From a bacterium (GTDB taxonomy: Bacteria > Hinthialibacterota > Hinthialibacteria > Hinthialibacterales > Hinthialibacteraceae): a stretch of 64,000 bases of DNA. The position numbers were made by a program, and so were the translations under genes. The notes under the pieces were generated by a model. The model was not told where the DNA came from. It worked only from the letters and a program-made list of their open reading frames with translations, and did no database searches. The DNA lies in contig CAXXMV010000002.1 in assembly GCA_963662285.2 (NCBI GenBank), forward strand, positions 960,001-1,024,000, read 5' to 3'. This document shows, one piece after another, positions 1 to 64,000 of this stretch (positions are counted from its first letter, which is position 1; each line of letters starts with the position of its first letter).

Positions 1-1
1 T

Positions 2-1795
2 CTGGACGAGATTTACATGAGCGCCGTGCAGGCCATGACCGGTTCGGGCGGGTGGCCGATGTCCGTCTTTTTAACTCCTGATCTTAAGCCGTTTTTCGGT
101 GGTACCTATTTTCCACCCCGGGATATGCAAGGTCGTCCCGGATTTCCCGGTCTGCTTAAATCCGTCGGAGAATTCTACACAGCCCATCGCCAGGAAATTA
201 ACCAGAGCGCTGAACAACTTACCCAACGCATTAAAGAGATGATGGCTACGCCTAAGAGTGACGCTAAGGTGGATTATTCGACTATAGAACATTGCGTCAA
301 AGAGTTATCGGCCAGGTTTGATCCGGCCTACGGTGGTTTCGGTCCCGCTCCTAAATTTCCCCACAGCATGGATATTGCCCTTTTGCTGAGATACGTAAAA
401 AAGACTGGAGATGAAAAAGTTTTGCAGATGGCCGAATTTAGTCTGGAAAAAATGGCCCGAGGCGGGATGTATGATCAGATAGGTGGAGGATTTCATCGAT
501 ACTCAACCGACGCTCAGTGGTTGATTCCCCATTTCGAGAAGATGCTATACGATAATGCTCTGCTGGCCAAAACCTACACCGAAGCCTATCAATTTACCAA
601 AAATCCCTTTTATAAAAAGATTGTGCAAGATACTCTGGATTACGTCCTGCGCGAAATGACGTCGCCTGAAGGCGGCTTCTATTCGGCGCAGGATGCTGAC
701 AGTGAAGGCCGGGAAGGAATATTTTTCAGTTGGACTCCAGAACAGATCACTGGGGTTGTCGGTGAAGAAAATGCACCAATTGTCATGCGGTATTTCGGTT
801 TTCAAAAAGGCGGCAACTTTGAAGAGGGAACCAGCGTCCTGCACAGACCGGAAGATGCTGCAATAATAGAAAAGGCTTTCGGAATTTCCAGTGAGCAATT
901 ATTACAAATTATTGATGAAGCCAAAAAGAAACTTTTCCATGAACGCGAAAAACGAATCAAACCGGGACGCGATGAGAAAATCCTGACGGACTGGAACGGT
1001 CTAATGATTTCAGCCATGGCTTTTGCTGGTAATGCTTTGGCCGAGCCTAAATATATCGATGCAGCCAGCAACGCCAGCCGTTTTATATCCAGAAATCTAT
1101 CGAATGAATCAGGCTTGTATCATACCTACAAAGATGGCCGCGCTCATATAAACGGCTTTTTAAGCGACTACTCGTTTATGATTCATGGGCTGCTGGATAC
1201 CTATGAAGCGAGTCGCAATCCTGAATTGCTTAAACAATCCATAGATTTGTCGAGAGTGATGATTACCCGTTTCTGGGATGATGAGCAGGGCGCATTCTTT
1301 TTTACTTCGAATAATCATGAAAAACTGATTGCGCGATCAAAAAATCCAATGGATAACGCTATCCCTTCCGGTAACTCCATAGCCATTCTCTGTTTACTGC
1401 GTATCTCGGAGATGACAGGAGATGCAGGGTTCCGCGAAAAAGCCCATCAGAGTTTGGCCTTCTTCTCAACTAGCCTAAGTCGTATGCCCAGCGTCTTTAC
1501 TCAGATGCTGGCTGCCTTGGATTTCCATCTTGGAGCGCCGCAGGAAATCGTTTTGGCTGGCAAAGACGACGTGAGTCTAACCGAAATGCAGCATTCAATC
1601 TTTGCTGATTTTTATCCTAACAAGGTTGTACTATATTCCCACCCGGCAGTGGCCGAGAAACTGACATCACTCGCGCAAGTTGTTGAAGGCAAAACGCAGT
1701 TGAATGGCTCTTCCACTGCTTATGTGTGTCAGGATTTCTCCTGTCGTCAGCCAGTCTCTTCGATTACTGAATTAAAAGAGCAACTTGAGCATTAA
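2..1795 (+). CDS. Thioredoxin-domain/(alpha/alpha)6-barrel protein, YyaL/SSP411 (DUF255) family; 5'-truncated by the window edge
   Basis: Frame is open from nt 2 (LDEIYMSAVQ...). Motifs GGWPMSVFLTPD, GGFGPAPKFP, GGFHRYSTD, PHFEKMLYDN, DADSEG, DNAIPSGNS. Confidence 0.9.
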   Translation: MDEIYMSAVQAMTGSGGWPMSVFLTPDLKPFFGGTYFPPRDMQGRPGFPGLLKSVGEFYTAHRQEINQSAEQLTQRIKEMMATPKSDAKVDYSTIEHCVKELSARFDPAYGGFGPAPKFPHSMDIALLLRYVKKTGDEKVLQMAEFSLEKMARGGMYDQIGGGFHRYSTDAQWLIPHFEKMLYDNALLAKTYTEAYQFTKNPFYKKIVQDTLDYVLREMTSPEGGFYSAQDADSEGREGIFFSWTPEQITGVVGEENAPIVMRYFGFQKGGNFEEGTSVLHRPEDAAIIEKAFGISSEQLLQIIDEAKKKLFHEREKRIKPGRDEKILTDWNGLMISAMAFAGNALAEPKYIDAASNASRFISRNLSNESGLYHTYKDGRAHINGFLSDYSFMIHGLLDTYEASRNPELLKQSIDLSRVMITRFWDDEQGAFFFTSNNHEKLIARSKNPMDNAIPSGNSIAILCLLRISEMTGDAGFREKAHQSLAFFSTSLSRMPSVFTQMLAALDFHLGAPQEIVLAGKDDVSLTEMQHSIFADFYPNKVVLYSHPAVAEKLTSLAQVVEGKTQLNGSSTAYVCQDFSCRQPVSSITELKEQLEH

Positions 1796-1838
1796 GAGTG
1801 CATTTTGTTGTTTTTTACTTTTTTTCTTCAACAATACA

Positions 1839-1869
1839 TAGGGCACGCCTCTTGTGGGCGCCCGGAATT
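1839..1869 (+). repeat. REP-like palindrome, family D
   Basis: TAGGGCACGCCTCTTGTGGGCGCCCGGAATT; an interrupted reverse-complement copy lies at 54184-54358. Confidence 0.7.
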
Positions 1870-2037
1870 TCCAATAACCAGTTATAATAGAATATTCCTG
1901 AATAATTCTAGTCAAAACAATGAATCAACAGTTATCCATAATCCGGTGAAATTTTGAACCAGATGAAAAAATCTTAATCGCAGTTATAATGATTATAGAA
2001 ATCGTTTCTTCTTATAATCCAACAGGAATCTAACAAC

Positions 2038-2982
2038 ATGCTATTCGATATTCTTTATATTCTCTTAGGTGCAGCATTATTATATTTCGGCGGTGAAGGG
2101 TTGGTGCGTGGAGCGTCTTCATTAGCTCGCGCCTTGGGCGTTTCTTCTCTGGTTATCGGGCTTACCGTCGTCGCTTTCGCCACGTCCTGTCCCGAATTAT
2201 TCTCAGCATTAGTTGCAGCCTTAAAAGATGAACCTGATATAGCCCTGGGCACGGTGGTTGGTTCGAATATCGCTAATATAGGTCTAGTGCTGGGTTTAAC
2301 CGCTATCATTTTCCCCTTGGCGGCGCAGCGTAAATTTATACGGCGTGAAGTGCCAATCATGATTCTATCAGGCGCTTTGCTCTTTCCCATCTGCTGGAAT
2401 GGCGTTATCGGACGAAGCGAAGGCGCTTTTTTTATATTTCTCCTAATTGGATTTCTGCTCTATCAGGTTCGTAGAAGCCGTCAGGATTCTGAGAATCATC
2501 CTTTGGAAGAAACAATCGAAAAGATGCCGCCTCAATTGGGACGTTCAATTGTCTTTATCGTTGTAGGAATAGTAATGCTGGTATTCGGCGCACATTACCT
2601 TATCGAAGGCGCGTCAGCCATCGCTACAAAGATTGGAATTTCTAAACACGTCATCGGGCTAACCCTGGTCGCTTTTGGAACCAGTCTGCCCGAAATTGCC
2701 AGCAGCATCATCGCTGCTATCAGGCGAGAACCTGATATGGTCTTAGGTAATCTGGTCGGCTCAAACATCTTTAATGTACTCTGCATCCTGGGAATCACTA
2801 CCACTATCTGCCCCATTTCGGTCAATTGGTCTAAGTCGGTTATAGATTTATCGGTGATGCTGCTGATAACATTCCTGGTATTTCCTTTCCTTTCCTCCGG
2901 ATACCGTCTCCAGCGCCGCGAGGGTTTTGTTTTGGTATCTCTCTACGTGATTTATGCCGGTTATCTTTTTACTACTGCTTAA
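2038..2982 (+). CDS. yrbG: Calcium/sodium antiporter (CaCA, YrbG family)
   Basis: Two alpha-repeats, ATSCPEL...GSNIAN and GTSLPE...GSNIFN; about 10 TM segments. Confidence 0.9.
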   Translation: MLFDILYILLGAALLYFGGEGLVRGASSLARALGVSSLVIGLTVVAFATSCPELFSALVAALKDEPDIALGTVVGSNIANIGLVLGLTAIIFPLAAQRKFIRREVPIMILSGALLFPICWNGVIGRSEGAFFIFLLIGFLLYQVRRSRQDSENHPLEETIEKMPPQLGRSIVFIVVGIVMLVFGAHYLIEGASAIATKIGISKHVIGLTLVAFGTSLPEIASSIIAAIRREPDMVLGNLVGSNIFNVLCILGITTTICPISVNWSKSVIDLSVMLLITFLVFPFLSSGYRLQRREGFVLVSLYVIYAGYLFTTA

Positions 2983-3123
2983 CTCCATTACCTGTATAAC
3001 CTTTGTTTATTATCACCATTTTATGAAACAGATTTTATTATATGCTTCGTGACAGTTTTTGACGTCTATGGATAGTGGTTTCTATATGTGATGCTATCTT
3101 AATATATAGACAGGAGAGTTGTC

Positions 3124-3711
3124 ATGCATATAATAAAACAATATGGATTCACCCTGATTGAATTGTTGATCGTCGTCGCCATCATCGGAATTCTTGCCGC
3201 TATTGCAGTTCCAAATTTTCTTAATGCTCAAATGAAAGCCAAAATCGCTCGAACCGCCGCCGATATGAAGGCCGTCTCCACATCGTTGGAGCAGTATTAT
3301 CTTGATTGGAACAGTTACGTCGAAGATCATGACTATCCCACAGATACTACTCAAAGAGGTCTTTTTCGATTAACAACCCCAATGTCTTACATGTCTGCGC
3401 TTCCCCTGGATGCGTTTGCAACGGGTCATACGCAGAGTTTCTCCGAAAATAATCCAAATTACGAATTTGGATCAGGTAATGCTGGAAAAGCAGGTAAGCA
3501 ATGGCCCGCTCAAGCTTATATCATAATTTCCGCCGGTCCTGATCTTGATGAACAGGTTGATGGAAATGATGGCTTTCCCTTTGGCGTAACAATCTTCAGT
3601 TACGATCCCAGTAACGGCCTGTCCAGCAGCGGCGATATCACCGTTTTGGGTGGACGTTGGAACTCCGGTCGTATTTTGCGGGATAATAAATGGATCGCTG
3701 GTGGAAATTAA
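3124..3711 (+). CDS. Prepilin-type N-terminal cleavage/methylation protein (pseudopilin-like)
   Basis: G|FTLIE class III signal followed by a hydrophobic helix; AGGAG RBS upstream; paralog at 61136. Confidence 0.9.
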   Translation: MHIIKQYGFTLIELLIVVAIIGILAAIAVPNFLNAQMKAKIARTAADMKAVSTSLEQYYLDWNSYVEDHDYPTDTTQRGLFRLTTPMSYMSALPLDAFATGHTQSFSENNPNYEFGSGNAGKAGKQWPAQAYIIISAGPDLDEQVDGNDGFPFGVTIFSYDPSNGLSSSGDITVLGGRWNSGRILRDNKWIAGGN

Positions 3712-3748
3712 AGGGGATTGTTTACAAAAAAAAACAGATCAAACAATA

Positions 3749-3781
3749 GTACAAAGTCCCAGAATAAAAGGGACTTTGTAC
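3749..3781. terminator. Hairpin terminator between convergent genes
   Basis: GTACAAAGTCCC-9nt-GGGACTTTGTAC, perfect 12-bp stem. Confidence 0.7.
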
Positions 3782-3833
3782 AAATTATATGTTTTGAATA
3801 AATATATGCTTGCGTAAAACGTTTTAGAACTAT

Positions 3834-4946
3834 TTATCCCTTACCATATTCCTTGGCCAGGCGCTGAAGAATTTCGATGCCCCGTTCGATATTTCTGTTA
3901 TCTGATGCATACGAAATTCTGAAATGACTGCTTCGCTCAGAAAATACGCTTCCGGGAACAATCAGCATATTGTTCTCTATGGCTTTCTTTACAAATGCGT
4001 CGCCGTCGCCATTGGGCGCTTCAGGGAAAATGTAAAAAGCTCCGCCGGGTTTTACTACGTTATAGTAAGGCTTCAAGCCTTCATAAATCTTATCCCGCTT
4101 CTCCCGGTAATCATTGCGGAACTCTTCTTTTGATATATCCAGCGCGACCAGTCCGGCGTATTGGGTAAAACTGGGCGCGCAGACGAATGAATACATCTGG
4201 ATATTGATCATGGCGTTGATTATTTCTTGGTTGCCATAAGCATAGCCCAACCGCCATCCGGTCATGGCTGAGGATTTGGAGAATCCAGATAGGATTAGAG
4301 TATCCGGATAATATTGCGCTGGAGATATTAGTTTATCTTCATAAAGAAAATCTTCATAAATTTCATCTGAGATAATCAATATGCCGTGTTTGGCGGCGAC
4401 TTGGGTTACCGCTTTGACCGTATCTTCAGTATAGACTGTACCCGTTGGATTGCTGGGGCTGTTGAGCAGAATTACTTTAGTGCGCGGCGTAATCAAACTT
4501 TCAATCTTATCAGCATCAATTTGGAAATCAGGATATGTATCGAGGTAAACAGGTTTCGCTCCGATAAAATTAACCAGATGCTTATACATGACGAAGTATG
4601 GATCGGGTATGATTATCTCATCGCCTTCATCCAACATGGCCATGAAGGATAGCAACAGGCCGCCCGATACTCCGGAGGTGATCATTACCTCGCCCGAATC
4701 GATCCCGTGTCCCTGGTAGATGCCTCGAACTTTCTCGCGTAGTTCTGGTATTCCGGCGGTCAGGGTATAACTGTTCCTACCTGAATGAATCGCCCGAATT
4801 GCTTCTTCCTTAACTTCATCTGGAATATCAAAATGAGGCTGACCGATTGACAGATTGCATGGGTCTTTCAAATCAGCGGCTAACGCAAATACTTTTCGGA
4901 TGCCGGATGAGTCAATGCGCGACGTTCGTTGTGCGAGTTTTACCAT
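3834..4946 (-). CDS. PLP-dependent aminotransferase class I/II (AspC-like)
   Basis: NSPSNPTG, DEIY and SGFSKSSAMTGWRLG (PLP lysine); GAGG RBS favours the ATG at 4946. Confidence 0.9.
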   Translation of the reverse strand: MVKLAQRTSRIDSSGIRKVFALAADLKDPCNLSIGQPHFDIPDEVKEEAIRAIHSGRNSYTLTAGIPELREKVRGIYQGHGIDSGEVMITSGVSGGLLLSFMAMLDEGDEIIIPDPYFVMYKHLVNFIGAKPVYLDTYPDFQIDADKIESLITPRTKVILLNSPSNPTGTVYTEDTVKAVTQVAAKHGILIISDEIYEDFLYEDKLISPAQYYPDTLILSGFSKSSAMTGWRLGYAYGNQEIINAMINIQMYSFVCAPSFTQYAGLVALDISKEEFRNDYREKRDKIYEGLKPYYNVVKPGGAFYIFPEAPNGDGDAFVKKAIENNMLIVPGSVFSERSSHFRISYASDNRNIERGIEILQRLAKEYGKG

Positions 4947-5055
4947 TATCAACCTCTTTGCTATTTACGTTTATTCTTCCATAAATAAAATTGAATAAAA
5001 TTTCAAAATCATAAAGCATAATACAAGCATCATGTGTACTTGTCGATTACTCTAA

Positions 5056-6372
5056 TTACGCGCCGAAAACTTTTACGCCCTCAACATATGTTTCCTGGAC
5101 TTTGAATGAATATTCATCACCGTTTTTCTTGATTGTACCAACAACCAGATCGGCCTTTTTGCCGACTGCAATACTGCCATCGTCGCGGCAGTTGTCATCT
5201 AACATAGCCTGATGGGTGGCGCAAAGTTTGGCAGCGCGCACAAAGGCTATTTCAGGCGGCATGGCCGGGTGATCATACCAATGCCCCTGAACCGGGTGAG
5301 TCTGTATGGAAACCAGATTACCGAAGGCGCGATCCATGCTTAAAAGACTGCTGCATAGCGTGTTCCGGGGCGCTGCAATTCTCGAACCATCCAGGTTTAA
5401 ATACGCCGTAGCGCTTAGGAAATTCCCGGCTAAATCACGTTTTGCTATAGTTGATCCGATTGCGAACTCTTCTTCAGGGATATCTTGTTTGATCGGGAAT
5501 AGCGCATCAGTCACTGCAATGATTTTATCGAATCCCCAGCGTTGTGCAGTGCGCCGGATAATATCCAGCAGGTAGCGTTCGTCTACATGCTTCCGGTCGA
5601 CAATCAATTCTTTGTGAATCGGCGAATCCATGGCGCCTTCAAAAGCGCCGCCGCCATCGAACGGTTTGAATGACTGGCCGGTTGGCCCATTAGTGAAATG
5701 TACCATGAACTTAAGTCCAGATTCTTCATACGCTTTGCGGATATGGTCAGCTGAAGCTTTGGAATGTCCAGCGCCGACAATTAATCCCAAATCGCTGGCG
5801 TGACGAATGAGTTTAAATGAAGGTTCTCCATAATCGGGCGCAATGTTGATCAGTTTTACCGATCCGGTATTGTATAATCTGTCCAAAGTATGGATGCAGT
5901 CATCTTTAGAAGGAATCAAACAATATTCTGCGGGTTGCGCACCGCGGCATTCTACATTTAAAAACGTTCCTTCGATATTTATTCCCAGCAGTTTTGCGCC
6001 GTTTCGCCCATTGTCTGGATGATCCATCCACTTGCGGGCTGCGTGACAATAGCGTTCCAGAATTTCCAGCGGCGCTCCGAATGTGGCCAGATAAACGCCT
6101 GTAACTCCATCCTGGGCTAATGATTGCATCACTATCCCGAATCGCTCGATCAATGCTTCTTCCGGTTGGGTGGCCGCCATCGTCTGTCCCACCCAATCGT
6201 GGATATGTTGATCCCGGAATCCTGGTAGGATCAATGTTTCTAAACCGCTTGATACCGGGATTTTATCAAGCGCGGCTACTGCTTGGATATCGCTGTCATT
6301 TATAATGATTTCGTGATGTTGTAGATATTCATCTTTTGTAACTATGCTGCCTCGAATGGTGTGATTTACCAT
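5056..6372 (-). CDS. Divergent NagA-like amidohydrolase (N-acetylglucosamine-6-phosphate deacetylase family)
   Basis: PGFRDQHIHD, INIEGTFL, GAGHS, HFTNG, IVDRKHV, VTDA and GSIAVGKKADLV occur in NagA motif order. Confidence 0.7.
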   Translation of the reverse strand: MVNHTIRGSIVTKDEYLQHHEIIINDSDIQAVAALDKIPVSSGLETLILPGFRDQHIHDWVGQTMAATQPEEALIERFGIVMQSLAQDGVTGVYLATFGAPLEILERYCHAARKWMDHPDNGRNGAKLLGINIEGTFLNVECRGAQPAEYCLIPSKDDCIHTLDRLYNTGSVKLINIAPDYGEPSFKLIRHASDLGLIVGAGHSKASADHIRKAYEESGLKFMVHFTNGPTGQSFKPFDGGGAFEGAMDSPIHKELIVDRKHVDERYLLDIIRRTAQRWGFDKIIAVTDALFPIKQDIPEEEFAIGSTIAKRDLAGNFLSATAYLNLDGSRIAAPRNTLCSSLLSMDRAFGNLVSIQTHPVQGHWYDHPAMPPEIAFVRAAKLCATHQAMLDDNCRDDGSIAVGKKADLVVGTIKKNGDEYSFKVQETYVEGVKVFGA

Positions 6373-6857
6373 GATACTCCCGTTTCTTTATCTTCTTACA
6401 GAGGTTAACTCAAATAGGTAAGTTAATTATGTAAACCTCTTGGCATTATTATTAGCCCAATAATTAAGTCTTTATATACTTTTTGCAATCTTCCGCTGTT
6501 CACTTGTATCTTACTTGTCATCGATAATAAAAAAATGATTTGAGTATATACATAATAATACTTATTTATAGTGCTATTATGGGCACTATAAAAATCATGA
6601 ACAAGCCTTGTCCTTTCTTGAATTAGAGTTATAACTTATTATATATCAATAAGTTCATTAATGAATACGCTGTTAAGACATTCGAAGGAATTTCGATTGG
6701 TCTGAGCTATTTATTATAAATACTTATGAATACGTAGTTTAATTTTTTTTATGACAAAAACACGAACTGCAATTTACATGACTAGCTGATCTGTTATTGT
6801 TATATGACTTGCTTACCTGAAATAATATCCCATTGCATCAAGAAATTGGGAGGCGAA

Positions 6858-7484
6858 ATGAATACTGTTCCAGAATCTCCATTTTTACTTAGGCGTTTTC
6901 AATCACTGCTTGGCATTATCCCCGTTGGGGCCTTTTTGTGTGAACACGCCTTCACCAATAGTCTGGCTTTTTTTTATGGTCCAGAAAAATTCAATGAGGC
7001 GGTAGCCTTTCTGCAAGGGCTTCCATTTGTATATTGCATGGAACTCGGGCTGATTGGCGCTCCAATTTTAATACATGCGCTAATTGGATTTTATATTTGG
7101 ATATTCGGGCAATCCAATATCCAATATTACGGATACCTGCGCAACTGGTTATACAGTTTCCAGCGTTGGACCGGTATCGCGGCTTTTATCTTCATTCTCT
7201 ATCACGTTTATAAACTGAGGTTGGAGTGGGCCATTAAGGGTGATATCGAGCATATCAGCTTTGCGTATGTCCAAACCTATTTTGACAGCCTGTTTAACAT
7301 CGGCTTTTATACTATCGGTGTTGCGGCGTGCGTTTTCCACTTCGCCAACGGGCTTTGGAATTTCCTGGTTAAATGGGGGATTACCGTAGGTGAACGGGCG
7401 CAGATGGCTTCTGGATATGCTTGCAGCGTCATAGGCATCGGCGTCTTTGTGTTATTTATGACTTCGCTTTGCGCTTTCATCTGA
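6858..7484 (+). CDS. sdhC: Succinate dehydrogenase/fumarate reductase cytochrome b558 subunit (Bacillus-type, dihaem)
   Basis: GGAGG RBS before ATG 6858; SLLGIIPVG, RNWLYSFQRWTG, FHFANGLW; four candidate haem His (CEH, LIH, LYH, VFH). Confidence 0.9.
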   Translation: MNTVPESPFLLRRFQSLLGIIPVGAFLCEHAFTNSLAFFYGPEKFNEAVAFLQGLPFVYCMELGLIGAPILIHALIGFYIWIFGQSNIQYYGYLRNWLYSFQRWTGIAAFIFILYHVYKLRLEWAIKGDIEHISFAYVQTYFDSLFNIGFYTIGVAACVFHFANGLWNFLVKWGITVGERAQMASGYACSVIGIGVFVLFMTSLCAFI

Positions 7485-7524
7485 TATTGGGAGAATCCGG
7501 TTACCAAAAAGAGGTTAAACGATC

Positions 7525-9396
7525 ATGGCTCAACCGAAATTTTTAGTTGTCGGCGGCGGACTCGCAGGTTTGATGACCGTCATCAAATTGGCCGAAGCGG
7601 GTCATCATGTGGATATTTTCTCCGTTGTTCCTTGCAAGCGCTCACACTCGGTTTGCGCCCAGGGCGGCATTAATGGAGCGGTTAACACCAAAGGTGAAGG
7701 CGATTCACCTGATATCCATTTTTACGACACGGTCAAAGGCGGCGATTTTCTGGCGCATCAGCCTTTCTGTAAGGATATGTGCTACAAGGCGCCTGCGGTG
7801 GTCTATTTGATGGATCGCATGGGCGTAACCTTTAATCGAACCCCTGAAGGCTTACTCGACTTCCGCCGTTTCGGCGGCACCCTATATAACCGCACGGCAT
7901 TTGCCGGCGCTACCACCGGCCAACAGCTGCTTTATGCGCTCGACGAACAGGTTCGGCGGTTTGAAGTCGATGGATTGGTCAAGAAATATGAAAATCTTGA
8001 ATATCTCGGTATGGTAAAAGACGACAATGGCGTTTGCCGGGGTATAGTTACCACTAACCTTGATACCTTGGAGATAGAATCATATAAGGGCGATGCGGTT
8101 ATTCTGGCCACTGGCGGTCCCGGTCTGGTCTTCGGACGTTCCACCAACTCCATGATCAATACCGGCTCTGCGGCCTCATCGGCCTATCAACAAGGCGTTA
8201 AATACGCCAACGGTGAATTCGTCCAAATCCACCCTACCGCCATACCCGGCTATGATAAACTACGCTTGATGTCCGAATCCGCTCGTGGTGAAGGCGGTCG
8301 CATCTGGGTTCCCCGTAAAAAGGGAGATGAACGCGCTCCGGGCGATATCCCCGAATCAGAACGTTACTACTTCCTCGAAGAAAAATACCCCCGTTTCGGC
8401 AATCTGGTTCCCCGCGATATCGCCGCACAGGAAATTTACGATATCTGCGTCAATCAGGAATCCGGCATCAGCGGCGGCAATATGGTCTACCTCGATTTAA
8501 CTCATATTCCACGCGAAGAGCTTGATCGTAAACTTGCCGGCATCATGGAAATCTATGAAAAATTCGCTGGTGATGATCCACGCGATATTGCTATGAAAAT
8601 TTTCCCCGCTGTGCATTACAGCATGGGCGGTCTTTGGGTTGATTACGAGAAGACTCCTGATGGACTTCTCGATCCGAAAAGTCCCCTTAATCACATGACT
8701 AACATTCCGGGCTTTTTCGCAGTAGGTGAGGTCGATTATCAATATCATGGCGCCAACAGGTTGGGAGCGAATTCATTACTATCATGTTTGACCGGGGGAT
8801 TGGTCGCTGGTCCGGCTATGGTCGAATATTGCAATAACTTAAAAGGTTCGGCAGACGATGTTTCCAGTCAACTGTTTGAATCTGAAGAAAAGAAATGGCA
8901 GGAACGCTTCGAAGCTATCAAGTCTATGGATGGCGATGAAAATCCCTACAAACTTCATCAGGAAATGGGCGAACTGATGATCCGTAATTGCACTATCGTC
9001 CGTAATAACAAAGACTTAAGTGATACGGTCGACTCTCTCAACGATTACACCGAACGATGGAAGAAATGCGACTCGCTTGATACTGGCAAAGCGCGTAACC
9101 ATTCGGTGCTATTCATCAATCAACTCTGGAATATGATCGAACTGGCCAAAGTGGTAGCCAAAGGCGCTCTTCTGCGCGACGAATGCCGGGGCAGCCATCT
9201 CAAGCCCGATTGCAAACTTGATCAGCCCAAGGACGTCAAATCTCCAGAATATGAAGCATTCCTCAAAACCTGGAAAGAACTTAATAAAAAATGGCTCAAG
9301 ACTACTATCGCCCAATGGGTTGAGGATGGTCCGAAGATATCTTACGAAGAAGTCGATACCAGTTTGATTGAACCGGTTCCACGTCGGTATGATTGA
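7525..9396 (+). CDS. sdhA: Succinate dehydrogenase flavoprotein subunit
   Basis: GGGLAG, RSHSVCAQGGIN (covalent FAD His), QIHPT, SESARGEGG, HYSMGG, HGANRLGANSL. Confidence 0.97.
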   Translation: MAQPKFLVVGGGLAGLMTVIKLAEAGHHVDIFSVVPCKRSHSVCAQGGINGAVNTKGEGDSPDIHFYDTVKGGDFLAHQPFCKDMCYKAPAVVYLMDRMGVTFNRTPEGLLDFRRFGGTLYNRTAFAGATTGQQLLYALDEQVRRFEVDGLVKKYENLEYLGMVKDDNGVCRGIVTTNLDTLEIESYKGDAVILATGGPGLVFGRSTNSMINTGSAASSAYQQGVKYANGEFVQIHPTAIPGYDKLRLMSESARGEGGRIWVPRKKGDERAPGDIPESERYYFLEEKYPRFGNLVPRDIAAQEIYDICVNQESGISGGNMVYLDLTHIPREELDRKLAGIMEIYEKFAGDDPRDIAMKIFPAVHYSMGGLWVDYEKTPDGLLDPKSPLNHMTNIPGFFAVGEVDYQYHGANRLGANSLLSCLTGGLVAGPAMVEYCNNLKGSADDVSSQLFESEEKKWQERFEAIKSMDGDENPYKLHQEMGELMIRNCTIVRNNKDLSDTVDSLNDYTERWKKCDSLDTGKARNHSVLFINQLWNMIELAKVVAKGALLRDECRGSHLKPDCKLDQPKDVKSPEYEAFLKTWKELNKKWLKTTIAQWVEDGPKISYEEVDTSLIEPVPRRYD

Positions 9397-9455
9397 TGCT
9401 CTGCAAAAACGATTTCAGTAATAATGGTTTGATAATAGTAGCGAGGTAAATAGCA

Positions 9456-10202
9456 ATGGCCAACATGGTTAAGATTAAAATCAAACGGCAAAAAGATCAG
9501 CGCTCTGAACCTTATTGGGAAGAATTTCAGGTCGATTATCAGCCCAATATGAACGTGATCACTCTTTTACAGGAAATTCAGCGCAATCCGGTTACTACCG
9601 ATGGACGTAAAACCACTCCGGTTTCATGGGATTGCAGCTGTCTCGAAGAAGTATGCGGCGCTTGTACGATGGTTATTAATGGAGAAGCGCAACAAGCTTG
9701 CAGCGCTCTAGTCGATAAATTCGAACAGCCAATCATCTTGGAGCCTATGCGTAAGTTCCCTATTATTCATGACTTGGTAGTTAATCGACAACGAATGTTC
9801 GACGCGCTTAAAAAAGTCAAAGCATGGATTCCCATTGACGGCACCTACGACCTTGGACCGGGACCTCGTCAGGCTTCAGCTGATCAAGAGGAAATGTACC
9901 TGTATTCGCGATGCATGACCTGTGGATGTTGCGTAGATTCATGCCCGCAATATACTCCCGATTCGGAATTTGTCGGGCCTTCTGCATTGGGGCAGGTCTT
10001 TCTCTTTAACCAGAATCCAACCGGGAAATTCAATAAAGATGAACGCTTGAATGCTATCATGGGCATAGGCGGCATCCAGGATTGCGGCAACGCCCAAAAC
10101 TGCGTCCGCGTCTGCCCCAAGGAAATCCCTCTTACTACGGGAATCGCGAAACTTAATGGAGCCACGCTAAGCCAAGCGGTAAAAAATTTACTCAAGAAAT
10201 AG
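9456..10202 (+). CDS. sdhB: Succinate dehydrogenase iron-sulfur subunit
   Basis: CLEEVCGAC...C, CMTCGCCVDSCP, CGNAQNCVRVCP. Confidence 0.97.
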   Translation: MANMVKIKIKRQKDQRSEPYWEEFQVDYQPNMNVITLLQEIQRNPVTTDGRKTTPVSWDCSCLEEVCGACTMVINGEAQQACSALVDKFEQPIILEPMRKFPIIHDLVVNRQRMFDALKKVKAWIPIDGTYDLGPGPRQASADQEEMYLYSRCMTCGCCVDSCPQYTPDSEFVGPSALGQVFLFNQNPTGKFNKDERLNAIMGIGGIQDCGNAQNCVRVCPKEIPLTTGIAKLNGATLSQAVKNLLKK

Positions 10203-10220
10203 TTGTAACCTCGTAAGTTT

Positions 10221-10266
10221 ATAAAAAACAGTGGATTCGTTAACATTACGAATCCACTGTTTTTAT
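10221..10266 (+). terminator. Rho-independent terminator of sdhCAB
   Basis: AAAAACAGTGGATTCGT-7nt-ACGAATCCACTGTTTTT. Confidence 0.85.
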
Positions 10267-10313
10267 TTGTTTGGAAAATTCGATGGATAAAATAATTGTC
10301 TTGGTTTTCAGAC

Positions 10314-10351
10314 AAAAAACGCCCCCAGGATTGAAACAATCTTGGGGGCGT
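10314..10351 (-). terminator. Rho-independent terminator of the 10381-12528 gene
   Basis: ACGCCCCCAGGATTG-AAA-CAATCTTGGGGGCGT preceded by A6 on the + strand (U-tract on minus). Confidence 0.8.
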
Positions 10352-10380
10352 AAGTTAATCTTAATACGAAACAAGCAATA

Positions 10381-12528
10381 CTAGAATAATGACCAATTTG
10401 CAACATCAGTTGGACCATCACCCGCAGGTAATGCCCAGATATCATACAGGTTGAATCCAGGGCTGGCGGCGCTTCGAGTGGTATCCAATTCCAACGTTAC
10501 GGAAACCAGAACTTTATCCGGATTCACAGGAGCCGTGTCTTCATTCACGGCCGGATCATTAGGATTGGCGAAGCTGCTGGCATCACCTTCCAAACGGTCC
10601 ATACCATTGATCAGCAAACGCACATCGGCAAACTGCCAGGAACTATCCGTCGGATCCCGGAACCAGTCATCCGCGTGTAGTTCAGTCACTTCCGTACTTC
10701 CGTCTTCAAAGTTGAGAGTGGTTTTTAATGCGCCAAAACCATTACCAACCGTCGCGGACATACGTAGTTCTTTATAATGTCCTGGAGGCACCATATCAAA
10801 TGTGAATGGACCACGCTGTGTATCGTTGTTCATGAACTTTATGGAATTTTTTAATCCCAGTTCAAGAGAGGCGTTGTTGTAAGGACCAAATACGTGACCG
10901 TTCAAACCGCTCATACGATCGGGTGGTAGACCATCAGCAACATTGGGCACATTGCTGCCATCTTCATAGATATAACCAGTAACGACGAGATAGTAGTTGT
11001 TGCCATTGTCATGGCCAAAACCAGGAACGAGTGTGATGCCATCGTCATATCTATCAATGGAAATAACATCCCAAGCAGGAATAGCTGGATCACGGTCTGG
11101 ATTGTTGAAGGTCAAATCTACGCGGCCAGCGCCAGCGGGAGGCAACGCATCGTCTGAACTGATCCATATATTGTCGAAGTAGGAAGAACCCGCTGCTCCA
11201 CCACGGCGTAAGCGGATTTCGGCAATGTCAAGGATCTCGTCATTGTGATCGCCGCCTGCGTCATAGGTGTCAAGACGGTCGGTTTCATCCGGATTGATCC
11301 ATAGGTAGACGCTGTCATTCTGACCAGGACTTGGATCGAGATCGATCCGTACAAGGAAATGATTGGGTACGGTATAATCGACATCGGTTAAACTATCACC
11401 GTCGGGTAAGTTGCCTATACCGCAGAATTCTGCGTTGTAGGGTTTACCTATAAAACTGGATTCAGAACCATCAGAAGCGAAAAGAGTCATACCCGACCAA
11501 TGATCCGCCGCAGGTCCTTCTTCCTGGAAGACAAAGGAAACCCAGATGTCGCCAGAGGATTCGGGTGACATCGCACGTCCCATACCATTACCGGCATCAC
11601 CAGTGATCTTCGCGGAATAACCACCTATGTTGAATTCCGGAGCGGGTTGATTTTCAACAAGACCTGCTTCGAGAACTGCGCTATCCAGAGAACTGGGAGA
11701 ATTCGCGCCGGAAGCAGTCCAGTCACCGGCCCAACCTAGACCACCGTTGGCAGAAAGCGCATCCAGTCCTGTACCGGCATCTTCATTTGGATAGGAGAAG
11801 GTTTCATAGATGTTGAAGGAACGGAATTCGATACCTACATTGCGCCAGTAACCAGTTGAGATTTGACCATCTTCATGGGATGTAACCGCCATACCAACAT
11901 ATACGGGATTCCCCATATCGGGAACTTCGTGGCTTTCTTGAAGTACGCGTTCACCAGTTTCCATAGATACATAATAGTAACTAAAGGTGTTGCCGCGACG
12001 TTCCAATGCAATGGTATAAGTAGTGGTATCACCATAATAATCTGCTATTTGATCGGCAGGAACGATGAAATCGTCACCACTGGATGACGCGTCGATACCC
12101 TGTTGATCACGCCACTGCGCCATGAAGTCCATGTTCGATCGAAACATGGCATAGGCATAAGCGGAACCAGGAGTCAGGTTATTACGGACCATGAGACCCG
12201 ATTTAGCCCATTCTGCATTACCTGAACCAACTTCAATATCCGTACGACCGAAAATAGTGAAATCGCCTTCTACTTCCATATATACGAAATGGAATTCGTC
12301 CGCCGTTCCCCAGATATCCGCGCCGCTGGCTTGGATCACGTACTCATACTCAATCGCGCCAAAATCCCCTCCAGCTCCAGCATCCTCTGCTGTAGCCGAT
12401 CCGGCTGCGCCAACATCGCCGATATCCATACTGTTTGAGAAAGCGCCAATTTGCGAATAGGCGGGGGCTGCAATTAAGCAAACCGCCAGTAAAAAAATGA
12501 TACTTCCAATACTTTTACTCATACTCAT
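10381..12528 (-). CDS. Exported acidic multi-domain beta-sandwich protein (ConA/DUF1349-like N-terminal domain) with C-terminal VANWSLF tail
   Basis: Sec signal (AYS|Q); GADIWGTADEFHFVY...KSGLMVR...YVGMAVTSH lectin-like motif; strongly D/G-rich; GGAGG RBS. Confidence 0.75.
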   Translation of the reverse strand: MSMSKSIGSIIFLLAVCLIAAPAYSQIGAFSNSMDIGDVGAAGSATAEDAGAGGDFGAIEYEYVIQASGADIWGTADEFHFVYMEVEGDFTIFGRTDIEVGSGNAEWAKSGLMVRNNLTPGSAYAYAMFRSNMDFMAQWRDQQGIDASSSGDDFIVPADQIADYYGDTTTYTIALERRGNTFSYYYVSMETGERVLQESHEVPDMGNPVYVGMAVTSHEDGQISTGYWRNVGIEFRSFNIYETFSYPNEDAGTGLDALSANGGLGWAGDWTASGANSPSSLDSAVLEAGLVENQPAPEFNIGGYSAKITGDAGNGMGRAMSPESSGDIWVSFVFQEEGPAADHWSGMTLFASDGSESSFIGKPYNAEFCGIGNLPDGDSLTDVDYTVPNHFLVRIDLDPSPGQNDSVYLWINPDETDRLDTYDAGGDHNDEILDIAEIRLRRGGAAGSSYFDNIWISSDDALPPAGAGRVDLTFNNPDRDPAIPAWDVISIDRYDDGITLVPGFGHDNGNNYYLVVTGYIYEDGSNVPNVADGLPPDRMSGLNGHVFGPYNNASLELGLKNSIKFMNNDTQRGPFTFDMVPPGHYKELRMSATVGNGFGALKTTLNFEDGSTEVTELHADDWFRDPTDSSWQFADVRLLINGMDRLEGDASSFANPNDPAVNEDTAPVNPDKVLVSVTLELDTTRSAASPGFNLYDIWALPAGDGPTDVANWSLF

Positions 12529-12551
12529 AATACCTCCCGGAATTAAAATTT

Positions 12552-12591
12552 TTCATAAATAATAGATAAAAATTAATCTATTATTTATGAA
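12552..12591. promoter_or_regulatory. Perfect 16-bp AT-rich inverted repeat upstream of the 715-aa exported protein gene (operator or leader hairpin)
   Basis: TTCATAAATAATAGAT-8nt-ATCTATTATTTATGAA. Confidence 0.5.
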
Positions 12592-12792
12592 TCGATAGAT
12601 CATATCATAGGTGATCCAGTTTTGTCAACAATACTCCCCACTTTTTATTCATGCATGTTCACAATTAGTCGCTAATTCGACTTGAAACTGAAAAAAGACT
12701 CGTTTTGTTTGTTTACAGTCCAAGATAGTGCGCAAGAGCGGTTAATTAATGTAGAATTTTTATCTCGTTTAATATTTTAAAACAAGAATGTT

Positions 12793-14439
12793 TTACGCGC
12801 ATGGTTCCAACTGCGTCAGAACATGTTCGGATAATCTTCGGCCAACCTCTGTTTCATCGCCGATTATTGCATGCGCTCCAGCCAATTCAAATTCCAAGCG
12901 GTGTCGTTTGTAACGTGAGCGCACTACCACTATCGCATTGGGCGCCAGATTACGGACGTGTTTCAGTACCGTCAGGGCAGCAGATCTCATGGGCAGGGTA
13001 ATCACAATGATTTTGGCGCTGCTTATATTGGCATGCAATAGGATTTCAATTTGCTGGGCGTCTCCGATATGACCTGTGAAACCCAAAAACTCCGCTTCTT
13101 GTTTTGCTTTCGCGTTCAAATCCAGGATAAGGATAGGTCTGCCAGTATCCACAAGTGAATTACCCACAGCCTGTCCAGCCGGACCGTAGCCAATAATGAT
13201 TACTTCAGGAGGCAACTTCCCGCTTCCCATAAATTCATCTTGATTAATGGTTGATTTTTTGGAACTTAGGCTTTCAAACCAGATTCCCAAACGGGGTGCG
13301 TAACCAATCAAATATGGCGTCAGGAATAACGTCACAATTGCGCTGGAGACGATTATCATATAGGTTGGTTCTCCTATCACGCCTCCCTCTTTACCGATGG
13401 TTCCGAGCACAAAGGCGAATTCTCCGACTTGCGAAAGGCATAAACCGGTAGCTAAAGCGATGCTGCTGGATTTCCCCAAAAACTTGAAAATGATCCACAC
13501 AATGAAGGTTTTGCTGATAATAATCAGAGCAGACGCTCCCAGCACTAAGTACCAGTTTTTAATAATCCAGATGGGATCGGCCACCATTCCGACCGCCCCG
13601 AAAAACAAAGTCAACAGCACAACCCTTAAACTCGATATATCCGACCGGATTTGTGCGGCGAAGGGTGAACTACCCAGAAACATCCCGGCTGCAAAGGCCC
13701 CCAACGCTGGAGATAATCCCGCCGCATGGGATAACCAGGTTGAACCCAGGCCAACCACAATGGCTAATAATAACGAGAGTTCCCGGTTCCTATCCAAGGT
13801 GAGCGAACCGAGTATCTTTACCGCTACTTTATTGAGGACGATGTATAAAACAATGATTAGCAATGCCGCCAGTAATAATAATTCACCGATCATTATTATC
13901 ATTTCGGTTGATGTTCCGGAGCCCGCTAAAAGCGTCATTAATATGGCGAACGGGACTACCGCCATATCCTGAACCAGAAGAATGGCGACCGAATTCCGCC
14001 CATAAACGCTGTCAATCTCCCCGTTATCCATCAGCACCCGCAGAACGCATGCCGTACTGCTCAGGCACACCATACAGCCGATGGCAATCGCCTCACTCAG
14101 GGTTTGCCGGAATACCAGCGCAATCAGGATTATGTATATAGCGGTGCATACAACCTGATAGAATCCACCGGAAATAGTCTTGGAATCCAGATTTTTGAGC
14201 TTCTGCCACGAAAATTCCAAACCCAGGCTGAATAGCAGCAACGATACTCCCAACTCGGCAATAGCCTCGATATCACTTTCAGCACGGATAATCCGTAAAC
14301 TACCCGGCCCGCCCAGCAGCATCCCCGCCAGCAGATATCCAACCAGCGGACTTTGCTTCAAGCGGGAAAATATCGCTCCAAAAACCAGGCAGCCCATCAG
14401 CAGGATCACGATTTCTATCAATAAGTTCCAAGTACCCAC
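12793..14439 (-). CDS. CPA2 cation:proton antiporter with TrkA-N domain (Kef/YbaL-like)
   Basis: About 12 TM segments; ELGVSLLLFSLGLEFS, LLVQD, SQVGEFAFV; C-terminal IIGYGPAG Rossmann motif. Confidence 0.9.
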   Translation of the reverse strand: MGTWNLLIEIVILLMGCLVFGAIFSRLKQSPLVGYLLAGMLLGGPGSLRIIRAESDIEAIAELGVSLLLFSLGLEFSWQKLKNLDSKTISGGFYQVVCTAIYIILIALVFRQTLSEAIAIGCMVCLSSTACVLRVLMDNGEIDSVYGRNSVAILLVQDMAVVPFAILMTLLAGSGTSTEMIIMIGELLLLAALLIIVLYIVLNKVAVKILGSLTLDRNRELSLLLAIVVGLGSTWLSHAAGLSPALGAFAAGMFLGSSPFAAQIRSDISSLRVVLLTLFFGAVGMVADPIWIIKNWYLVLGASALIIISKTFIVWIIFKFLGKSSSIALATGLCLSQVGEFAFVLGTIGKEGGVIGEPTYMIIVSSAIVTLFLTPYLIGYAPRLGIWFESLSSKKSTINQDEFMGSGKLPPEVIIIGYGPAGQAVGNSLVDTGRPILILDLNAKAKQEAEFLGFTGHIGDAQQIEILLHANISSAKIIVITLPMRSAALTVLKHVRNLAPNAIVVVRSRYKRHRLEFELAGAHAIIGDETEVGRRLSEHVLTQLEPCA

Positions 14440-14581
14440 GTTTCGGCCTCTTTCTTTTGAGAATTACTCCATATTCATATCATATCAATTTTTAGCATAT
14501 ATGTCGTCATTTATGTTTTTTTCTTAAGATTAATTCTTTGAATAAGGAATGCATGATGAGCAACGAGTTGTATCGGTTGGT

Positions 14582-14597
14582 CTTGACGTCTGTCAAG
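14582..14597. promoter_or_regulatory. Palindrome CTTGAC-N4-GTCAAG between divergent genes (back-to-back -35 boxes or an FNR/CRP-like site)
   Basis: Perfect 6-bp inverted repeat giving TTGACG on + and TTGACA on -. Confidence 0.4.
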
Positions 14598-14697
14598 TGC
14601 TATGAGACTATCCGGTGTCGAAATTATTGTGCAAATCGGGAGTCGAATAGTTTAGCAAGCCTATATTTAATGTAAATATTTGATTGGGAGAAAATTA

Positions 14698-16122
14698 ATG
14701 AAAAGACGAACATTTATGCAGTCCAGTTTGATGTCTTTTGCGGGAACTGTGTTTTCAACAGAAACGTACTCAAACCAACATTCATGTTCCTTATCTCAAT
14801 ATGATTTTGTTTCGGCAAGTCAGATCGCCTCTCTAATAAAATCAAAAACTATTTCCGTAAGTGAATTGACTTCTCATATTCTGAAGCGCATTGAACGATT
14901 CAATCCTAAGATTAATGCAATCGTCACATTGAACACAAAAGAAGCGCTCCAGCAAGCGGCGCAGGCTGATGAGGCTATCCGCCGGGGTGAAAAACTCGGT
15001 CCATTGCATGGCGTCCCCATCACAATCAAAGATAATTACGAAACTAAAGGAATTCTCAGTACAGCGGGGAATCAAGGGTATTATGACAAGTCGCACATTC
15101 CACAAAAAAATGCTCCAGCTGTTGAGAGACTTCTCCAGGCAGGAGCCATCATTATAGGCAAAACAAATTTGCCCGAGTTTGGTATAGACTGGCAATGTTA
15201 CAACAAGGTGTTTGGTACTACAAATAATCCTTGGAGCCTTGATCGCACGACAGGTGGGTCTTCGGGTGGATGCGCTGCGGCATTGGCAAGTGGCATGTCT
15301 TATCTATCGATCGGTAACGATCTTGCTGGTTCATTGAGGATCCCCGCCAGTTTTTGTGGAGTCTATAGTCATCGCCCAACGCTCAATTTTATTCCCATGA
15401 CGGGATTAATTACTGAGAGAGCCGGGATTCTTCAGGAGGATCACGTTGAAAAGTTATCCACTAATGGTCCTTTAGCACGATCAGTTGATGATTTGGAATT
15501 GGCCATCAAATTGTTAATGGGCGAAAAATATAAAGAACTTAAGCCACTTAAAAAGAAACGCCTTTCCGATTATCGCATTGGTTACGTCCTTGATCATCCC
15601 AATTTACAAACCGAACCATCTTTGAAAAATCATTATGAAAAAGTGATCCTGAAACTTAAAGCTAATGGTGCGCAACTCATTCAAGCCTGGCCTGATTCCT
15701 ACGAAGATCGAGATTGTTTATTAGACTATTTCCAGTTATTTTTTGGACAAGAACAAGGAATCAAGAACCAATCTGTATTGAAGAAGCAGTGGAGTGAGTA
15801 TCTTCAGGATTACGACGCATTTCTTCATCCGACCTGTTTCACCGAACCGTTTACTCATCAGCAAAGTGAAATTTCGATGGGCAAGCGAAAACTTACCACA
15901 CGCGTTAAAGAGTACCTATATCCGTTGGTTTGTGGTTGGGCGTCGTTCTCTGTGATCACAGGTTTCCCATCGACGACGATCCCTACGGGATTGAATTTAT
16001 ATAATCTCCCTATTGGGATGCAGATTATGAGCAACCATGCAGAAGACCATTTGACGTTACATTTGGCTAAGCAAATAAGTAATGTGCTTGGTGGATTTCA
16101 AATCCCCCCGGATTATATGTAG
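14698..16122 (+). CDS. Amidase-signature family amidase with probable Tat signal
   Basis: MKRRTFMQ twin-arginine motif; GVPITIKD, GGSSGG, GNDLAGSLRIPA (Ser-cisSer-Lys triad). Confidence 0.88.
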   Translation: MKRRTFMQSSLMSFAGTVFSTETYSNQHSCSLSQYDFVSASQIASLIKSKTISVSELTSHILKRIERFNPKINAIVTLNTKEALQQAAQADEAIRRGEKLGPLHGVPITIKDNYETKGILSTAGNQGYYDKSHIPQKNAPAVERLLQAGAIIIGKTNLPEFGIDWQCYNKVFGTTNNPWSLDRTTGGSSGGCAAALASGMSYLSIGNDLAGSLRIPASFCGVYSHRPTLNFIPMTGLITERAGILQEDHVEKLSTNGPLARSVDDLELAIKLLMGEKYKELKPLKKKRLSDYRIGYVLDHPNLQTEPSLKNHYEKVILKLKANGAQLIQAWPDSYEDRDCLLDYFQLFFGQEQGIKNQSVLKKQWSEYLQDYDAFLHPTCFTEPFTHQQSEISMGKRKLTTRVKEYLYPLVCGWASFSVITGFPSTTIPTGLNLYNLPIGMQIMSNHAEDHLTLHLAKQISNVLGGFQIPPDYM

Positions 16123-16210
16123 CAATGCAAAACCACATTGTGGTCAATCATTGATGAGGCGACTTGTGCAAATGTTAAAATGTCAGATTATCATAATCAC
16201 CCTATAACAT

Positions 16211-16245
16211 AAAATCCATAATATCCTGGGTATCCAGATTAAGAT
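16211..16245 (+). repeat. ATCC-periodic repeat, family E
   Basis: AAAATCCATAATATCCTGGGTATCCAGATT; related to 26511 and 46517. Confidence 0.5.
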
Positions 16246-16276
16246 GAAAACATAAAATTCCATTTGCTAATATTAA

Positions 16277-16705
16277 TTAGATAACTTCCCAATCTTCCAC
16301 ATCTCCATGAATCACATTAAAAAGCGGATGGCATTCAATCTTCTCAATCTTAATCAACTTGAGATATAGTTCGTTATCTCTGGTTTTCAGTTTGGTTGAT
16401 AAATGTTTGAATTCGTATGTTAGTTGTCCACTTGTGACAGGTATGGTTCCGCGGAATTGTTTATTTATAATTTTGCTTCGGTCGAAGTTGTATCCTCTAT
16501 TATCCGCCTCATCAAGGACGCCTCTTAAATAATCGGCGATTGCTCCGAGAGGATTTTTGGTATTCTTGAATCTTACTAATTGGGGATGATTCCTGTAGCC
16601 CTTGGTTTGGCCTTGCAAAACCTTTTGCGCCAACAGACCTTCTCTCCATAGCGCGACCAGCCCCTTGGCGTCTAAATAACTTGGATGTATCGACCAAAGC
16701 CGCAT
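16277..16705 (-). CDS. Pyrimidine-dimer DNA glycosylase / T4 endonuclease V-like protein (Pyr_excise family)
   Basis: MRLWSIHPSYLDAKGLVALWREGLLAQ, GYRNHPQL, EADNRGYNFD. Confidence 0.85.
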   Translation of the reverse strand: MRLWSIHPSYLDAKGLVALWREGLLAQKVLQGQTKGYRNHPQLVRFKNTKNPLGAIADYLRGVLDEADNRGYNFDRSKIINKQFRGTIPVTSGQLTYEFKHLSTKLKTRDNELYLKLIKIEKIECHPLFNVIHGDVEDWEVI

Positions 16706-16722
16706 GTTGGTCTTCCCCCGCT

Positions 16723-17988
16723 CTAATCCATATCATAAAGTTCCCATGCATGGGCTTCACTCATAACATTCAAGTAAGGTTTAATGCGGTATGCGAGGCT
16801 GATTTCTTCTCCCCGGGCTATGGTTTCGCCTATGATGCTGAGGGTGACAACAAAATTATCGTTATATTCCGAATCAGTTTCAGTCCAAAAAACCACCAGT
16901 TGCAGGTCGTGGCTTAATTTTTTGAAATCCCTGATTTCGAATGATGAGCGCAGGTGGTAAGGTTCTTCCGGTTTTAGATAATGGTCAGGATTGCGGTCTC
17001 TCTGCTCGATAAAGAAACGGTTGTCATCGGTGTTCATCTTATCGACATAGCCCATTACTGTTTTATAACTATTCATTTCACTTAGCGCAAGACTAAACGA
17101 CATATCCTTATCGTCACCTATTTGCACGGTGATGGTATCTGTGTCATGGGCGCTTTCATTCCAATACATCGTACTCAATAGAAACGGCGAAGGGCCGTAA
17201 AATTCATCGATTTCCTTACGGGCGAAAAAGTGCGAGGTTACATCAACAACATATTCCGGATCAGAAGGCTCTTCCGTAACCGTGAATTCCAGCAGACTGG
17301 CGCCCGCGAATTCTTCTGATTCAGCGAATAGAACTACATTAAACACGTTCTCGCTGATGATCTGTCCATACAATTCGCGGATTTCGGGGAACTGCTCGTT
17401 GTCATCAAAAATCCCGTTGCCGAAAATACGAAGTGATGCGCCATAGGCTTGGGGTGGGAAGCCTGTCAGGCGGATGTAGCCGTTGCCTCTTATATTGGCG
17501 ATTTCAGGCCAGCCGTCTTCAGTCTGGTGGCCGATTTTCATCCCCGCGAAATAGCGGGCGCATTCGGGGATATCTTCCGCATTAAGATCAGGTTTTGCAT
17601 TATTCCAGTTGAAAATATCGGCGTCAAAGGGCAGTTCCATCCATTGGTTGTTTTCAAACTGGTGTATCGCAATGCGGTTGACGTTAGCGTTGCCTCTGGG
17701 ACGCTGTTGCCCCCACCATCCCGATCCATCAAAAGCGTTGTTGGTCGATGGTTCGATTAAATCGATGCGGTTGTAATCCTGATAGGTCAACGCCGGGTAA
17801 TCCACTATCGTGCATTCACCTTGAGGCAGGTCTGTTGATGGTGCAAAATCCTGGTTGGCTTTTTGTCGGGCCAGGTCTACCAGTTCGGAGAATTTATCCA
17901 GTGAGGCCTGACCATATACCGGCAGGGCGCTTATTGAAATTACCATAATCAAGCAACAAGTTGTTATTGAACGATATAATAAATTCAT
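16723..17988 (-). CDS. Divergent OpgG/OpgD (MdoG)-like exported protein with C-terminal AWELY tail
   Basis: Sec signal; LTYQDYNRI, YGASLR, EQFPEIRE, AHDTD, QRDRNPDHY...YHLRSS and EYNDNFV resemble MdoG motifs in order. Confidence 0.7.
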   Translation of the reverse strand: MNLLYRSITTCCLIMVISISALPVYGQASLDKFSELVDLARQKANQDFAPSTDLPQGECTIVDYPALTYQDYNRIDLIEPSTNNAFDGSGWWGQQRPRGNANVNRIAIHQFENNQWMELPFDADIFNWNNAKPDLNAEDIPECARYFAGMKIGHQTEDGWPEIANIRGNGYIRLTGFPPQAYGASLRIFGNGIFDDNEQFPEIRELYGQIISENVFNVVLFAESEEFAGASLLEFTVTEEPSDPEYVVDVTSHFFARKEIDEFYGPSPFLLSTMYWNESAHDTDTITVQIGDDKDMSFSLALSEMNSYKTVMGYVDKMNTDDNRFFIEQRDRNPDHYLKPEEPYHLRSSFEIRDFKKLSHDLQLVVFWTETDSEYNDNFVVTLSIIGETIARGEEISLAYRIKPYLNVMSEAHAWELYDMD

Positions 17989-18093
17989 ATTTTATTCCTT
18001 TTGTATTCAATCATGTATTACGAAAATCTGAAAAGTCTAAAACAATCTTATTATATAAGAACAGTTTGTTCTAAGGCATGATATTTAATTAAT

Positions 18094-18783
18094 TTACTTG
18101 ATAGGGAAATCGAAATACGTATCCGGGAATGGCTCGTCTTTAAGCGTAAAATGCCACCATTCTTCTTTCAAAGGTTTAAAGCCATGCTTTGTCATCAAAC
18201 TTTGCAGCAACATGCGGTGCGCCCGTTGAGTTGGTTTGACCGCCTTGCTATCCGGCCATGATAGCGGGCCGAAAAAATCGAATCCGGTTCCCATATCCAG
18301 TTCCAGTGGATTGTTTGAGTCGATAGATATTATGGTTACATCAACCGTACTTCCTCTGGAATGGCCGGATTTAGCTGCTATATATCCATCCCTGAACAGG
18401 TTTTGCTTATCTACGCCGGGGTAATATTTGGCCTTCATTTTGACATCGCCCAGGTCTTTAGCCCAGCGCACGAAATGATCAACAGATTGTTGCGGTCTAT
18501 AGGCATCAAAGATTTTGAGTTCCAATCCAAAAGTCTTTAACTCATCTTGAACCTTCTTGAGGGCAGCGGCGGCTTGTTGCGTAAGGATGCATCTAGGTTT
18601 TTCATAACCATCGATGCGCTGACCCACAAAGTTATTCTCAGTATAGTAGCGCATCTCCAACACAATACCGGGAATAATATTTTGGATATCAACAAAACCG
18701 TCGGGTAATTTTTCTGCATTAAGCGTCATGGCTATAATCAAGCACCACAAAATCGTGAATATCAGAGAAAAGAAATGTTTCAT
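18094..18783 (-). CDS. ddpX: D-alanyl-D-alanine dipeptidase (M15D, VanX/DdpX family) with signal peptide
   Basis: DAYRP, SGHSRGSTVD, DMGTGFD, EWWHF. Confidence 0.92.
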   Translation of the reverse strand: MKHFFSLIFTILWCLIIAMTLNAEKLPDGFVDIQNIIPGIVLEMRYYTENNFVGQRIDGYEKPRCILTQQAAAALKKVQDELKTFGLELKIFDAYRPQQSVDHFVRWAKDLGDVKMKAKYYPGVDKQNLFRDGYIAAKSGHSRGSTVDVTIISIDSNNPLELDMGTGFDFFGPLSWPDSKAVKPTQRAHRMLLQSLMTKHGFKPLKEEWWHFTLKDEPFPDTYFDFPIK

Positions 18784-18811
18784 TATTATCCTTCGTGATT
18801 ATGGTTGGTTC

Positions 18812-20467
18812 TTATTCTTTCTCATATAAATAAGCCTTCAATTTTCCCGACTGAAATACCAATTCATCACCCTCATGCTCATGAACAGTGAGCAGTAAGA
18901 ATGGTGCAGGGGGCAGGTCGCCGCCTACTTTAATTGCGCCAGCAGGGTGATTCAGCCAATAATTCATGTTGGAAAGTAATTGAACGCCATTCTCTTCGCA
19001 GTAAATTAGGGTATCACCCCATTTTTTTTGTTCGACCTCTCTGCAAAAATCGTGTATCTCATTGGCTAGATATGTTTCAATGGCGGTTGTTCTGGTCTGC
19101 ATGATAAAATCGACTGCCGAAAGTTGGATAAACAGAATTATGACCACGGATATCACCATACCCGTTCTTTTACAGAATAGACAGATGATCCCTCCTATTA
19201 GTGAGGCGCCGATCAGGTATTTACATGCATTTAGCGCTCCCATGTTGCGCATTTGATAGATGAAATCTAATGATGGAGCGTTGGCCAGAAATTCATGGTT
19301 ATTGCTCAGTTTGCTCCATGCTTCTGGAATCAATAAACTTGCGGCCAGCAGCGGGATGATAATAATCAATGCGCCAATTCTGAGTATTCGCTCATTCCTG
19401 GATGCTTTGTGTAAGGCGCCCAATGACGCCGCGAAAATGGGAAGGCAGATTAAATTGATATAAAAGATATAGCGCAGCGATATCGACCAGGGTTCGATCC
19501 CCATGCGTTTAACGTAATAAACCGCCACTGTAACAGTCAGCGCTATGGCTGTTATAAAAGCAAAATAGGTTATTTCGCGGGATGTTTGGGTTAATTTGTC
19601 GGGTAATAACCAGGCAACCAGCCAGTGCACAATCATAAAGCCAGTGATCAGCAGGCCGCCTTCAAGCCATAATCCTGTCCAATGAGCCGAGAAAATGGAA
19701 ACGAAAAGAGCGAAGGAAGAGGGGAGGGCGTCATTATTAAACGAGGCGTATAATAACTGCGTTCCTTCTCTGGTGAAATATCCCAATTGCCACCACGCAG
19801 TTATTGTGATAGAGAAAGCCATGCCAAAAGCCATGAGCGGAGGCGCTGGATCGCGCTCGTGTTTCACTGTGCGGTAGACCACCCAGCCTAATGCTGTTGC
19901 GCAATAAACGATCAGGAAAATCCGCGTCAAAATCAGTCCCGCGATAGCCATGCCCAGAAAGGCGCCGTCCCGCACGCGGGGTCTTTGGTCTGTCAGAATC
20001 CGCGAAACAGATAACGCGCTCCAGATTACCAATGGCGCCGCCAGATTCTCACTCATAGTCCATTGCGTATATGCCGCTGATGGGTAAATCGCATATATAA
20101 GGCATACGAAAACTGCGTCTGATGGTTTGAGCATCCGGCGTGAATAGGCATACATGGGAAACAAGCCCAGAAAATAAATGGCGGGATTGATCCATGATTG
20201 AATCAGTTCAACCGTAAGATAATCTGGTGCGAAAAATCCGACGGAGATTAAAAAGGGATAAAACGGCGGAACTGGAAAATGCTTATTTAAATCAAAACTG
20301 GAAATATTATGCAATCCAAACGCCAGGCTTTTATAGAAAACCGAATCCCACACCACTTCTAATATTGGCGTATGCAGATTGGAAATTATTCCATGCATCA
20401 CAACCAGAGGTATATAAAACCAGATCAATCGAAATTCGTTGCGCTTATTCCAGAAGATGATATTCAT
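18812..20467 (-). CDS. Polytopic membrane protein, probable GT-C fold glycosyltransferase
   Basis: WDSVFY...PPFYP in the first loop, MSENL, RYIF; 12 or more TM segments; adjacent to an ArnT-like gene. Confidence 0.6.
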   Translation of the reverse strand: MNIIFWNKRNEFRLIWFYIPLVVMHGIISNLHTPILEVVWDSVFYKSLAFGLHNISSFDLNKHFPVPPFYPFLISVGFFAPDYLTVELIQSWINPAIYFLGLFPMYAYSRRMLKPSDAVFVCLIYAIYPSAAYTQWTMSENLAAPLVIWSALSVSRILTDQRPRVRDGAFLGMAIAGLILTRIFLIVYCATALGWVVYRTVKHERDPAPPLMAFGMAFSITITAWWQLGYFTREGTQLLYASFNNDALPSSFALFVSIFSAHWTGLWLEGGLLITGFMIVHWLVAWLLPDKLTQTSREITYFAFITAIALTVTVAVYYVKRMGIEPWSISLRYIFYINLICLPIFAASLGALHKASRNERILRIGALIIIIPLLAASLLIPEAWSKLSNNHEFLANAPSLDFIYQMRNMGALNACKYLIGASLIGGIICLFCKRTGMVISVVIILFIQLSAVDFIMQTRTTAIETYLANEIHDFCREVEQKKWGDTLIYCEENGVQLLSNMNYWLNHPAGAIKVGGDLPPAPFLLLTVHEHEGDELVFQSGKLKAYLYEKE

Positions 20468-20471
20468 TCAA

Positions 20472-21992
20472 TTATTCCGTTTTGGTTTCCGTTTTGGATT
20501 CCTTATGCTTGGCGCCAAGTTCGTAGAGCCGAACGTATTGATTTATCACTACATTATGGGCGGTGTTATTCAGGTGAAAGCGTAAGGCGTCTTTTTTGAA
20601 AAATGCTTCTTGATTGACGATGGCGAGATGAGTCGCTCCTTCGCTTTCAAACTGTTGCACTGATTCCAGGGTAATATCCGGGTAATTCTTTGTTATGCCA
20701 TTCCTGCGAGTGTAATGAATTAATGATGGATCGAACTCATCGACAATAAGTCTGGCGTCTTCCGGCGTGTTATCATGAATAATTGCAGCGGCCTGCAACC
20801 AGTTATGTTTCAATCTATACCAGGGCTGAATCATGCTGTCCCAATAAAAAATGCTGGATAATAGAATAACCGTGCAGAGCAATCCCCGCATTGGTATTAT
20901 CGGTATGACTGACCTATCCGGCATACTTTCCCATAACAGAGCAGTCGCCCGTCCCGCTCCCCAACTCAATGGCGCCAGGATGATCAGGAAATACACCAGG
21001 TGCGGCGCTATGATGATGGGGTGAACGTCAATCAAGTAATACAGGATGATGATTCCCACCCAGACAATTGGTAATCTGGGCAGCGAGCCTCTTTTAAGAA
21101 AAATGCCCAGAGTTCCCAGAACCAGCCCAAGAGGTCCAAGGGTGTAAAACCAAAGCGATCGCCATACGCTGCGAAAAAAATCATGCTTCCACCACAGTAA
21201 ATAATATGAGGGGTCGGTCCAGTTGCGGAACGATTCTCTGCCCAATGAATTTAGGCTGTAACTTTGCGGCTGTTGGATAGCCCACCCATACCATAATAAT
21301 GACGGAATGATCATAATCGCTCCACAGAGCCATAGCATTCCATTACCCCAGGCCTGTTTTCCCGTTTCATGTTTATGCATCCACAGGGCTGGAACTACTA
21401 CAATAGCCAGCGGCGGCATCATCAACAGAGCCAGTGATCCGCAAATCGTCATGCCAATATAAGCGCCTAGGCCCCTGTTCTTCAGCCAGCGGGCGTATAG
21501 CGCCAATGCAATCAACAGCAGCCCGATGGCGATGGGATGACGATGAAAGCAGCGTCCATGATAGATAGCTTGAGGCGTAATCAGATACCATAATGCCGCA
21601 AAACGCGCGGTCAGCGCTCCATCGTAACGACGCACCAGGTCATATAAAGCCGCCGCGCCTGCCAGACAGAAGAAAATTGTCAACAAACGCGGAATCCACT
21701 CATGTTCTCCCAAAGGGATGTAAAGACACGCAACCACAAAGGGGTAAAGTGGGAACTCGTTAGGCCATAAACCCGCTTCGTTTATAGTGCCCCAGCCAGT
21801 GATCCGGGGATTAAACAGGTTAAATCCACCTTCATAAAAATTCCTGGCTATAGAGGCAGTGGCGCCCTGTCTGAAGGAGTCTCCATCCAATATCGGAGCG
21901 TTTAATTTATGAAGCCTCAGACTAAGACCTACTAATAGTATTAAACAAAGCGTGATATCAATATATTTATTTTTTAACATCAACATGACCAA
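20472..21992 (-). CDS. ArnT/PMT-like (GT39/GT83) glycosyltransferase
   Basis: RQGATASIARNF, EFPLYP, RLLTI; multi-TM with a periplasmic C-terminal domain. Confidence 0.75.
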   Translation of the reverse strand: MVMLMLKNKYIDITLCLILLVGLSLRLHKLNAPILDGDSFRQGATASIARNFYEGGFNLFNPRITGWGTINEAGLWPNEFPLYPFVVACLYIPLGEHEWIPRLLTIFFCLAGAAALYDLVRRYDGALTARFAALWYLITPQAIYHGRCFHRHPIAIGLLLIALALYARWLKNRGLGAYIGMTICGSLALLMMPPLAIVVVPALWMHKHETGKQAWGNGMLWLCGAIMIIPSLLWYGWAIQQPQSYSLNSLGRESFRNWTDPSYYLLWWKHDFFRSVWRSLWFYTLGPLGLVLGTLGIFLKRGSLPRLPIVWVGIIILYYLIDVHPIIIAPHLVYFLIILAPLSWGAGRATALLWESMPDRSVIPIIPMRGLLCTVILLSSIFYWDSMIQPWYRLKHNWLQAAAIIHDNTPEDARLIVDEFDPSLIHYTRRNGITKNYPDITLESVQQFESEGATHLAIVNQEAFFKKDALRFHLNNTAHNVVINQYVRLYELGAKHKESKTETKTE

Positions 21993-22300
21993 TGAGTTCT
22001 ATGATGTAGTTGTATATAGCGCCAAAAATTATATGCACATTGTATGTACTGGTTTTTGTTGTAATAAACTACTCAATATTTTATGCTGTATCAAGGTGAT
22101 GATCATAATATGAGGTTAAGAGTCCTGTATCATCCAATTAGTGATGGAAAAACCAAATAGGATGCACTCTATTAACAAAATAGCTTTTTTGCTATTATCT
22201 CTATTATTAAAAAGATAGTAATCGTATCCTTATTATGTGAAACAAGTTTAATACTATTCATTAAATATCTACTTATACTGCTTTTATTTGTGGTGGTACT

Positions 22301-22948
22301 GTGTTTTATTATCAAAAATTAAAACAATTATGGGGGCGTATAGTATTTCGCTATGCCGGGCGGAATATCGCTTTTTATTCTCCAAATCATTCACGGGCAT
22401 TCTATGACCTGGTCGGACGTTTTTATGATTGGTTATATGTCGACCATGTCTCGGGTTATAAGCAAGCTATTCAATATCTCGTCGATTATCATATCGATTC
22501 CGGTAATAGCGTGCTCGATGTAGGATGTGGAACCGGGCAAATACTTGATTATGTTAAATCTAAAGCAAGTTTAGTTGTCGGTATTGATATTTCGCTCCAA
22601 ATGCTCAAACAGACCCGTAAGAAATTAATAGACTTAAATAATGTACTTCTCATTTCCGCTGATAGTAGAAATTTGCCGTTAAAAGGCTCTTTTGATAAAA
22701 TCGTTTCCTGCTTTATGTTGGTTATTCTCTGTCGTGAAGACCGTTTGCGGGTTATTCAATCGATGGAACCTCTTTTGAATGAGAATGGGGCTTTGATCTT
22801 TCTTACAGCGCAGGATAGCCTCTCTCCACAATGGCTTACTATGGATGAATGGCGCTTATTTTGTAATAAGGCCGGTTTTCCCCTGGTCGAAAAGGTGGAT
22901 ATTCTGGATTATTATCGTATCATTATCGCTAGAAAGAACATTTCTTAA
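22301..22948 (+). CDS. Class I SAM-dependent methyltransferase
   Basis: VLDVGCGTG, GIDISLQML, LPLKGSFD. Confidence 0.85.
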   Translation: MFYYQKLKQLWGRIVFRYAGRNIAFYSPNHSRAFYDLVGRFYDWLYVDHVSGYKQAIQYLVDYHIDSGNSVLDVGCGTGQILDYVKSKASLVVGIDISLQMLKQTRKKLIDLNNVLLISADSRNLPLKGSFDKIVSCFMLVILCREDRLRVIQSMEPLLNENGALIFLTAQDSLSPQWLTMDEWRLFCNKAGFPLVEKVDILDYYRIIIARKNIS

Positions 22949-23130
22949 TACTTTATCCTGAAATTAGGCTTCATCCGTGTTGCCGATGGATGCTTCTATT
23001 CGTAGAATTATAATATGGATGGAATTATTTTCCTGTTTGCGTTAGGTGATACTTGGTGTAACCTATAAGGACTGTATATACCATCGTTGCTCCCTAATAG
23101 GGGAAATTCGGCGATTTTCAATGAGGTGTT

Positions 23131-24249
23131 GTGATGATTAGAGGGTTGAATGTTTTTATTGTTCTGATAGCAGTAGTCTTTGGATTGCTTGGATGTACTA
23201 CTTTGCAAAATTCTCGCCAGGATGTACCTGTCGTGAATGGCGTTATGCATACCGTCAAGGACGGGGAGACGGTAAATGCTATTGCAAAAACCTATGAAGT
23301 CTCTTCGCAGCTGCTGATACGCCGCAATAATCTTCGGGAAGGTGATGTTCTTAATCCAGGCGCCCGATTGTTTATTCCCGGTTCAGATGAAATTAAAGAA
23401 GTTCAAATCGTTAAAGAGGATTCCTCCATTCGTGAAGAGCGCGATGGATTATTCCACACAGTCGGAATGGGTGAAACCCTGATCGCTATTGCCGCCGCTT
23501 ACGATATCTCTATGGAAGAAGTGCAGCGGGTAAACAATATCCATGATCCATCTCGAATCTATATTGGTCAGGAATTATGGATTCCCCGCGCTAAAGAAGT
23601 TAAGGATGTTGAAATCACACCGGTTACTATCGTTAGCGCTGAACCTGTAAAACAACCCCGTAAAGATCCTCGCGTCAATAGAACATCAAATACTAAATCA
23701 AAATCAACTGCATCATCTGAACCAGATACTAAAACGGTTTCTCAGAAACCGGATAAAACTGTTGCTCCGACGCCTACCCCGGTTGAGTTTCCACGGGAAG
23801 TTAAACAGTTTGGCGACAAAAAATTTCAATGGCCGATCAAAGAATCATTCAAGGTCTTGCGTGGTTATAATAATGCTTCCAGTAATGCATCCACCCGCTT
23901 GAATCATGGCATTGATCTCGGCGTTGATATCGGGACTGATGTCTGTGCAGCAGCCGATGGAGAAATTTTAATGGTGGGCGGCATCTCGGATAGTCTGGGA
24001 GCGACTGGATTTGGCAATCACATAATCATTGATCATGGCGAACGCGATAAAAAAGAAATTTACACCTTATATGCCCATAACAGCCAGAATCTGGTTAAAA
24101 TCGGACAGAAGGTTAAGCGGGGGGACGTAATCGCAAAAGTTGGTAATACTGGTCATGTTTCTCAATCCGAAGGAGGAGTCCTTCATTTTGAAATAAGAGA
24201 GCAAACTGAATCTATAAATCCCTTAAATGTTCTTCCACCATTGAAATAA
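23131..24249 (+). CDS. Lipoprotein with two LysM domains and an M23 peptidase domain (NlpD-like)
   Basis: Lipobox LLGC; HTVKDGET and HTVGMGET LysM starts; HGIDL, YAH, LHFEIR. Confidence 0.9.
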   Translation: MMIRGLNVFIVLIAVVFGLLGCTTLQNSRQDVPVVNGVMHTVKDGETVNAIAKTYEVSSQLLIRRNNLREGDVLNPGARLFIPGSDEIKEVQIVKEDSSIREERDGLFHTVGMGETLIAIAAAYDISMEEVQRVNNIHDPSRIYIGQELWIPRAKEVKDVEITPVTIVSAEPVKQPRKDPRVNRTSNTKSKSTASSEPDTKTVSQKPDKTVAPTPTPVEFPREVKQFGDKKFQWPIKESFKVLRGYNNASSNASTRLNHGIDLGVDIGTDVCAAADGEILMVGGISDSLGATGFGNHIIIDHGERDKKEIYTLYAHNSQNLVKIGQKVKRGDVIAKVGNTGHVSQSEGGVLHFEIREQTESINPLNVLPPLK

Positions 24250-24388
24250 TTTTGTTTCCAGTTACTTTTTTTAATAGTTCTAAAATTTCATATGAGATGT
24301 ATAATTAATCTATGATATTGGAAATCTCATCGGAATAACCAAGGCCGTTTTATCTTAATGCTTGTATTTCAATGATCGGAGTGAATTC

Positions 24389-24766
24389 ATGGGACGGGAA
24401 CGCAGAACGTTCGAGAGAGAACTGGTTAATATTCCCTTTATTTTTAGTTTGGAAGAGGGCGATTCTTTTTCAGAGGGTAAATGGTATGAAGCCAAAACCG
24501 TTGATATTGGACCCGTTTTGGTAGGTGGACTCGCCTTCGAATCAGCCTTGGATATAAAACCCAACGATCAAATCCGCATCGCTCTCTTTATGGATTTAGA
24601 ACTTAGGGAATCATGGCAGCCGGAAAACGAAACTTTCCCCATTTACAAGGGCACTGTCTGTCGTATTACTGATGCCGAGGGAGAAGGGAAGCGCATCGCT
24701 GTAGTCTTCAAAGGATTCGGTAAAAAGATGGAAGAATTCCTCGAATCTGATGATTGGGAAGAATAA
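24389..24766 (+). CDS. PilZ-like (putative c-di-GMP binding) protein
   Basis: ERRTFER (RxxxR), variant DIGPVLVGG motif, GTVCR, IAVVF; GGAG RBS before ATG 24389. Confidence 0.65.
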   Translation: MGRERRTFERELVNIPFIFSLEEGDSFSEGKWYEAKTVDIGPVLVGGLAFESALDIKPNDQIRIALFMDLELRESWQPENETFPIYKGTVCRITDAEGEGKRIAVVFKGFGKKMEEFLESDDWEE

Positions 24767-24778
24767 ATCAGATACCCG

Positions 24779-24828
24779 GTAGGTTGGGCTAAAAGCGAAG
24801 CGTAGCCCTCCAAAGCCACCCTGAATCC
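24779..24828 (+). repeat. GTAG-type REP-like element, family C
   Basis: GTAGGTTGGGCTAAAAGCGAAGCGTAGCCC...; near-identical copy at 29625; degenerate copy at about 24840-24869. Confidence 0.75.
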
Positions 24829-24892
24829 TTCCAGAATTAGTATGGGACAAAACGAAAGCGTTTCCCATCTTTTGAAACCAACTACTCAAGCA

Positions 24893-24928
24893 AAAAAAGT
24901 CCTCCCAACATTGAGGGAGGACTTTTTT
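24893..24928. terminator. Bidirectional terminator
   Basis: AAAAAAGTCCTCCC-8nt-GGGAGGACTTTTTT between convergent genes. Confidence 0.85.
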
Positions 24929-24948
24929 ATATCAATCTCACAAATCAT

Positions 24949-26169
24949 TTATGATGTAAAAGAAACTTTAGTTGCGTTTTTGTTAAGATAAGCGCGGCGC
25001 TTGTTATGCCATGCCACGTTGGCCAGATGCGGTCCGCAAACCGCTGAATGACCCACTTCAACCGGCGCGTTGGGTTCCTGGCGGGATTTAACGCATTCCA
25101 GGAAATTCTGGACATGCGGTTGAGTCCCGATGCCACCCTTAAAATCAACCAGTGGTTTGTCTTTATTTTCAGCCCACGGTTCTTTGAAAACGCGGAATCC
25201 TGCATCATCAAGGATCAAGGTCGCTTTATCACCATGGAAGAAGATTGTCCAACCATTTTGGAAACTATTGGAATAGACTAGCGTCCAGGTGGCCAGGAAA
25301 TCTCCATAATCATAAGATGCGTTGAATGTATCCGGGGTTTCTGCGCCAATCGATTCATAAACCTTTCCGAAACATTCAGCTGATTGCGGAGTACCCGAAT
25401 TCATGAACCATTGGATAACATCCATTAGATGCGTTCCCTGGTCGGTTACGTTTCCGCCGGAGAAATTCCAGAAATATCTCCAGTAGCGGTATTTCATCGG
25501 TTCGAAATCAATCACCGGTTTGGGGTAACAGAATTTCTCCCAATCAAGTTTTTCGTTGATTGGCGAGTTGTCCAGAGGATGATTATGCTGCTGCCAGAAC
25601 CACTGGGCGCGGCACATGTGAACTTTACCCAATATTCCATCCTCAATAACTTTTTTGGCTTGATGTACTGATGGGGCGCTGCGACGCTGCATGCCGATTT
25701 GTACGATACGGTCGGTTTTACGCACTTCCTTAACCGTCTTGGCGCCTTCTTCAATGCTGTTGGACATTGGTTTTTCGCAATAAGCGTCTTTTCCGGCATT
25801 AACCGCATCAATCATTTGGACGCAATGATTATGTTCGGCAGTGGCGATCAAGACGGCGTCCAGGTCTTTTTGTTCCAGCAATTTGCGGTAATCGATATAC
25901 GATTTGGCGTTAGCTTCTGCCATTTCAAGCCCGCGCAGGCGGTTCGGTTCAAACACGTCGCACACCGCAGCGAATTTCACGCCTTCGCTCATGTGCATTT
26001 TCATTACGCCTCGCCCCCGGCCTCCGGGACCTATTATTCCCATAACAATCCTATCATTTGCTCCAATCACCTTGTGAGGAATGATGGAATGAATGGCAGC
26101 TATTCCTGCTCCGGCGCTAACTGAGTTTTTTAGAAATGATCGTCTATCGCATGATTTTGTTTTGTTCAT
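24949..26169 (-). CDS. Gfo/Idh/MocA oxidoreductase with Tat signal
   Basis: DRRSFLK; IIGPGGRG; YCEKP; QIGMQRRS; DQGTHLMD. Confidence 0.92.
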   Translation of the reverse strand: MNKTKSCDRRSFLKNSVSAGAGIAAIHSIIPHKVIGANDRIVMGIIGPGGRGRGVMKMHMSEGVKFAAVCDVFEPNRLRGLEMAEANAKSYIDYRKLLEQKDLDAVLIATAEHNHCVQMIDAVNAGKDAYCEKPMSNSIEEGAKTVKEVRKTDRIVQIGMQRRSAPSVHQAKKVIEDGILGKVHMCRAQWFWQQHNHPLDNSPINEKLDWEKFCYPKPVIDFEPMKYRYWRYFWNFSGGNVTDQGTHLMDVIQWFMNSGTPQSAECFGKVYESIGAETPDTFNASYDYGDFLATWTLVYSNSFQNGWTIFFHGDKATLILDDAGFRVFKEPWAENKDKPLVDFKGGIGTQPHVQNFLECVKSRQEPNAPVEVGHSAVCGPHLANVAWHNKRRAYLNKNATKVSFTS

Positions 26170-26289
26170 GGCTATTTTTCTCCAATTTATCCAATGACAA
26201 GATTAAATCCAGTCATTTGCTTTATATGAAATTACTACTATTACTCTAATTAACAAAAATCCAGCGCAATCAAAATCCCCTCTCCCTCA

Positions 26290-26436
26290 GGTCTCATCTT
26301 TGCCCACAAGTTTTGTTGGATATTCATCAACAAGGGTGGTCGCTATCAAGGGTAGAAAATACACTACCCTTGCCACCCGTATTGTCTAATCCTCAACCCA
26401 CAAATATTATTAATATTTGTGGGTAAAGATCAGCCC
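26290..26436. mobile_element. ~147-bp MITE-like element inserted in a CCCCTCTCCC/GGGAGAGGGG palindrome
   Basis: Termini GGTCTCATCTTTGCCCACAA and TTGTGGGTAAAGATCAGCCC (17/20 inverted match); the flanks rejoin into a palindrome; it carries a family A hairpin. Confidence 0.65.
26334..26378 (+). repeat. Hairpin repeat, family A
   Basis: GGGTGG-tcgctat-CAAGGGTAG-aaaataca-CTACCCTTG-CCACCC. Confidence 0.8.
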
Positions 26437-26510
26437 TCTGGCAGAGGGGATGCAACCAATAACCTTTGAATCAATATTACACTTAAATCCATCAAATCAC
26501 TAAATAAAAT

Positions 26511-26555
26511 AAAATCCTGAGTATCCTTTTATCCTGATCATCCAGATTCATACAA
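26511..26555 (+). repeat. ATCC-periodic repeat, family E
   Basis: AAAATCCTGAGTATCCTTTTATCCTGATCATCCAGATTCATACAA. Confidence 0.55.
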
Positions 26556-26661
26556 ATAAAACACCTATGTATCAAACTCTCCTAAACTATATCAAGACTA
26601 AAAAAGAACACACGAAATTACAAGGATTATTAACCTTAAATTACTGAAATAACTAAAAACA

Positions 26662-26690
26662 TTGACAAATGCAAGGCAAATGACCATACT
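26662..26690 (+). promoter_or_regulatory. Sigma70-type promoter for carA-carB-proC
   Basis: TTGACA-17nt-CATACT. Confidence 0.55.
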
Positions 26691-26941
26691 CCGGCGACTG
26701 TAAAATGAATAATTTATACAGGGGGCTTGGTTTAGAACTTTTTCTGCTAAAATCTCTGTAGAATATCATCATACGCGGTTCTAGAAACAATATTCGTATT
26801 AATCACATTTGGTTTTCATAATAAAAAACATTTTGAGACGCTTTGCGCGATTCTCAAAAAATCGTAAGCTTAAGCAGTATCTCAAAGTCGCTAATTGAAA
26901 GGATTTATGCAAATCACACTGGAAAATCCGGTTTGTAATCC

Positions 26942-28099
26942 ATGAATATTTCATCTATAAAAAGAATTAAACGTTCATCCGCTACTCTTCTCTTAGAAGA
27001 CGGCGCAAGATATCCAGGCCGGGCGTTTGGCGCCATAGGACGGACTGGCGGCGAAGTTGTTTTTAATACTTCAATGACCGGTTATCAGGAAATAATGACA
27101 GACCCGTCCTATCATGGTCAGATTGTCACCATGACCTATCCCTTAATCGGCAATTATGGCGTGAATCAAGAAGACAATGAATCAAACAAGATTCAGGTTT
27201 CCGGTTTTATTGTTAAAGAACCTTCCTTGATTTATAGTAATTGGCGTAGCGATTGTTCCCTCGAAGATTGGATGCAACAACAGAATATAATCGGCCTATG
27301 CGGGATCGATACTCGCGCCCTGGTTCGTAAGTTAAGAAATTCAGGGGTAATGCGGGGCGTAATCATAGCGGGTGATGCTGATCAATCTGACCTTCAGACC
27401 GAAATTGATCAAGTTCCCAATATGGCTGGCGCCGACATGGCCCAATACGTAACCACCAAAGAAGCATATATTTGGAATGATAAATTGCATCCCTATCATT
27501 TGTCGCAGGGAGTTCCTACGCCTCATAGGGCGCCAGTGCGGGTGGCAGTTATCGATTATGGCATAAAACACAACATACTTCGTCACTTGGCTGAACGGGT
27601 TAAAGAAGTAAAGGTTTTTCCTGCTTTTACCAAATCTGAAGAAATTCTTGCTTTTAATCCTGACGGAATATTCCTCTCCAACGGTCCCGGCGATCCTGAA
27701 CCGGTTACTTACGGCATCGAGACGGTACGCAATCTATTAGGTAAAGCCCCTATGTTTGGAATTTGTCTGGGGCATCAGATTTTAGGGCTGGCTTTGGGCG
27801 GGAAAACTTACAAATTGAAATTCGGGCATCGCGGCGCCAACCAGCCGGTTAAAGATATTGATACTGGAAAAATCGATATTACATCACAGAATCATGGTTT
27901 TTGCGTTGATCTTGAAGGCGTCAATCCAGCCAAAGTGCGCGTTACCCATATAAACCTCAACGACAATACCGTGGAAGGTCTGGAATCTAAGGCGAATAGG
28001 TGCTTTTCGGTGCAATATCACCCTGAAGCATCTCCTGGTCCTCATGATGCAGGCCATCATTTCGATGCATTTATACAAATGATGAAAAATGGAGGCTGA
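26942..28099 (+). CDS. carA: Carbamoyl-phosphate synthase small subunit
   Basis: GEVVFNTSMTGYQE, SNGPGDP, GICLGHQ, QYHPEASPGPHD. Confidence 0.98.
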   Translation: MNISSIKRIKRSSATLLLEDGARYPGRAFGAIGRTGGEVVFNTSMTGYQEIMTDPSYHGQIVTMTYPLIGNYGVNQEDNESNKIQVSGFIVKEPSLIYSNWRSDCSLEDWMQQQNIIGLCGIDTRALVRKLRNSGVMRGVIIAGDADQSDLQTEIDQVPNMAGADMAQYVTTKEAYIWNDKLHPYHLSQGVPTPHRAPVRVAVIDYGIKHNILRHLAERVKEVKVFPAFTKSEEILAFNPDGIFLSNGPGDPEPVTYGIETVRNLLGKAPMFGICLGHQILGLALGGKTYKLKFGHRGANQPVKDIDTGKIDITSQNHGFCVDLEGVNPAKVRVTHINLNDNTVEGLESKANRCFSVQYHPEASPGPHDAGHHFDAFIQMMKNGG

Positions 28100-28111
28100 G
28101 TAAGTCGCCTA

Positions 28112-29650
28112 ATGCCAAAGCGTACTGATATTAAAAAAATTATGATAATCGGGTCTGGTCCGATAGTTATCGGTCAGGCCTGTGAGTTCGATTATTCCGG
28201 CGCCCAGGGATGCAAGTCCTTGCGTGAGGAAGGTTATGAAGTTGTCCTGGTCAATAGCAATCCCGCCACTATTATGACCGATCCAGATATGGGCGACCGA
28301 ACCTATATTGAACCTATTATTCCCGAAGCGCTGGAAAAAATAATAGAAATCGAAAGACCTGATTGCCTTTTACCAACCCTGGGGGGTCAAACTGCTCTCA
28401 ATGCATCAGTCAATCTGGCTGAAAGCGGCGTTTTGGATAAATACGGCGTTGAATTGATTGGCGCCAAGTTAGGGCCTATTAAAAAAGCTGAAGACCGCGA
28501 ATTATTCAAGCAGGCCATGGACAAGATTGGTCTTGATATGCCTCGCAGTAAGGTTGTTGGGAATATGCAGCAAGCCATGGATGCCACTGAATATGTTGGC
28601 TTTCCGGCAATAATCCGGCCTTCTTTCACCCTGGGTGGAACCGGCGCAGGCACTGCCTATAACATTGAGGAATATAAAGATGTAGTCCAATGGGGTCTCG
28701 AAATGAGCCCTGTCAACACCATCCTGGTCGAAGAATCAATTATCGGATGGAAGGAATTTGAATTGGAGGTCATGCGTGACCTCGCTGACAATGTCGTAAT
28801 TATCTGTTCCATCGAAAATTTCGATCCCATGGGCGTTCATACCGGCGACAGCATTACCGTCGCTCCCGCCCAGACATTATCTGATAAAGAATACCAGGCT
28901 ATGCGTGATGCTTCGGTCGCTATTATCCGTGAAATCGGCGTCGAAACCGGCGGATCGAATATTCAATTCGCCCTCAATCCTGAAGATGGACGTATGGTTA
29001 TTATTGAGATGAATCCCCGCGTCTCCCGTAGTTCAGCTCTGGCCTCCAAAGCGACTGGATTCCCTATCGCCAAGATAGCGGCCAAATTAGCTGTGGGATA
29101 CACGCTCGATGAAATCCCTAACGATATTACCAAAGAAACTCCTGCTTCCTTTGAACCGACTATCGATTATTGCGTAACCAAACTGCCCCGTTGGGCTTTT
29201 GAGAAATTTGCTGGCTCCGATCCAACCCTGGGCACTCAGATGAAATCGGTCGGTGAAGCAATGTCTATAGGACGAACCTTTAAGGAATCGCTACAAAAAG
29301 GCTTGCGTTCCCTAGAGATAGACCATTACGGTCTTGGCGCCGATGGTAAGGACGTATACAATTTCCGCGATCCATCTCATCCCAAGTACCGCGACCCGTC
29401 TGATCCTGATTTGCATGTTGAATTAGCTAATAAACTCAGAATTCCCAAGCCAGACCGGATTTTTTATATTCGATATGCTCTACAGGTGGGAATGACTATC
29501 GACCAGGTATATCAATATTCATTAGTAGATCGCTGGTTCCTCACTAATATGGCTGAAATCGTCGCCATGGAAGAAGAACTGATAGACGCTCGCTCTGCGG
29601 TTGCACCGTTTTTGCACAACCCAGGTAGGTGGGATAAAAGCGAAGCGTAG
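28112..29650 (+). CDS. carB: Carbamoyl-phosphate synthase large subunit, N-terminal section
   Basis: [24 protein letters not shown], first ATP-grasp domain, [17 protein letters not shown]; ends inside the oligomerisation domain. Confidence 0.95.
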
Positions 29651-29661
29651 CCACCTGAGTC
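29625..29661 (+). repeat. GTAG-type REP-like element, family C, supplying the last codons and TAG of carB-N
   Basis: GTAGGTGGGATAAAAGCGAAGCGTAGCCACCTGAGTC; matches 24779-24828. Confidence 0.75.
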
Positions 29662-29754
29662 AGCTGATTAATTGCATAATCCTACGGGAATCAGAAATAG
29701 AGAAAATATTTTTTATATCAAAATCTTAAGAATCAATAAAAAAAAGTTGCTCGA

Positions 29755-31569
29755 ATGAACCAAAAAGAGATATATCAACTCATACGTGAAGCTAAGGAAT
29801 ATGGTTTCTCCGACCGTCAGTTAGCTGAGATGTGGGGATCGGATGAACTTTCGGTCCGCAAATTGCGCCTTAGTCTGGATATTAAACCGGTTTATAAAAC
29901 GGTTGATACCTGCGCAGCTGAATTCGAAGCTTATACTCCCTATCATTATTCCACTTATGAGACGGAAGACGAAATCCGGGAATGCGACAAAGAGAAGATA
30001 ATTATTCTCGGCGGAGGCCCTAACCGCATTGGACAGGGCATCGAATTCGATTATTGCTGCGTCCATGCCGTCTTAGCATTGCAAGAGATGGGATTTGAAA
30101 CCATTATGGTCAATTCTAATCCCGAAACAGTATCTACCGACTATGACACCGCCGACCGTCTCTACTTCGAACCCCTGACGTTTGAAGATGTTATGAATAT
30201 CATCGAAGCCGAAAAGCCTATAGGCGTCATCGTGCAATTCGGCGGCCAGACTCCCTTGAAACTGGCTGTTCCCTTGGAACAGGCGGGAGTAAATATCCTC
30301 GGCACAAGTCCGGACAGCATCGATCTGGCTGAAGACCGTGAGCGGTTCGGCGCTTTAATCGAAAAACTTAAAATTAAACAACCTCCCAATGGTATGGCGA
30401 CTTCCTTCGAGGAAGCTAAGGAAATCGCCAAGCGTTTAACTTATCCGGTTCTGGTGCGTCCCTCCTATGTTCTTGGCGGGCGGGCTATGGAAATCGTATA
30501 TGACGAAGATAATCTTTCCCGTTATATGAAATTGGCGGTTGATGCATCGCCTGAACGTCCCATTTTGGTCGATAAATACCTTGATGGAGCGATTGAAGTC
30601 GATGTCGACGCTGTATCGGACGTCACAGACGTCCGAATCGGCGGCATTATGGAACATATTGAATTTGCTGGAGTTCATTCGGGTGATAGCGCTTGCGTCA
30701 TCCCTCCTAGGACTTTACAGCAGTCCACCATTGATCTGATCTGTCTGCAAACCAAAGCCCTGGCCAAAGCTCTGAATGTCAAAGGCTTAATGAATATTCA
30801 ATACGCTGTGACCCGCAAGGATGGCGTGGAGGAAGTCTACGTGCTGGAAGTGAATCCCCGTGCATCACGGACTATCCCTTTCGTCAGCAAGGCTACAGGC
30901 GTTCCGTTAGCAAAGATAGCTGCCAAAGTTATGGCTGGTAAACCACTGGCATCCTTTGGATTACCTGAACTACCTTCGATTGACCATATTGCGGTTAAAG
31001 AAGCCGTATTACCATTCGTTAAGTTCCCTGGAGTTGATACCCTGCTGGGACCGGAAATGCGCTCTACCGGCGAAGTAATGGGCATTGATGTTAATTTTGG
31101 CCGCGCCTATGCAAAATCTCAGGCTGGCGCTGGCATGCAACTGCCAATACCGCATCCCCAAGGTAAAAAACGCTGCGTAATCATCAGTATCAATGATCGT
31201 GATAAATCGGAAATCATCGAGTCGGCCAAGAAACTAGAGACAATGGGTTTTGATATTATTGCTACCGGCGGGACTCATGCTTTTCTAAGCGAGCAAGGCG
31301 TGACATGTCAGAAAGTTTATAAGGTTCAGGAAAGTCGACCTAATCTCGTCGATTTCATGAAAAATGGAAATACTCTCCTGGTAATTAATTCTCCGTTAGG
31401 TATGGAATCAACTTTTGACGAAATAGCGCTGAGAAGATGCGCTCTTGAGATGAATATTCCTTATGTCACTACGGTTTCGGCCGCTCAGGCCGCTGTCTTG
31501 GGTATTGAGTCTAACTTTACAAGGGATATAGAGGTAAAGGCGCTGCAAAGTTATTTCCCGAATAAGTAG
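29755..31569 (+). CDS. carB: Carbamoyl-phosphate synthase large subunit, C-terminal section
   Basis: AKEYGFSD..YKTVDTCAAEF, GPNRIGQGIEFDY, second ATP-grasp domain, MGS-like domain (ATGGT). Confidence 0.95.
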   Translation: MNQKEIYQLIREAKEYGFSDRQLAEMWGSDELSVRKLRLSLDIKPVYKTVDTCAAEFEAYTPYHYSTYETEDEIRECDKEKIIILGGGPNRIGQGIEFDYCCVHAVLALQEMGFETIMVNSNPETVSTDYDTADRLYFEPLTFEDVMNIIEAEKPIGVIVQFGGQTPLKLAVPLEQAGVNILGTSPDSIDLAEDRERFGALIEKLKIKQPPNGMATSFEEAKEIAKRLTYPVLVRPSYVLGGRAMEIVYDEDNLSRYMKLAVDASPERPILVDKYLDGAIEVDVDAVSDVTDVRIGGIMEHIEFAGVHSGDSACVIPPRTLQQSTIDLICLQTKALAKALNVKGLMNIQYAVTRKDGVEEVYVLEVNPRASRTIPFVSKATGVPLAKIAAKVMAGKPLASFGLPELPSIDHIAVKEAVLPFVKFPGVDTLLGPEMRSTGEVMGIDVNFGRAYAKSQAGAGMQLPIPHPQGKKRCVIISINDRDKSEIIESAKKLETMGFDIIATGGTHAFLSEQGVTCQKVYKVQESRPNLVDFMKNGNTLLVINSPLGMESTFDEIALRRCALEMNIPYVTTVSAAQAAVLGIESNFTRDIEVKALQSYFPNK

Positions 31570-31595
31570 TACAGTTATTACAGGCATATTGGAGG

Positions 31596-32411
31596 ATGTT
31601 GATGTCTAAAAAAATTGCTTTTATCGGCGGGGGAAACATGGCGGAAGCAGTTCTCGCTGGTTTGGTGCGCAACCAGACGGTCAGCCCCGGCGATATTCTT
31701 GTTACAGAAAAAAATCCTGAGCGCCGGGCTTTCCTGGAAAAAACATATCAAATTGATACTACTGATGATAACGCACAAGCCGCCCGGCAATCAAAAACAA
31801 TTTTTTTAGCGGTTAAACCCTACATTCTCGATGAAATCAAAGATGAAATTAAAGACCATTTGAGCGAAGATCATGTGGTTATTTCTATATTGGCGGGCAT
31901 CTCGCGCGAACGCCTGGGTAAAGCTCTTGGACGCGTTCAACGCATGGTGCGGGTAATGCCCAATCTTCCCGCCCAAGTTGGTATGGGCGTCAGCGCCATC
32001 ACTTTTCCTGAATCTTTTCCAACTCCTGACCGGGATTGGGTTCGTTCAATACTCCAATCCACTGGCAGGGTAGTCGAGGTTGAAGAGCCTTTACAGGATG
32101 CCGTTACTGCTGTTTCCGGCAGTGGACCGGGCTATCTTTTTTATTTAGCTGATTTATTTATCCAGGCTGGCGTCCAACAAGGTCTTTCTGAGCCTGTCGC
32201 CAAAAGTTTAGTTGTCGAAACAATGGCTGGCGCAGCTGAAGTTCTACGCCGTAGCAATGATTCTCCAACTGAATTAGTTAAAAAAGTTGCTACTCCTGGC
32301 GGAACGACTGAAGCCGGTCTTTCAGTATTAAAAGAGAACGATTTAAGTGGTATAATGCAATCGATGGTTAATCGAGCTGCTGCTCGATCAAGGGAACTTA
32401 ATCAAGCTTAA
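31596..32411 (+). CDS. proC: Pyrroline-5-carboxylate reductase
   Basis: FIGGGNMA, LAVKP, RVMPN, SGSGPGY, TPGGTT. Confidence 0.97.
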   Translation: MLMSKKIAFIGGGNMAEAVLAGLVRNQTVSPGDILVTEKNPERRAFLEKTYQIDTTDDNAQAARQSKTIFLAVKPYILDEIKDEIKDHLSEDHVVISILAGISRERLGKALGRVQRMVRVMPNLPAQVGMGVSAITFPESFPTPDRDWVRSILQSTGRVVEVEEPLQDAVTAVSGSGPGYLFYLADLFIQAGVQQGLSEPVAKSLVVETMAGAAEVLRRSNDSPTELVKKVATPGGTTEAGLSVLKENDLSGIMQSMVNRAAARSRELNQA

Positions 32412-32497
32412 TCAGAAGCGCTTCAGCCCTCTCGCCACAGAGAGGAAAACCGACTAAGATATTAGCATAGAAAACTGGTCGTAAATTGTTGCGCAAG

Positions 32498-32526
32498 TTG
32501 ACACTGGCGGGGACTCATGATACCTT
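32498..32526 (+). promoter_or_regulatory. Sigma70-type promoter upstream of the GM-repeat gene
   Basis: TTGACA-17nt-TACCTT with extended TG. Confidence 0.55.
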
Positions 32527-32586
32527 CCCGCTGGGACAGTTAATCGGAAAAAATCAGGGGATATTCTCCTTAATGCGAGGTTTATT

Positions 32587-33477
32587 ATGAAGGGAATAAT
32601 TAAATCGCTGACACTGCTTACAAGTGTATGCGCCCTTTTTGTTTTTGCTCCAATTGATTCCAGCGCCCAATACGGTCCCGGCGGCGGCATGGGCGGTATG
32701 GGTATGGGCGGTATGGGTATGGGCGGCATGGGTATGGGCGGCATGGGCATGGGCGGCATGGGTATGGGCGGCTTTGGTGGTATGGACGGCGGCCCGGCTG
32801 CAGCTGTTACTGTCAAATATGGTGAGAAGGTATACGATGCTGTTTTCGGCGATCTGGTCGAAGCGCGTATCTTTTTTATCCAGGTTCCTACCGATACTAT
32901 CGGTGTGCATTATTTCGATGACGGAACGCATGGCGATGAAGTGCCTTTTGATGGAATGCCCAGCCTTATTATCGAAAATAAAGATACTTATCTCGGACCA
33001 TTCGCAATTAAATATAAAAAACTATTAAAAAAAGCTCTCATTGCAGCTCAGGATATGGGCGCCATTGAGTTTTATAATTTGAGCGTAGCCACAAGAAATC
33101 CAGAATCGAAAGTAACCAAACTTGGCGAATGGGAATCGGCTATGTCTGAGTTTCTGGATGATCGCATCACTTCGCGTATATCTCAATTTGAAGGATATGA
33201 TGATCTTACCTATGTAAAATCCATTGATCCATCATTATTTGAGTCTATGGAAGGTATGGGCGGTATGTCTGGCGGCGGCATGGGGCCTGGCGGAATGCTA
33301 CCTGGTCTTCCTACTCCTCCAGGATTGCCTGATATAGGTGCACTGCAATTCGGCGAAACTAATAATGAAGAAGCAGCAGCTGGAAATGAAAACAGCGGAA
33401 ACTTCGCTATAGATCGGGCTAGTAGTCTGACCGGCGGCAATTTGCAGGCTACTGAAGCCATGAATGCATTGAATTAA
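32587..33477 (+). CDS. Exported hypothetical protein with (GMGGM)n repeats and a DDGxxGD..DG (choice-of-anchor X-like) motif
   Basis: GAGG RBS; Sec signal (SSA|Q); YFDDGTHGDEVPFDG; second GM tract near the C-terminus. Confidence 0.75.
   Translation: MKGIIKSLTLLTSVCALFVFAPIDSSAQYGPGGGMGGMGMGGMGMGGMGMGGMGMGGMGMGGFGGMDGGPAAAVTVKYGEKVYDAVFGDLVEARIFFIQVPTDTIGVHYFDDGTHGDEVPFDGMPSLIIENKDTYLGPFAIKYKKLLKKALIAAQDMGAIEFYNLSVATRNPESKVTKLGEWESAMSEFLDDRITSRISQFEGYDDLTYVKSIDPSLFESMEGMGGMSGGGMGPGGMLPGLPTPPGLPDIGALQFGETNNEEAAAGNENSGNFAIDRASSLTGGNLQATEAMNALN
32686..32775 (+). repeat. Coding tandem repeat, 6 x 15 bp (GGYATGGGCGGYATG)
   Basis: Encodes (GMGGM)5 GMGGF with synonymous C/T variation. Confidence 0.95.
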
Positions 33478-33716
33478 TATGCATTGTGAAATTAACAATG
33501 CTTTTTTTCTCGTAAATAATTTGCTTTTTATTGTTTAAATTGACCCTTAGGTCATAAGAGTAGAATTACCGTGGTTTTAATCCTATCGTGATAACCTTTG
33601 ATGGATTCCGGGATCATTAATATTGTTGCCTGCGTCCTTTATTTGTTTGTAAGGCTAGAGCGAAGCGGATAATTAGTATAAATATATGTACAATAGAATT
33701 TGTGACGGTTAAACAT

Positions 33717-34115
33717 ATGTCTACCTGGAATCAAAAAGAAAAAGAAGAAATTGAATATCGTATAAAAGTTATCAAGCAGTTTCTTGAACTCTGGGAACGA
33801 TACGATGCTATGTTTCAGCATGTATATCGGGAACAGGATGCAACCAATGAAGAAGAAGAAGAATTCTTCAAGATTAAATCCCAGTTGGCCAGACGTCATC
33901 AATATCTGCTGGAGTATCTAGAGGATGAATACATTAAACCTGAAGTTATTACATCGTATTTATCTGATACCTTAACTTTGCGTAATATGATAGGAATTCA
34001 TTTTGACTTCTATAAAAAACTGCGTATGCAATGGCATGCAACATTCCTTCATTTGAATGAGGCCCTTGGGTATCTCATGACTCATATGGAATTGGAAATG
34101 CCGTTGGATAGTTGA
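33717..34115 (+). CDS. Hypothetical helical protein, paralog of 37920-38315
   Basis: Intact ORF sharing the pattern F..LW...F...T.EE..EF.K...RR.Q.L...T..LR...WH...N...G.L; start could be 33702. Confidence 0.75.
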   Translation: MSTWNQKEKEEIEYRIKVIKQFLELWERYDAMFQHVYREQDATNEEEEEFFKIKSQLARRHQYLLEYLEDEYIKPEVITSYLSDTLTLRNMIGIHFDFYKKLRMQWHATFLHLNEALGYLMTHMELEMPLDS

Positions 34116-34184
34116 TTGAAAAGTTCTTTATTTTTAATGGGATGTTATTAAAAAAGTATTGAACTCAAACAAGGAGATGTTTGA

Positions 34185-37100
34185 ATGAACACGCGGAAAT
34201 TAATTTGGTTAAGATTTTTTTGCATAGTATTTATTCCCCTTATGTTAACTGTTGGCTGCGCTAAACGAGACGCTCAAAAGGCATTAACCTCGGCGCAAGC
34301 GGTAAAAGATAGCGCCTCGGCGGCGAAAGCGCCCGGTTATGCTCCAAAATCTTTTGCCGATGCCAATCGCTTGTTCACTCAGGCTGAGCAGCAGTTTAAC
34401 TCTGGTAACTATAAAGAGGCCATTGATTTCTATCAGCAAGCTGAAGTTGGCTTCCATAATTCCATTACGCGCGCTGAAGAGGTTAAACCCGTAATTGAAG
34501 CTCTTATTGCAAAAATTGATGATGCAATCGCAAAAGCTTCTGATAATATGGAAAAAGCTCGCAGTGGGAACGGCGTTCCTGCTGAAGAACTTTCTGCCGC
34601 TCAAGCCTTGGTTGATGGAATTAATGAGCGCATGGAAACAGACTATCGTAGTGAGGTCGATGAAGAAAAACTCAATGCTTTTCTTGCTGAAGTCGATCAA
34701 ACCATTCTGCGTACTGAAGCTTTAGCCCTGGCTCATCTCAAACCTCAAGCCAATACCGCTAAATCTGACATTCAAACTCTTATTACCCGAATCCAGGAAT
34801 TGAAAGCTGATGTTCATGCTCCTGAACAATATTCTCAAGTCATGACTCAATTCAGCCAGATTGAATCCGCTGAAAGCGATGGTCAATGGCAAAAAGTCAT
34901 TGATTTGGCCGCTGCAATGAATCCACTATTGGACAGCGTTATCCAATCCTGTCAGGAAAAAGCTGCTGGCGATATCCTTATTCAAACAGGTCAAATGATT
35001 GCTCAGGCCAAACAACTTAATGTACAAGGCCTTGAGTCATTCACCGCAGCAGTACAACGCGCTGATGATACCTTGAAAACCGGACAAACCGCATTACAGG
35101 GTAAAGACTATGCAGGCGCGATCAATGCGGCCGATGGCGCAAAACTCTCTCTCCAGGAAGCTTATCAAGCTATTGGAGCCCAGTCGCAACAAAGCATCGC
35201 GACCGCGAAAACAAACCTCGAAAATGCAATAGCTCAAGAAGCCGAAAAATACGCCGCATCGGTCGTTGCTCAAGTTAGACAATCTATTACTAGTGCTGAA
35301 GAACTGCTTCAGGCGCAAAAATTCGCTCAGGCTTTTATCGCTTCACAGCAAGCCTTACAGGTTAGCGGCAAAGCTGTTGATGCCGCTCGCCAAGGCAAAG
35401 CGCAACTCGCATTAAATACTGTTGAAAAGCCTTTCTCTATTCTTCATGGTCAGGGCGGCGCCAAATACGCTCCTGAAGCTTATAAAAATGTTCTGTCCAC
35501 CATTGAGAAGCTGCGCAGTATGATGAAAAAAGGTGAATTTGAGACTGTTGTTGCCGAATCACCCCAAGCTGCTCAGGCTGTAACGGCCGCTTTGGACGTC
35601 TTATCCCAATCCACCGCTAAAATTGCCGCACAAGCCGATGCCGCCTTGAAATCAGCAGAAATTGCCGGCGCTAAACAATGGGTGGGCGTTCAGTTCGCTA
35701 ATGCTTCAAACCTTAAATCTGCTGCTGATAAAGATCTTGCCGCTAAACGATTTCTTTCCAGTATTCGTAATTCCGAGTCTGCCATAAAATCCGCTAATGA
35801 CTCTGAAGGTAAAGCTTATAAACTTCAAACTGAACAGAATCTGCGCAAAGTCGATGATTTCCTCGCACTAGCTAAACGCGCTGAACAAGATAGATTGAGT
35901 CCACTGGCTTATCGAAAAGCAATTCAATCTAAAGAAGAAACCAATAATTTACTGGATCACGATCAATTCAAGAATGCTTTCCAAAATTCCAAAGAAACCT
36001 TAGCCAAGGCGGATCGCGCATTTAACAATTTGGTTGTTACCGCACAAGAAAAATCCAATTCCGCTCTCGAAGCGCAGGCTATGGATTATTCAGCAGAGGA
36101 AATTAAACAAGCCTTGGCCTGTCTTACCAAAGCTGAAATTGCCCAAAAAGCATCGAATTTCACATCCGCCAATGAGTTATCTATTGAATCAGCCTTACTT
36201 TCCGATAAAGCTGAAAACTTTACCTGGCAACAACGTAGTTATCGTTTGCTTCGCGACCTTGAAGGAGTTAAGGAAAAACTTGACATTAACCTGGCGCCAG
36301 AAAAAACTCCTGTTCTTTATGCAACGGTTTTGTCTTCTCTGGCTGAAGCAAGAGTAAAACAAATCGATAAAGATTATGCCGCCTCTTATCAATTCGCGGA
36401 TAAAGCGGATGCCGCCCAAAATGAAATTTGGAGCAGTATGCAGCAGGAATTGAATCAAACTCTTAGTGAATTAAAGCAGACCTGCGCCTGGATTGGCGAA
36501 AATGCCATGAATTCACAGGGGCGGGATATTAAAATTAAACTGATAGATTCTATTCCAGCTTTAGAGCAGGCCATCGCTCTCAAGGATTGGAGATCTGCAT
36601 ACGCTGAGGCTGAAAAATGTCAGAAAACCGCTGGCGTTATGACTGCCAGGTTAGAGTCGCTTAATCGTTCAGTTATGGCCAAAGATCTGCAAGGTTCACT
36701 TAGACCTTTCAGAAAAAATGTTGCTCTAGCTGTTATCCCTGATCAGAAAGATCAATTCGACGCAACATTAAGTTCTTTGAAAAAACCTGCTGAAGGCGAA
36801 ACTTATGCTGATGTATTAGGAAAATATAATAAAGCATCGGCAGAAATTGAGAACCTGCCAAAGACTATTTCTGAAAAAGCCACTTTCCGCACAGAAGAGA
36901 TAGTAACTATTATGCAGCAGGCCGAAGAAGCTGGCGCCGCCAAATTTTTTAAAGAGTGGTATCGTGATCTTACTTCAGATATTCAAATGCTGCGCAATGC
37001 AATTCGCGGAGAGAATATCGCTGATATTTCCAAATATACTCGTAGATTAGATCGTGAAGCGCCGGAACTCTTAGCTGCTTGTCAACTGGCTACCCTTGAA

Positions 37101-37628
37101 GATGAATTTTACAAGGAAATTGAAGATGATTTGAATCAGATGAATAACGTATTTCAAGAATTTGGCTTCCTTGGACGAATTCCTAAAACTTTGTTGATGG
37201 CGAGTCGTATGACAGAATATCAGATGGATGAAACATCGATTAATATGTATAAATCCATGCAAGGGAATATGTCGGTCAAAACTTTCCGCATTAATGCTGA
37301 GTTATTAGAAGATACGGTCAAAGACTTGACGCCGCCTAAGACTGTTGAGCGGGTGCACCGTAATGCAGTTAAATCATTTACCCTATTCAGAAAAGCGGCT
37401 GAGGCTTTTGAACTCTTTGGCGACACTGATGCGCATGATATTTATTATCGCGAAAAAACCTTAGTCAAAGGTTATGATAATTTGAAAGAAGCTCTCAAGA
37501 TTAATGAAAAAGTCATGTTCGATATTAAAGAAGCCCGCAAATTAAGAGGAATGGATAAGTTCCTGGTTGGCATCGAGCAAATTGGCGATAAATTTGGAGC
37601 ATTCTTCCTGGGATTGGACAACGAGTAA
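34185..37628 (+). CDS. Large Ala/Gln/Lys-rich helical-repeat lipoprotein (DUF4398-like repeats)
   Basis: AGGAG RBS; lipobox LTVGC; recurring A..(Y/H)AP..(Y/F)..A units at roughly 70-75 aa spacing. Confidence 0.8.
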   Translation: MNTRKLIWLRFFCIVFIPLMLTVGCAKRDAQKALTSAQAVKDSASAAKAPGYAPKSFADANRLFTQAEQQFNSGNYKEAIDFYQQAEVGFHNSITRAEEVKPVIEALIAKIDDAIAKASDNMEKARSGNGVPAEELSAAQALVDGINERMETDYRSEVDEEKLNAFLAEVDQTILRTEALALAHLKPQANTAKSDIQTLITRIQELKADVHAPEQYSQVMTQFSQIESAESDGQWQKVIDLAAAMNPLLDSVIQSCQEKAAGDILIQTGQMIAQAKQLNVQGLESFTAAVQRADDTLKTGQTALQGKDYAGAINAADGAKLSLQEAYQAIGAQSQQSIATAKTNLENAIAQEAEKYAASVVAQVRQSITSAEELLQAQKFAQAFIASQQALQVSGKAVDAARQGKAQLALNTVEKPFSILHGQGGAKYAPEAYKNVLSTIEKLRSMMKKGEFETVVAESPQAAQAVTAALDVLSQSTAKIAAQADAALKSAEIAGAKQWVGVQFANASNLKSAADKDLAAKRFLSSIRNSESAIKSANDSEGKAYKLQTEQNLRKVDDFLALAKRAEQDRLSPLAYRKAIQSKEETNNLLDHDQFKNAFQNSKETLAKADRAFNNLVVTAQEKSNSALEAQAMDYSAEEIKQALACLTKAEIAQKASNFTSANELSIESALLSDKAENFTWQQRSYRLLRDLEGVKEKLDINLAPEKTPVLYATVLSSLAEARVKQIDKDYAASYQFADKADAAQNEIWSSMQQELNQTLSELKQTCAWIGENAMNSQGRDIKIKLIDSIPALEQAIALKDWRSAYAEAEKCQKTAGVMTARLESLNRSVMAKDLQGSLRPFRKNVALAVIPDQKDQFDATLSSLKKPAEGETYADVLGKYNKASAEIENLPKTISEKATFRTEEIVTIMQQAEEAGAAKFFKEWYRDLTSDIQMLRNAIRGENIADISKYTRRLDREAPELLAACQLATLEDEFYKEIEDDLNQMNNVFQEFGFLGRIPKTLLMASRMTEYQMDETSINMYKSMQGNMSVKTFRINAELLEDTVKDLTPPKTVERVHRNAVKSFTLFRKAAEAFELFGDTDAHDIYYREKTLVKGYDNLKEALKINEKVMFDIKEARKLRGMDKFLVGIEQIGDKFGAFFLGLDNE

Positions 37629-37919
37629 TACCCAGGCTTAATATTTCTTGATAATATAGACATGTTTTGATAATCTAAGAGTTTTAGACCCAATGGTCAG
37701 TTTTGAGTGTGAAAGATATGACATTCATCGAATATATTGAAATCGGTTGCTTAGTTTCGGTTATTGCGTTTACCTTATATGTTGTTGTGACTCTTGGTTG
37801 GTTCAAAAAAGGGTAAGGTTACCGTTTCACTTAGTTATACTCGAATTTGGCGTTTTTTCAAATTATGCAAAATTCGAGTATAATATTTTGTATTGAGTTT
37901 GAGAAATAAGGCGGTTTTT

Positions 37920-38315
37920 ATGGTTACTGACATTCCGGCAGAAGTTTTAATGCAAAGAATGCAAGAGTTCGAAAAACTCTGGCGAAAATTTATGGCTGAT
38001 TTCGACGCAGCGTTGGCATCAGAAAAACCTACTTTGGAAGAAGACGCTGAATTTCGTAAATTGCAGGTTGATATCACACGTCGCGCGCAATTCCTTAAAA
38101 TAGCTGTACCTGACGGTATATTTGATTTGTGGAAAGACATAAAAAAAGTTATCGCAGAGACTCCCTCTCTTCGAATTCTAAAAAGAGAAGCTCCTATCCG
38201 AATCTCTTCTTTTAGAAGCTTATGGCATGATGTCTCTATAGCTATGAATCAGAAACAGGGTCATTTGCGTAACGTTCTTGAAGAAAGAGAAACGAAAAAA
38301 ACCAAACGGAAATAA
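37920..38315 (+). CDS. Hypothetical helical protein, paralog of 33717-34115
   Basis: Same shared pattern as the paralog; followed by a terminator. Confidence 0.75.
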   Translation: MVTDIPAEVLMQRMQEFEKLWRKFMADFDAALASEKPTLEEDAEFRKLQVDITRRAQFLKIAVPDGIFDLWKDIKKVIAETPSLRILKREAPIRISSFRSLWHDVSIAMNQKQGHLRNVLEERETKKTKRK

Positions 38316-38352
38316 CTGTTATTATAATTTTCTGAACTTATATATAAATACT

Positions 38353-38397
38353 AAAAAGCATTACATCAGGTATTTTTGACCTAATGTAATGCTTTTT
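38353..38397. terminator. Bidirectional terminator
   Basis: AAAAAGCATTACATCAGGT...ACCTAATGTAATGCTTTTT. Confidence 0.8.
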
Positions 38398-38469
38398 TAT
38401 TTAATCCATCAATAGATTTTGTTATCAAGAAAACTTATTTATGCCTAATATGCATGTAAAAAAATAAAT

Positions 38470-38814
38470 TTATTTACCCTCTTCAGTGGATTTTCCAGGC
38501 GTCTCAAGATCAATATATTCATCGAGATGACATTTCTGGAACAAACTGTATAATCCTTCATTGAGAATAACATGGAAACGCCCTCGTTTTTTATCTATAT
38601 CCGCTTTGGTTTTTACTACTACTCCTATACCAAAACTATCAATATATTGAATTTCTAAAAAATCCAAAGTTATATTTTGGGCGCCTTCATTCAATGCTTT
38701 ATCAATACGATTTTGAAGGCTTTGGGCGTTTGTGATGATTAAATCGCCAATAGCTTTAATAACATGGATGTCTTCTTCTCTAATTTCCTTTATTTGTAAA
38801 TCCTCTTGCTGCAT
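38470..38814 (-). CDS. STAS-domain anti-sigma-factor antagonist
   Basis: GDL...LDFLEIQYIDSFGIG (phosphorylatable Ser motif). Confidence 0.88.
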   Translation of the reverse strand: MQQEDLQIKEIREEDIHVIKAIGDLIITNAQSLQNRIDKALNEGAQNITLDFLEIQYIDSFGIGVVVKTKADIDKKRGRFHVILNEGLYSLFQKCHLDEYIDLETPGKSTEEGK

Positions 38815-38906
38815 AATAAAGCCTTTCTAAAACTATTTTGGATTTTCAAAGAAAAATCGATTATAGCGATTATCAAAATTATGTTTATTTATTATCACTT
38901 TTAGTC

Positions 38907-38940
38907 TTCGAAAAAGCCTATCTTTTTTGGCTTTTTCGAA
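38907..38940. other. Perfect 12-bp inverted repeat (terminator or operator) upstream of the STAS gene
   Basis: TTCGAAAAAGCC-10nt-GGCTTTTTCGAA. Confidence 0.5.
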
Positions 38941-39116
38941 TCGCCAATCTAAACATTATTATGAAAACTACTCTAAATATATTATTAAAATAAAATCATG
39001 TCAAAAATAGGATATGGTAATAATTTTACTATTATCAGCAAAAATATGCATTTTTGTCCAGGGATAGCGCTATTTTTTTGTTTATTTTAAGGATTTTTTT
39101 CGTTGGTTTAGAATAA

Positions 39117-40136
39117 TTATGCTTTTTTAAGGGTGATATAGCGCTCATGAATGAAATCGGTTGCAAGAAATCCTAATAAAACATGTATCGGGATGAACAT
39201 TTGACTGAATAAATCCCAATCCAATCGGCCTAAATCCGGATGCCAGACGGTTGTCCATAATAATCCCATTATTGAACAAATCAATAAATATTGTCTGAAT
39301 GCAGTATTAATCCGTGTACGTAATAGGATTAATAATGGAATTTCTATAGGGAATAATTGCAAAAAAGAACCTTTCCAGTGGAAATATGATAGCAGTTCCC
39401 AGTGTGATAGCGAAAAAAAGGTGAATAACTGCCCTTTGCGGTTGATATTAAAAAGAGGAGTTAGTCTTCCCATATCCAGATCAGGTCCTTCGCGGGGGAA
39501 AATCAGTATGATTGCTATAGATAAGGTAATGAATCCTACAAAAGGAACCAGGAATTCCCATGGTTTTAATTTTGGATTCCTTCGCATAACCCAAAATAAA
39601 CCTGGTAAATAGAATAAGGCCAGCATGTGAAACAAGGCTGCTATGAAAATAAATGCGGCGGCGGGCCATAAAGGCCATCGACCAGTTAGATAGCGTTCAG
39701 TCGCTAAAAAAGATAGTAATAGAAAAAGGTTGACCCAGGCGTAACTTTCAACTTCACCCACGAATACAAGAAACGAACCTGATAATATGTTAATTATAAG
39801 GAATAACGGGTGTCGGCTTAGCGAGAAAAGTACTTGTAAAGCGATGGCGCCAGCTAATGAGCTGCTCAGGGATATGGCGTTCCAGGCTGACCAGCCCCAG
39901 GGTTTTAATATAGTATAGACTGTTTTATGCATAATGGTTGTGAGAGAGGAATGCATCAATACAACCCAGTCTTTTTCCGCTAGTTCTTCTGTGTAATGTC
40001 CATCGCCGGTATATGGCATTATCCAATCGATTTGCCCCAACCAGAAAAGAAACAGCGCCAGAACAATGGTCAGCGGTATCCGGCTCAACCAAAATAAAAC
40101 CGTTTTGTAGGAGTGAGTAGAGGTAGTTGGCTGCAT
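39117..40136 (-). CDS. Hypothetical polytopic membrane protein (possibly GT-C-like)
   Basis: About 9 hydrophobic segments; GDG, EVESY and DWDLFS loop motifs. Confidence 0.65.
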   Translation of the reverse strand: MQPTTSTHSYKTVLFWLSRIPLTIVLALFLFWLGQIDWIMPYTGDGHYTEELAEKDWVVLMHSSLTTIMHKTVYTILKPWGWSAWNAISLSSSLAGAIALQVLFSLSRHPLFLIINILSGSFLVFVGEVESYAWVNLFLLLSFLATERYLTGRWPLWPAAAFIFIAALFHMLALFYLPGLFWVMRRNPKLKPWEFLVPFVGFITLSIAIILIFPREGPDLDMGRLTPLFNINRKGQLFTFFSLSHWELLSYFHWKGSFLQLFPIEIPLLILLRTRINTAFRQYLLICSIMGLLWTTVWHPDLGRLDWDLFSQMFIPIHVLLGFLATDFIHERYITLKKA

Positions 40137-40332
40137 GGAAATTAAATAATCCTGATAAATAAACTTGTATTAATGGATAATAGCCTTGATAGATCATTGG
40201 CAATAGGCATTGGTTTTCTCATCATGTATCTTGCGCAATGTCAGGAAATATGGATTAAGTTTTGATTAAGTGTATTCTAGCGATATGCTATATAAGTGTA
40301 GCTCGAATCAATTGTCGAAGAGGCTTTATAAT

Positions 40333-41166
40333 ATGAATACATTAGAGCAGAAATACCAACAACTTAAAGAAGTATTGCAGGAGATGGGCAGCGTCGTGAT
40401 TGGCTATTCCGGCGGAGTTGATAGCACCTTCCTTGCCAAGGCAGCCACAGATGTCCTGGGAGACCGTGCTTTGTCGGTGGCTGCCATCAGCCCTAGCTAC
40501 CCCAAGCATGAACATGATGAAGCCAAACAGTTCGCCATTGATCTGGGATTAAATTTCGATACGGTCTCGACAACCGAAATGGATAATCCTGATTATCGCA
40601 AGAATGCTCCCGACCGTTGTTATCATTGCAAAAAAGAACTTATTGTACTTCTGAAAAATTTGGCGCGGGAGCGTGGTTTTAATGTGGTTGCTTTAGGCGC
40701 TAATTTTGATGATTTGGGCGACTACCGCCCCGGACAGAAAGCCGCCAAAGAAGAAGGCGTACGAAATCCAATGATGGAATTGAAAATAACCAAGGATGAT
40801 ATCCGCGCCCTTTCCAAAATACTTAATATCCCTACATGGGATAAACCATCTTTCGCATGCCTCTCATCCCGGATTCCATACGGAATTGAAATTACTCCTG
40901 AAAAATTGAGTATGGTTGATAAAGCTGAACAAATCATGCGTGAGTATAATTTCGGACAGTTCCGCGTCCGGCACCATAATGACGTCGCCCGGATCGAACT
41001 TTTGCCAGAAGATATGGCGAAATTGCTTCATTTACGCGAAGAGATTGCGCAACGTCTCAAAGATATCGGCTATGCATATATTGCAATGGACTTACTCGGT
41101 TACCGCACCGGCAGTATGAACGAGGTTCTTTATAAGCTAGATAGTCCACCCATCATGGTAAAATGA
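40333..41166 (+). CDS. larE: ATP-dependent sulfur transferase, LarE family (PP-loop)
   Basis: YSGGVDS, RCYHCK, DDLGDYRPG, WDKPSFACLSSRIPYG, RVRHH, GYRTGSMN. Confidence 0.92.
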   Translation: MNTLEQKYQQLKEVLQEMGSVVIGYSGGVDSTFLAKAATDVLGDRALSVAAISPSYPKHEHDEAKQFAIDLGLNFDTVSTTEMDNPDYRKNAPDRCYHCKKELIVLLKNLARERGFNVVALGANFDDLGDYRPGQKAAKEEGVRNPMMELKITKDDIRALSKILNIPTWDKPSFACLSSRIPYGIEITPEKLSMVDKAEQIMREYNFGQFRVRHHNDVARIELLPEDMAKLLHLREEIAQRLKDIGYAYIAMDLLGYRTGSMNEVLYKLDSPPIMVK

Positions 41167-41230
41167 CTTTTGATCGGTTACTATAACCTTGCTTGAATTA
41201 TTGTATCGCAACTATTTAGGCAGGTGAAAA

Positions 41231-42211
41231 ATGAGTGACCGAACCAAACAGGCGACCATGTCCCGGCTTATCGATCTGGTCAATTACATCCAGGGCAATG
41301 AAAAAGTTACTGCGGAAACTCTGGCTAACCGGTTCTCTATTTCTGAATCGGCTGTTTACCAGGATTTACGCGAACTCAATGCAGTAGGCATCCCGGTATT
41401 CTTCTCTTCTACAGGACTTTGCATCCCTCCAGTCCACTCAGCCTTACCCCAATATTCCATAGATGAATCCATGTTGATCTATATGGGGCTTACCATGTTG
41501 TATTCCAAAGGAATGGTTGATCACGATCAATTACAAACTCTTCGTTCGCGGCTGTTTCCTTCCGCTGAAGAAACGGATAAAATCAATATCTTCGATTCCG
41601 CAAAGCATTCCCAGGCGCCAGTGACTAATCCGGTTGATGCCGGCATAATGTCTATATTGAATAATGCCGTGCTTGATAAGCAGCGAGTTCGCATGACCTA
41701 CCGTTCTCGCAGCAACGCCAATCCGGGCGTCAGGGAACTAAGCCCTTATACTTTAGTTTTTCGTAAAGAGTCGTGGTATGTTATTGGTTATTGCCATCGA
41801 CGCAGGGAGTTGCGCACTTTCAAGACGTCGCGCATCGAAAAGATTGAATATTCAAAAGATGCTTTTCAGGTTGATGAAGAATTTGACGCAGATGAATATA
41901 TGATGTATCGCTGGTATATTATGGGGGGCGATCCGGAATTGGTTATTGTCCGTTTCAGTGGTGATGTCGCGCCTCTTATTTTAGAGAAGAAAGTGTCTCA
42001 TGGCAGCGTCTGGCGTGAAGACGACTATGTTTATATGCAGACCCTGGTATCCAACCTTGAAGAATTTAGCTGGTGGGTTATGCAATACGGCGAATTGGCC
42101 GAAGTATTGCAGCCGCGCCAATTGAGAAAGATTCTGGCCAAACGATGCTCTAAAATGGCCAATATGTACTCTAAGGCCATATTTGAACGCAGCAGGAGAG
42201 TGAAACGATGA
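41231..42211 (+). CDS. HTH-WYL-WCX transcriptional regulator (YafY/PafB-like)
   Basis: N-terminal wHTH (LANRFSISESAVYQDL); PYTL...WYVIGYC...LRTFKTSRI; C-terminal EVLQP..LR. Confidence 0.92.
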   Translation: MSDRTKQATMSRLIDLVNYIQGNEKVTAETLANRFSISESAVYQDLRELNAVGIPVFFSSTGLCIPPVHSALPQYSIDESMLIYMGLTMLYSKGMVDHDQLQTLRSRLFPSAEETDKINIFDSAKHSQAPVTNPVDAGIMSILNNAVLDKQRVRMTYRSRSNANPGVRELSPYTLVFRKESWYVIGYCHRRRELRTFKTSRIEKIEYSKDAFQVDEEFDADEYMMYRWYIMGGDPELVIVRFSGDVAPLILEKKVSHGSVWREDDYVYMQTLVSNLEEFSWWVMQYGELAEVLQPRQLRKILAKRCSKMANMYSKAIFERSRRVKR

Positions 42212-42870
42212 CTGATTATATACCTTTGACATTTGGCATGGAGGCGCTCTATCCACCGATGGCATTGCCATCGGCTGCGCTTCGAGATTTCTATAACCGG
42301 CTGGCTGATCCATGCCGCTTTACCGAGTTTCGTCAACTGGGGGGAGGGCAGGGAGCGCGGCTTGCTGAAGGAAACAATAGACATCTGACTATAGCCAACG
42401 ACCGTTTCATCTACCGGGATGAATATACCCAACGCATATTTCCCACTTTCTGTGAGGATATTCAGCAATTCCTGGTCGCTTTTAGAGAAATTCTGCGCAT
42501 CCCTGTTTTATTGCATAGCAAAGTGCTGGTAAGGTTGCTGATGCCCTATACCGGTTCCGAATCAACAGTGGAGTATTTTCAGCGTAACCTGGTAGGTTCT
42601 GCTCAGGAGCAGTTTAAGCATTTTACCCGTCCTGCTTCAGGATTGGGAATTAAACTTGTCTTCCCGCCCAACCAGCAAATGCGTTCCACCTATCAACTGC
42701 GTATTGAGCCTTACCTGCGCGATGCGAAGATGTTCTTTTTTGAAAACAGTTCTCAGTTTTTCGATCCAATTATTGATTTCAGCGCCAAGCCCACATACCT
42801 GGATGAGACCTATGATTTCCTCAAAGAACAGGCCGGCCCTTTCTTATTAGGATTAGGTGAACCGAAATAG
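42208..42870 (+). CDS. Hypothetical alpha/beta protein translationally coupled to the WYL gene
   Basis: ATGA start/stop overlap; 220-aa ORF with plausible globular composition. Confidence 0.8.
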   Translation: MTDYIPLTFGMEALYPPMALPSAALRDFYNRLADPCRFTEFRQLGGGQGARLAEGNNRHLTIANDRFIYRDEYTQRIFPTFCEDIQQFLVAFREILRIPVLLHSKVLVRLLMPYTGSESTVEYFQRNLVGSAQEQFKHFTRPASGLGIKLVFPPNQQMRSTYQLRIEPYLRDAKMFFFENSSQFFDPIIDFSAKPTYLDETYDFLKEQAGPFLLGLGEPK

Positions 42871-42977
42871 GTGGATATTAAATCGAAGGTTTCCGCATCA
42901 AGGGCTGAGCGCAATGCGCTCTTGCCCTTGCCACCCGTCTTCTTATTAGGATTAGGTGAAGGTGAAACGAAATAGGT
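42841..42977 (+). repeat. Direct duplication of a gene 3' end flanking a family A hairpin
   Basis: TTCTTATTAGGATTAGGTGAA at 42841-42861 and 42940-42960, each followed by CGAAATAGGT; hairpin at 42897-42936 between them. Confidence 0.85.
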
Positions 42978-43080
42978 TGGTTGTCGCTTGATTTTTATGG
43001 AATGATTTTAAAAAGGTTGTATGTTGAATTGAAATTGAGTGCATCAAGGGCTGGCTGTATTGCTGTCTGAAGATGATGAA

Positions 43081-43111
43081 GTGAATGGGTAATAAAAAAT
43101 GTACCCATTCA
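43081..43111 (-). terminator. Hairpin at the 3' end of the 43109-44014 gene
   Basis: GTGAATGGGTA...TACCCATTCAC. Confidence 0.5.
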
Positions 43112-44014
43112 CTTTTGAGATGATTTGAAACAAGAAAGATATTTATTTTTAAGTGTCCGATAGCGCTCTAAATTTTCACAAATATGAGTGCTCGCACCAT
43201 GCCAATCGGTCTTAGCTTCAATCATACATTGGATCTTTTTAGCTATTTGCGGTTCTGAAGATAGGTTAAGTTCATTTAGAATACTCTTATCCATTACCAT
43301 CAGAAATCCTGCTGATCTAAGACGCAATAATTCGCTTAATGAATCATCATGAACCGCCTTCACCAGCAAAGGAATAGAAACATCAGGATTACTCAATATG
43401 GCATCCGATGCAGGCCAAAATTTTCTATGTTGTTCCTCAGTCAAATCTTTGTTGTAGGTTTCTTCGACTAAAGAATCTATAGAACATAACATGCCAGCTT
43501 CAGAACCAGATCCAAAAAAAACTTTTGAAAATTTTAGAAACGGTTCGATATCAATGATGCTGGCTGATGAATTTGCAATTGTTATAGCTGCCAATAATAA
43601 ATCTAATTCCAGTTCAGGTTCATTCATCTCCAATGCGCCGTAGTTAATATAACCGTTAAGCCAATCTTCTTTACTCGTCTTGCTTGAAATTGAATTTATT
43701 GTATCCTGCAGGATATATTTAAGATTCGCATCGCCAAGCAATCCGCTGTTATTCAAATCCTGAATCCGTCGACCAACTAAAAATGTAAAACCATTGTACC
43801 TAAGGCGGCTTACATCATCAAACGGAAAGCCCAGTTTCAATTCCTTCGCGGTTGATGCAATGGATTTACAATTCTCAAGAGTACGAATGGACTTCCATTT
43901 TTCAATAGACTGATAAAATTGGCTCTTCTCCAAAGAGTCGCTCATTCCTACATTAACAGCGCCAAATAACAATAATCCGGTTATAAAACTGGTTAACACT
44001 TTATTTCTTTTCAT
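43109..44014 (-). CDS. Exported hypothetical protein (helical, orphan-like)
   Basis: AGGAG RBS; N-terminal signal MKRNKVLTSFITGLLLFGAVNVG; AT-rich codon usage. Confidence 0.7.
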   Translation of the reverse strand: MKRNKVLTSFITGLLLFGAVNVGMSDSLEKSQFYQSIEKWKSIRTLENCKSIASTAKELKLGFPFDDVSRLRYNGFTFLVGRRIQDLNNSGLLGDANLKYILQDTINSISSKTSKEDWLNGYINYGALEMNEPELELDLLLAAITIANSSASIIDIEPFLKFSKVFFGSGSEAGMLCSIDSLVEETYNKDLTEEQHRKFWPASDAILSNPDVSIPLLVKAVHDDSLSELLRLRSAGFLMVMDKSILNELNLSSEPQIAKKIQCMIEAKTDWHGASTHICENLERYRTLKNKYLSCFKSSQK

Positions 44015-44198
44015 AATTATCACTCCTTATGGTTTGATTAATTCGGGAAAGTTGTACCTACTGGCGGATTTGCCCACTCAGCGATAGGGCTAGGGAGATG
44101 CTGCCAACTCCATGCACTGTTTCCTTGATAGCATGAAGCACAATTCCCTTCATCGTCATTGCGAAGAAGCAATTTAACAGAACAGCCTCGAGAAGGAG

Positions 44199-44233
44199 CG
44201 AGTGCTAAGGGAAGTGTATTTTCTGCCCTTGAT
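44199..44233 (-). repeat. Hairpin repeat, family A (reverse orientation)
   Basis: Reverse complement is ATCAAGGGCAGAAAATACACTTCCCTTAGCACTCG. Confidence 0.7.
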
Positions 44234-44383
44234 TGAGTTTACCTCTTTTATTCCAATAATTTGTCTCAACGTATTACTCAACAAATTGAATTATGATTAA
44301 CGTTCAATTATTAATTGTTGGATTGAAATCAGAATATAAACGTGAATATTATAGGAATTCTTCCGTTTCTCGTTAGTTTTCGT

Positions 44384-44473
44384 TCAAGGGCAGAAAGGAC
44401 GCTGCCCTTGGCACCCGTATTGATCTCTTCATAGCCATTAATAATAACAAAACTTCTGTGTAAAGATCAGCCC
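44384..44473 (+). repeat. Family A hairpin plus the right end of a 26290-type MITE
   Basis: TCAAGGGCAG-aaaggacg-CTGCCCTTGGCACCCGTATTG, then AACAAAACTTCTGTGTAAAGATCAGCCC (44446-44473), matching the 26290-26436 termini. Confidence 0.7.
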
Positions 44474-44613
44474 CATGCATAAAGCAACAGTATTCAGACA
44501 AAAAGAAAATGTAGTATGCCTTAAACCTTGATTCCCCTCTTTTTTCCTATCCACTTGTAAGAAAATACCTCTATTCTCCGTCATGTATTAGTGAAAGCGT
44601 TTTTTCAGGCGGT

Positions 44614-45237
44614 GTGAGCTCCACCGAAAACGAATTAATGAGGAAGACTATGAGAAAAGGACGTATGGATTGGGTAACGGAATTATCCGAACGGTATGGG
44701 CGCATGGTGTTTTCAACTGCTTACCGGATTCTGGGGAATCCCCAGGATGCGGAAGACGTCCTGCAGGAAGTGTTTCTAAAACTGCTGGGCAAATGGAACT
44801 GGCGGATAAAACCGGATGCCGTGCGGGATTGGGGCGCTTACCTGCGGGTAATGGCGCTTAGAACGTCAGTCGACTTGTTGCGCAGAAAACCGAAATATAA
44901 AGAGGCGAGTTGGGAACTGGTTCAGGAACAAGAGGCGCCAGGCGGGAGTCCCAGGCATCTGGCCAGCCAAAAACAAAAAGCCCGTTTTCTACGTCAGGCG
45001 CTTGCTCAACTACCAGAGCGTGATGCAAAAGTTTTCGCTATGCGATTCTTCGAGAATTTTGCCTATGATGCAATCGCCGAAAACCTGAACATCAGCGTCA
45101 ACCAGGTTGGCGTGATTCTTCACCGCACACGGGAACGTCTCAAGGAAATTCTACCATCCATAGAGTCCAACATAGATGAATCAAAAAATGATGATACGGA
45201 TCGATCAAGACTTAACAAGGAGATAAACCATGCCTAA
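44614..45237 (+). CDS. ECF-family RNA polymerase sigma factor
   Basis: AYRILGNPQDAEDVLQEVFL (region 2); region 4 HTH, LHRTRERLK; true start may be a downstream ATG. Confidence 0.92.
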   Translation: MSSTENELMRKTMRKGRMDWVTELSERYGRMVFSTAYRILGNPQDAEDVLQEVFLKLLGKWNWRIKPDAVRDWGAYLRVMALRTSVDLLRRKPKYKEASWELVQEQEAPGGSPRHLASQKQKARFLRQALAQLPERDAKVFAMRFFENFAYDAIAENLNISVNQVGVILHRTRERLKEILPSIESNIDESKNDDTDRSRLNKEINHA

Positions 45238-46447
45238 GAACGATAATGATAAACAAGTAGTAGAGTTGTTCCAAAACGATGACATGGGAACTCTTCAGGA
45301 CTGGGTCGATGCCGTGTTGGAAGACGAACCGGATGAAACGCAGTGGCAGGCAGCCCGGTGCAATCTGGCGGCGTCGCTTGAAACTAATACCAAGGAGAAC
45401 TTTATCATGAGAGCCATTCGAAATTCAATATTAGGACAATACCGCTGGGTAACAATAAGCGTCTTTGCAGTTTTAATTATTGCCATTGTCGGTGGAATAG
45501 GACTATGGAATCCCAAGCCGGGCCTGGTCTTCGCAGAAGTTCTGGAGCAGGTCCGACAGGTGCACACTTTCCATTTTACCAACATAGTGGAGATGGAAAA
45601 TCAAACAATGGAAATGCAGACGGATTATATGGATCCCGGTAAACAGCGGTTGGTTATGTCTAATGGCAGTATCATTATTATGGATATGGCGCAGGGTAAA
45701 ACCATCAGCTTGACTCCTTCAGCTAAGATGGCTTCGGTGGTCGATTTTTCCGATGATCCTAACTTGCAGCCTCAGGAAAACCTGATTGAAACGCTGCGCA
45801 AACTTGAAGATGGCGCCGAGGAACTCCTGGGTCAGAAAGAAATGGATGGGAAACTGGTCTATGGATTCAAGGTGATTATGGCAGGCCGGGATTTTGTTAT
45901 CTGGGCCGATCTGAAATCTGGACTCCCGGTACGGATTGAAATTCAGCAAGCCATGTATGGCGCCATGAAGATCATAATGACAGATTTTGAATACAATATA
46001 GATATGGATGAATCATTGTTCAGCCTGGAACCGCCTGCTGATTATAAGTTGATCACACTGGATAAACCAGATTTGGGAGCGCCGACTGAAACTGATCTCA
46101 TCGAGACTATGAAACTGGTCACTAATGATAAAAATAAATCTTTCCCGAAAGATTTGGATCTTATGACTTTATCGAAACAATATGGTTTAAGTAATCCGTT
46201 TCAAAGCGCCAAACCATCCAATGATGATATCGCGAAATTCGCCAACAATTTTGCAAAATTGAGCCGGGGAGCAATGTTTTTCCAACAGAACATAGATAAT
46301 GACTGGCATTACGAACCGGAAGGCAAAAAACTTGGAGATTCAGAGCCGTTATGCTGGTGGAGGGCTGTCAATTCAGAAACCTACCGGGTGATTTATTGCG
46401 ACTTGACTGTTGCGGATGTATCACTGGACGAGTTTGTGAAAGAATAA
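45230..46447 (+). CDS. Putative anti-sigma factor: single TM plus periplasmic LolA-like domain
   Basis: Overlaps the ECF stop; TM near aa 75-93; WADLKSGLPVRIE...DFEYN...LFSLEPPADY LolA-fold signature. Confidence 0.75.
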   Translation: MPKNDNDKQVVELFQNDDMGTLQDWVDAVLEDEPDETQWQAARCNLAASLETNTKENFIMRAIRNSILGQYRWVTISVFAVLIIAIVGGIGLWNPKPGLVFAEVLEQVRQVHTFHFTNIVEMENQTMEMQTDYMDPGKQRLVMSNGSIIIMDMAQGKTISLTPSAKMASVVDFSDDPNLQPQENLIETLRKLEDGAEELLGQKEMDGKLVYGFKVIMAGRDFVIWADLKSGLPVRIEIQQAMYGAMKIIMTDFEYNIDMDESLFSLEPPADYKLITLDKPDLGAPTETDLIETMKLVTNDKNKSFPKDLDLMTLSKQYGLSNPFQSAKPSNDDIAKFANNFAKLSRGAMFFQQNIDNDWHYEPEGKKLGDSEPLCWWRAVNSETYRVIYCDLTVADVSLDEFVKE

Positions 46448-46470
46448 TTACATATATCTAATTATTATTA

Positions 46471-46511
46471 AGGAGGGAAAGGTAGTTTGATCAAATCTAC
46501 TTTTCCCTCCT
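46471..46511 (+). terminator. Terminator-like hairpin
   Basis: AGGAGGGAAAGGTAG...CTACTTTTCCCTCCT. Confidence 0.65.
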
Positions 46512-46516
46512 CAAAG

Positions 46517-46560
46517 AATCCTGCCCCTCCTGAAAATCCTGTATATCCAGATTCAGACAA
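46517..46560 (+). repeat. ATCC-periodic repeat, family E
   Basis: AATCCTGCCCCTCCTGAAAATCCTGTATATCCAGATTCAGACAA. Confidence 0.55.
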
Positions 46561-46916
46561 AAAAATCAATTCATACACATATAAATTGGAAAAATAATAT
46601 GATAACATGTCGAAATCTAAATTGGGTTTTTGTTTATTTATTTGCTTTGTTTGGCATTTATGTATTCTTTTTCTTCCAAACAGGGAATTTGTATAAAATA
46701 TTTATTTTTTCGTATGGATCAATTTTATAAAATACTATCAAAAATCATAATCGCTTCATGGTCATATAAATTCACTTTGATATGGATGATGGGATATTTG
46801 TATCTTTTTTTACCTAGATCAAAGGTTATACGCGTTGTGTAGTTATTATGTTTGAATGGATTTTGTTTATATATTCGTTCAAATTAAATAAATATATTTG
46901 ATGAGGAGGAAATAGT

Positions 46917-47660
46917 ATGTCACATCAACCTATGGATAATGGGAATCAAGCATCAGAGAAAGATTCTCGTTACTATGATGTCAACTTTTTTAAACCCAAA
47001 ACAGACCATTCCCGGTCGAATCGGAACATGATTGTTATTATGGTTTTGATTTGGGCGGTAGCTGTTTTTGGATTCCAGTTTGCACTGGTAATTTTTAATC
47101 AAGCCACGCCGGAAGATAGTTACACCAGTTTTGAAACAGTATGGCCCAAAATTCAGGATGGAAGCGCCAGCGCCAGCGAGCAGCAGGAATTCGCACGGAT
47201 TACGCTTTCTGTTATTGGTAAAAATATTGCCCTCATGGCTGATGATAAAGAAATTTTGCAGGATACCTTGACGCAAACCGTCGTTGGGTTGCTGCCCGCA
47301 GATCAAAAATCGGCGTTTCAAGCAAATCTGGCCGATGACGCCAAGAAACAGCAGGCCGTGACATCCGCTATACAAGCCATAGGATTAAAAGACTCCGGTT
47401 TCGATAAACTGCGCGCTGATTTACTGCCTTCTTCTCTTATTGCTAAAACCTCTGGTAAATTAAGCAAAGATATCCCAGGTATTATGGAACTTTATTTAGT
47501 TCATAATCAAAGTTTTCTGACTAATTTCATCTTTATGGGTTTTCCTTTCCACTATTGGTACACTGCTCAATTCTTGCTGATTCTTTTTGTCGTTATATGC
47601 CTGATATACGCGGCTTTTACTGACAAAATGAATACGAAATATGATTTTGCTGACGAGTAA
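46917..47660 (+). CDS. DUF4212-type small partner of an SSS transporter, with a large loop insertion
   Basis: N..MIVIMVLIWAVAVFGF (TM1) and GFPFHYWYTAQ..LFV..IYA..KYD (TM2); directly upstream of the SSS gene. Confidence 0.8.
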   Translation: MSHQPMDNGNQASEKDSRYYDVNFFKPKTDHSRSNRNMIVIMVLIWAVAVFGFQFALVIFNQATPEDSYTSFETVWPKIQDGSASASEQQEFARITLSVIGKNIALMADDKEILQDTLTQTVVGLLPADQKSAFQANLADDAKKQQAVTSAIQAIGLKDSGFDKLRADLLPSSLIAKTSGKLSKDIPGIMELYLVHNQSFLTNFIFMGFPFHYWYTAQFLLILFVVICLIYAAFTDKMNTKYDFADE

Positions 47661-47699
47661 GAGTTTTTTATAACATACATTTTTTAATAGGAGATAAGC

Positions 47700-49382
47700 A
47701 TGATACGATTCAATAAATCGTTACTTATAAGCATGTTGTTAATGCTAGTATCAAGCAGCGCCTTTGCTCAAACTACAAAAGCCACTGAACTTGAGGGAAC
47801 CTTCAAACTCGGTCCGGCTGTTATTCTTATTATATTACTTACCACCTTTGTCATGGTTGGTCTTTTTAACCGCGCCAAAGATACATCGTCCTATTGGGCG
47901 GCGGGACGTAAAATTTCACCTATGGGCGCTGGTATGGCTATCGCCTCTAACTGGATGAGCGCCGCTTCGTTCCTGGGTATGGCCGCCATTATGTACGGCT
48001 CCGGCTACCATGGTCTCTCTTATGTGGTTGGCTGGACTGGCGGTTATGTGCTATTGCTCATCCTGATGGCTGGTCAGATTCGCCGCTTTGGTAAATATAC
48101 CGCAGCGGACTTTATCGGCGACCGTTATTATTCCAGAGGTCTTCGGGCTTTTGGCGCCTGTCTGGCAATTTTTATATCATTCTCATATTGCGTAGGTCAA
48201 TTCGCCGGCATTGGTTTGATGTTCAAATGGATTCTGGGCATCGATTACGCCTATGCGGTTATCATCGGAAGTTCAGTGGTTCTTTGTTATACTCTGATTT
48301 CCGGTATGCTCGGCGTCACCAAGAATATGCAGATTCAATATGTTATCATCATCATTTCATTTATGATTCCTCTGTTTATTCTATGCTATTGCTACGGGTT
48401 TTTCTTTGTATTCCCTCAAATCGGTTATGGCGCAGTTGTCACGGATGTTGTTAAAGGTCTTGAACCTGGAACGGCGGTCAACGCGATGGGGCATGATTTC
48501 GGTATATTGCCGTCGCCGGAATTCGCCATGCCCTGGGATCCGGCAACAGGTAAAACCTCCTTCCAATGGCTCGCCATTTGCTTCTCGTTGATGATCGGTA
48601 CAGCTGGTCTGCCTCATGTTATTCAGCGTTTTTATGTTGTTCCCAGAGCCAAAGACGCCCGTTGGTCAGTTGTATGGGGACTCTTCTTTATCTGTTTGCT
48701 CTATTGGAGCGCTCCGGTTTATTCCGCTTTTGGAAAAATCCTTTCCTCCAATCCAGATGTAGGCAAACTGGCCAAAGACGCCATTGTGGTTTATACCGCT
48801 CAGTTAGGCAATATATACCCGATTGTTGTAGGCTTCCTGGCGGCGGGCGCCGTATCGGCTGCATTTTCTACTGTATCCGGGCTATTAGTGGCTGGCGCAT
48901 CCGCCTTTTCTCATGACTTGTACTTCAAGGTTATTAATCCCCAAGCCAGCGAACGCACTCAAATGTTGATGGCCCGCATCGGCACCATTCTGATGGCTAT
49001 TGCGGTTACGATTGTCGCTTTGATGAAATTGGGATTAATCGCTCAGTTAGTGGCTGTGGCTTTCTCATTGGCTGGCTGCACCATCTTCCCATTGTTCCTA
49101 TTGGGAATCTGGTGGAGCGGTTCAAACCGCGCTGGCGCGTGGGCTGGACTCTTGGCGGGAAGCGCTGTGTCTCTAATCGCTTTGGTATACTTCGTCTGCG
49201 GCGTAATGGAAGTAACTCTTCCAGCTCATGCTTTCATCTCTTATTACTTGAATGCATGGTACTTCGCCTGGTTAGGCGCTCCTCTGGCGATTATTAGTAA
49301 CATCGTCGTCTCTCTGGCGACTGGCTGCGATACGCCGGTTGAAATCAAAGAATTCCTGGCCAAAAAAGTTCATGGCTATTAA
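47700..49382 (+). CDS. Sodium:solute symporter, ActP-like (cation/acetate or monocarboxylate)
   Basis: YWAAGR, AIASNWMSAASFLG, GKYTAADFIGDRY, GTAGLPHVIQRFY, AAFSTVSGLL. Confidence 0.92.
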   Translation: MIRFNKSLLISMLLMLVSSSAFAQTTKATELEGTFKLGPAVILIILLTTFVMVGLFNRAKDTSSYWAAGRKISPMGAGMAIASNWMSAASFLGMAAIMYGSGYHGLSYVVGWTGGYVLLLILMAGQIRRFGKYTAADFIGDRYYSRGLRAFGACLAIFISFSYCVGQFAGIGLMFKWILGIDYAYAVIIGSSVVLCYTLISGMLGVTKNMQIQYVIIIISFMIPLFILCYCYGFFFVFPQIGYGAVVTDVVKGLEPGTAVNAMGHDFGILPSPEFAMPWDPATGKTSFQWLAICFSLMIGTAGLPHVIQRFYVVPRAKDARWSVVWGLFFICLLYWSAPVYSAFGKILSSNPDVGKLAKDAIVVYTAQLGNIYPIVVGFLAAGAVSAAFSTVSGLLVAGASAFSHDLYFKVINPQASERTQMLMARIGTILMAIAVTIVALMKLGLIAQLVAVAFSLAGCTIFPLFLLGIWWSGSNRAGAWAGLLAGSAVSLIALVYFVCGVMEVTLPAHAFISYYLNAWYFAWLGAPLAIISNIVVSLATGCDTPVEIKEFLAKKVHGY

Positions 49383-49417
49383 TCGTTATTAGTTGTTCTT
49401 ATGATTGATTGCTTACT

Positions 49418-49450
49418 ACTCACCCCGCTTTGATAAAAAGCGGGGTGAGT
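49418..49450 (+). terminator. Terminator hairpin after the SSS gene
   Basis: ACTCACCCCGCTTT-5nt-AAAGCGGGGTGAGT. Confidence 0.75.
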
Positions 49451-49525
49451 TCTATAGAAGGCAAACTGAAATTCTGGCATAATTGCACCAGTATACAATT
49501 CCCCGGATCGTAGGAAAGGAAACTG

Positions 49526-51040
49526 ATGAATCGACTTAAACCTATTCTGTTATTTATTGGGATGAACCTGATATTATCCACTATCATTGATGGCGCCGAA
49601 TCAAATGTTGCCGCGACTAAAGTTAACCAAAACTATCGACTGACGGATAAGTCGCTTTCTGATGCGCTGGCTCAAGACTGGGAACGGATGCATGCCAGTA
49701 AGCAAAGCGTGCTTAAAAAATTCAACGATGATAAATTTGGTATGTTTATTCACTGGGGGCTATATTCCCTGACTTCGGGTGAATGGAAGGGTAAGCGGTT
49801 CAAAGGTCTCGGCGAGTGGGTTATGTATCACGAAACAATCCCACGGGATGAGTATGCCGGGTTGTCCAAACAGTTTAATCCTGACAAGTTCGATGCCGCA
49901 ACATGGGTTAGTTTGGCGAAGAATGCCGGGATGAAGTACATCGTTATCACCGCCAAGCATCATGATGGTTTTGCTCTATTCCCCAGTAAGCATAGTAAAT
50001 TCAATGTTAAAGATATGACTTCCTGCGATTTCGTCCCATTGGATTTACTCTATGAAGAATGTCAGAAACAGGGCATCGGTCTTGGATTTTATTATTCCCA
50101 TGTAATTGATTGGCGCGATGGATGGAATCCGGTCGACAGTAAGCCCGATGAACATGGCCGTGATAAATCAAATCCCATGAATAGCTGGGACCCTTCTGGT
50201 AATACAAGAGAAGAATATTTCCATAACAAGTCCTATCCTCAGTTACAGGAACTTTTGGATCGCTATCCTAAACTTTATTCGATTTGGTTTGACTATTGGC
50301 ATAAAGACAAATATCTCAATCCTCCAGAGAGTTACAAATTCTACAAGATGGTGTATGACGCCCAGCCGGATTGTCTGGTGAATTCACGGGTGGGACATGA
50401 TCTGGGTGATTACATAACGGCTGGAGATAACAATATTCTCGATAAAGGGCAAACAAGACAATGGGAAACTCCAGGTACGCTTAACAACACTTGGGGATAC
50501 AATAAGCATGACACCGACTGGAAGAGCGAAAAAGAACTTATTTATTTGATGGTTAATATCTTTAGCCGGGGTGGTAACTATCTGCTCAATATCGGGCCCA
50601 AACCTGATGGCTCGATCCCGCAGGGAACTATAGATGGCTTCGCCGCCATTGGCCGTTGGATGCGCATCAATAGTGAGGCTGTTTATGGTACCAAAACCTG
50701 GATCGTCACTGATGAAGGTGCGCCGGAATTAACCGTTAACGACACGGTTGATCGTGAAGTAAAAGGCTTTAAGACTGTAGTTACCAGCGAGGACTTTTGG
50801 TTCACCGCCAAGGGGGACGTGGTTTATGCGATTGCTCTGAAAATTCCCGATGACGGAAAGGCGCTGATTAAATCAGTTAATTCCAATCGCCTGACTGACG
50901 TATCCAATGTTTCATTGCTGGGTTATGGTGAATTATCGGGCTGGGAATTTGGCGAAGCTGGATTGGCTTTGTCATTACCCAAAATTAATCTGGATACTAT
51001 TGGTTATGTTTTGAAAATTGAAACTCAGGGCGTGGAATAG
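49526..51040 (+). CDS. Alpha-L-fucosidase (GH29), exported
   Basis: KFGMFIHWGLYS, TAKHHDGF, IWFD (nucleophile), GGNYLLNIGP; N-terminal signal. Confidence 0.93.
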   Translation: MNRLKPILLFIGMNLILSTIIDGAESNVAATKVNQNYRLTDKSLSDALAQDWERMHASKQSVLKKFNDDKFGMFIHWGLYSLTSGEWKGKRFKGLGEWVMYHETIPRDEYAGLSKQFNPDKFDAATWVSLAKNAGMKYIVITAKHHDGFALFPSKHSKFNVKDMTSCDFVPLDLLYEECQKQGIGLGFYYSHVIDWRDGWNPVDSKPDEHGRDKSNPMNSWDPSGNTREEYFHNKSYPQLQELLDRYPKLYSIWFDYWHKDKYLNPPESYKFYKMVYDAQPDCLVNSRVGHDLGDYITAGDNNILDKGQTRQWETPGTLNNTWGYNKHDTDWKSEKELIYLMVNIFSRGGNYLLNIGPKPDGSIPQGTIDGFAAIGRWMRINSEAVYGTKTWIVTDEGAPELTVNDTVDREVKGFKTVVTSEDFWFTAKGDVVYAIALKIPDDGKALIKSVNSNRLTDVSNVSLLGYGELSGWEFGEAGLALSLPKINLDTIGYVLKIETQGVE

Positions 51041-51065
51041 AAAAATCCATGGTTTTAGAAAACAA

Positions 51066-51214
51066 CCCCCTCTTGAATTCTCCCCCAAACTTGGGGGAGA
51101 GGGATTTTGTGAGATAACAAGGTGTATCTTTGGTGGGTCGGTGAGGCGTGACCCACCCTACACTTAGTTGGTTACGAATTCCTCTCCCAAGATTGGGAGA
51201 GGTAAGGAGAGGGG
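51066..51214. repeat. Composite repeat: two inverted CCCCTCT..CTCCC/GGGAG palindromes (family F) bracketing a family B REP
   Basis: TCTCCCCCAA-AC-TTGGGGGAGA (51079-51100), CCTCTCCCAA-GA-TTGGGAGAGG (51181-51202), and reverse-complement family B at 51129-51161. Confidence 0.75.
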
Positions 51215-51240
51215 TGATAGCATTAATTTAAGGAATTCGC

Positions 51241-54153
51241 ATGGCCATTACCAACAGTCATCGTTTCGTGACGCGGGGATTTCTCTTACGGATTATCCTG
51301 CCGACTATTTTGACAATATGTCTCTTTGTTATCACGCTGTTTTTTCTTCTCATTCCAGCCTTTGAGAAAACCATCCTGGACCGTAAGCGCGAGATGATCC
51401 GCGAGTTGACCAATTCGGCCTGGAGCGTTCTGGTCGAGCTCGAAGCCGAAGAGAAAGCCGGGAAACTATCGCAGAGCGAGGCGCAGCAGAGAGCCATCGA
51501 CCGCATCCAATTCCTGCGCTATGGCGATGAGAGTAAGGATTACTTCTGGATTTCTGATATGGCGCCGCGTATGGTGGTTCACCCATACCGCCCTGAGTTG
51601 AACGGCCAGAGCCTGTTAGATTATCAAGACCCCACCGGAAAGAAACTATTTATAGAATTCGTCAATGTAATCAAGGAAAAACAAGAGGGTTACGTCGATT
51701 ATATGTGGCAATGGAAAGACGACGAGACGCGCATCGTACCCAAACTTTCTTTCGTCAAAGGCTTCAAACCCTGGGGCTGGATCATCGGCACCGGCATATA
51801 TATCGAAGACGTCAAAGAGGAAATCGCCAAAATATCTCAGCGCCTTATTCTGATCTCCGCCGCTATTACTGCGCTCATAATTATTCTGCTGCTGTTTATT
51901 ACCCAGCATAGTTTGATGATCGAGAAGCAACGCAAACAAGCTGAACACGAACTTCGGGCATCCCGTGAGAAATACAAAACTCTGGTAGAAGCATCAACCG
52001 AAGGCTTTAGCATGATTGTTGAAAATAAAGTCTTTTACGCCAATCAGACTTTTCTTGATATGCTCGGTTATCAAGCCGGTGAGTTTAAGGGCGCCTCTAT
52101 AGATTGCCTCATGGCTGATGATGGAACCAACAATCATTACTGGAAAGATTTCCTGGAAAACAAACCTGTTCCCCCCAAGTATCTGGCGCAAGTATTGAAA
52201 AAAGACGGAGACATGCTGGATGTGCTTCTTTCCACTTCTCGCATCTCTTTCGCCGGTCAGGACGCCATACTTATAGTCGCCAAAGACGCAACCTATCATC
52301 AGGAACTGGAAGAGGAACTGGGAGATAGCAAAGCAAAATATGAAGCATTGACCAACAATATCAGCATGGGAGTCTTTCGCGCATCCCTTGGAAAGAAAGG
52401 CCGGTTGATTGAGGCCAATCCGGCGGCTGTATCTATTTTCGGTTTTCAGGATAGAGAAGGACTCTTTTCGACGCCGCTAAAAGAATTGATGCACGATGAA
52501 GAAGACTATGTACAATTCCTGCTTGAATTGAACAAAAACAAGTCAGTCAAAAATAAAATTGTTCGCATTCGCAGACAAGATGGAACGGTTCCGATAGTCT
52601 CTATATCTGCGGTTTTGATTGATGATGGCCGCTCCCCGAAATATCTGGACGCCATTTTGGAAGATATTACCTCCCGGGAAAAAATTGATCAGGAACGGGA
52701 TGATTTAATCGTTGAGTTGCAGACTTCGTTGATTTATCTTAATCAACCGATCCGGCATTCAATTCGTGAGATGCTATCCTGCGACATGAACCAATCGATC
52801 AGACGCGCTGCAACTTTGATGACCAAACATAATGCTTCCGCCATTCTGGTTAAATCAGAACAGGGGGATTATCTGGGCGTGGTAACCGACCATGATATCC
52901 GTTCGCGGGTTGTGGCGGAGAACTATGACCAACAAAAACCTGTCTTTGAAATCATGAGTTCACCGCTGATCACTATCTCCGATCATGCTCTTATTTTCGA
53001 AGCGGCTTTGCTGATGCAGCAGAAACGCATTCGCCATCTGGCGATTAAAGATCATTCGGGTGAAATTATCAGTATTATTACTGATAAGGAACTCTTGCAA
53101 GTGCACCGCTATTCTTCCGCTATCCTCTTGCAGGAATTGCAAAAGGCGGAATCGCTCGACGAAATCATGGAAGGATGTGAACGCCTTCCCCTACTGGTCA
53201 AAGCGTTAATAGACAGCGGCGCCAAGGCCCGGAATATTACCCGGATCATCACTACTATTTCCGACGTCATTATCTATAAGGTTATCAATATCGCTTTTGA
53301 TGAACTGGGCGCTCCACCGGCCAGTTTCGCCTTTATCGCAATGGGCAGCGTCGGTCGGGAAGAGCAGACCCTGACTTCTGATCAGGATAACGCGATTATT
53401 TTTGAGGATGTGTCCGCTGATCGTATTGAAGAAGTCCAGACTTATTTTCTCTCTTTTGGAAAGAAGGTCTGCACTTATCTTGATCAAGCGGGATACGACC
53501 TTTGTAAGGGAGAGGTGATGGCCATGAATCCCAAATGGTGTCAGCCTCTTGCGCAATGGCAGGATTATTTCTCTGAATGGATAACCACAGCTGATCCGCA
53601 AGCCTTGCTCGACCTGAAGATATTCTTTGATTACCGGTTTCTTTTTGGTGATGAAGAATTAGTGGAGTCGCTTACTTCGCATCTTCATAAAGTAATAGAG
53701 GGCAAAGCCGCCTTCTTCCAGAATCTGGCTTCCAACACATTATTATTCAAGCCGCCGTTGGGCTTCTTCGGTAATATTGTTGTTAAAGATAAGCAGGGGC
53801 ATCCGGAAACCTTTGATATCAAAGACGCCATGATTCCCATAGTCGACTTCGCCCGGACCTACGCCTTGCAAAAACATATTGTTGAAACCAATACCCTTGA
53901 TCGGTTGCTGCGCCTGTCTGAAATGAATGTTTTTACCAGATCAAGTTATGAAAACGCTGTTCAGTCTTATAATCTTTTGATGCAGTTACGTTTTAAGCAT
54001 CAATCCACCGCCTTGAATCAAAACATCCAGCCGGATAACTTTATCAATCCCAAATCTCTGACCAATATAGAACTGAGTATGTTAAAGAAAACCTTCTCAC
54101 AAATCAGCGATTTTCAATCTAAACTTAGTTTTGATTTTACTGGTTCGGGATAG
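51241..54153 (+). CDS. Membrane sensor: TM-sCache_2-TM-PAS-PAS-CBS pair-DUF294 nucleotidyltransferase-DUF294_C
   Basis: LRYG..DYFWI..MVVHP..DPTGK..YMW..PKLSFVK.F.PWGWIIGTGIY (sCache_2); two PAS domains; GVVTDHDI...IMSSP (CBS); MGSVGREEQTLTSDQDNAI (NTase). Confidence 0.88.
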   Translation: MAITNSHRFVTRGFLLRIILPTILTICLFVITLFFLLIPAFEKTILDRKREMIRELTNSAWSVLVELEAEEKAGKLSQSEAQQRAIDRIQFLRYGDESKDYFWISDMAPRMVVHPYRPELNGQSLLDYQDPTGKKLFIEFVNVIKEKQEGYVDYMWQWKDDETRIVPKLSFVKGFKPWGWIIGTGIYIEDVKEEIAKISQRLILISAAITALIIILLLFITQHSLMIEKQRKQAEHELRASREKYKTLVEASTEGFSMIVENKVFYANQTFLDMLGYQAGEFKGASIDCLMADDGTNNHYWKDFLENKPVPPKYLAQVLKKDGDMLDVLLSTSRISFAGQDAILIVAKDATYHQELEEELGDSKAKYEALTNNISMGVFRASLGKKGRLIEANPAAVSIFGFQDREGLFSTPLKELMHDEEDYVQFLLELNKNKSVKNKIVRIRRQDGTVPIVSISAVLIDDGRSPKYLDAILEDITSREKIDQERDDLIVELQTSLIYLNQPIRHSIREMLSCDMNQSIRRAATLMTKHNASAILVKSEQGDYLGVVTDHDIRSRVVAENYDQQKPVFEIMSSPLITISDHALIFEAALLMQQKRIRHLAIKDHSGEIISIITDKELLQVHRYSSAILLQELQKAESLDEIMEGCERLPLLVKALIDSGAKARNITRIITTISDVIIYKVINIAFDELGAPPASFAFIAMGSVGREEQTLTSDQDNAIIFEDVSADRIEEVQTYFLSFGKKVCTYLDQAGYDLCKGEVMAMNPKWCQPLAQWQDYFSEWITTADPQALLDLKIFFDYRFLFGDEELVESLTSHLHKVIEGKAAFFQNLASNTLLFKPPLGFFGNIVVKDKQGHPETFDIKDAMIPIVDFARTYALQKHIVETNTLDRLLRLSEMNVFTRSSYENAVQSYNLLMQLRFKHQSTALNQNIQPDNFINPKSLTNIELSMLKKTFSQISDFQSKLSFDFTGSG

Positions 54154-54205
54154 GAATAGTGGTTATCACAAATCGGATACCCGAATTCCGGGCGCCCACG
54201 AGAGG

Positions 54206-54339
54206 CCATGTCATTAAGTTAAGATATTTCATTCTATCGTTGGTGGTTAGATCAAGGGCTGACCGCATTGCGGTCTTGCCCTTGCCACCCATTCTCTTTT
54301 AATGAGAGAGAAGACAACACGGTTAACTTAATGATATTG
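54206..54339. mobile_element. 134-bp MITE with IS4-like termini inserted into a family D REP
   Basis: TIRs CCATGTCATTAAGTTAAG and rc CAATATCATTAAGTTAAC (15/18); 11-bp flanking direct repeats CCCACGAGAGG and CCTACGATAGG (9/11). Confidence 0.75.
54242..54290 (+). repeat. Hairpin repeat, family A
   Basis: GGTGG-ttagat-CAAGGGC-t-GACCGCA-t-TGCGGTC-tt-GCCCTTG-CCACCC. Confidence 0.85.
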
Positions 54340-54364
54340 CCTACGATAGGCGCCCCTAATTGAT

Positions 54365-55171
54365 TCAGGCAAAATACCCCCTCAGTATTTCAGCCGCCAG
54401 ATGTGGTTTCATTTCAAAGCATTCTGAGATCAGGGGTCCCTGGTAATTTATGCTTTGCAATTCATTCGCTAATGTTTTCCAGCAGACGTTTCCTTCGCCT
54501 GGAGCTAAGTGGTCGTCAAAATTTCCATCGTTATCATGGAAATGAAGATTGACCATTTTTGAACCGACCTTTTCTATATATACTGAATATCCCTCATTGG
54601 TGTTGGCATGACCGATATCCAGACAAAAACTGATCCAGTCGCAGTTGATTCTCTCAAAGATAAACTCAAAGTCGCTTACGCAGTCGCCCAGAAAGTACAA
54701 TTCAGTTCCATCGCGTAAAGTTACGGCATTTTCCAACGCCAGATGGACTTCGGCATCCGTGCAGATTCCTTCCAGTTCAGTTAAACTTTTAACCACGGTC
54801 TCCAGCATCTGTTTGCGCAGCCAGGGCCATGATTGGATGCTATTGAAACTTCCCAGGTGGCAGGTGATATGGGTGGCATTGATTTCTTTGGCGATGTTGA
54901 AGCACTTTTTTAAGTAGGTGATATTGGATTTACGAATAAAGAAAATCCGCTCAGCCAGATTGAGGTTGTATGGCGCATGCAAACTTAATGAGATGCCGGA
55001 GTCTTCTGAGAGTTCCCGTAGGTTTTCGATTCGTTTGGTAGTGAAGGTTTGGATGATTGAATGGTCTTTGATTAAATCAATTTCCAAATGGCGTAAACCA
55101 TGCGAGGCGGCGTAATCGAAATATTCTTCAACTGGTTTGTGGTAAATGCTGAAACCAAATGTCAGATTCAT
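54365..55171 (-). CDS. Sugar phosphate isomerase/epimerase (AP endonuclease 2 TIM-barrel)
   Basis: SLHAPY, LALEN, CLDIGHA, HFHDNDG..DDHLAPGEG, ISE. Confidence 0.88.
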   Translation of the reverse strand: MNLTFGFSIYHKPVEEYFDYAASHGLRHLEIDLIKDHSIIQTFTTKRIENLRELSEDSGISLSLHAPYNLNLAERIFFIRKSNITYLKKCFNIAKEINATHITCHLGSFNSIQSWPWLRKQMLETVVKSLTELEGICTDAEVHLALENAVTLRDGTELYFLGDCVSDFEFIFERINCDWISFCLDIGHANTNEGYSVYIEKVGSKMVNLHFHDNDGNFDDHLAPGEGNVCWKTLANELQSINYQGPLISECFEMKPHLAAEILRGYFA

Positions 55172-55371
55172 CGATTATCCCGCTATATGGCTGCAAGGTC
55201 GGGCGCCATAGATATTCATTTTATTTTATACAATTATTGAGTCACAGCGCTCGACGCAAACTTATAACTTATGGGAAAACATGCTAAATTTACAGATCGA
55301 GAGCGATTCTTGATAATAACATTGTTGTTTTAGAAAATCTCTCCAATGAGTTTAGCATATCATCTAAAGTT

Positions 55372-56250
55372 ATGGTACTAACCTTTATGACTGAATTAAA
55401 AGCGCATTCATCGCATTCGGTAATTAAAAAAGGGATTGACAAGCAATCTATGCATGGTTGGCGGCTGCGGACTCATGAAATAATTTTTGAAGCCGACACT
55501 GCATTTGGCAAATGGTTCGATGTACTGCTGATTGGCTGCATCTTTTTAAGCGTCATCGCGGTGATGCTGGATAGCGTTCGTTCTATCAGTGAAGTTCACG
55601 GCGCCGCCCTCTACCGCATTGAGTGGATATTTACTCTGTTATTTACAGTCGAATATATTCTGCGCTTGCTCTGCATCGGTAGACCATTGCTATATGCCAG
55701 CAGTTTTTTTGGCGTAGTAGACTTGCTCGCTATTTTACCGACCTACATTAGTCTGATATTTCCTGGAAGCCAATATCTATTAGTTATTAGAATCCTGCGC
55801 GTGTTGCGCGTCTTCCGGGTGCTGAAACTGGCGCAATATCTGGGCGAAGCCAATATGCTGATGCAAGCGCTCAGAGCCAGCCGGCGCAAAATCATCGTCT
55901 TTCTTTTCGCGGTGATGACTTTGGTGGTGATCTTCGGATCGGTGATGTACCTTGTGGAGGGGGAAGAGAACGGATTCACCAGCATTCCCAAGGCTATCTA
56001 TTGGTCTGTGGTTACTCTTACAACGGTTGGTTATGGCGACATCTCGCCGCAGACCGATCTCGGCCAAGTTCTGGCCTGCTTCATTATGATAATGGGGTAC
56101 GGCATTATCGCCGTACCCACCGGAATCGTAACCGCCGAACTCACCTTCGCCAAAGGGAAAACCATATCTACCCAGTCATGCCCCCAATGCAGTATGGAAG
56201 GCCACGACTTCGGCGCGGTATATTGCAAGTATTGTGGGGCGAAGTTGTAG
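55372..56250 (+). CDS. Voltage-gated potassium channel (6TM) with C-terminal zinc ribbon
   Basis: S4 RILRVLRVFRVLK; TTVGYGD filter; CPQC...CKYCG. Confidence 0.93.
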   Translation: MVLTFMTELKAHSSHSVIKKGIDKQSMHGWRLRTHEIIFEADTAFGKWFDVLLIGCIFLSVIAVMLDSVRSISEVHGAALYRIEWIFTLLFTVEYILRLLCIGRPLLYASSFFGVVDLLAILPTYISLIFPGSQYLLVIRILRVLRVFRVLKLAQYLGEANMLMQALRASRRKIIVFLFAVMTLVVIFGSVMYLVEGEENGFTSIPKAIYWSVVTLTTVGYGDISPQTDLGQVLACFIMIMGYGIIAVPTGIVTAELTFAKGKTISTQSCPQCSMEGHDFGAVYCKYCGAKL

Positions 56251-56268
56251 GATTAATCTTACCCACGA

Positions 56269-56327
56269 GTAGGGTGGGTCACGCCTCACCGACCCACCAA
56301 AAATCCACTCCAAACATAATACCACCC
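56269..56327 (+). repeat. GTAG-type REP, family B, plus conserved tail
   Basis: GTAGGGTGGGTCACGCCTCACCGACCCACCAAA; copies at 59068 (+) and 51129 (-). Confidence 0.85.
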
Positions 56328-56358
56328 CACCAAAATCAAATACAAAACCCGGGTTGAA

Positions 56359-57525
56359 TCATTTGCAGCAATGCAAAACCTTGGCGATCTCTTCTTTGGT
56401 ATAAGCGGTCAATCCCCATTTGGTGGCCAGCATAGTTGCGTTTTCTGCAAGCGCTTCTATATCAGTCTCAGGGATATTAGCGTCGGATAGGCTGACCGGG
56501 CAACCGATTTTCTTGAACCATGCTTTGAGCGCTTCGATGCCTTTGGCGGCGGTTGCTACTGGCGAACCTTGGTCTTCGACATCAAATACCCGTTGGGCGA
56601 ATTGGGCGAACTTGGCGGGATTCTTTTGCGAGTTATGGGTCATCCAGCCGGGGATCACGATGGCTAATCCTGCGCCGTGGGCGATATCATAAAACGCGCT
56701 GAGCGAATGTTCGATAGCGTGGTTGGGGAAGCCGCAGGGGCCGATTCCGGCGATAGGCAAGCCGTTGAGCGCCAGCGTGGCCGCCCACATCAGAGTAGCG
56801 CGTCCCTGGTAGTCGGAGGGATTCCCGTGAATGATATCCATGCTCTCCATGATGGAATGAATCAGGCCTTCGACGTAACGGTCCTGAATGGGGAGCCATT
56901 TGTCTGATGTAGTAAAATAGCCTTCGATAATATGAGAAATAGCGTCAACCGCGCCATAGGCGGTATAGGTTGCAGGCACGCTGCAGGTGGTTGTAGGGTC
57001 TAGGATCGAGGTTTTGGGGAATAAATAGGGAGAATTAACATTGAATTTCATTTTCAATTCTTCGTTGGTTATCACTCCGCCGCAGTTCATCTCTGATCCG
57101 GTGGCCGCCAAAGTTAGCACGGTAAGCAGAGGAAGCGCATCCTGTACTGCCCGCGTTCCTAAAAAGAAATCCCACACATCGCCATCATCTTTGGCGCCAG
57201 CGCAAATTGCTTTTGATTCATCCAACACGCTGCCGCCGCCTACGGCGACCACTGCATCCACCGCTTCGCTTTTGGCCAGGGCGATGCCTTCCCGCAGGTG
57301 TGACAAAACTGGATTAGACTTAACGCCGGGAAACTCGACTATCGCAATGTCCGCCCCTTTTAGAGATGTCACTACCTGATCGTAGACGCCATTAGTTTTT
57401 ATGCTTGATTTGCCATAAACCAACAGTACTTTCTTGGCGTACTTTTTGGTTTCCTCGCCAATCCGGGGAATGGTTCCTTCGCCAAAAATGATTCTGGTTG
57501 GATTACAAAATTCAAAATTCTGCAT
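56359..57525 (-). CDS. Iron-containing alcohol dehydrogenase (BdhA/YqhD-like)
   Basis: NPTRIIFG, AVGGGSVLD, TLAATGSE, DAISH, HAIEH, HGAGLA. Confidence 0.93.
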   Translation of the reverse strand: MQNFEFCNPTRIIFGEGTIPRIGEETKKYAKKVLLVYGKSSIKTNGVYDQVVTSLKGADIAIVEFPGVKSNPVLSHLREGIALAKSEAVDAVVAVGGGSVLDESKAICAGAKDDGDVWDFFLGTRAVQDALPLLTVLTLAATGSEMNCGGVITNEELKMKFNVNSPYLFPKTSILDPTTTCSVPATYTAYGAVDAISHIIEGYFTTSDKWLPIQDRYVEGLIHSIMESMDIIHGNPSDYQGRATLMWAATLALNGLPIAGIGPCGFPNHAIEHSLSAFYDIAHGAGLAIVIPGWMTHNSQKNPAKFAQFAQRVFDVEDQGSPVATAAKGIEALKAWFKKIGCPVSLSDANIPETDIEALAENATMLATKWGLTAYTKEEIAKVLHCCK

Positions 57526-57558
57526 GTTTCAACTCCTTGTTATGGTAAATGATTTTTA

Positions 57559-59049
57559 TTATTTATCTTCCCAGTGCTTGGAACGTTCGATGGCTTTGTT
57601 CCATCCGGCTCTCATCTTCTCTATCTTACTTGTTTTCATGGAGGGATTAAATGTTTGATCGACCTGCCATTGTTGTGCTATATCCTTGATGTCAGGCCAA
57701 AAGCCTACCGCCAGACCAGCCAGGTAGGCCGCGCCAAGGGCTGTGGTCTCCATAATTTCAGGCCTCACCAGCCGGATGCCGCATATATCTGATTGTAATT
57801 GCATTAGCATCTGATTGGATGAAGCCCCGCCATCCACCCGTAACTCAGTAATGGGAATGTTTGAATCAGCTTGCATGGCTTCCAGCACATCGGTCACCTG
57901 ATAGGCGATGCACTCCAACGCCGCGCGGGCTAAATGACCTGCGGTTGTGCCGCGGGTGATGCCTGCGATGACGCCGCGTGCGTATTGATCCCAGTGCGGC
58001 GCCCCGAGTCCGGTGAAGGCGGGCGACAAATATATCCCGCCATTGTCTTCGACCGAAGCGGCCAGTTTTTCGACTTCGGCGGCGTTTTTTATGATGCCCA
58101 GCCCGTCGCGCAGCCATTGCACCACCGCCCCGGCGATAAAGATGCTGCCTTCCAGGGCGTATGTGATGCGGTCTTCGATTTGCCATGCTACGGTGGTTAA
58201 CAGGTTATGTTTGGAGGTGATGGCTTGCGACCCGGTGTTGAGCAAAAGAAAACCGCCTGTACCATAGGTGCTTTTTACCATACCACGATCAACGCACATC
58301 TGACCGAACAGTGCGGCCTGCTGGTCGCCCGCCATACCCGCAACGGGAATGGGGTGAGAGAAGATATTGATAGATGTTTCACCATACACCTGGCTGGAAG
58401 AACAGACGGTGGGCAGCATAGCGCGTGGGATATCCAACATATCCAGTAGTTCATCATCCCATTCACCAGTATGTATATTAAATAAAAGCGTGCGGGAAGC
58501 GTTGGACGCATCGGTTACATGCCGCTGACCGTCAGTAAGTTTCCAGACCAGCCATGAATCAATGGTTCCGAAGGCCAGTTGGCCTGATTCGGCTTTGTTT
58601 CTGGCGTCAGGGATATTATCAAGCATCCATTTAATTTTAGTTCCTGAAAAATAAGCGTCGAGCAACAGTCCGGTCTTATTCCTGATGGTTGGTTCATGTC
58701 CGGCGCTTTTAAGTTGGTCGCATAACGATGCGGTGCGTCGATCCTGCCAGACAATGGCATTACAGATGGGCTGGCCGCTCTTTTTATCCCAGACCACCGT
58801 AGTTTCGCGTTGATTGGTGATGCCGATAGCGGCGATTTCTTTTGAGGTCGCGCCAGACCGGGCGATAACTTCAGCCGCCACGCTGATTTGCGACGACCAG
58901 ATTTCATCGGCGTCATGCTCCACCCAACCGGATTTAGGAAAAATCTGTTCGAACTCTTTCTGGGCGACATGCTTGATACGACCTTGTCGGTCGAACAGTA
59001 TAGCGCGTGAACTGGTAGTTCCCTGATCCAAAGCGAGAATGTATTTCAT
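57559..59049 (-). CDS. glpK: Glycerol kinase
   Basis: [40 protein letters not shown]; GGAGG RBS before ATG 59049. Confidence 0.97.
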
Positions 59050-59067
59050 TAGATATGTTACCTCCGC

Positions 59068-59126
59068 GTAGGGTGGGTCGCGCCTCACCGACCCACCAAA
59101 AGATTACTCAATATATGATGCCACCC
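59068..59126 (+). repeat. GTAG-type REP, family B, plus conserved tail
   Basis: GTAGGGTGGGTCGCGCCTCACCGACCCACCAAA. Confidence 0.85.
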
Positions 59127-59205
59127 TGCCTTTGCGTAGGGTAGGGTTTGTCTTATCAACACGTCAAAAGACTACCTTTTCTTTTCAGAAACCCAACATC
59201 ATATT

Positions 59206-59255
59206 GGGTGGCTTAATCAAGGGCTGACCGCAATGCGGTCTTGCCCTTGCCACCC
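59206..59255 (+). repeat. Hairpin repeat, family A (most complete copy)
   Basis: GGGTGG-cttaat-CAAGGGC-t-GACCGCA-a-TGCGGTC-tt-GCCCTTG-CCACCC. Confidence 0.85.
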
Positions 59256-59378
59256 TTCTATTGTTGATTCAAGCTGAGCGGCAACCATTTGGACAAGAGT
59301 TATTTGAAAATAGAATAGTTCGAGAAGAATATTTGAGGGCTATGCGATTCGTTTGGGTGCAAGCGGATTATACCCGCC

Positions 59379-59567
59379 TTATTCGTTTGTTTGATTAGTT
59401 GTAGGCTCAATCGTAGCCTGTACTTTTGGGGATTTTTCTAGTAGGATCGTTTCACGCATGATTTCTTGTGCAGTTTCATCCATGCCTTCCAATGAAATAT
59501 TGAAAGCCACAGCTCTGCGAATCATCGCTTCCCGCTTAACTGGATCCATTTGTTCATAGAATTTCAT
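59379..59567 (-). CDS. Small hypothetical protein (62 aa)
   Basis: AAAGG RBS before the ATG; TATAAT-like box upstream on the minus strand; helical composition. Confidence 0.5.
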   Translation of the reverse strand: MKFYEQMDPVKREAMIRRAVAFNISLEGMDETAQEIMRETILLEKSPKVQATIEPTTNQTNE

Positions 59568-59746
59568 GGTTTTGACCTTTGTTTCTCATGATATATTATA
59601 CTACATTCTTTCTACAAAAGCCAATTATTCATAATCCTCTGCTAGCATGGCAGCCTGAACCTCGGATCGTAGGCGACTTCCCTTGGCGACCGTTTGTTTT
59701 ACAAGTCCAGTTTTGCCACTGCTCCACGCTTACTTAACTTTCTCTT

Positions 59747-60994
59747 ATGAAATCTGTATTCTATATGATCTGGAATTCTATCGAGAGTAATCTAATGTCA
59801 TTTTCCTTAAAACCAATAACCGAATTGATTTTCTATATTATCAATAATCAAAAAAAATGCTTGAGTAAAGATTATTTACTCGACAAGGCCATGCGAAAAA
59901 CCAGACTGAATGACTGGGGCGATTTAGAGTTTCATGAGCCGCTGGAAATCCTGCTGACATCCCTACGCAATGAAGCCCGGCTTAGCCAACAGGGCAAGTT
60001 TATAATCACTCAGCATTACCTTAGGCTGCTGACTAATATCCTTAAGATAGTCGAAGATTGGAAGCAACACCCCGAAATAGCCAATGTGCAAATCAATCCG
60101 CCAATTTTCATACTAGGCTTTCCCCGGACTGGAACCACCTTTTTACACAGCCTCATGTCGCTGGATGCATCGCATCGCTCGTTGCGTTATTGGGAATTGC
60201 TGTTTCCTTCTCCACCGCCGGAACCATCAATGCAAGACTCTGATCCACGCATCAAAATGGCGCAATGGTTTGTCTATTTTATTGACAAGATTTCTCCCAA
60301 ACTGGCTGATATCCATCAGTTGAAGGCTACTGGCGTTGAAGAGTGTTGTTTCATATTCGATCACTTTTTTCTGGATAACATCCACAACATGGTGTTTGAC
60401 GTCCCTTCATATATTCAGTGGTATGACAAACATGATCCCGTCCCATCCTATAAGTTTCACTACCGGATGTTGCAGCACTACGGCTGGAAATATTCCTTTG
60501 AGCGCTACGTACTCAAAGCGCCGAGGCATCTGTTCTGCTTGAAAGCCTTGCTGGAGGTTTATCCTGACGCCCATATAATCTGGACGCACCGCGAACCCAA
60601 GACCGCCATTGCATCATTATGCAGTTTAAGCGAAACCGCCCGGCGTATTGTATCTCATGACGTCGATAACAAACGCATTGGGCGTCTATGTCTGGATTAC
60701 TTTGAGAAAGATTTCAACTCAGCTTATCCAGCCAGGAACGACGCCAAACCCGGGCAGATTCTGGATGTGCCATATAGAGATTTGGTGCATGATCCAATCA
60801 AGACGGTGCAGAAGATATATCAACATTTTGGTTTTTTATATACAGATCAATTAGACAATGAACTCAGTCGGAAAATTCAGCAAAAACCAACTGGTAATCG
60901 TAAGCCGCATCAATATTCATTAGAGGATTATGATATTAATCCAGCGGAAATTGATGAGCGGTTAAAAAGTTATTCTGATGCTTTCGGGGATTAA
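59747..60994 (+). CDS. PAPS-dependent sulfotransferase family protein
   Basis: PIFILGFPRTGTTFLH (5'-PSB), LKAPRH, HREP...ASLCS (3'-PB); start uncertain. Confidence 0.9.
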   Translation: MKSVFYMIWNSIESNLMSFSLKPITELIFYIINNQKKCLSKDYLLDKAMRKTRLNDWGDLEFHEPLEILLTSLRNEARLSQQGKFIITQHYLRLLTNILKIVEDWKQHPEIANVQINPPIFILGFPRTGTTFLHSLMSLDASHRSLRYWELLFPSPPPEPSMQDSDPRIKMAQWFVYFIDKISPKLADIHQLKATGVEECCFIFDHFFLDNIHNMVFDVPSYIQWYDKHDPVPSYKFHYRMLQHYGWKYSFERYVLKAPRHLFCLKALLEVYPDAHIIWTHREPKTAIASLCSLSETARRIVSHDVDNKRIGRLCLDYFEKDFNSAYPARNDAKPGQILDVPYRDLVHDPIKTVQKIYQHFGFLYTDQLDNELSRKIQQKPTGNRKPHQYSLEDYDINPAEIDERLKSYSDAFGD

Positions 60995-61135
60995 TTAATT
61001 CCGATTAATCTATCTTTTAAAAAATCCTGTTTAAAAAATACTTGACAAATAGTTGGGATTTCTGAAATAATCCGAGAATATGTTTTACTAAATGATTACA
61101 TATATTTAAGTCAAGTATGTTATGGGAGGTTTATA

Positions 61136-61750
61136 ATGCGAACCAGGATTAGAGGATTCACTCTGATTGAATTGCTGATTGTTGTTGCAATCATCGGAAT
61201 ACTTGCGGCAATCGCGGTACCCAACTTTTTGAATGCGCAGGTCCGGTCAAAAATTGCGCGGGTGCAAAGCGACCAGCGGTCTTTTGGTATGGCTATCGAA
61301 ATGTACCGGCTGGATAACAACGACTACCCATATATTGACTTGGTTGCTGTGGAGAAATTTGGAGGAAACAGCCCGTTGGAAAACCGTTGGAAAGCCCTGA
61401 CTACGCCGATTGCATATATCAACGGCTTCCCGGTCGATCCTTTTGGCGACAATGATGTTCGAGGCGGATTGAGCTGGGTTGAGCAAACCGGAGGCTCCTG
61501 GAAATATAAGATTTATGATCTGTGGATCGCCAAACCTGGATTGGGGCATTGGGGATGGTTATCACGCGCCATTGAAACTGTGCCACTGCCAGCATCCACG
61601 CGGTATTACTATGCTTCCCAGGGACCGGATGCTCGACCTGAAGCCGACTTTGATTCAGCGGGATTGCCCTTTGATGCCAGCAATGGCTTAAACAGCCGGG
61701 GCGATATCTACTTCGCTGGTCCGGGCTTCCTATCGAACCAGAATCATTAA
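61136..61750 (+). CDS. Prepilin-type N-terminal cleavage/methylation protein (pseudopilin-like)
   Basis: GGAGG RBS; G|FTLIELLIVVAIIGILAAIAVPNFLNAQ; paralog of 3124. Confidence 0.9.
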   Translation: MRTRIRGFTLIELLIVVAIIGILAAIAVPNFLNAQVRSKIARVQSDQRSFGMAIEMYRLDNNDYPYIDLVAVEKFGGNSPLENRWKALTTPIAYINGFPVDPFGDNDVRGGLSWVEQTGGSWKYKIYDLWIAKPGLGHWGWLSRAIETVPLPASTRYYYASQGPDARPEADFDSAGLPFDASNGLNSRGDIYFAGPGFLSNQNH

Positions 61751-61861
61751 GATAATTTGTGATATTTTTAAGTTAAAATACCGCATAAAAAATCAAAATG
61801 GCGCCTATCTCTGCGTTTTACGTGAATGGGTGGAATATTGAATCTGAAAGAAGGGTGAAAA

Positions 61862-61891
61862 AATGGCTTGCCAGGGGATTGGCAAGCCATT
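61862..61891. terminator. Terminator between convergent genes
   Basis: AATGGCTTGCCA-6nt-TGGCAAGCCATT preceded by an A-tract. Confidence 0.8.
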
Positions 61892-61904
61892 AAAAATAAA
61901 CAAT

Positions 61905-63716
61905 TTATAATCTTCGTTGATTAGCGGGTAGAACCGATTTGCGCAGGCGGATGGATTTTGGCGTAATTTCAACCAGCTCATCTTCCCGGATGAACTCAAT
62001 AGCCCGTTCCAAGGTCATCGGCGTTACAGGAGTCAACATAACGCTGTCATCTTTACCTGAGGCGCGCATGTTAGTTAGTTTTTTCCCTTTACATGGATTC
62101 ACATTCATATCCTGCATGCGGCTGTTCTCTCCGATCACCATTCCCTCATATACCGGATCATTAGGAATGACGAATAGCGTACCGCGCGATTCAAGGTTAC
62201 CCAGGCCATAAGCCACTGCTGAACCCTGGCGGTCGGCCACTAGCGAACCAGTCAGGCGGGTGGGGAACTCGCCTCTAAACTCTTCATAGCCTTCAAGGAT
62301 CGAATTAAGTAATCCCGTGCCTCTGGTATCAGTCAAAAATTCGTTGCGATAACCGATTAGTCCGCGTGATGGGATGGAAAATTCCATGCGCACCCGGCCT
62401 GATCCGGAATTATGCATATTAACCATACGGCCTTTGCGCATCGAAAGTTTCTCTGTCACGATCCCGACAAATATTTCATCACAATCGACATAAAGGTGCT
62501 CGATAGGTTCAAGCGTTTTACCGCCTTCTTCTCTATATATTACATGGGGTCGTCCAACGCTGAGTTCGAATCCTTCCCGGCGTAAAGTTTCGATCAGAAT
62601 GACCATTTGAAACTCGCCGCGTCCTTTAACCAGAAAAATATTGGCGTCTTCGGTATCTTCAACCTGTATAGCCACGTTGCTCAATGTCTCTTTAACCAAG
62701 CGGTCGCGAATCTTGGTTGATTGAACGATCTTGCCTTCCTGGCCGGACATGGGAGAAGTATTGACGCCCATTTTCATTGAGACCGTCGGTTGATCAACCG
62801 TGATTCTCATTAGTGCTTTGGGCGCTTCCTGGTTGCAGATTGTGTCGCCGATGAAGACGTTTTCTATACCAGCCAAAATGGCTATATCGCCTGGTCCAAC
62901 AAATTCGGCCTCTTTTAAGTTGATTCCATCGTAGACTTCCAATTTTGATATACGTAAAGAGGTTGTTTTCCCGCCTTCACCTAAGCAGACCAGGTTATCG
63001 TTGCAGCGGGCGGTTCCATGAGAAATTTTGCCAATGGCCAATCGTCCCAGAAACTCTGAATAATCCAGATCAGATACTAGCATTTGGAAAGGTTCATCGG
63101 GATCGAAGGATGGAGGTGGAATTTCATTGATTATGGCCTCGAAAAGCGGCCTCAGGTTTTCACCCGGTATATCCAGAGAAGTTGATGCTGTGCCTTCCCG
63201 CCCGATAGCATATAAAACCGGAAACTCTATCTGCTGCTCACTGGCGCCCAGGTCTATGAAGAGATCGTACACTTCATTTAACACTTCATCCACGCGGGCG
63301 TCCTTGCGGTCGATTTTGTTAATCAGGACAATGATTTTCAGGTCGCCTTGCAGCGCTTTCTGCAGCACAAAACGGGTTTGGGGTAATGGGCCTTCAGAGG
63401 CATCTACCAGTAGGATGGCGCCATTGACCATCATCAAGGCTCTTTCAACTTCTCCCCCAAAGTCGGAGTGACCCGGCGTGTCGAGAATGTTGATTTTGAT
63501 GTTATCCCATAATACGGAACAGTTTTTGGCGGAGATGGTGATTCCCCGTTCCCGTTCCAGGTCCATGCTGTCCATTACCCGTTCGTCGATATGCTGATTC
63601 TCTCGAAAAGTGCCGCTTTGTTTGAACATGGCATCGACCAGGGTTGTCTTGCCATGATCGACATGGGCGATAATGGCAATATTACGTAAATTTAAGTTAG
63701 CTGATAACGTCTTCAT
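61905..63716 (-). CDS. typA: Translational GTPase TypA/BipA
   Basis: IAHVDHGKTTL, ERERGITI, DTPGHSDFGGEVER, GRGE, KKLTNMRASG, ELVEITP. Confidence 0.98.
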   Translation of the reverse strand: MKTLSANLNLRNIAIIAHVDHGKTTLVDAMFKQSGTFRENQHIDERVMDSMDLERERGITISAKNCSVLWDNIKINILDTPGHSDFGGEVERALMMVNGAILLVDASEGPLPQTRFVLQKALQGDLKIIVLINKIDRKDARVDEVLNEVYDLFIDLGASEQQIEFPVLYAIGREGTASTSLDIPGENLRPLFEAIINEIPPPSFDPDEPFQMLVSDLDYSEFLGRLAIGKISHGTARCNDNLVCLGEGGKTTSLRISKLEVYDGINLKEAEFVGPGDIAILAGIENVFIGDTICNQEAPKALMRITVDQPTVSMKMGVNTSPMSGQEGKIVQSTKIRDRLVKETLSNVAIQVEDTEDANIFLVKGRGEFQMVILIETLRREGFELSVGRPHVIYREEGGKTLEPIEHLYVDCDEIFVGIVTEKLSMRKGRMVNMHNSGSGRVRMEFSIPSRGLIGYRNEFLTDTRGTGLLNSILEGYEEFRGEFPTRLTGSLVADRQGSAVAYGLGNLESRGTLFVIPNDPVYEGMVIGENSRMQDMNVNPCKGKKLTNMRASGKDDSVMLTPVTPMTLERAIEFIREDELVEITPKSIRLRKSVLPANQRRL

Positions 63717-63729
63717 GTATTATTTTTTC

Positions 63730-63999
63730 TCACATAAAAAAGCCGCCTACAGGCGGAGATTGGTCTCTTTGCAGTATAAAAGCTGTTTTCGATAATATAT
63801 TCGTTGATGACCGCGCTTGGCCTTCGATAAAGCCAATTTTTATACGGTTTTCTAGAAACTCGAATAAGAAGGTTATTGCACAAAAGACTCCGAGTATAGA
63901 ATTGTAATCGGTAATTATAAAAAAGTAAGCTCCCGGAATAATAATTCCAATACTCATTGCGGCGCCTATGCCGTAGAACAAAGTAATAAATTCGCTAAA
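63730..63999 (-). CDS. Possible 3' end of a membrane protein gene truncated by the window edge
   Basis: Frame is open to the window end with two hydrophobic segments, but its end overlaps a terminator-like CCGCC-TGTA-GGCGG-CTTTTTT hairpin. Confidence 0.35.
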   Translation of the reverse strand, partial: FSEFITLFYGIGAAMSIGIIIPGAYFFIITDYNSILGVFCAITFLFEFLENRIKIGFIEGQARSSTNILSKTAFILQRDQSPPVGGFFM

Positions 64000-64000
64000 A

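Follow-up and report, generated by a model that had tools for sequence, protein, structure and literature searches.

The gene at positions 51241-54153 of the window (the whole stretch of 64,000 nucleotides that was analysed) is the only DUF294 gene in the genome, and its 970-aa product, anchored in the membrane, belongs to the DUF294 (COG2905) family of signalling nucleotidyltransferases. The best reading of the locus, to which we give an even chance of being correct, is that monocarboxylate uptake is under the control of a 'write and erase' nucleotidylation switch gated by carboxylate. The periplasmic sCache_2 domain would bind a C2/C3 monocarboxylate (acetate, glycolate, propionate, pyruvate or lactate) and the signal would run through TM2, the two PAS domains and the CBS pair to a nucleotidyltransferase (NTase) module of the GlnE/DrrA type. 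This module may modify a hydroxyl group of its target with an NMP, for which AMP and UMP are the likeliest candidates, and a separate phosphodiesterase would take the mark off: a Metallophos or fused PHP protein in most relatives, an RNase_T exonuclease in the soluble proteobacterial form and, as we infer, an endonuclease-IV-like TIM barrel in this genome. The switch would act on uptake by the DUF4212/VC_2705 symporter, the writer probably being inhibitory and the eraser activating. The features of the locus are the following.

46917..47660, forward strand: long-form DUF4212 small subunit of the symporter, 247 aa (PF13937, 5e-14; TIGR03647, 42.4 bits, cut-off 26.05)
47700..49382, forward strand: sodium:solute symporter (SSS), VC_2705 family, 560 aa (SSF, 1.8e-52; TIGR03648, 486.6 bits against a cut-off of 320.75)
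49526..51040, forward strand: GH29 alpha-L-fucosidase with signal peptide (N-terminal hydrophobic segment), 504 aa (Alpha_L_fucos, 2.8e-79)
51078..51101, forward strand: terminator-like hairpin between the GH29 and receptor genes, 10 pairs, 6 of them G-C, followed by a T run, GGATTTTGTG
51241..54153, forward strand: receptor, 970 aa (TM1, sCache_2, TM2, PAS, PAS, CBS pair, DUF294 NTase, DUF294_C)
51307-51363, forward strand: TM1, residues 23-41, hydrophobic segment on the N-terminal side of the Cache domain
51379..51837, forward strand: periplasmic sCache_2, residues 47-199 (PF17200, 3.2e-41; closest PDB relatives 4k08, 8.5e-39, and 5g4y, 1.8e-32)
51844-51900, forward strand: TM2, residues 202-220, hydrophobic segment on the C-terminal side of the Cache domain
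51967..52632, forward strand: two cytoplasmic PAS domains, residues 243-351 (PAS_9/PAS_8) and 366-463 or 464 (PAS), matched also by TIGR00229
52747..53109, forward strand: CBS pair, about residues 503-623 (two stretches matched by PF00571, 1.5e-18; the region aligned with CBS proteins of the PDB, e.g. 2yzi, is 503-623)
53182..54138, forward strand: GlnE/DrrA-like NTase module, DUF294 (648-787, 1.5e-47) and helical DUF294_C (824-966, 5.2e-39), Pfam
54365..55171, reverse strand: endonuclease-IV-like TIM barrel, 268 aa, convergent with the receptor gene (AP_endonuc_2, 1.6e-37)

The four forward-strand genes were confirmed at these coordinates. Pfam and the TM scan also bear out the receptor architecture that the first-pass annotation described, with two TM segments around sCache_2, two PAS domains, a CBS pair and an intact DUF294 motif; no HisKA, HATPase_c, MCPsignal or GGDEF domain was detected by Pfam in the 970-aa protein at E<=0.01.

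The sensor half points to short carboxylates, as had been suggested. Residues Y101, W103, H114, F137, Y154, W156 and K168 align with Y90, W92, H103, F126, Y143, W145 and K156 of PscD, a C2/C3-carboxylate sensor whose ligand contacts are given in PMC5062169. All seven contacts are identical in the receptor and invariant in 31 of 31 homologs, and the pocket is of the C2/C3-carboxylate type. Among NCBIfam models, the N-terminal 240 residues match the MctS sensor best (1.2e-28). The receptor probably senses acetate-like acids outside the cell.

The output half carries the motif G702-S703-x-G705-R706-x-E708 ... D714-x-D716, with D797 as the likely third acid of the NTase site. G702, S703, D714 and D797 are kept in 55 of 55 homologs and D716 in 54; the NTase is catalytically intact throughout this set, in line with the intact motif described before. 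In comparison with the PDB the predicted model of the module (pLDDT 94.7) aligned over about 300 residues with the N-domain of GlnE (1v4a, Z 27.3), the C-domain of GlnE (3k7d, Z 26.1) and DrrA (6yx5_B, Z 25.7); the next match was partial (Z 13.4), and Foldseek again returned these three structures at the top. Soluble CBS-DUF294 proteins had been called GlnD/GlnE-like NTases, and the predicted fold of this module does resemble those of the protein adenylyltransferases GlnE and DrrA. The top match 1v4a is the AMP-removing domain of GlnE, so that the module could instead be one that takes a nucleotide off its target. Our literature search found no biochemical activity reported for any DUF294 protein.

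The receptor architecture is widespread, occurring in at least 119 other protein clusters from many phyla. SSS similarity is present in 56 of 80 related loci. Of 46 loci that contain the whole receptor gene plus 3 kb or more of flanking sequence on each side, 37 have an SSS gene no more than six genes away (33 on the same strand) and 31 have a DUF485/DUF4212 small subunit within that distance; nine of the 46 show no symporter. Given about 18 SSS-like frames in the 7.29-Mb genome, linkage by chance amounts to about 5%. The linkage to an SSS symporter with a small subunit that had been noted is conserved across genomes. A phosphoesterase is fused or adjacent in 36 of the 46 loci (22 adjacent Metallophos, 12 fused PHP, 2 adjacent TIM), a recognised one being absent in the other ten. 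The PHP domain is N-terminal in 19/19 long forms, and receptors with the same type of partner group together on the NTase tree (11 changes versus 26.1 in shuffles). The first-pass annotation had proposed a one-component system and overlooked this conserved partner, which turns the idea into a writer/eraser pair. Of its overall interpretation the carboxylate-type pocket, the intact NTase and the symporter linkage hold, and the CBS pair is a putative sensor of adenylates, as it proposed.

The partner families include nucleotide and oligonucleotide hydrolases, which would also suit an NTase that responds to external carboxylate by synthesising a small nucleotide messenger (an oligonucleotide, cyclic or linear, or some other nucleotide), with the phosphoesterase degrading it and a cNMP-binding effector reading it. 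The fused PHP domain is closest to the 3',5'-nucleoside bisphosphate phosphatase (137.6 bits) and RNase RNM (110.7), both below cut-off, RNase_T accompanies the soluble form, and this form is described as carrying a cNMP-binding domain in PMC5715377. CRP-like regulators (cNMP_binding plus HTH_Crp_2) adjoin the receptor gene in 5/80 loci, but a cNMP-binding effector is absent in 75/80 and no CRP-like gene adjoins the receptor gene in the window. The GlnE/DrrA-like fold moreover stands out, helical substrate-binding domain included (Z 26-27), whereas NTases making oligonucleotides lie far lower (Hailong HalB 9dbh, Z 7.0; TUTase 3hj1, E 0.33). We regard such a signal as improbable.

The RNase_T, PHP, Mre11-like Metallophos and EndoIV families each include 3'-end-processing nucleases. 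The pair could accordingly act on RNA, with the NTase tailing the 3' end of a transporter or carboxylate-regulon transcript or of a small RNA and an exonuclease-type partner trimming it, by which expression and not activity would be set. Price et al. raised the speculation that symporter expression depends on the neighbouring gene (10.1101/072470), and Henriquez et al. speculated on mRNA degradation (PMC9927547). Pfam, however, detected no RNA-binding domain, and the nearest folds belong to protein AMPylators rather than to poly(A), CCA or TUT enzymes. Some receptors share their loci with Cache kinases and sigma-54 regulators, and in L012, L016 and L022 such a histidine kinase and regulator already stand beside the NTase; this dedicated transcriptional system leaves a non-transcriptional role for the NTase. 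Action on RNA therefore seems to us slightly less probable still than a nucleotide signal.

With regard to the target of protein nucleotidylation, the soluble relatives are informative. That soluble CBS-DUF294 proteins lie beside DUF4212 and SSS genes, as noted earlier, was seen in a sample of 20 gammaproteobacterial regions: 12 of them contain SSS genes, in 9 RNase_T adjoins the soluble form (out of 12 tested ORFs of about 230-250 aa) and in 7 Acs lies beside it (7/7 tested). For Pseudomonas putida, PMC9927547 and bioRxiv 10.64898/2026.09.07.749794 report impaired growth on pyruvate in mutants that lack the exonuclease PP_0353 and likewise in those that lack actP-I (or yjcH), but not in those that lack the NTase PP_0354. 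That the eraser mutant behaves like the transporter mutant while the writer mutant shows no such defect agrees with a mark that inhibits the transporter route. In addition, the symporter requires DUF4212, and DUF4212 is cofit with the neighbouring 'COG2905/RNase T' gene, according to bioRxiv 10.1101/072470.

On propionate, P. alloputida mutants in PP_0353 and PP_0354 grow worse and those in yjcH or actP-I do not, as given in bioRxiv 10.64898/2026.09.07.749794; in that organism there must accordingly be a target besides the transporter. This result, the Acs genes beside the soluble form and the P. fluorescens pflu5625 mutant, which has no phenotype according to PMC5715377, would fit a metabolic enzyme or regulator of short-chain-acid metabolism as the nucleotidylated protein, the transporter linkage then reflecting a shared regulon only. 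We consider this unlikely, although less so than the two alternatives above: what recurs beside the soluble as well as the membrane form is the symporter together with its small subunit, and a phosphoesterase. Acetyl-CoA synthetase, one of the targets put forward by the first-pass annotation, is an unlikely one here. A search of the genome (92.5% complete) gave no AcsA match above cut-off, and no recurrence of acs was seen beside Cache-type genes, where ORFs of about 620-680 aa are still candidates.

The symporter complex, our preferred target, is represented in the window by a gene pair. The symporter is the genome's single TIGR03648 (VC_2705) match above cut-off, as the receptor is its single DUF294 protein. 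ActP proper was rejected (186-212 bits against ActP cut-offs of 750-1099), so that from the earlier description of same-strand DUF4212, ActP-like SSS and intervening GH29 genes all but the ActP label stands. The DUF4212 protein is an unusual long form with TM helices at 39-57 and 216-234 and an insert of about 140 aa between them that the TM scan predicts to be periplasmic; the DUF4212 models match residues 200-245 only, i.e., the second TM helix. Its gene has a good ribosome binding site (GAGGAGG), and long-form orthologs adjoin an SSS gene in 8/80 loci. Against the proposed switch, the unrelated GH29 gene and the terminator-like hairpin separate the receptor gene from the symporter here. GH29 similarity was found in 0/80 related loci, and the gene is a local insertion outside the conserved module. 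The strong hairpin makes co-transcription of the receptor with the symporter doubtful; the region has 12 terminator-like sites in total versus 9.5 in shuffles, i.e., not above shuffles.

The convergent TIM-barrel gene, which the first-pass annotation does not mention, is by inference the phosphodiesterase partner in this genome, and as a partner of the receptor family it appears to be new. Orthologs adjoin the receptor gene in L003, L005, L007 and L010, and strong orthologs are present in 3/3 further genomes of the clade versus 0/12 genomes with other partner types. Neither an RNase_T match nor a strong ortholog of the Metallophos partner is found in this genome. Nine invariant His/Asp/Glu residues (H65, H105, E147, D185, H188, H210, D219, H221 and E250) align with the nine positions that are reported to be the metal ligands of Nfo (Hosfield 1999). 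For the Pyrococcus enzyme, PMC2770678 supports H70, H110 and E261.

The fold of the TIM protein is at least as close to that of sugar epimerases as to that of EndoIV, and its top PDB sequence match is MJ1311 (3WQO, 1.7e-29), deposited as 'D-tagatose 3-epimerase-like'. The gene might thus code for a sugar-phosphate epimerase or isomerase unrelated to the receptor, the two genes having stayed together through common descent or transfer as a cassette, and the receptor would then be without a dedicated eraser here. Being convergent, the TIM gene is not co-transcribed with the receptor gene; in two clade genomes (L008 and L059) it lies far from it, about 800 kb away in that of L008, and 4/8 clade genomes are labelled Melioribacteraceae, so that the clade counts are not independent. 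The nine ligand positions, however, fit EndoIV and not the four-ligand site that is presumably the epimerase metal site. Adjacency also occurs in genomes labelled Bacteroidota, Calditrichaceae, Melioribacteraceae and UBA2214, a Melioribacter genome with a Metallophos-type receptor (L076) has no TIM ortholog, and the clade is without every other partner type. An epimerase is the most serious of the alternatives, but still less likely than not.

Among known systems GlnD is a functional analogue, with an HD 'eraser' and ACT sensors. GlnE and the AMPylation domain of Legionella DrrA/SidM share with the receptor the NTase and helical substrate-binding fold over about 300 residues (Z 25.7-27.3) and the G-S ... 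D-x-D ... D catalytic pattern, but sequence identity is just 13-16%, the Pfam GlnE model gives the receptor 16.5 bits against a cut-off of 24, and GlnE has two NTase modules where the receptor has one. Endonuclease IV (E. coli Nfo) has the AP_endonuc_2 fold and the nine ligand positions in common with the TIM protein, which scores 22.9 bits with the nfo model (cut-off 129.65), reaches an hhalign probability of only 79% and is found in a signalling and not a DNA-repair context. PscD (5G4Y/5G4Z), Adeh_3718 (4K08) and McpP belong to the same sCache_2 family (1.8e-32 to 8.5e-39), with all seven contact residues identical, but signal through an MCP output in place of the NTase. The MctS sCache_2 histidine kinases and the SSS-fused kinases CrbS/MxtR share the physiological theme of regulating monocarboxylate transporters, whereas the receptor has no HisKA, HATPase domain or response regulator and scores 99.6 bits against the MctS cut-off of 700. 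The soluble COG2905 proteins PP_0354 (with PP_0353; P. putida KT2440) and Pflu5625 (P. fluorescens) have the CBS-DUF294-DUF294_C output in common with the receptor and likewise adjacent DUF4212/DUF485 and SSS symporter genes and a paired phosphodiester hydrolase (PMC9927547, PMC5715377). In place of their RNase_T exonuclease this genome has the candidate TIM-barrel partner, and Acs lies beside them in some regions, with no acs near the receptor gene. In place of their N-terminal cNMP-binding domain the receptor has TM-sCache_2-TM-PAS-PAS, which indicates an extracellular input.

The four open reading frames described by the first-pass annotation were all recovered on the forward strand with their boundaries unchanged, and a hairpin and one further gene can be added to them:

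46917-47660, forward strand: DUF4212 protein, 247 aa (ORF call and Pfam)
47700-49382, forward strand: SSS symporter, 560 aa (ORF call and Pfam)
49526-51040, forward strand: GH29 fucosidase with signal peptide, 504 aa (ORF call and Pfam)
51078-51101: strong terminator-like hairpin between the GH29 gene and the receptor gene
51241-54153, forward strand: receptor, 970 aa (ORF call and Pfam)
54365-55171, reverse strand: TIM-barrel protein, convergent, 3′ of the receptor gene (AP_endonuc_2, 1.6e-37)

The GH29 gene does lie between the symporter and the receptor genes, as had been described, and the hairpin additionally separates it from the receptor gene; the convergent TIM-barrel gene had been left unmentioned. 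The sCache_2 domain of the receptor (residues 47-199; PF17200, 141.3 bits) is flanked by TM helices at residues 23-41 and 202-220 (hydrophobic-segment scan). As these segments bracket the Cache domain, it should lie outside the membrane and everything past residue 220 inside. Two PAS regions follow (residues 243-351 and 366-463, Pfam) and, directly upstream of the nucleotidyltransferase (NTase), a CBS pair (PF00571, two stretches, 67.3 bits); the NTase itself consists of DUF294 (PF03445, residues 648-787; 1.5e-47, 161.4 bits vs cut-off 21) and DUF294_C (PF10335, residues 824-966; 5.2e-39, 133.8 bits vs cut-off 22.5). No HisKA/HATPase_c, MCPsignal or GGDEF domain was detected in the receptor at E≤0.01 (Pfam), nor was a cNMP_binding domain, the N-terminus being TM-sCache_2-TM-PAS-PAS. 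Pfam and the TM scan thus bear out the architecture originally read from the sequence, that is TM-sCache_2-TM, two PAS domains, a CBS pair and DUF294 with no kinase, MCP or GGDEF domain. In the genome to which the window belongs (7.29 Mb, 92.5% complete) there is a single DUF294 gene and a single VC_2705 symporter.

A lack of the NTase aspartates in homologs had been named as an argument against a nucleotidyltransferase output. We find D714 and D797, as well as G702 and S703, in 55/55 homologs and D716 in 54/55. A model of residues 625-970 (55-row alignment, pLDDT 94.7) was aligned against each of 48,161 PDB representatives, and the three best matches were the N-domain of GlnE (1v4a; Z 27.3, 307 residues aligned), the C-domain of GlnE (3k7d; Z 26.1) and DrrA (6yx5_B; Z 25.7), the next row being a partial match at Z 13.4. 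Foldseek gave the same three matches with this model. Aminoglycoside NTases, oligonucleotide-making enzymes and TUTases appeared far below GlnE and DrrA in the fold ranking. Both GlnE domains and DrrA add AMP to, or take AMP from, protein tyrosine.

On the input side the closest solved relatives of the Cache domain are 4k08 (8.5e-39) and 5g4y (1.8e-32). According to Brewster et al. (PMC5062169), the ligands of PscD (5G4Y/5G4Z) are glycolate, acetate, propionate and pyruvate, which are contacted by hydrogen bonds of Y90, H103, Y143 and K156, a sandwich of W92 and W145, and F126 as back wall; these seven contact residues are also present in McpP and in acetate-bound Adeh_3718 (4K08). In a HMMER alignment Y101, W103, H114, F137, Y154, W156 and K168 of the receptor correspond to PscD Y90, W92, H103, F126, Y143, W145 and K156, with no exception at any of the seven among 31 full-length homologs. 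Since the contacts are kept throughout, a C2/C3 monocarboxylate is well supported by the alignment as the predicted ligand. Like the C2/C3-carboxylate sensors PscD, McpP and Adeh_3718, the receptor carries its sCache_2 domain between two TM helices.

The DUF4212, SSS and GH29 genes lie upstream on the forward strand as annotated; the label "ActP-like" has to be corrected, since the symporter belongs to the VC_2705 family (TIGR03648, 486.6 bits vs cut-off 320.75) and stays below the ActP equivalog scores (TIGR02711, 185.8 vs 1099.25 bits; PRK09395, 211.9 vs 750 bits). Its small subunit (TIGR03647, 42.4 bits vs cut-off 26.05) is encoded immediately upstream, 39 nt apart. DUF485 (YjcH), the partner type of ActP, had no match to our HMM in the 92.5%-complete genome. 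In gammaproteobacterial loci DUF4212 proteins have ~86-116 aa; the window and eight other loci with receptor relatives (L003, L008, L010, L013, L020, L035, L059, L080) encode a long form of 234-286 aa, in which ~140 helical, acidic residues are inserted between the two TM helices. The insert had no family match. With the K/R-rich N-terminus of the long form placed inside, the insert should be periplasmic and thus on the same side as the Cache domain of the receptor. As the genome has ~18 SSS-like frames in 7.29 Mb, a symporter would be found within 20 kb by chance in ~5% of cases. A fucose-to-lactate route (GH29, FGGY kinase and Fe-ADH) feeding the symporter was considered and rejected, the kinase being GlpK (817.7 bits vs 498) and the Fe-ADH scoring below every cut-off. 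No AcsA (AMP-forming acetyl-CoA synthetase) was above cut-off in the 92.5%-complete genome, where the best score was 147 bits vs 724.95.

A search of 5.8 billion clustered proteins gave 2259 matches among 7999 candidates scored. The 120 matches listed, the query included, have 862-1245 aa and are 46-91% identical; all of them carry sCache_2, CBS, DUF294 and DUF294_C, five also PHP, and their source annotations are generic names only. From the species-genome collection the best 80 loci, nearly all of them from MAGs, were kept; 577 "relatives" from this search were not counted as family members because they were found with Cache-domain patterns and may include other Cache proteins. The titles of the 80 loci name Bacteroidota, Ignavibacteria, Calditrichaceae, Chloroflexota, Deltaproteobacteria, Acidobacteriota, Gemmatimonadetes, Sumerlaeota, Armatimonadota, Elusimicrobia, Kiritimatiellia, Lentisphaerales, NC10 and others. 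With the window proteins as tblastn queries, similarity to the SSS symporter was present in 56 of these best 80 loci, to the long DUF4212 protein in 8, to the TIM barrel in 4 and to the ECF sigma factor in one; GH29, the anti-sigma-like ORF and the ion channel had none (0/80).

Neighbouring ORFs were called with a simple greedy caller and clustered, and the cluster representatives were typed by Pfam and NCBIfam. The neighbours that recur are symporters similar to ActP/MctC or VC_2705, small subunits of the DUF485 or DUF4212 type, a ~250-aa metallophosphoesterase resembling calcineurin, a protein of 408 aa that has no Pfam family, and sigma-54 regulators together with Cache histidine kinases. 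In 70/80 loci the receptor ORF has 800 aa or more (8 were truncated, and L024 and L074 had no receptor ORF under the caller used). An adjacent Metallophos gene accompanies the receptor in 32 of these 70 and an adjacent TIM barrel in 4; 19 have a fused-PHP long form, with PHP N-terminal, before TM1, in 19/19, and 15 have no recognised partner, three of them at contig ends. The first-pass annotation had proposed to look for co-occurrence with DUF4212/SSS genes across genomes, and this is what we observe: of the 46 loci that extend 3 kb or more to either side of the receptor gene, 37 have a symporter within six genes (same strand in 33), 31 a small subunit and 36 a phosphoesterase.

Some loci have further neighbours. 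Among the 15 without recognised partner, an HD phosphohydrolase (HD and HD_assoc) adjoins the receptor in L033 (12900-14246), and a 111-aa DUF6915 ORF (27.4 bits vs cut-off 27) does so in L034 (12604-12939), with a homolog of the same cluster but no Pfam match of its own in L037 (12544-12879). A CRP/FNR-type regulator (cNMP_binding and HTH_Crp_2) is present in five loci (L011, L020, L027, L043, L065), where it separates the receptor gene, which in some is accompanied by Metallophos, from the symporter operon with DUF485 or DUF4212. An sCache_2 histidine kinase adjoins the receptor in L012, L016, L022 and L054, with a sigma-54 response regulator in three of the four; each of these loci thus combines two receptors that share a sensor type and differ in output. 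In L052 (Desulfobacter latus, 4552-9656) two Cache-DUF294 receptor genes stand tail to tail, one encoding 864 aa with a ~180-aa N-terminal extension without assignment and no CBS match; no symporter or phosphoesterase was seen there within 10 kb. We did not see acs recurring beside the Cache-type genes, where there are candidate ORFs of ~620-680 aa.

In 19/80 loci (L003:2758-3981, L076:15115-16341 and 17 more) the ~408-aa protein without Pfam match is encoded after the symporter or ahead of the small subunit. It was grouped with DcaP-like outer-membrane porin clusters (ESM Atlas, score 0.99; PF19577 in 13-79% of members) and probably serves the module as a channel for carboxylates in the outer membrane; its homolog in the genome of the window lies on another contig (C6:872403-873848, 178 bits). 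A 405-aa ORF in the window (45230-46447) was tried as this conserved neighbour and rejected, as 0/80 loci had a similar sequence and the real homolog is the one on the other contig. This ORF has a single TM helix after ~70 residues and no family, and it is overlapped by 8 nt by an ECF sigma factor (Sigma70_r2/r4; the pair spans 44614-46447), so that going by its layout it is probably the anti-sigma factor. As 79 of the 80 loci lack this pair, it does not belong to the module. Elsewhere in the window the ORFs 34185-37628 (1147 aa), 10381-12528 (715 aa) and 18812-20467 (551 aa) had no Pfam family at E≤1e-5.

As to the hydrolase partner in the window, RNase_T (PF00929) had no match anywhere in the 92.5%-complete genome, and the best match to our Metallophos-partner HMM, 43.9 bits, lies on another contig. 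In L003, L005, L007 and L010 an ortholog of the TIM barrel likewise follows the receptor gene in convergent orientation, at distances of -19, -3, 386 and 48 nt. In a quick maximum-likelihood tree of the NTase module (55 rows; 12 eligible rows left out by hand, 4 for incomplete alignment) the window groups only with these four and L013 (SH-aLRT 88, not starred), and receptors with like partner types group together (11 changes vs 26.1 in shuffles; 0/200 as low). The L013 contig ends 72 nt past the receptor gene, and the one strong TIM ortholog of that genome (445.7 bits) stops ~94 nt short of the end of a different contig, consistent with the two genes adjoining across the contig break. A single strong ortholog (374 and 376.5 bits, respectively) is also present in the genomes of L008 and L059 (receptor 51% identical, off the tree), but away from the receptor, by ~800 kb in the case of L008. 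No strong ortholog was found in 12 genomes with Metallophos-type, PHP-type or partner-less receptors (best 75.2 bits); these include that of L076, a Melioribacter, from the family to which four of the TIM-clade genomes belong.

Nine residues do not vary among five TIM orthologs: H65, H105, E147, D185, H188, H210, D219, H221 and E250. In a profile alignment with E. coli endonuclease IV (Nfo; hhalign probability 79%, E 1.5e-5, 199 columns) these fall on Nfo H69, H109, E145, D179, H182, H216, D229, H231 and E261, which we take to be the nine ligands of its three-metal site (Hosfield 1999). The TIM barrel thus resembles endonuclease IV at all nine of these positions, each invariant in 5/5 orthologs; by family score it stays below (TIGR00587, 22.9 bits vs cut-off 129.65). 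Its best PDB sequence match is MJ1311 (3wqo, 1.7e-29), which the excerpted text of PMC2770678 lists as a predicted EndoIV homolog, naming the equivalents of EndoIV H70, H110 and E261 as important. A fold search with the TIM model (pLDDT 75.1) placed 3wqo first and epimerases next, with E. coli EndoIV 8rly at rank 46, and does not separate EndoIV-like from epimerase-like enzymes. That sugar epimerases outrank EndoIV, and that the family score is low, counts against an EndoIV-like eraser. Complex prediction for receptor residues 490-970 and the TIM barrel gave a score of 0.00 in two runs and was weighed neither way. On balance we lean slightly towards the TIM barrel being a functional eraser, i.e., the enzyme that takes off what the NTase puts on.

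Soluble relatives were sampled in 151 genomes of the Gammaproteobacteria, the class of the L034 genome. PF03445 was above cut-off in 84/151, a tally that includes weak GlnD/GlnE-like matches and two genomes (G039, G117) with weak matches only, from which no region was taken. Strong matches in frames of 610-690 aa represent the soluble form, and the weak ones in frames of ~880-1200 aa are probably GlnD or GlnE. Among 20 regions of 19.9 kb around strong matches, our HMMs detected SSS genes in 12 regions and small-subunit genes in 9. By Pfam, an RNase_T exonuclease adjoins the soluble NTase in 9 regions (12 ORFs of ~230-250 aa tested), and acetyl-CoA synthetase is present in 7/20 (7/7 ORFs tested). 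The statement that soluble CBS-DUF294 proteins often sit beside DUF4212/SSS genes therefore holds, and the exonuclease is an added constant. In three regions (L123, L125, L134, from genomes G043, G139 and G123) two soluble DUF294 genes lie a few kb apart, and in L123 and L134 the pair flanks DUF4212 and SSS genes.

In published genetics, Price et al. (bioRxiv 10.1101/072470) show that the symporter encoded downstream requires DUF4212, with D,L-lactate and D-alanine phenotypes, and that a gene close by, which they name "COG2905 (RNAse T domain protein)", is cofit with DUF4212. A passage in Sepulveda and Lupas (PMC5715377) places pflu5625 (cAMP-binding, CBS, NTase) under CrbS/R and reports a mutant without phenotype there. 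In P. putida the soluble NTase PP_0354 and the adjacent exonuclease PP_0353 form an operon under ErdR, as stated in a section of Henriquez et al. [quoted passage not shown] A 2026 preprint (bioRxiv 10.64898/2026.09.07.749794) adds yjcH to the pyruvate phenotype and describes poorer growth on propionate of the PP_0353 and PP_0354 mutants, an effect that yjcH and actP-I mutants do not show; its authors still call the function unknown. An inhibitory mark that the NTase writes and the hydrolase takes off explains the pyruvate data, since the mutant without eraser resembles the one without transporter and the mutant without writer is silent. The propionate data are not explained by such a mark and point to at least one further target. 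Literature searches found no publication on a Cache-type DUF294 receptor, and the literature found reports no activity or target of DUF294 proteins.

All forms have a constant set in common, made up of a GlnE/DrrA-like NTase gated by a sensor, a hydrolase of phosphodiesters, and a symporter for monocarboxylates together with its small subunit; what varies is the hydrolase family: RNase_T, Metallophos, fused PHP, HD or EndoIV-like TIM. All these families include enzymes which release 5′-NMP from a hydroxyl group, the reverse of nucleotidyl transfer. That phosphodiesterases of unrelated families have repeatedly replaced one another as partner speaks for a product in the form of a nucleotidyl mark that can be hydrolysed. 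In L012, L016 and L022 the Cache kinase and sigma-54 regulator already provide a transcriptional arm, which leaves a post-translational role to the NTase. Taken together, the constant set, the 5′-NMP-releasing hydrolases and the separate transcriptional arm favour the receptor being a carboxylate-gated nucleotidylation switch on uptake, a reading to which we give about an even chance. A C2/C3 carboxylate in the periplasmic Cache pocket would set the activity of the NTase, which would write an inhibitory mark that the hydrolase would remove. Granted such a switch, a protein is marginally the better guess for the acceptor, and the transporter complex as the target is doubtful. We consider the complete version distinctly unlikely, in which the NTase AMPylates or UMPylates the DUF4212/SSS complex and so gates uptake post-translationally, unrelated phosphodiesterases repeatedly fill the eraser role and the TIM barrel is the protein de-nucleotidylase here; we know of no member of the EndoIV fold with such an activity.

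DUF294 proteins occur in a large share of bacterial genomes and are part of the acetate/pyruvate regulon in Pseudomonas and Vibrio. The Cache-type receptors make the function of these proteins easier to approach, as the input ligand is predictable from a solved pocket, the protein is fixed at the membrane beside its presumed target, and the exchange of partners speaks for a hydrolysable mark. If the switch is real, it would represent transmembrane signalling without phosphorylation, methylation or a cyclic dinucleotide, and the TIM partner would widen the known chemistry of the endonuclease-IV fold.

A DUF294 NTase and a hydrolase beside carboxylate symporters is a kind of system already in print and unexplained; what is new in the window is a TIM barrel as partner, a small subunit of the long DUF4212 form, and the lack of both acs and RNase_T. 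Compared with the soluble DUF294/COG2905 systems and their adjacent RNase_T, the receptor is instead adjoined by an EndoIV-like TIM barrel. With the GlnE and DrrA adenylyltransferases it shares the G-S ... D-x-D motif and the third acidic residue and, in the predicted structure, the pol-beta NTase core and the helical substrate-binding domain of a GlnE-like fold, whereas by sequence the module lies outside the GlnE family (PF03710, 16.5 bits vs cut-off 24; PRK14109, 19.8 vs 625). The fused-PHP form of the receptor resembles GlnD in its layout of writer plus eraser, and a receptor that gates a symporter complex would be loosely analogous to GlnD, PII and AmtB.
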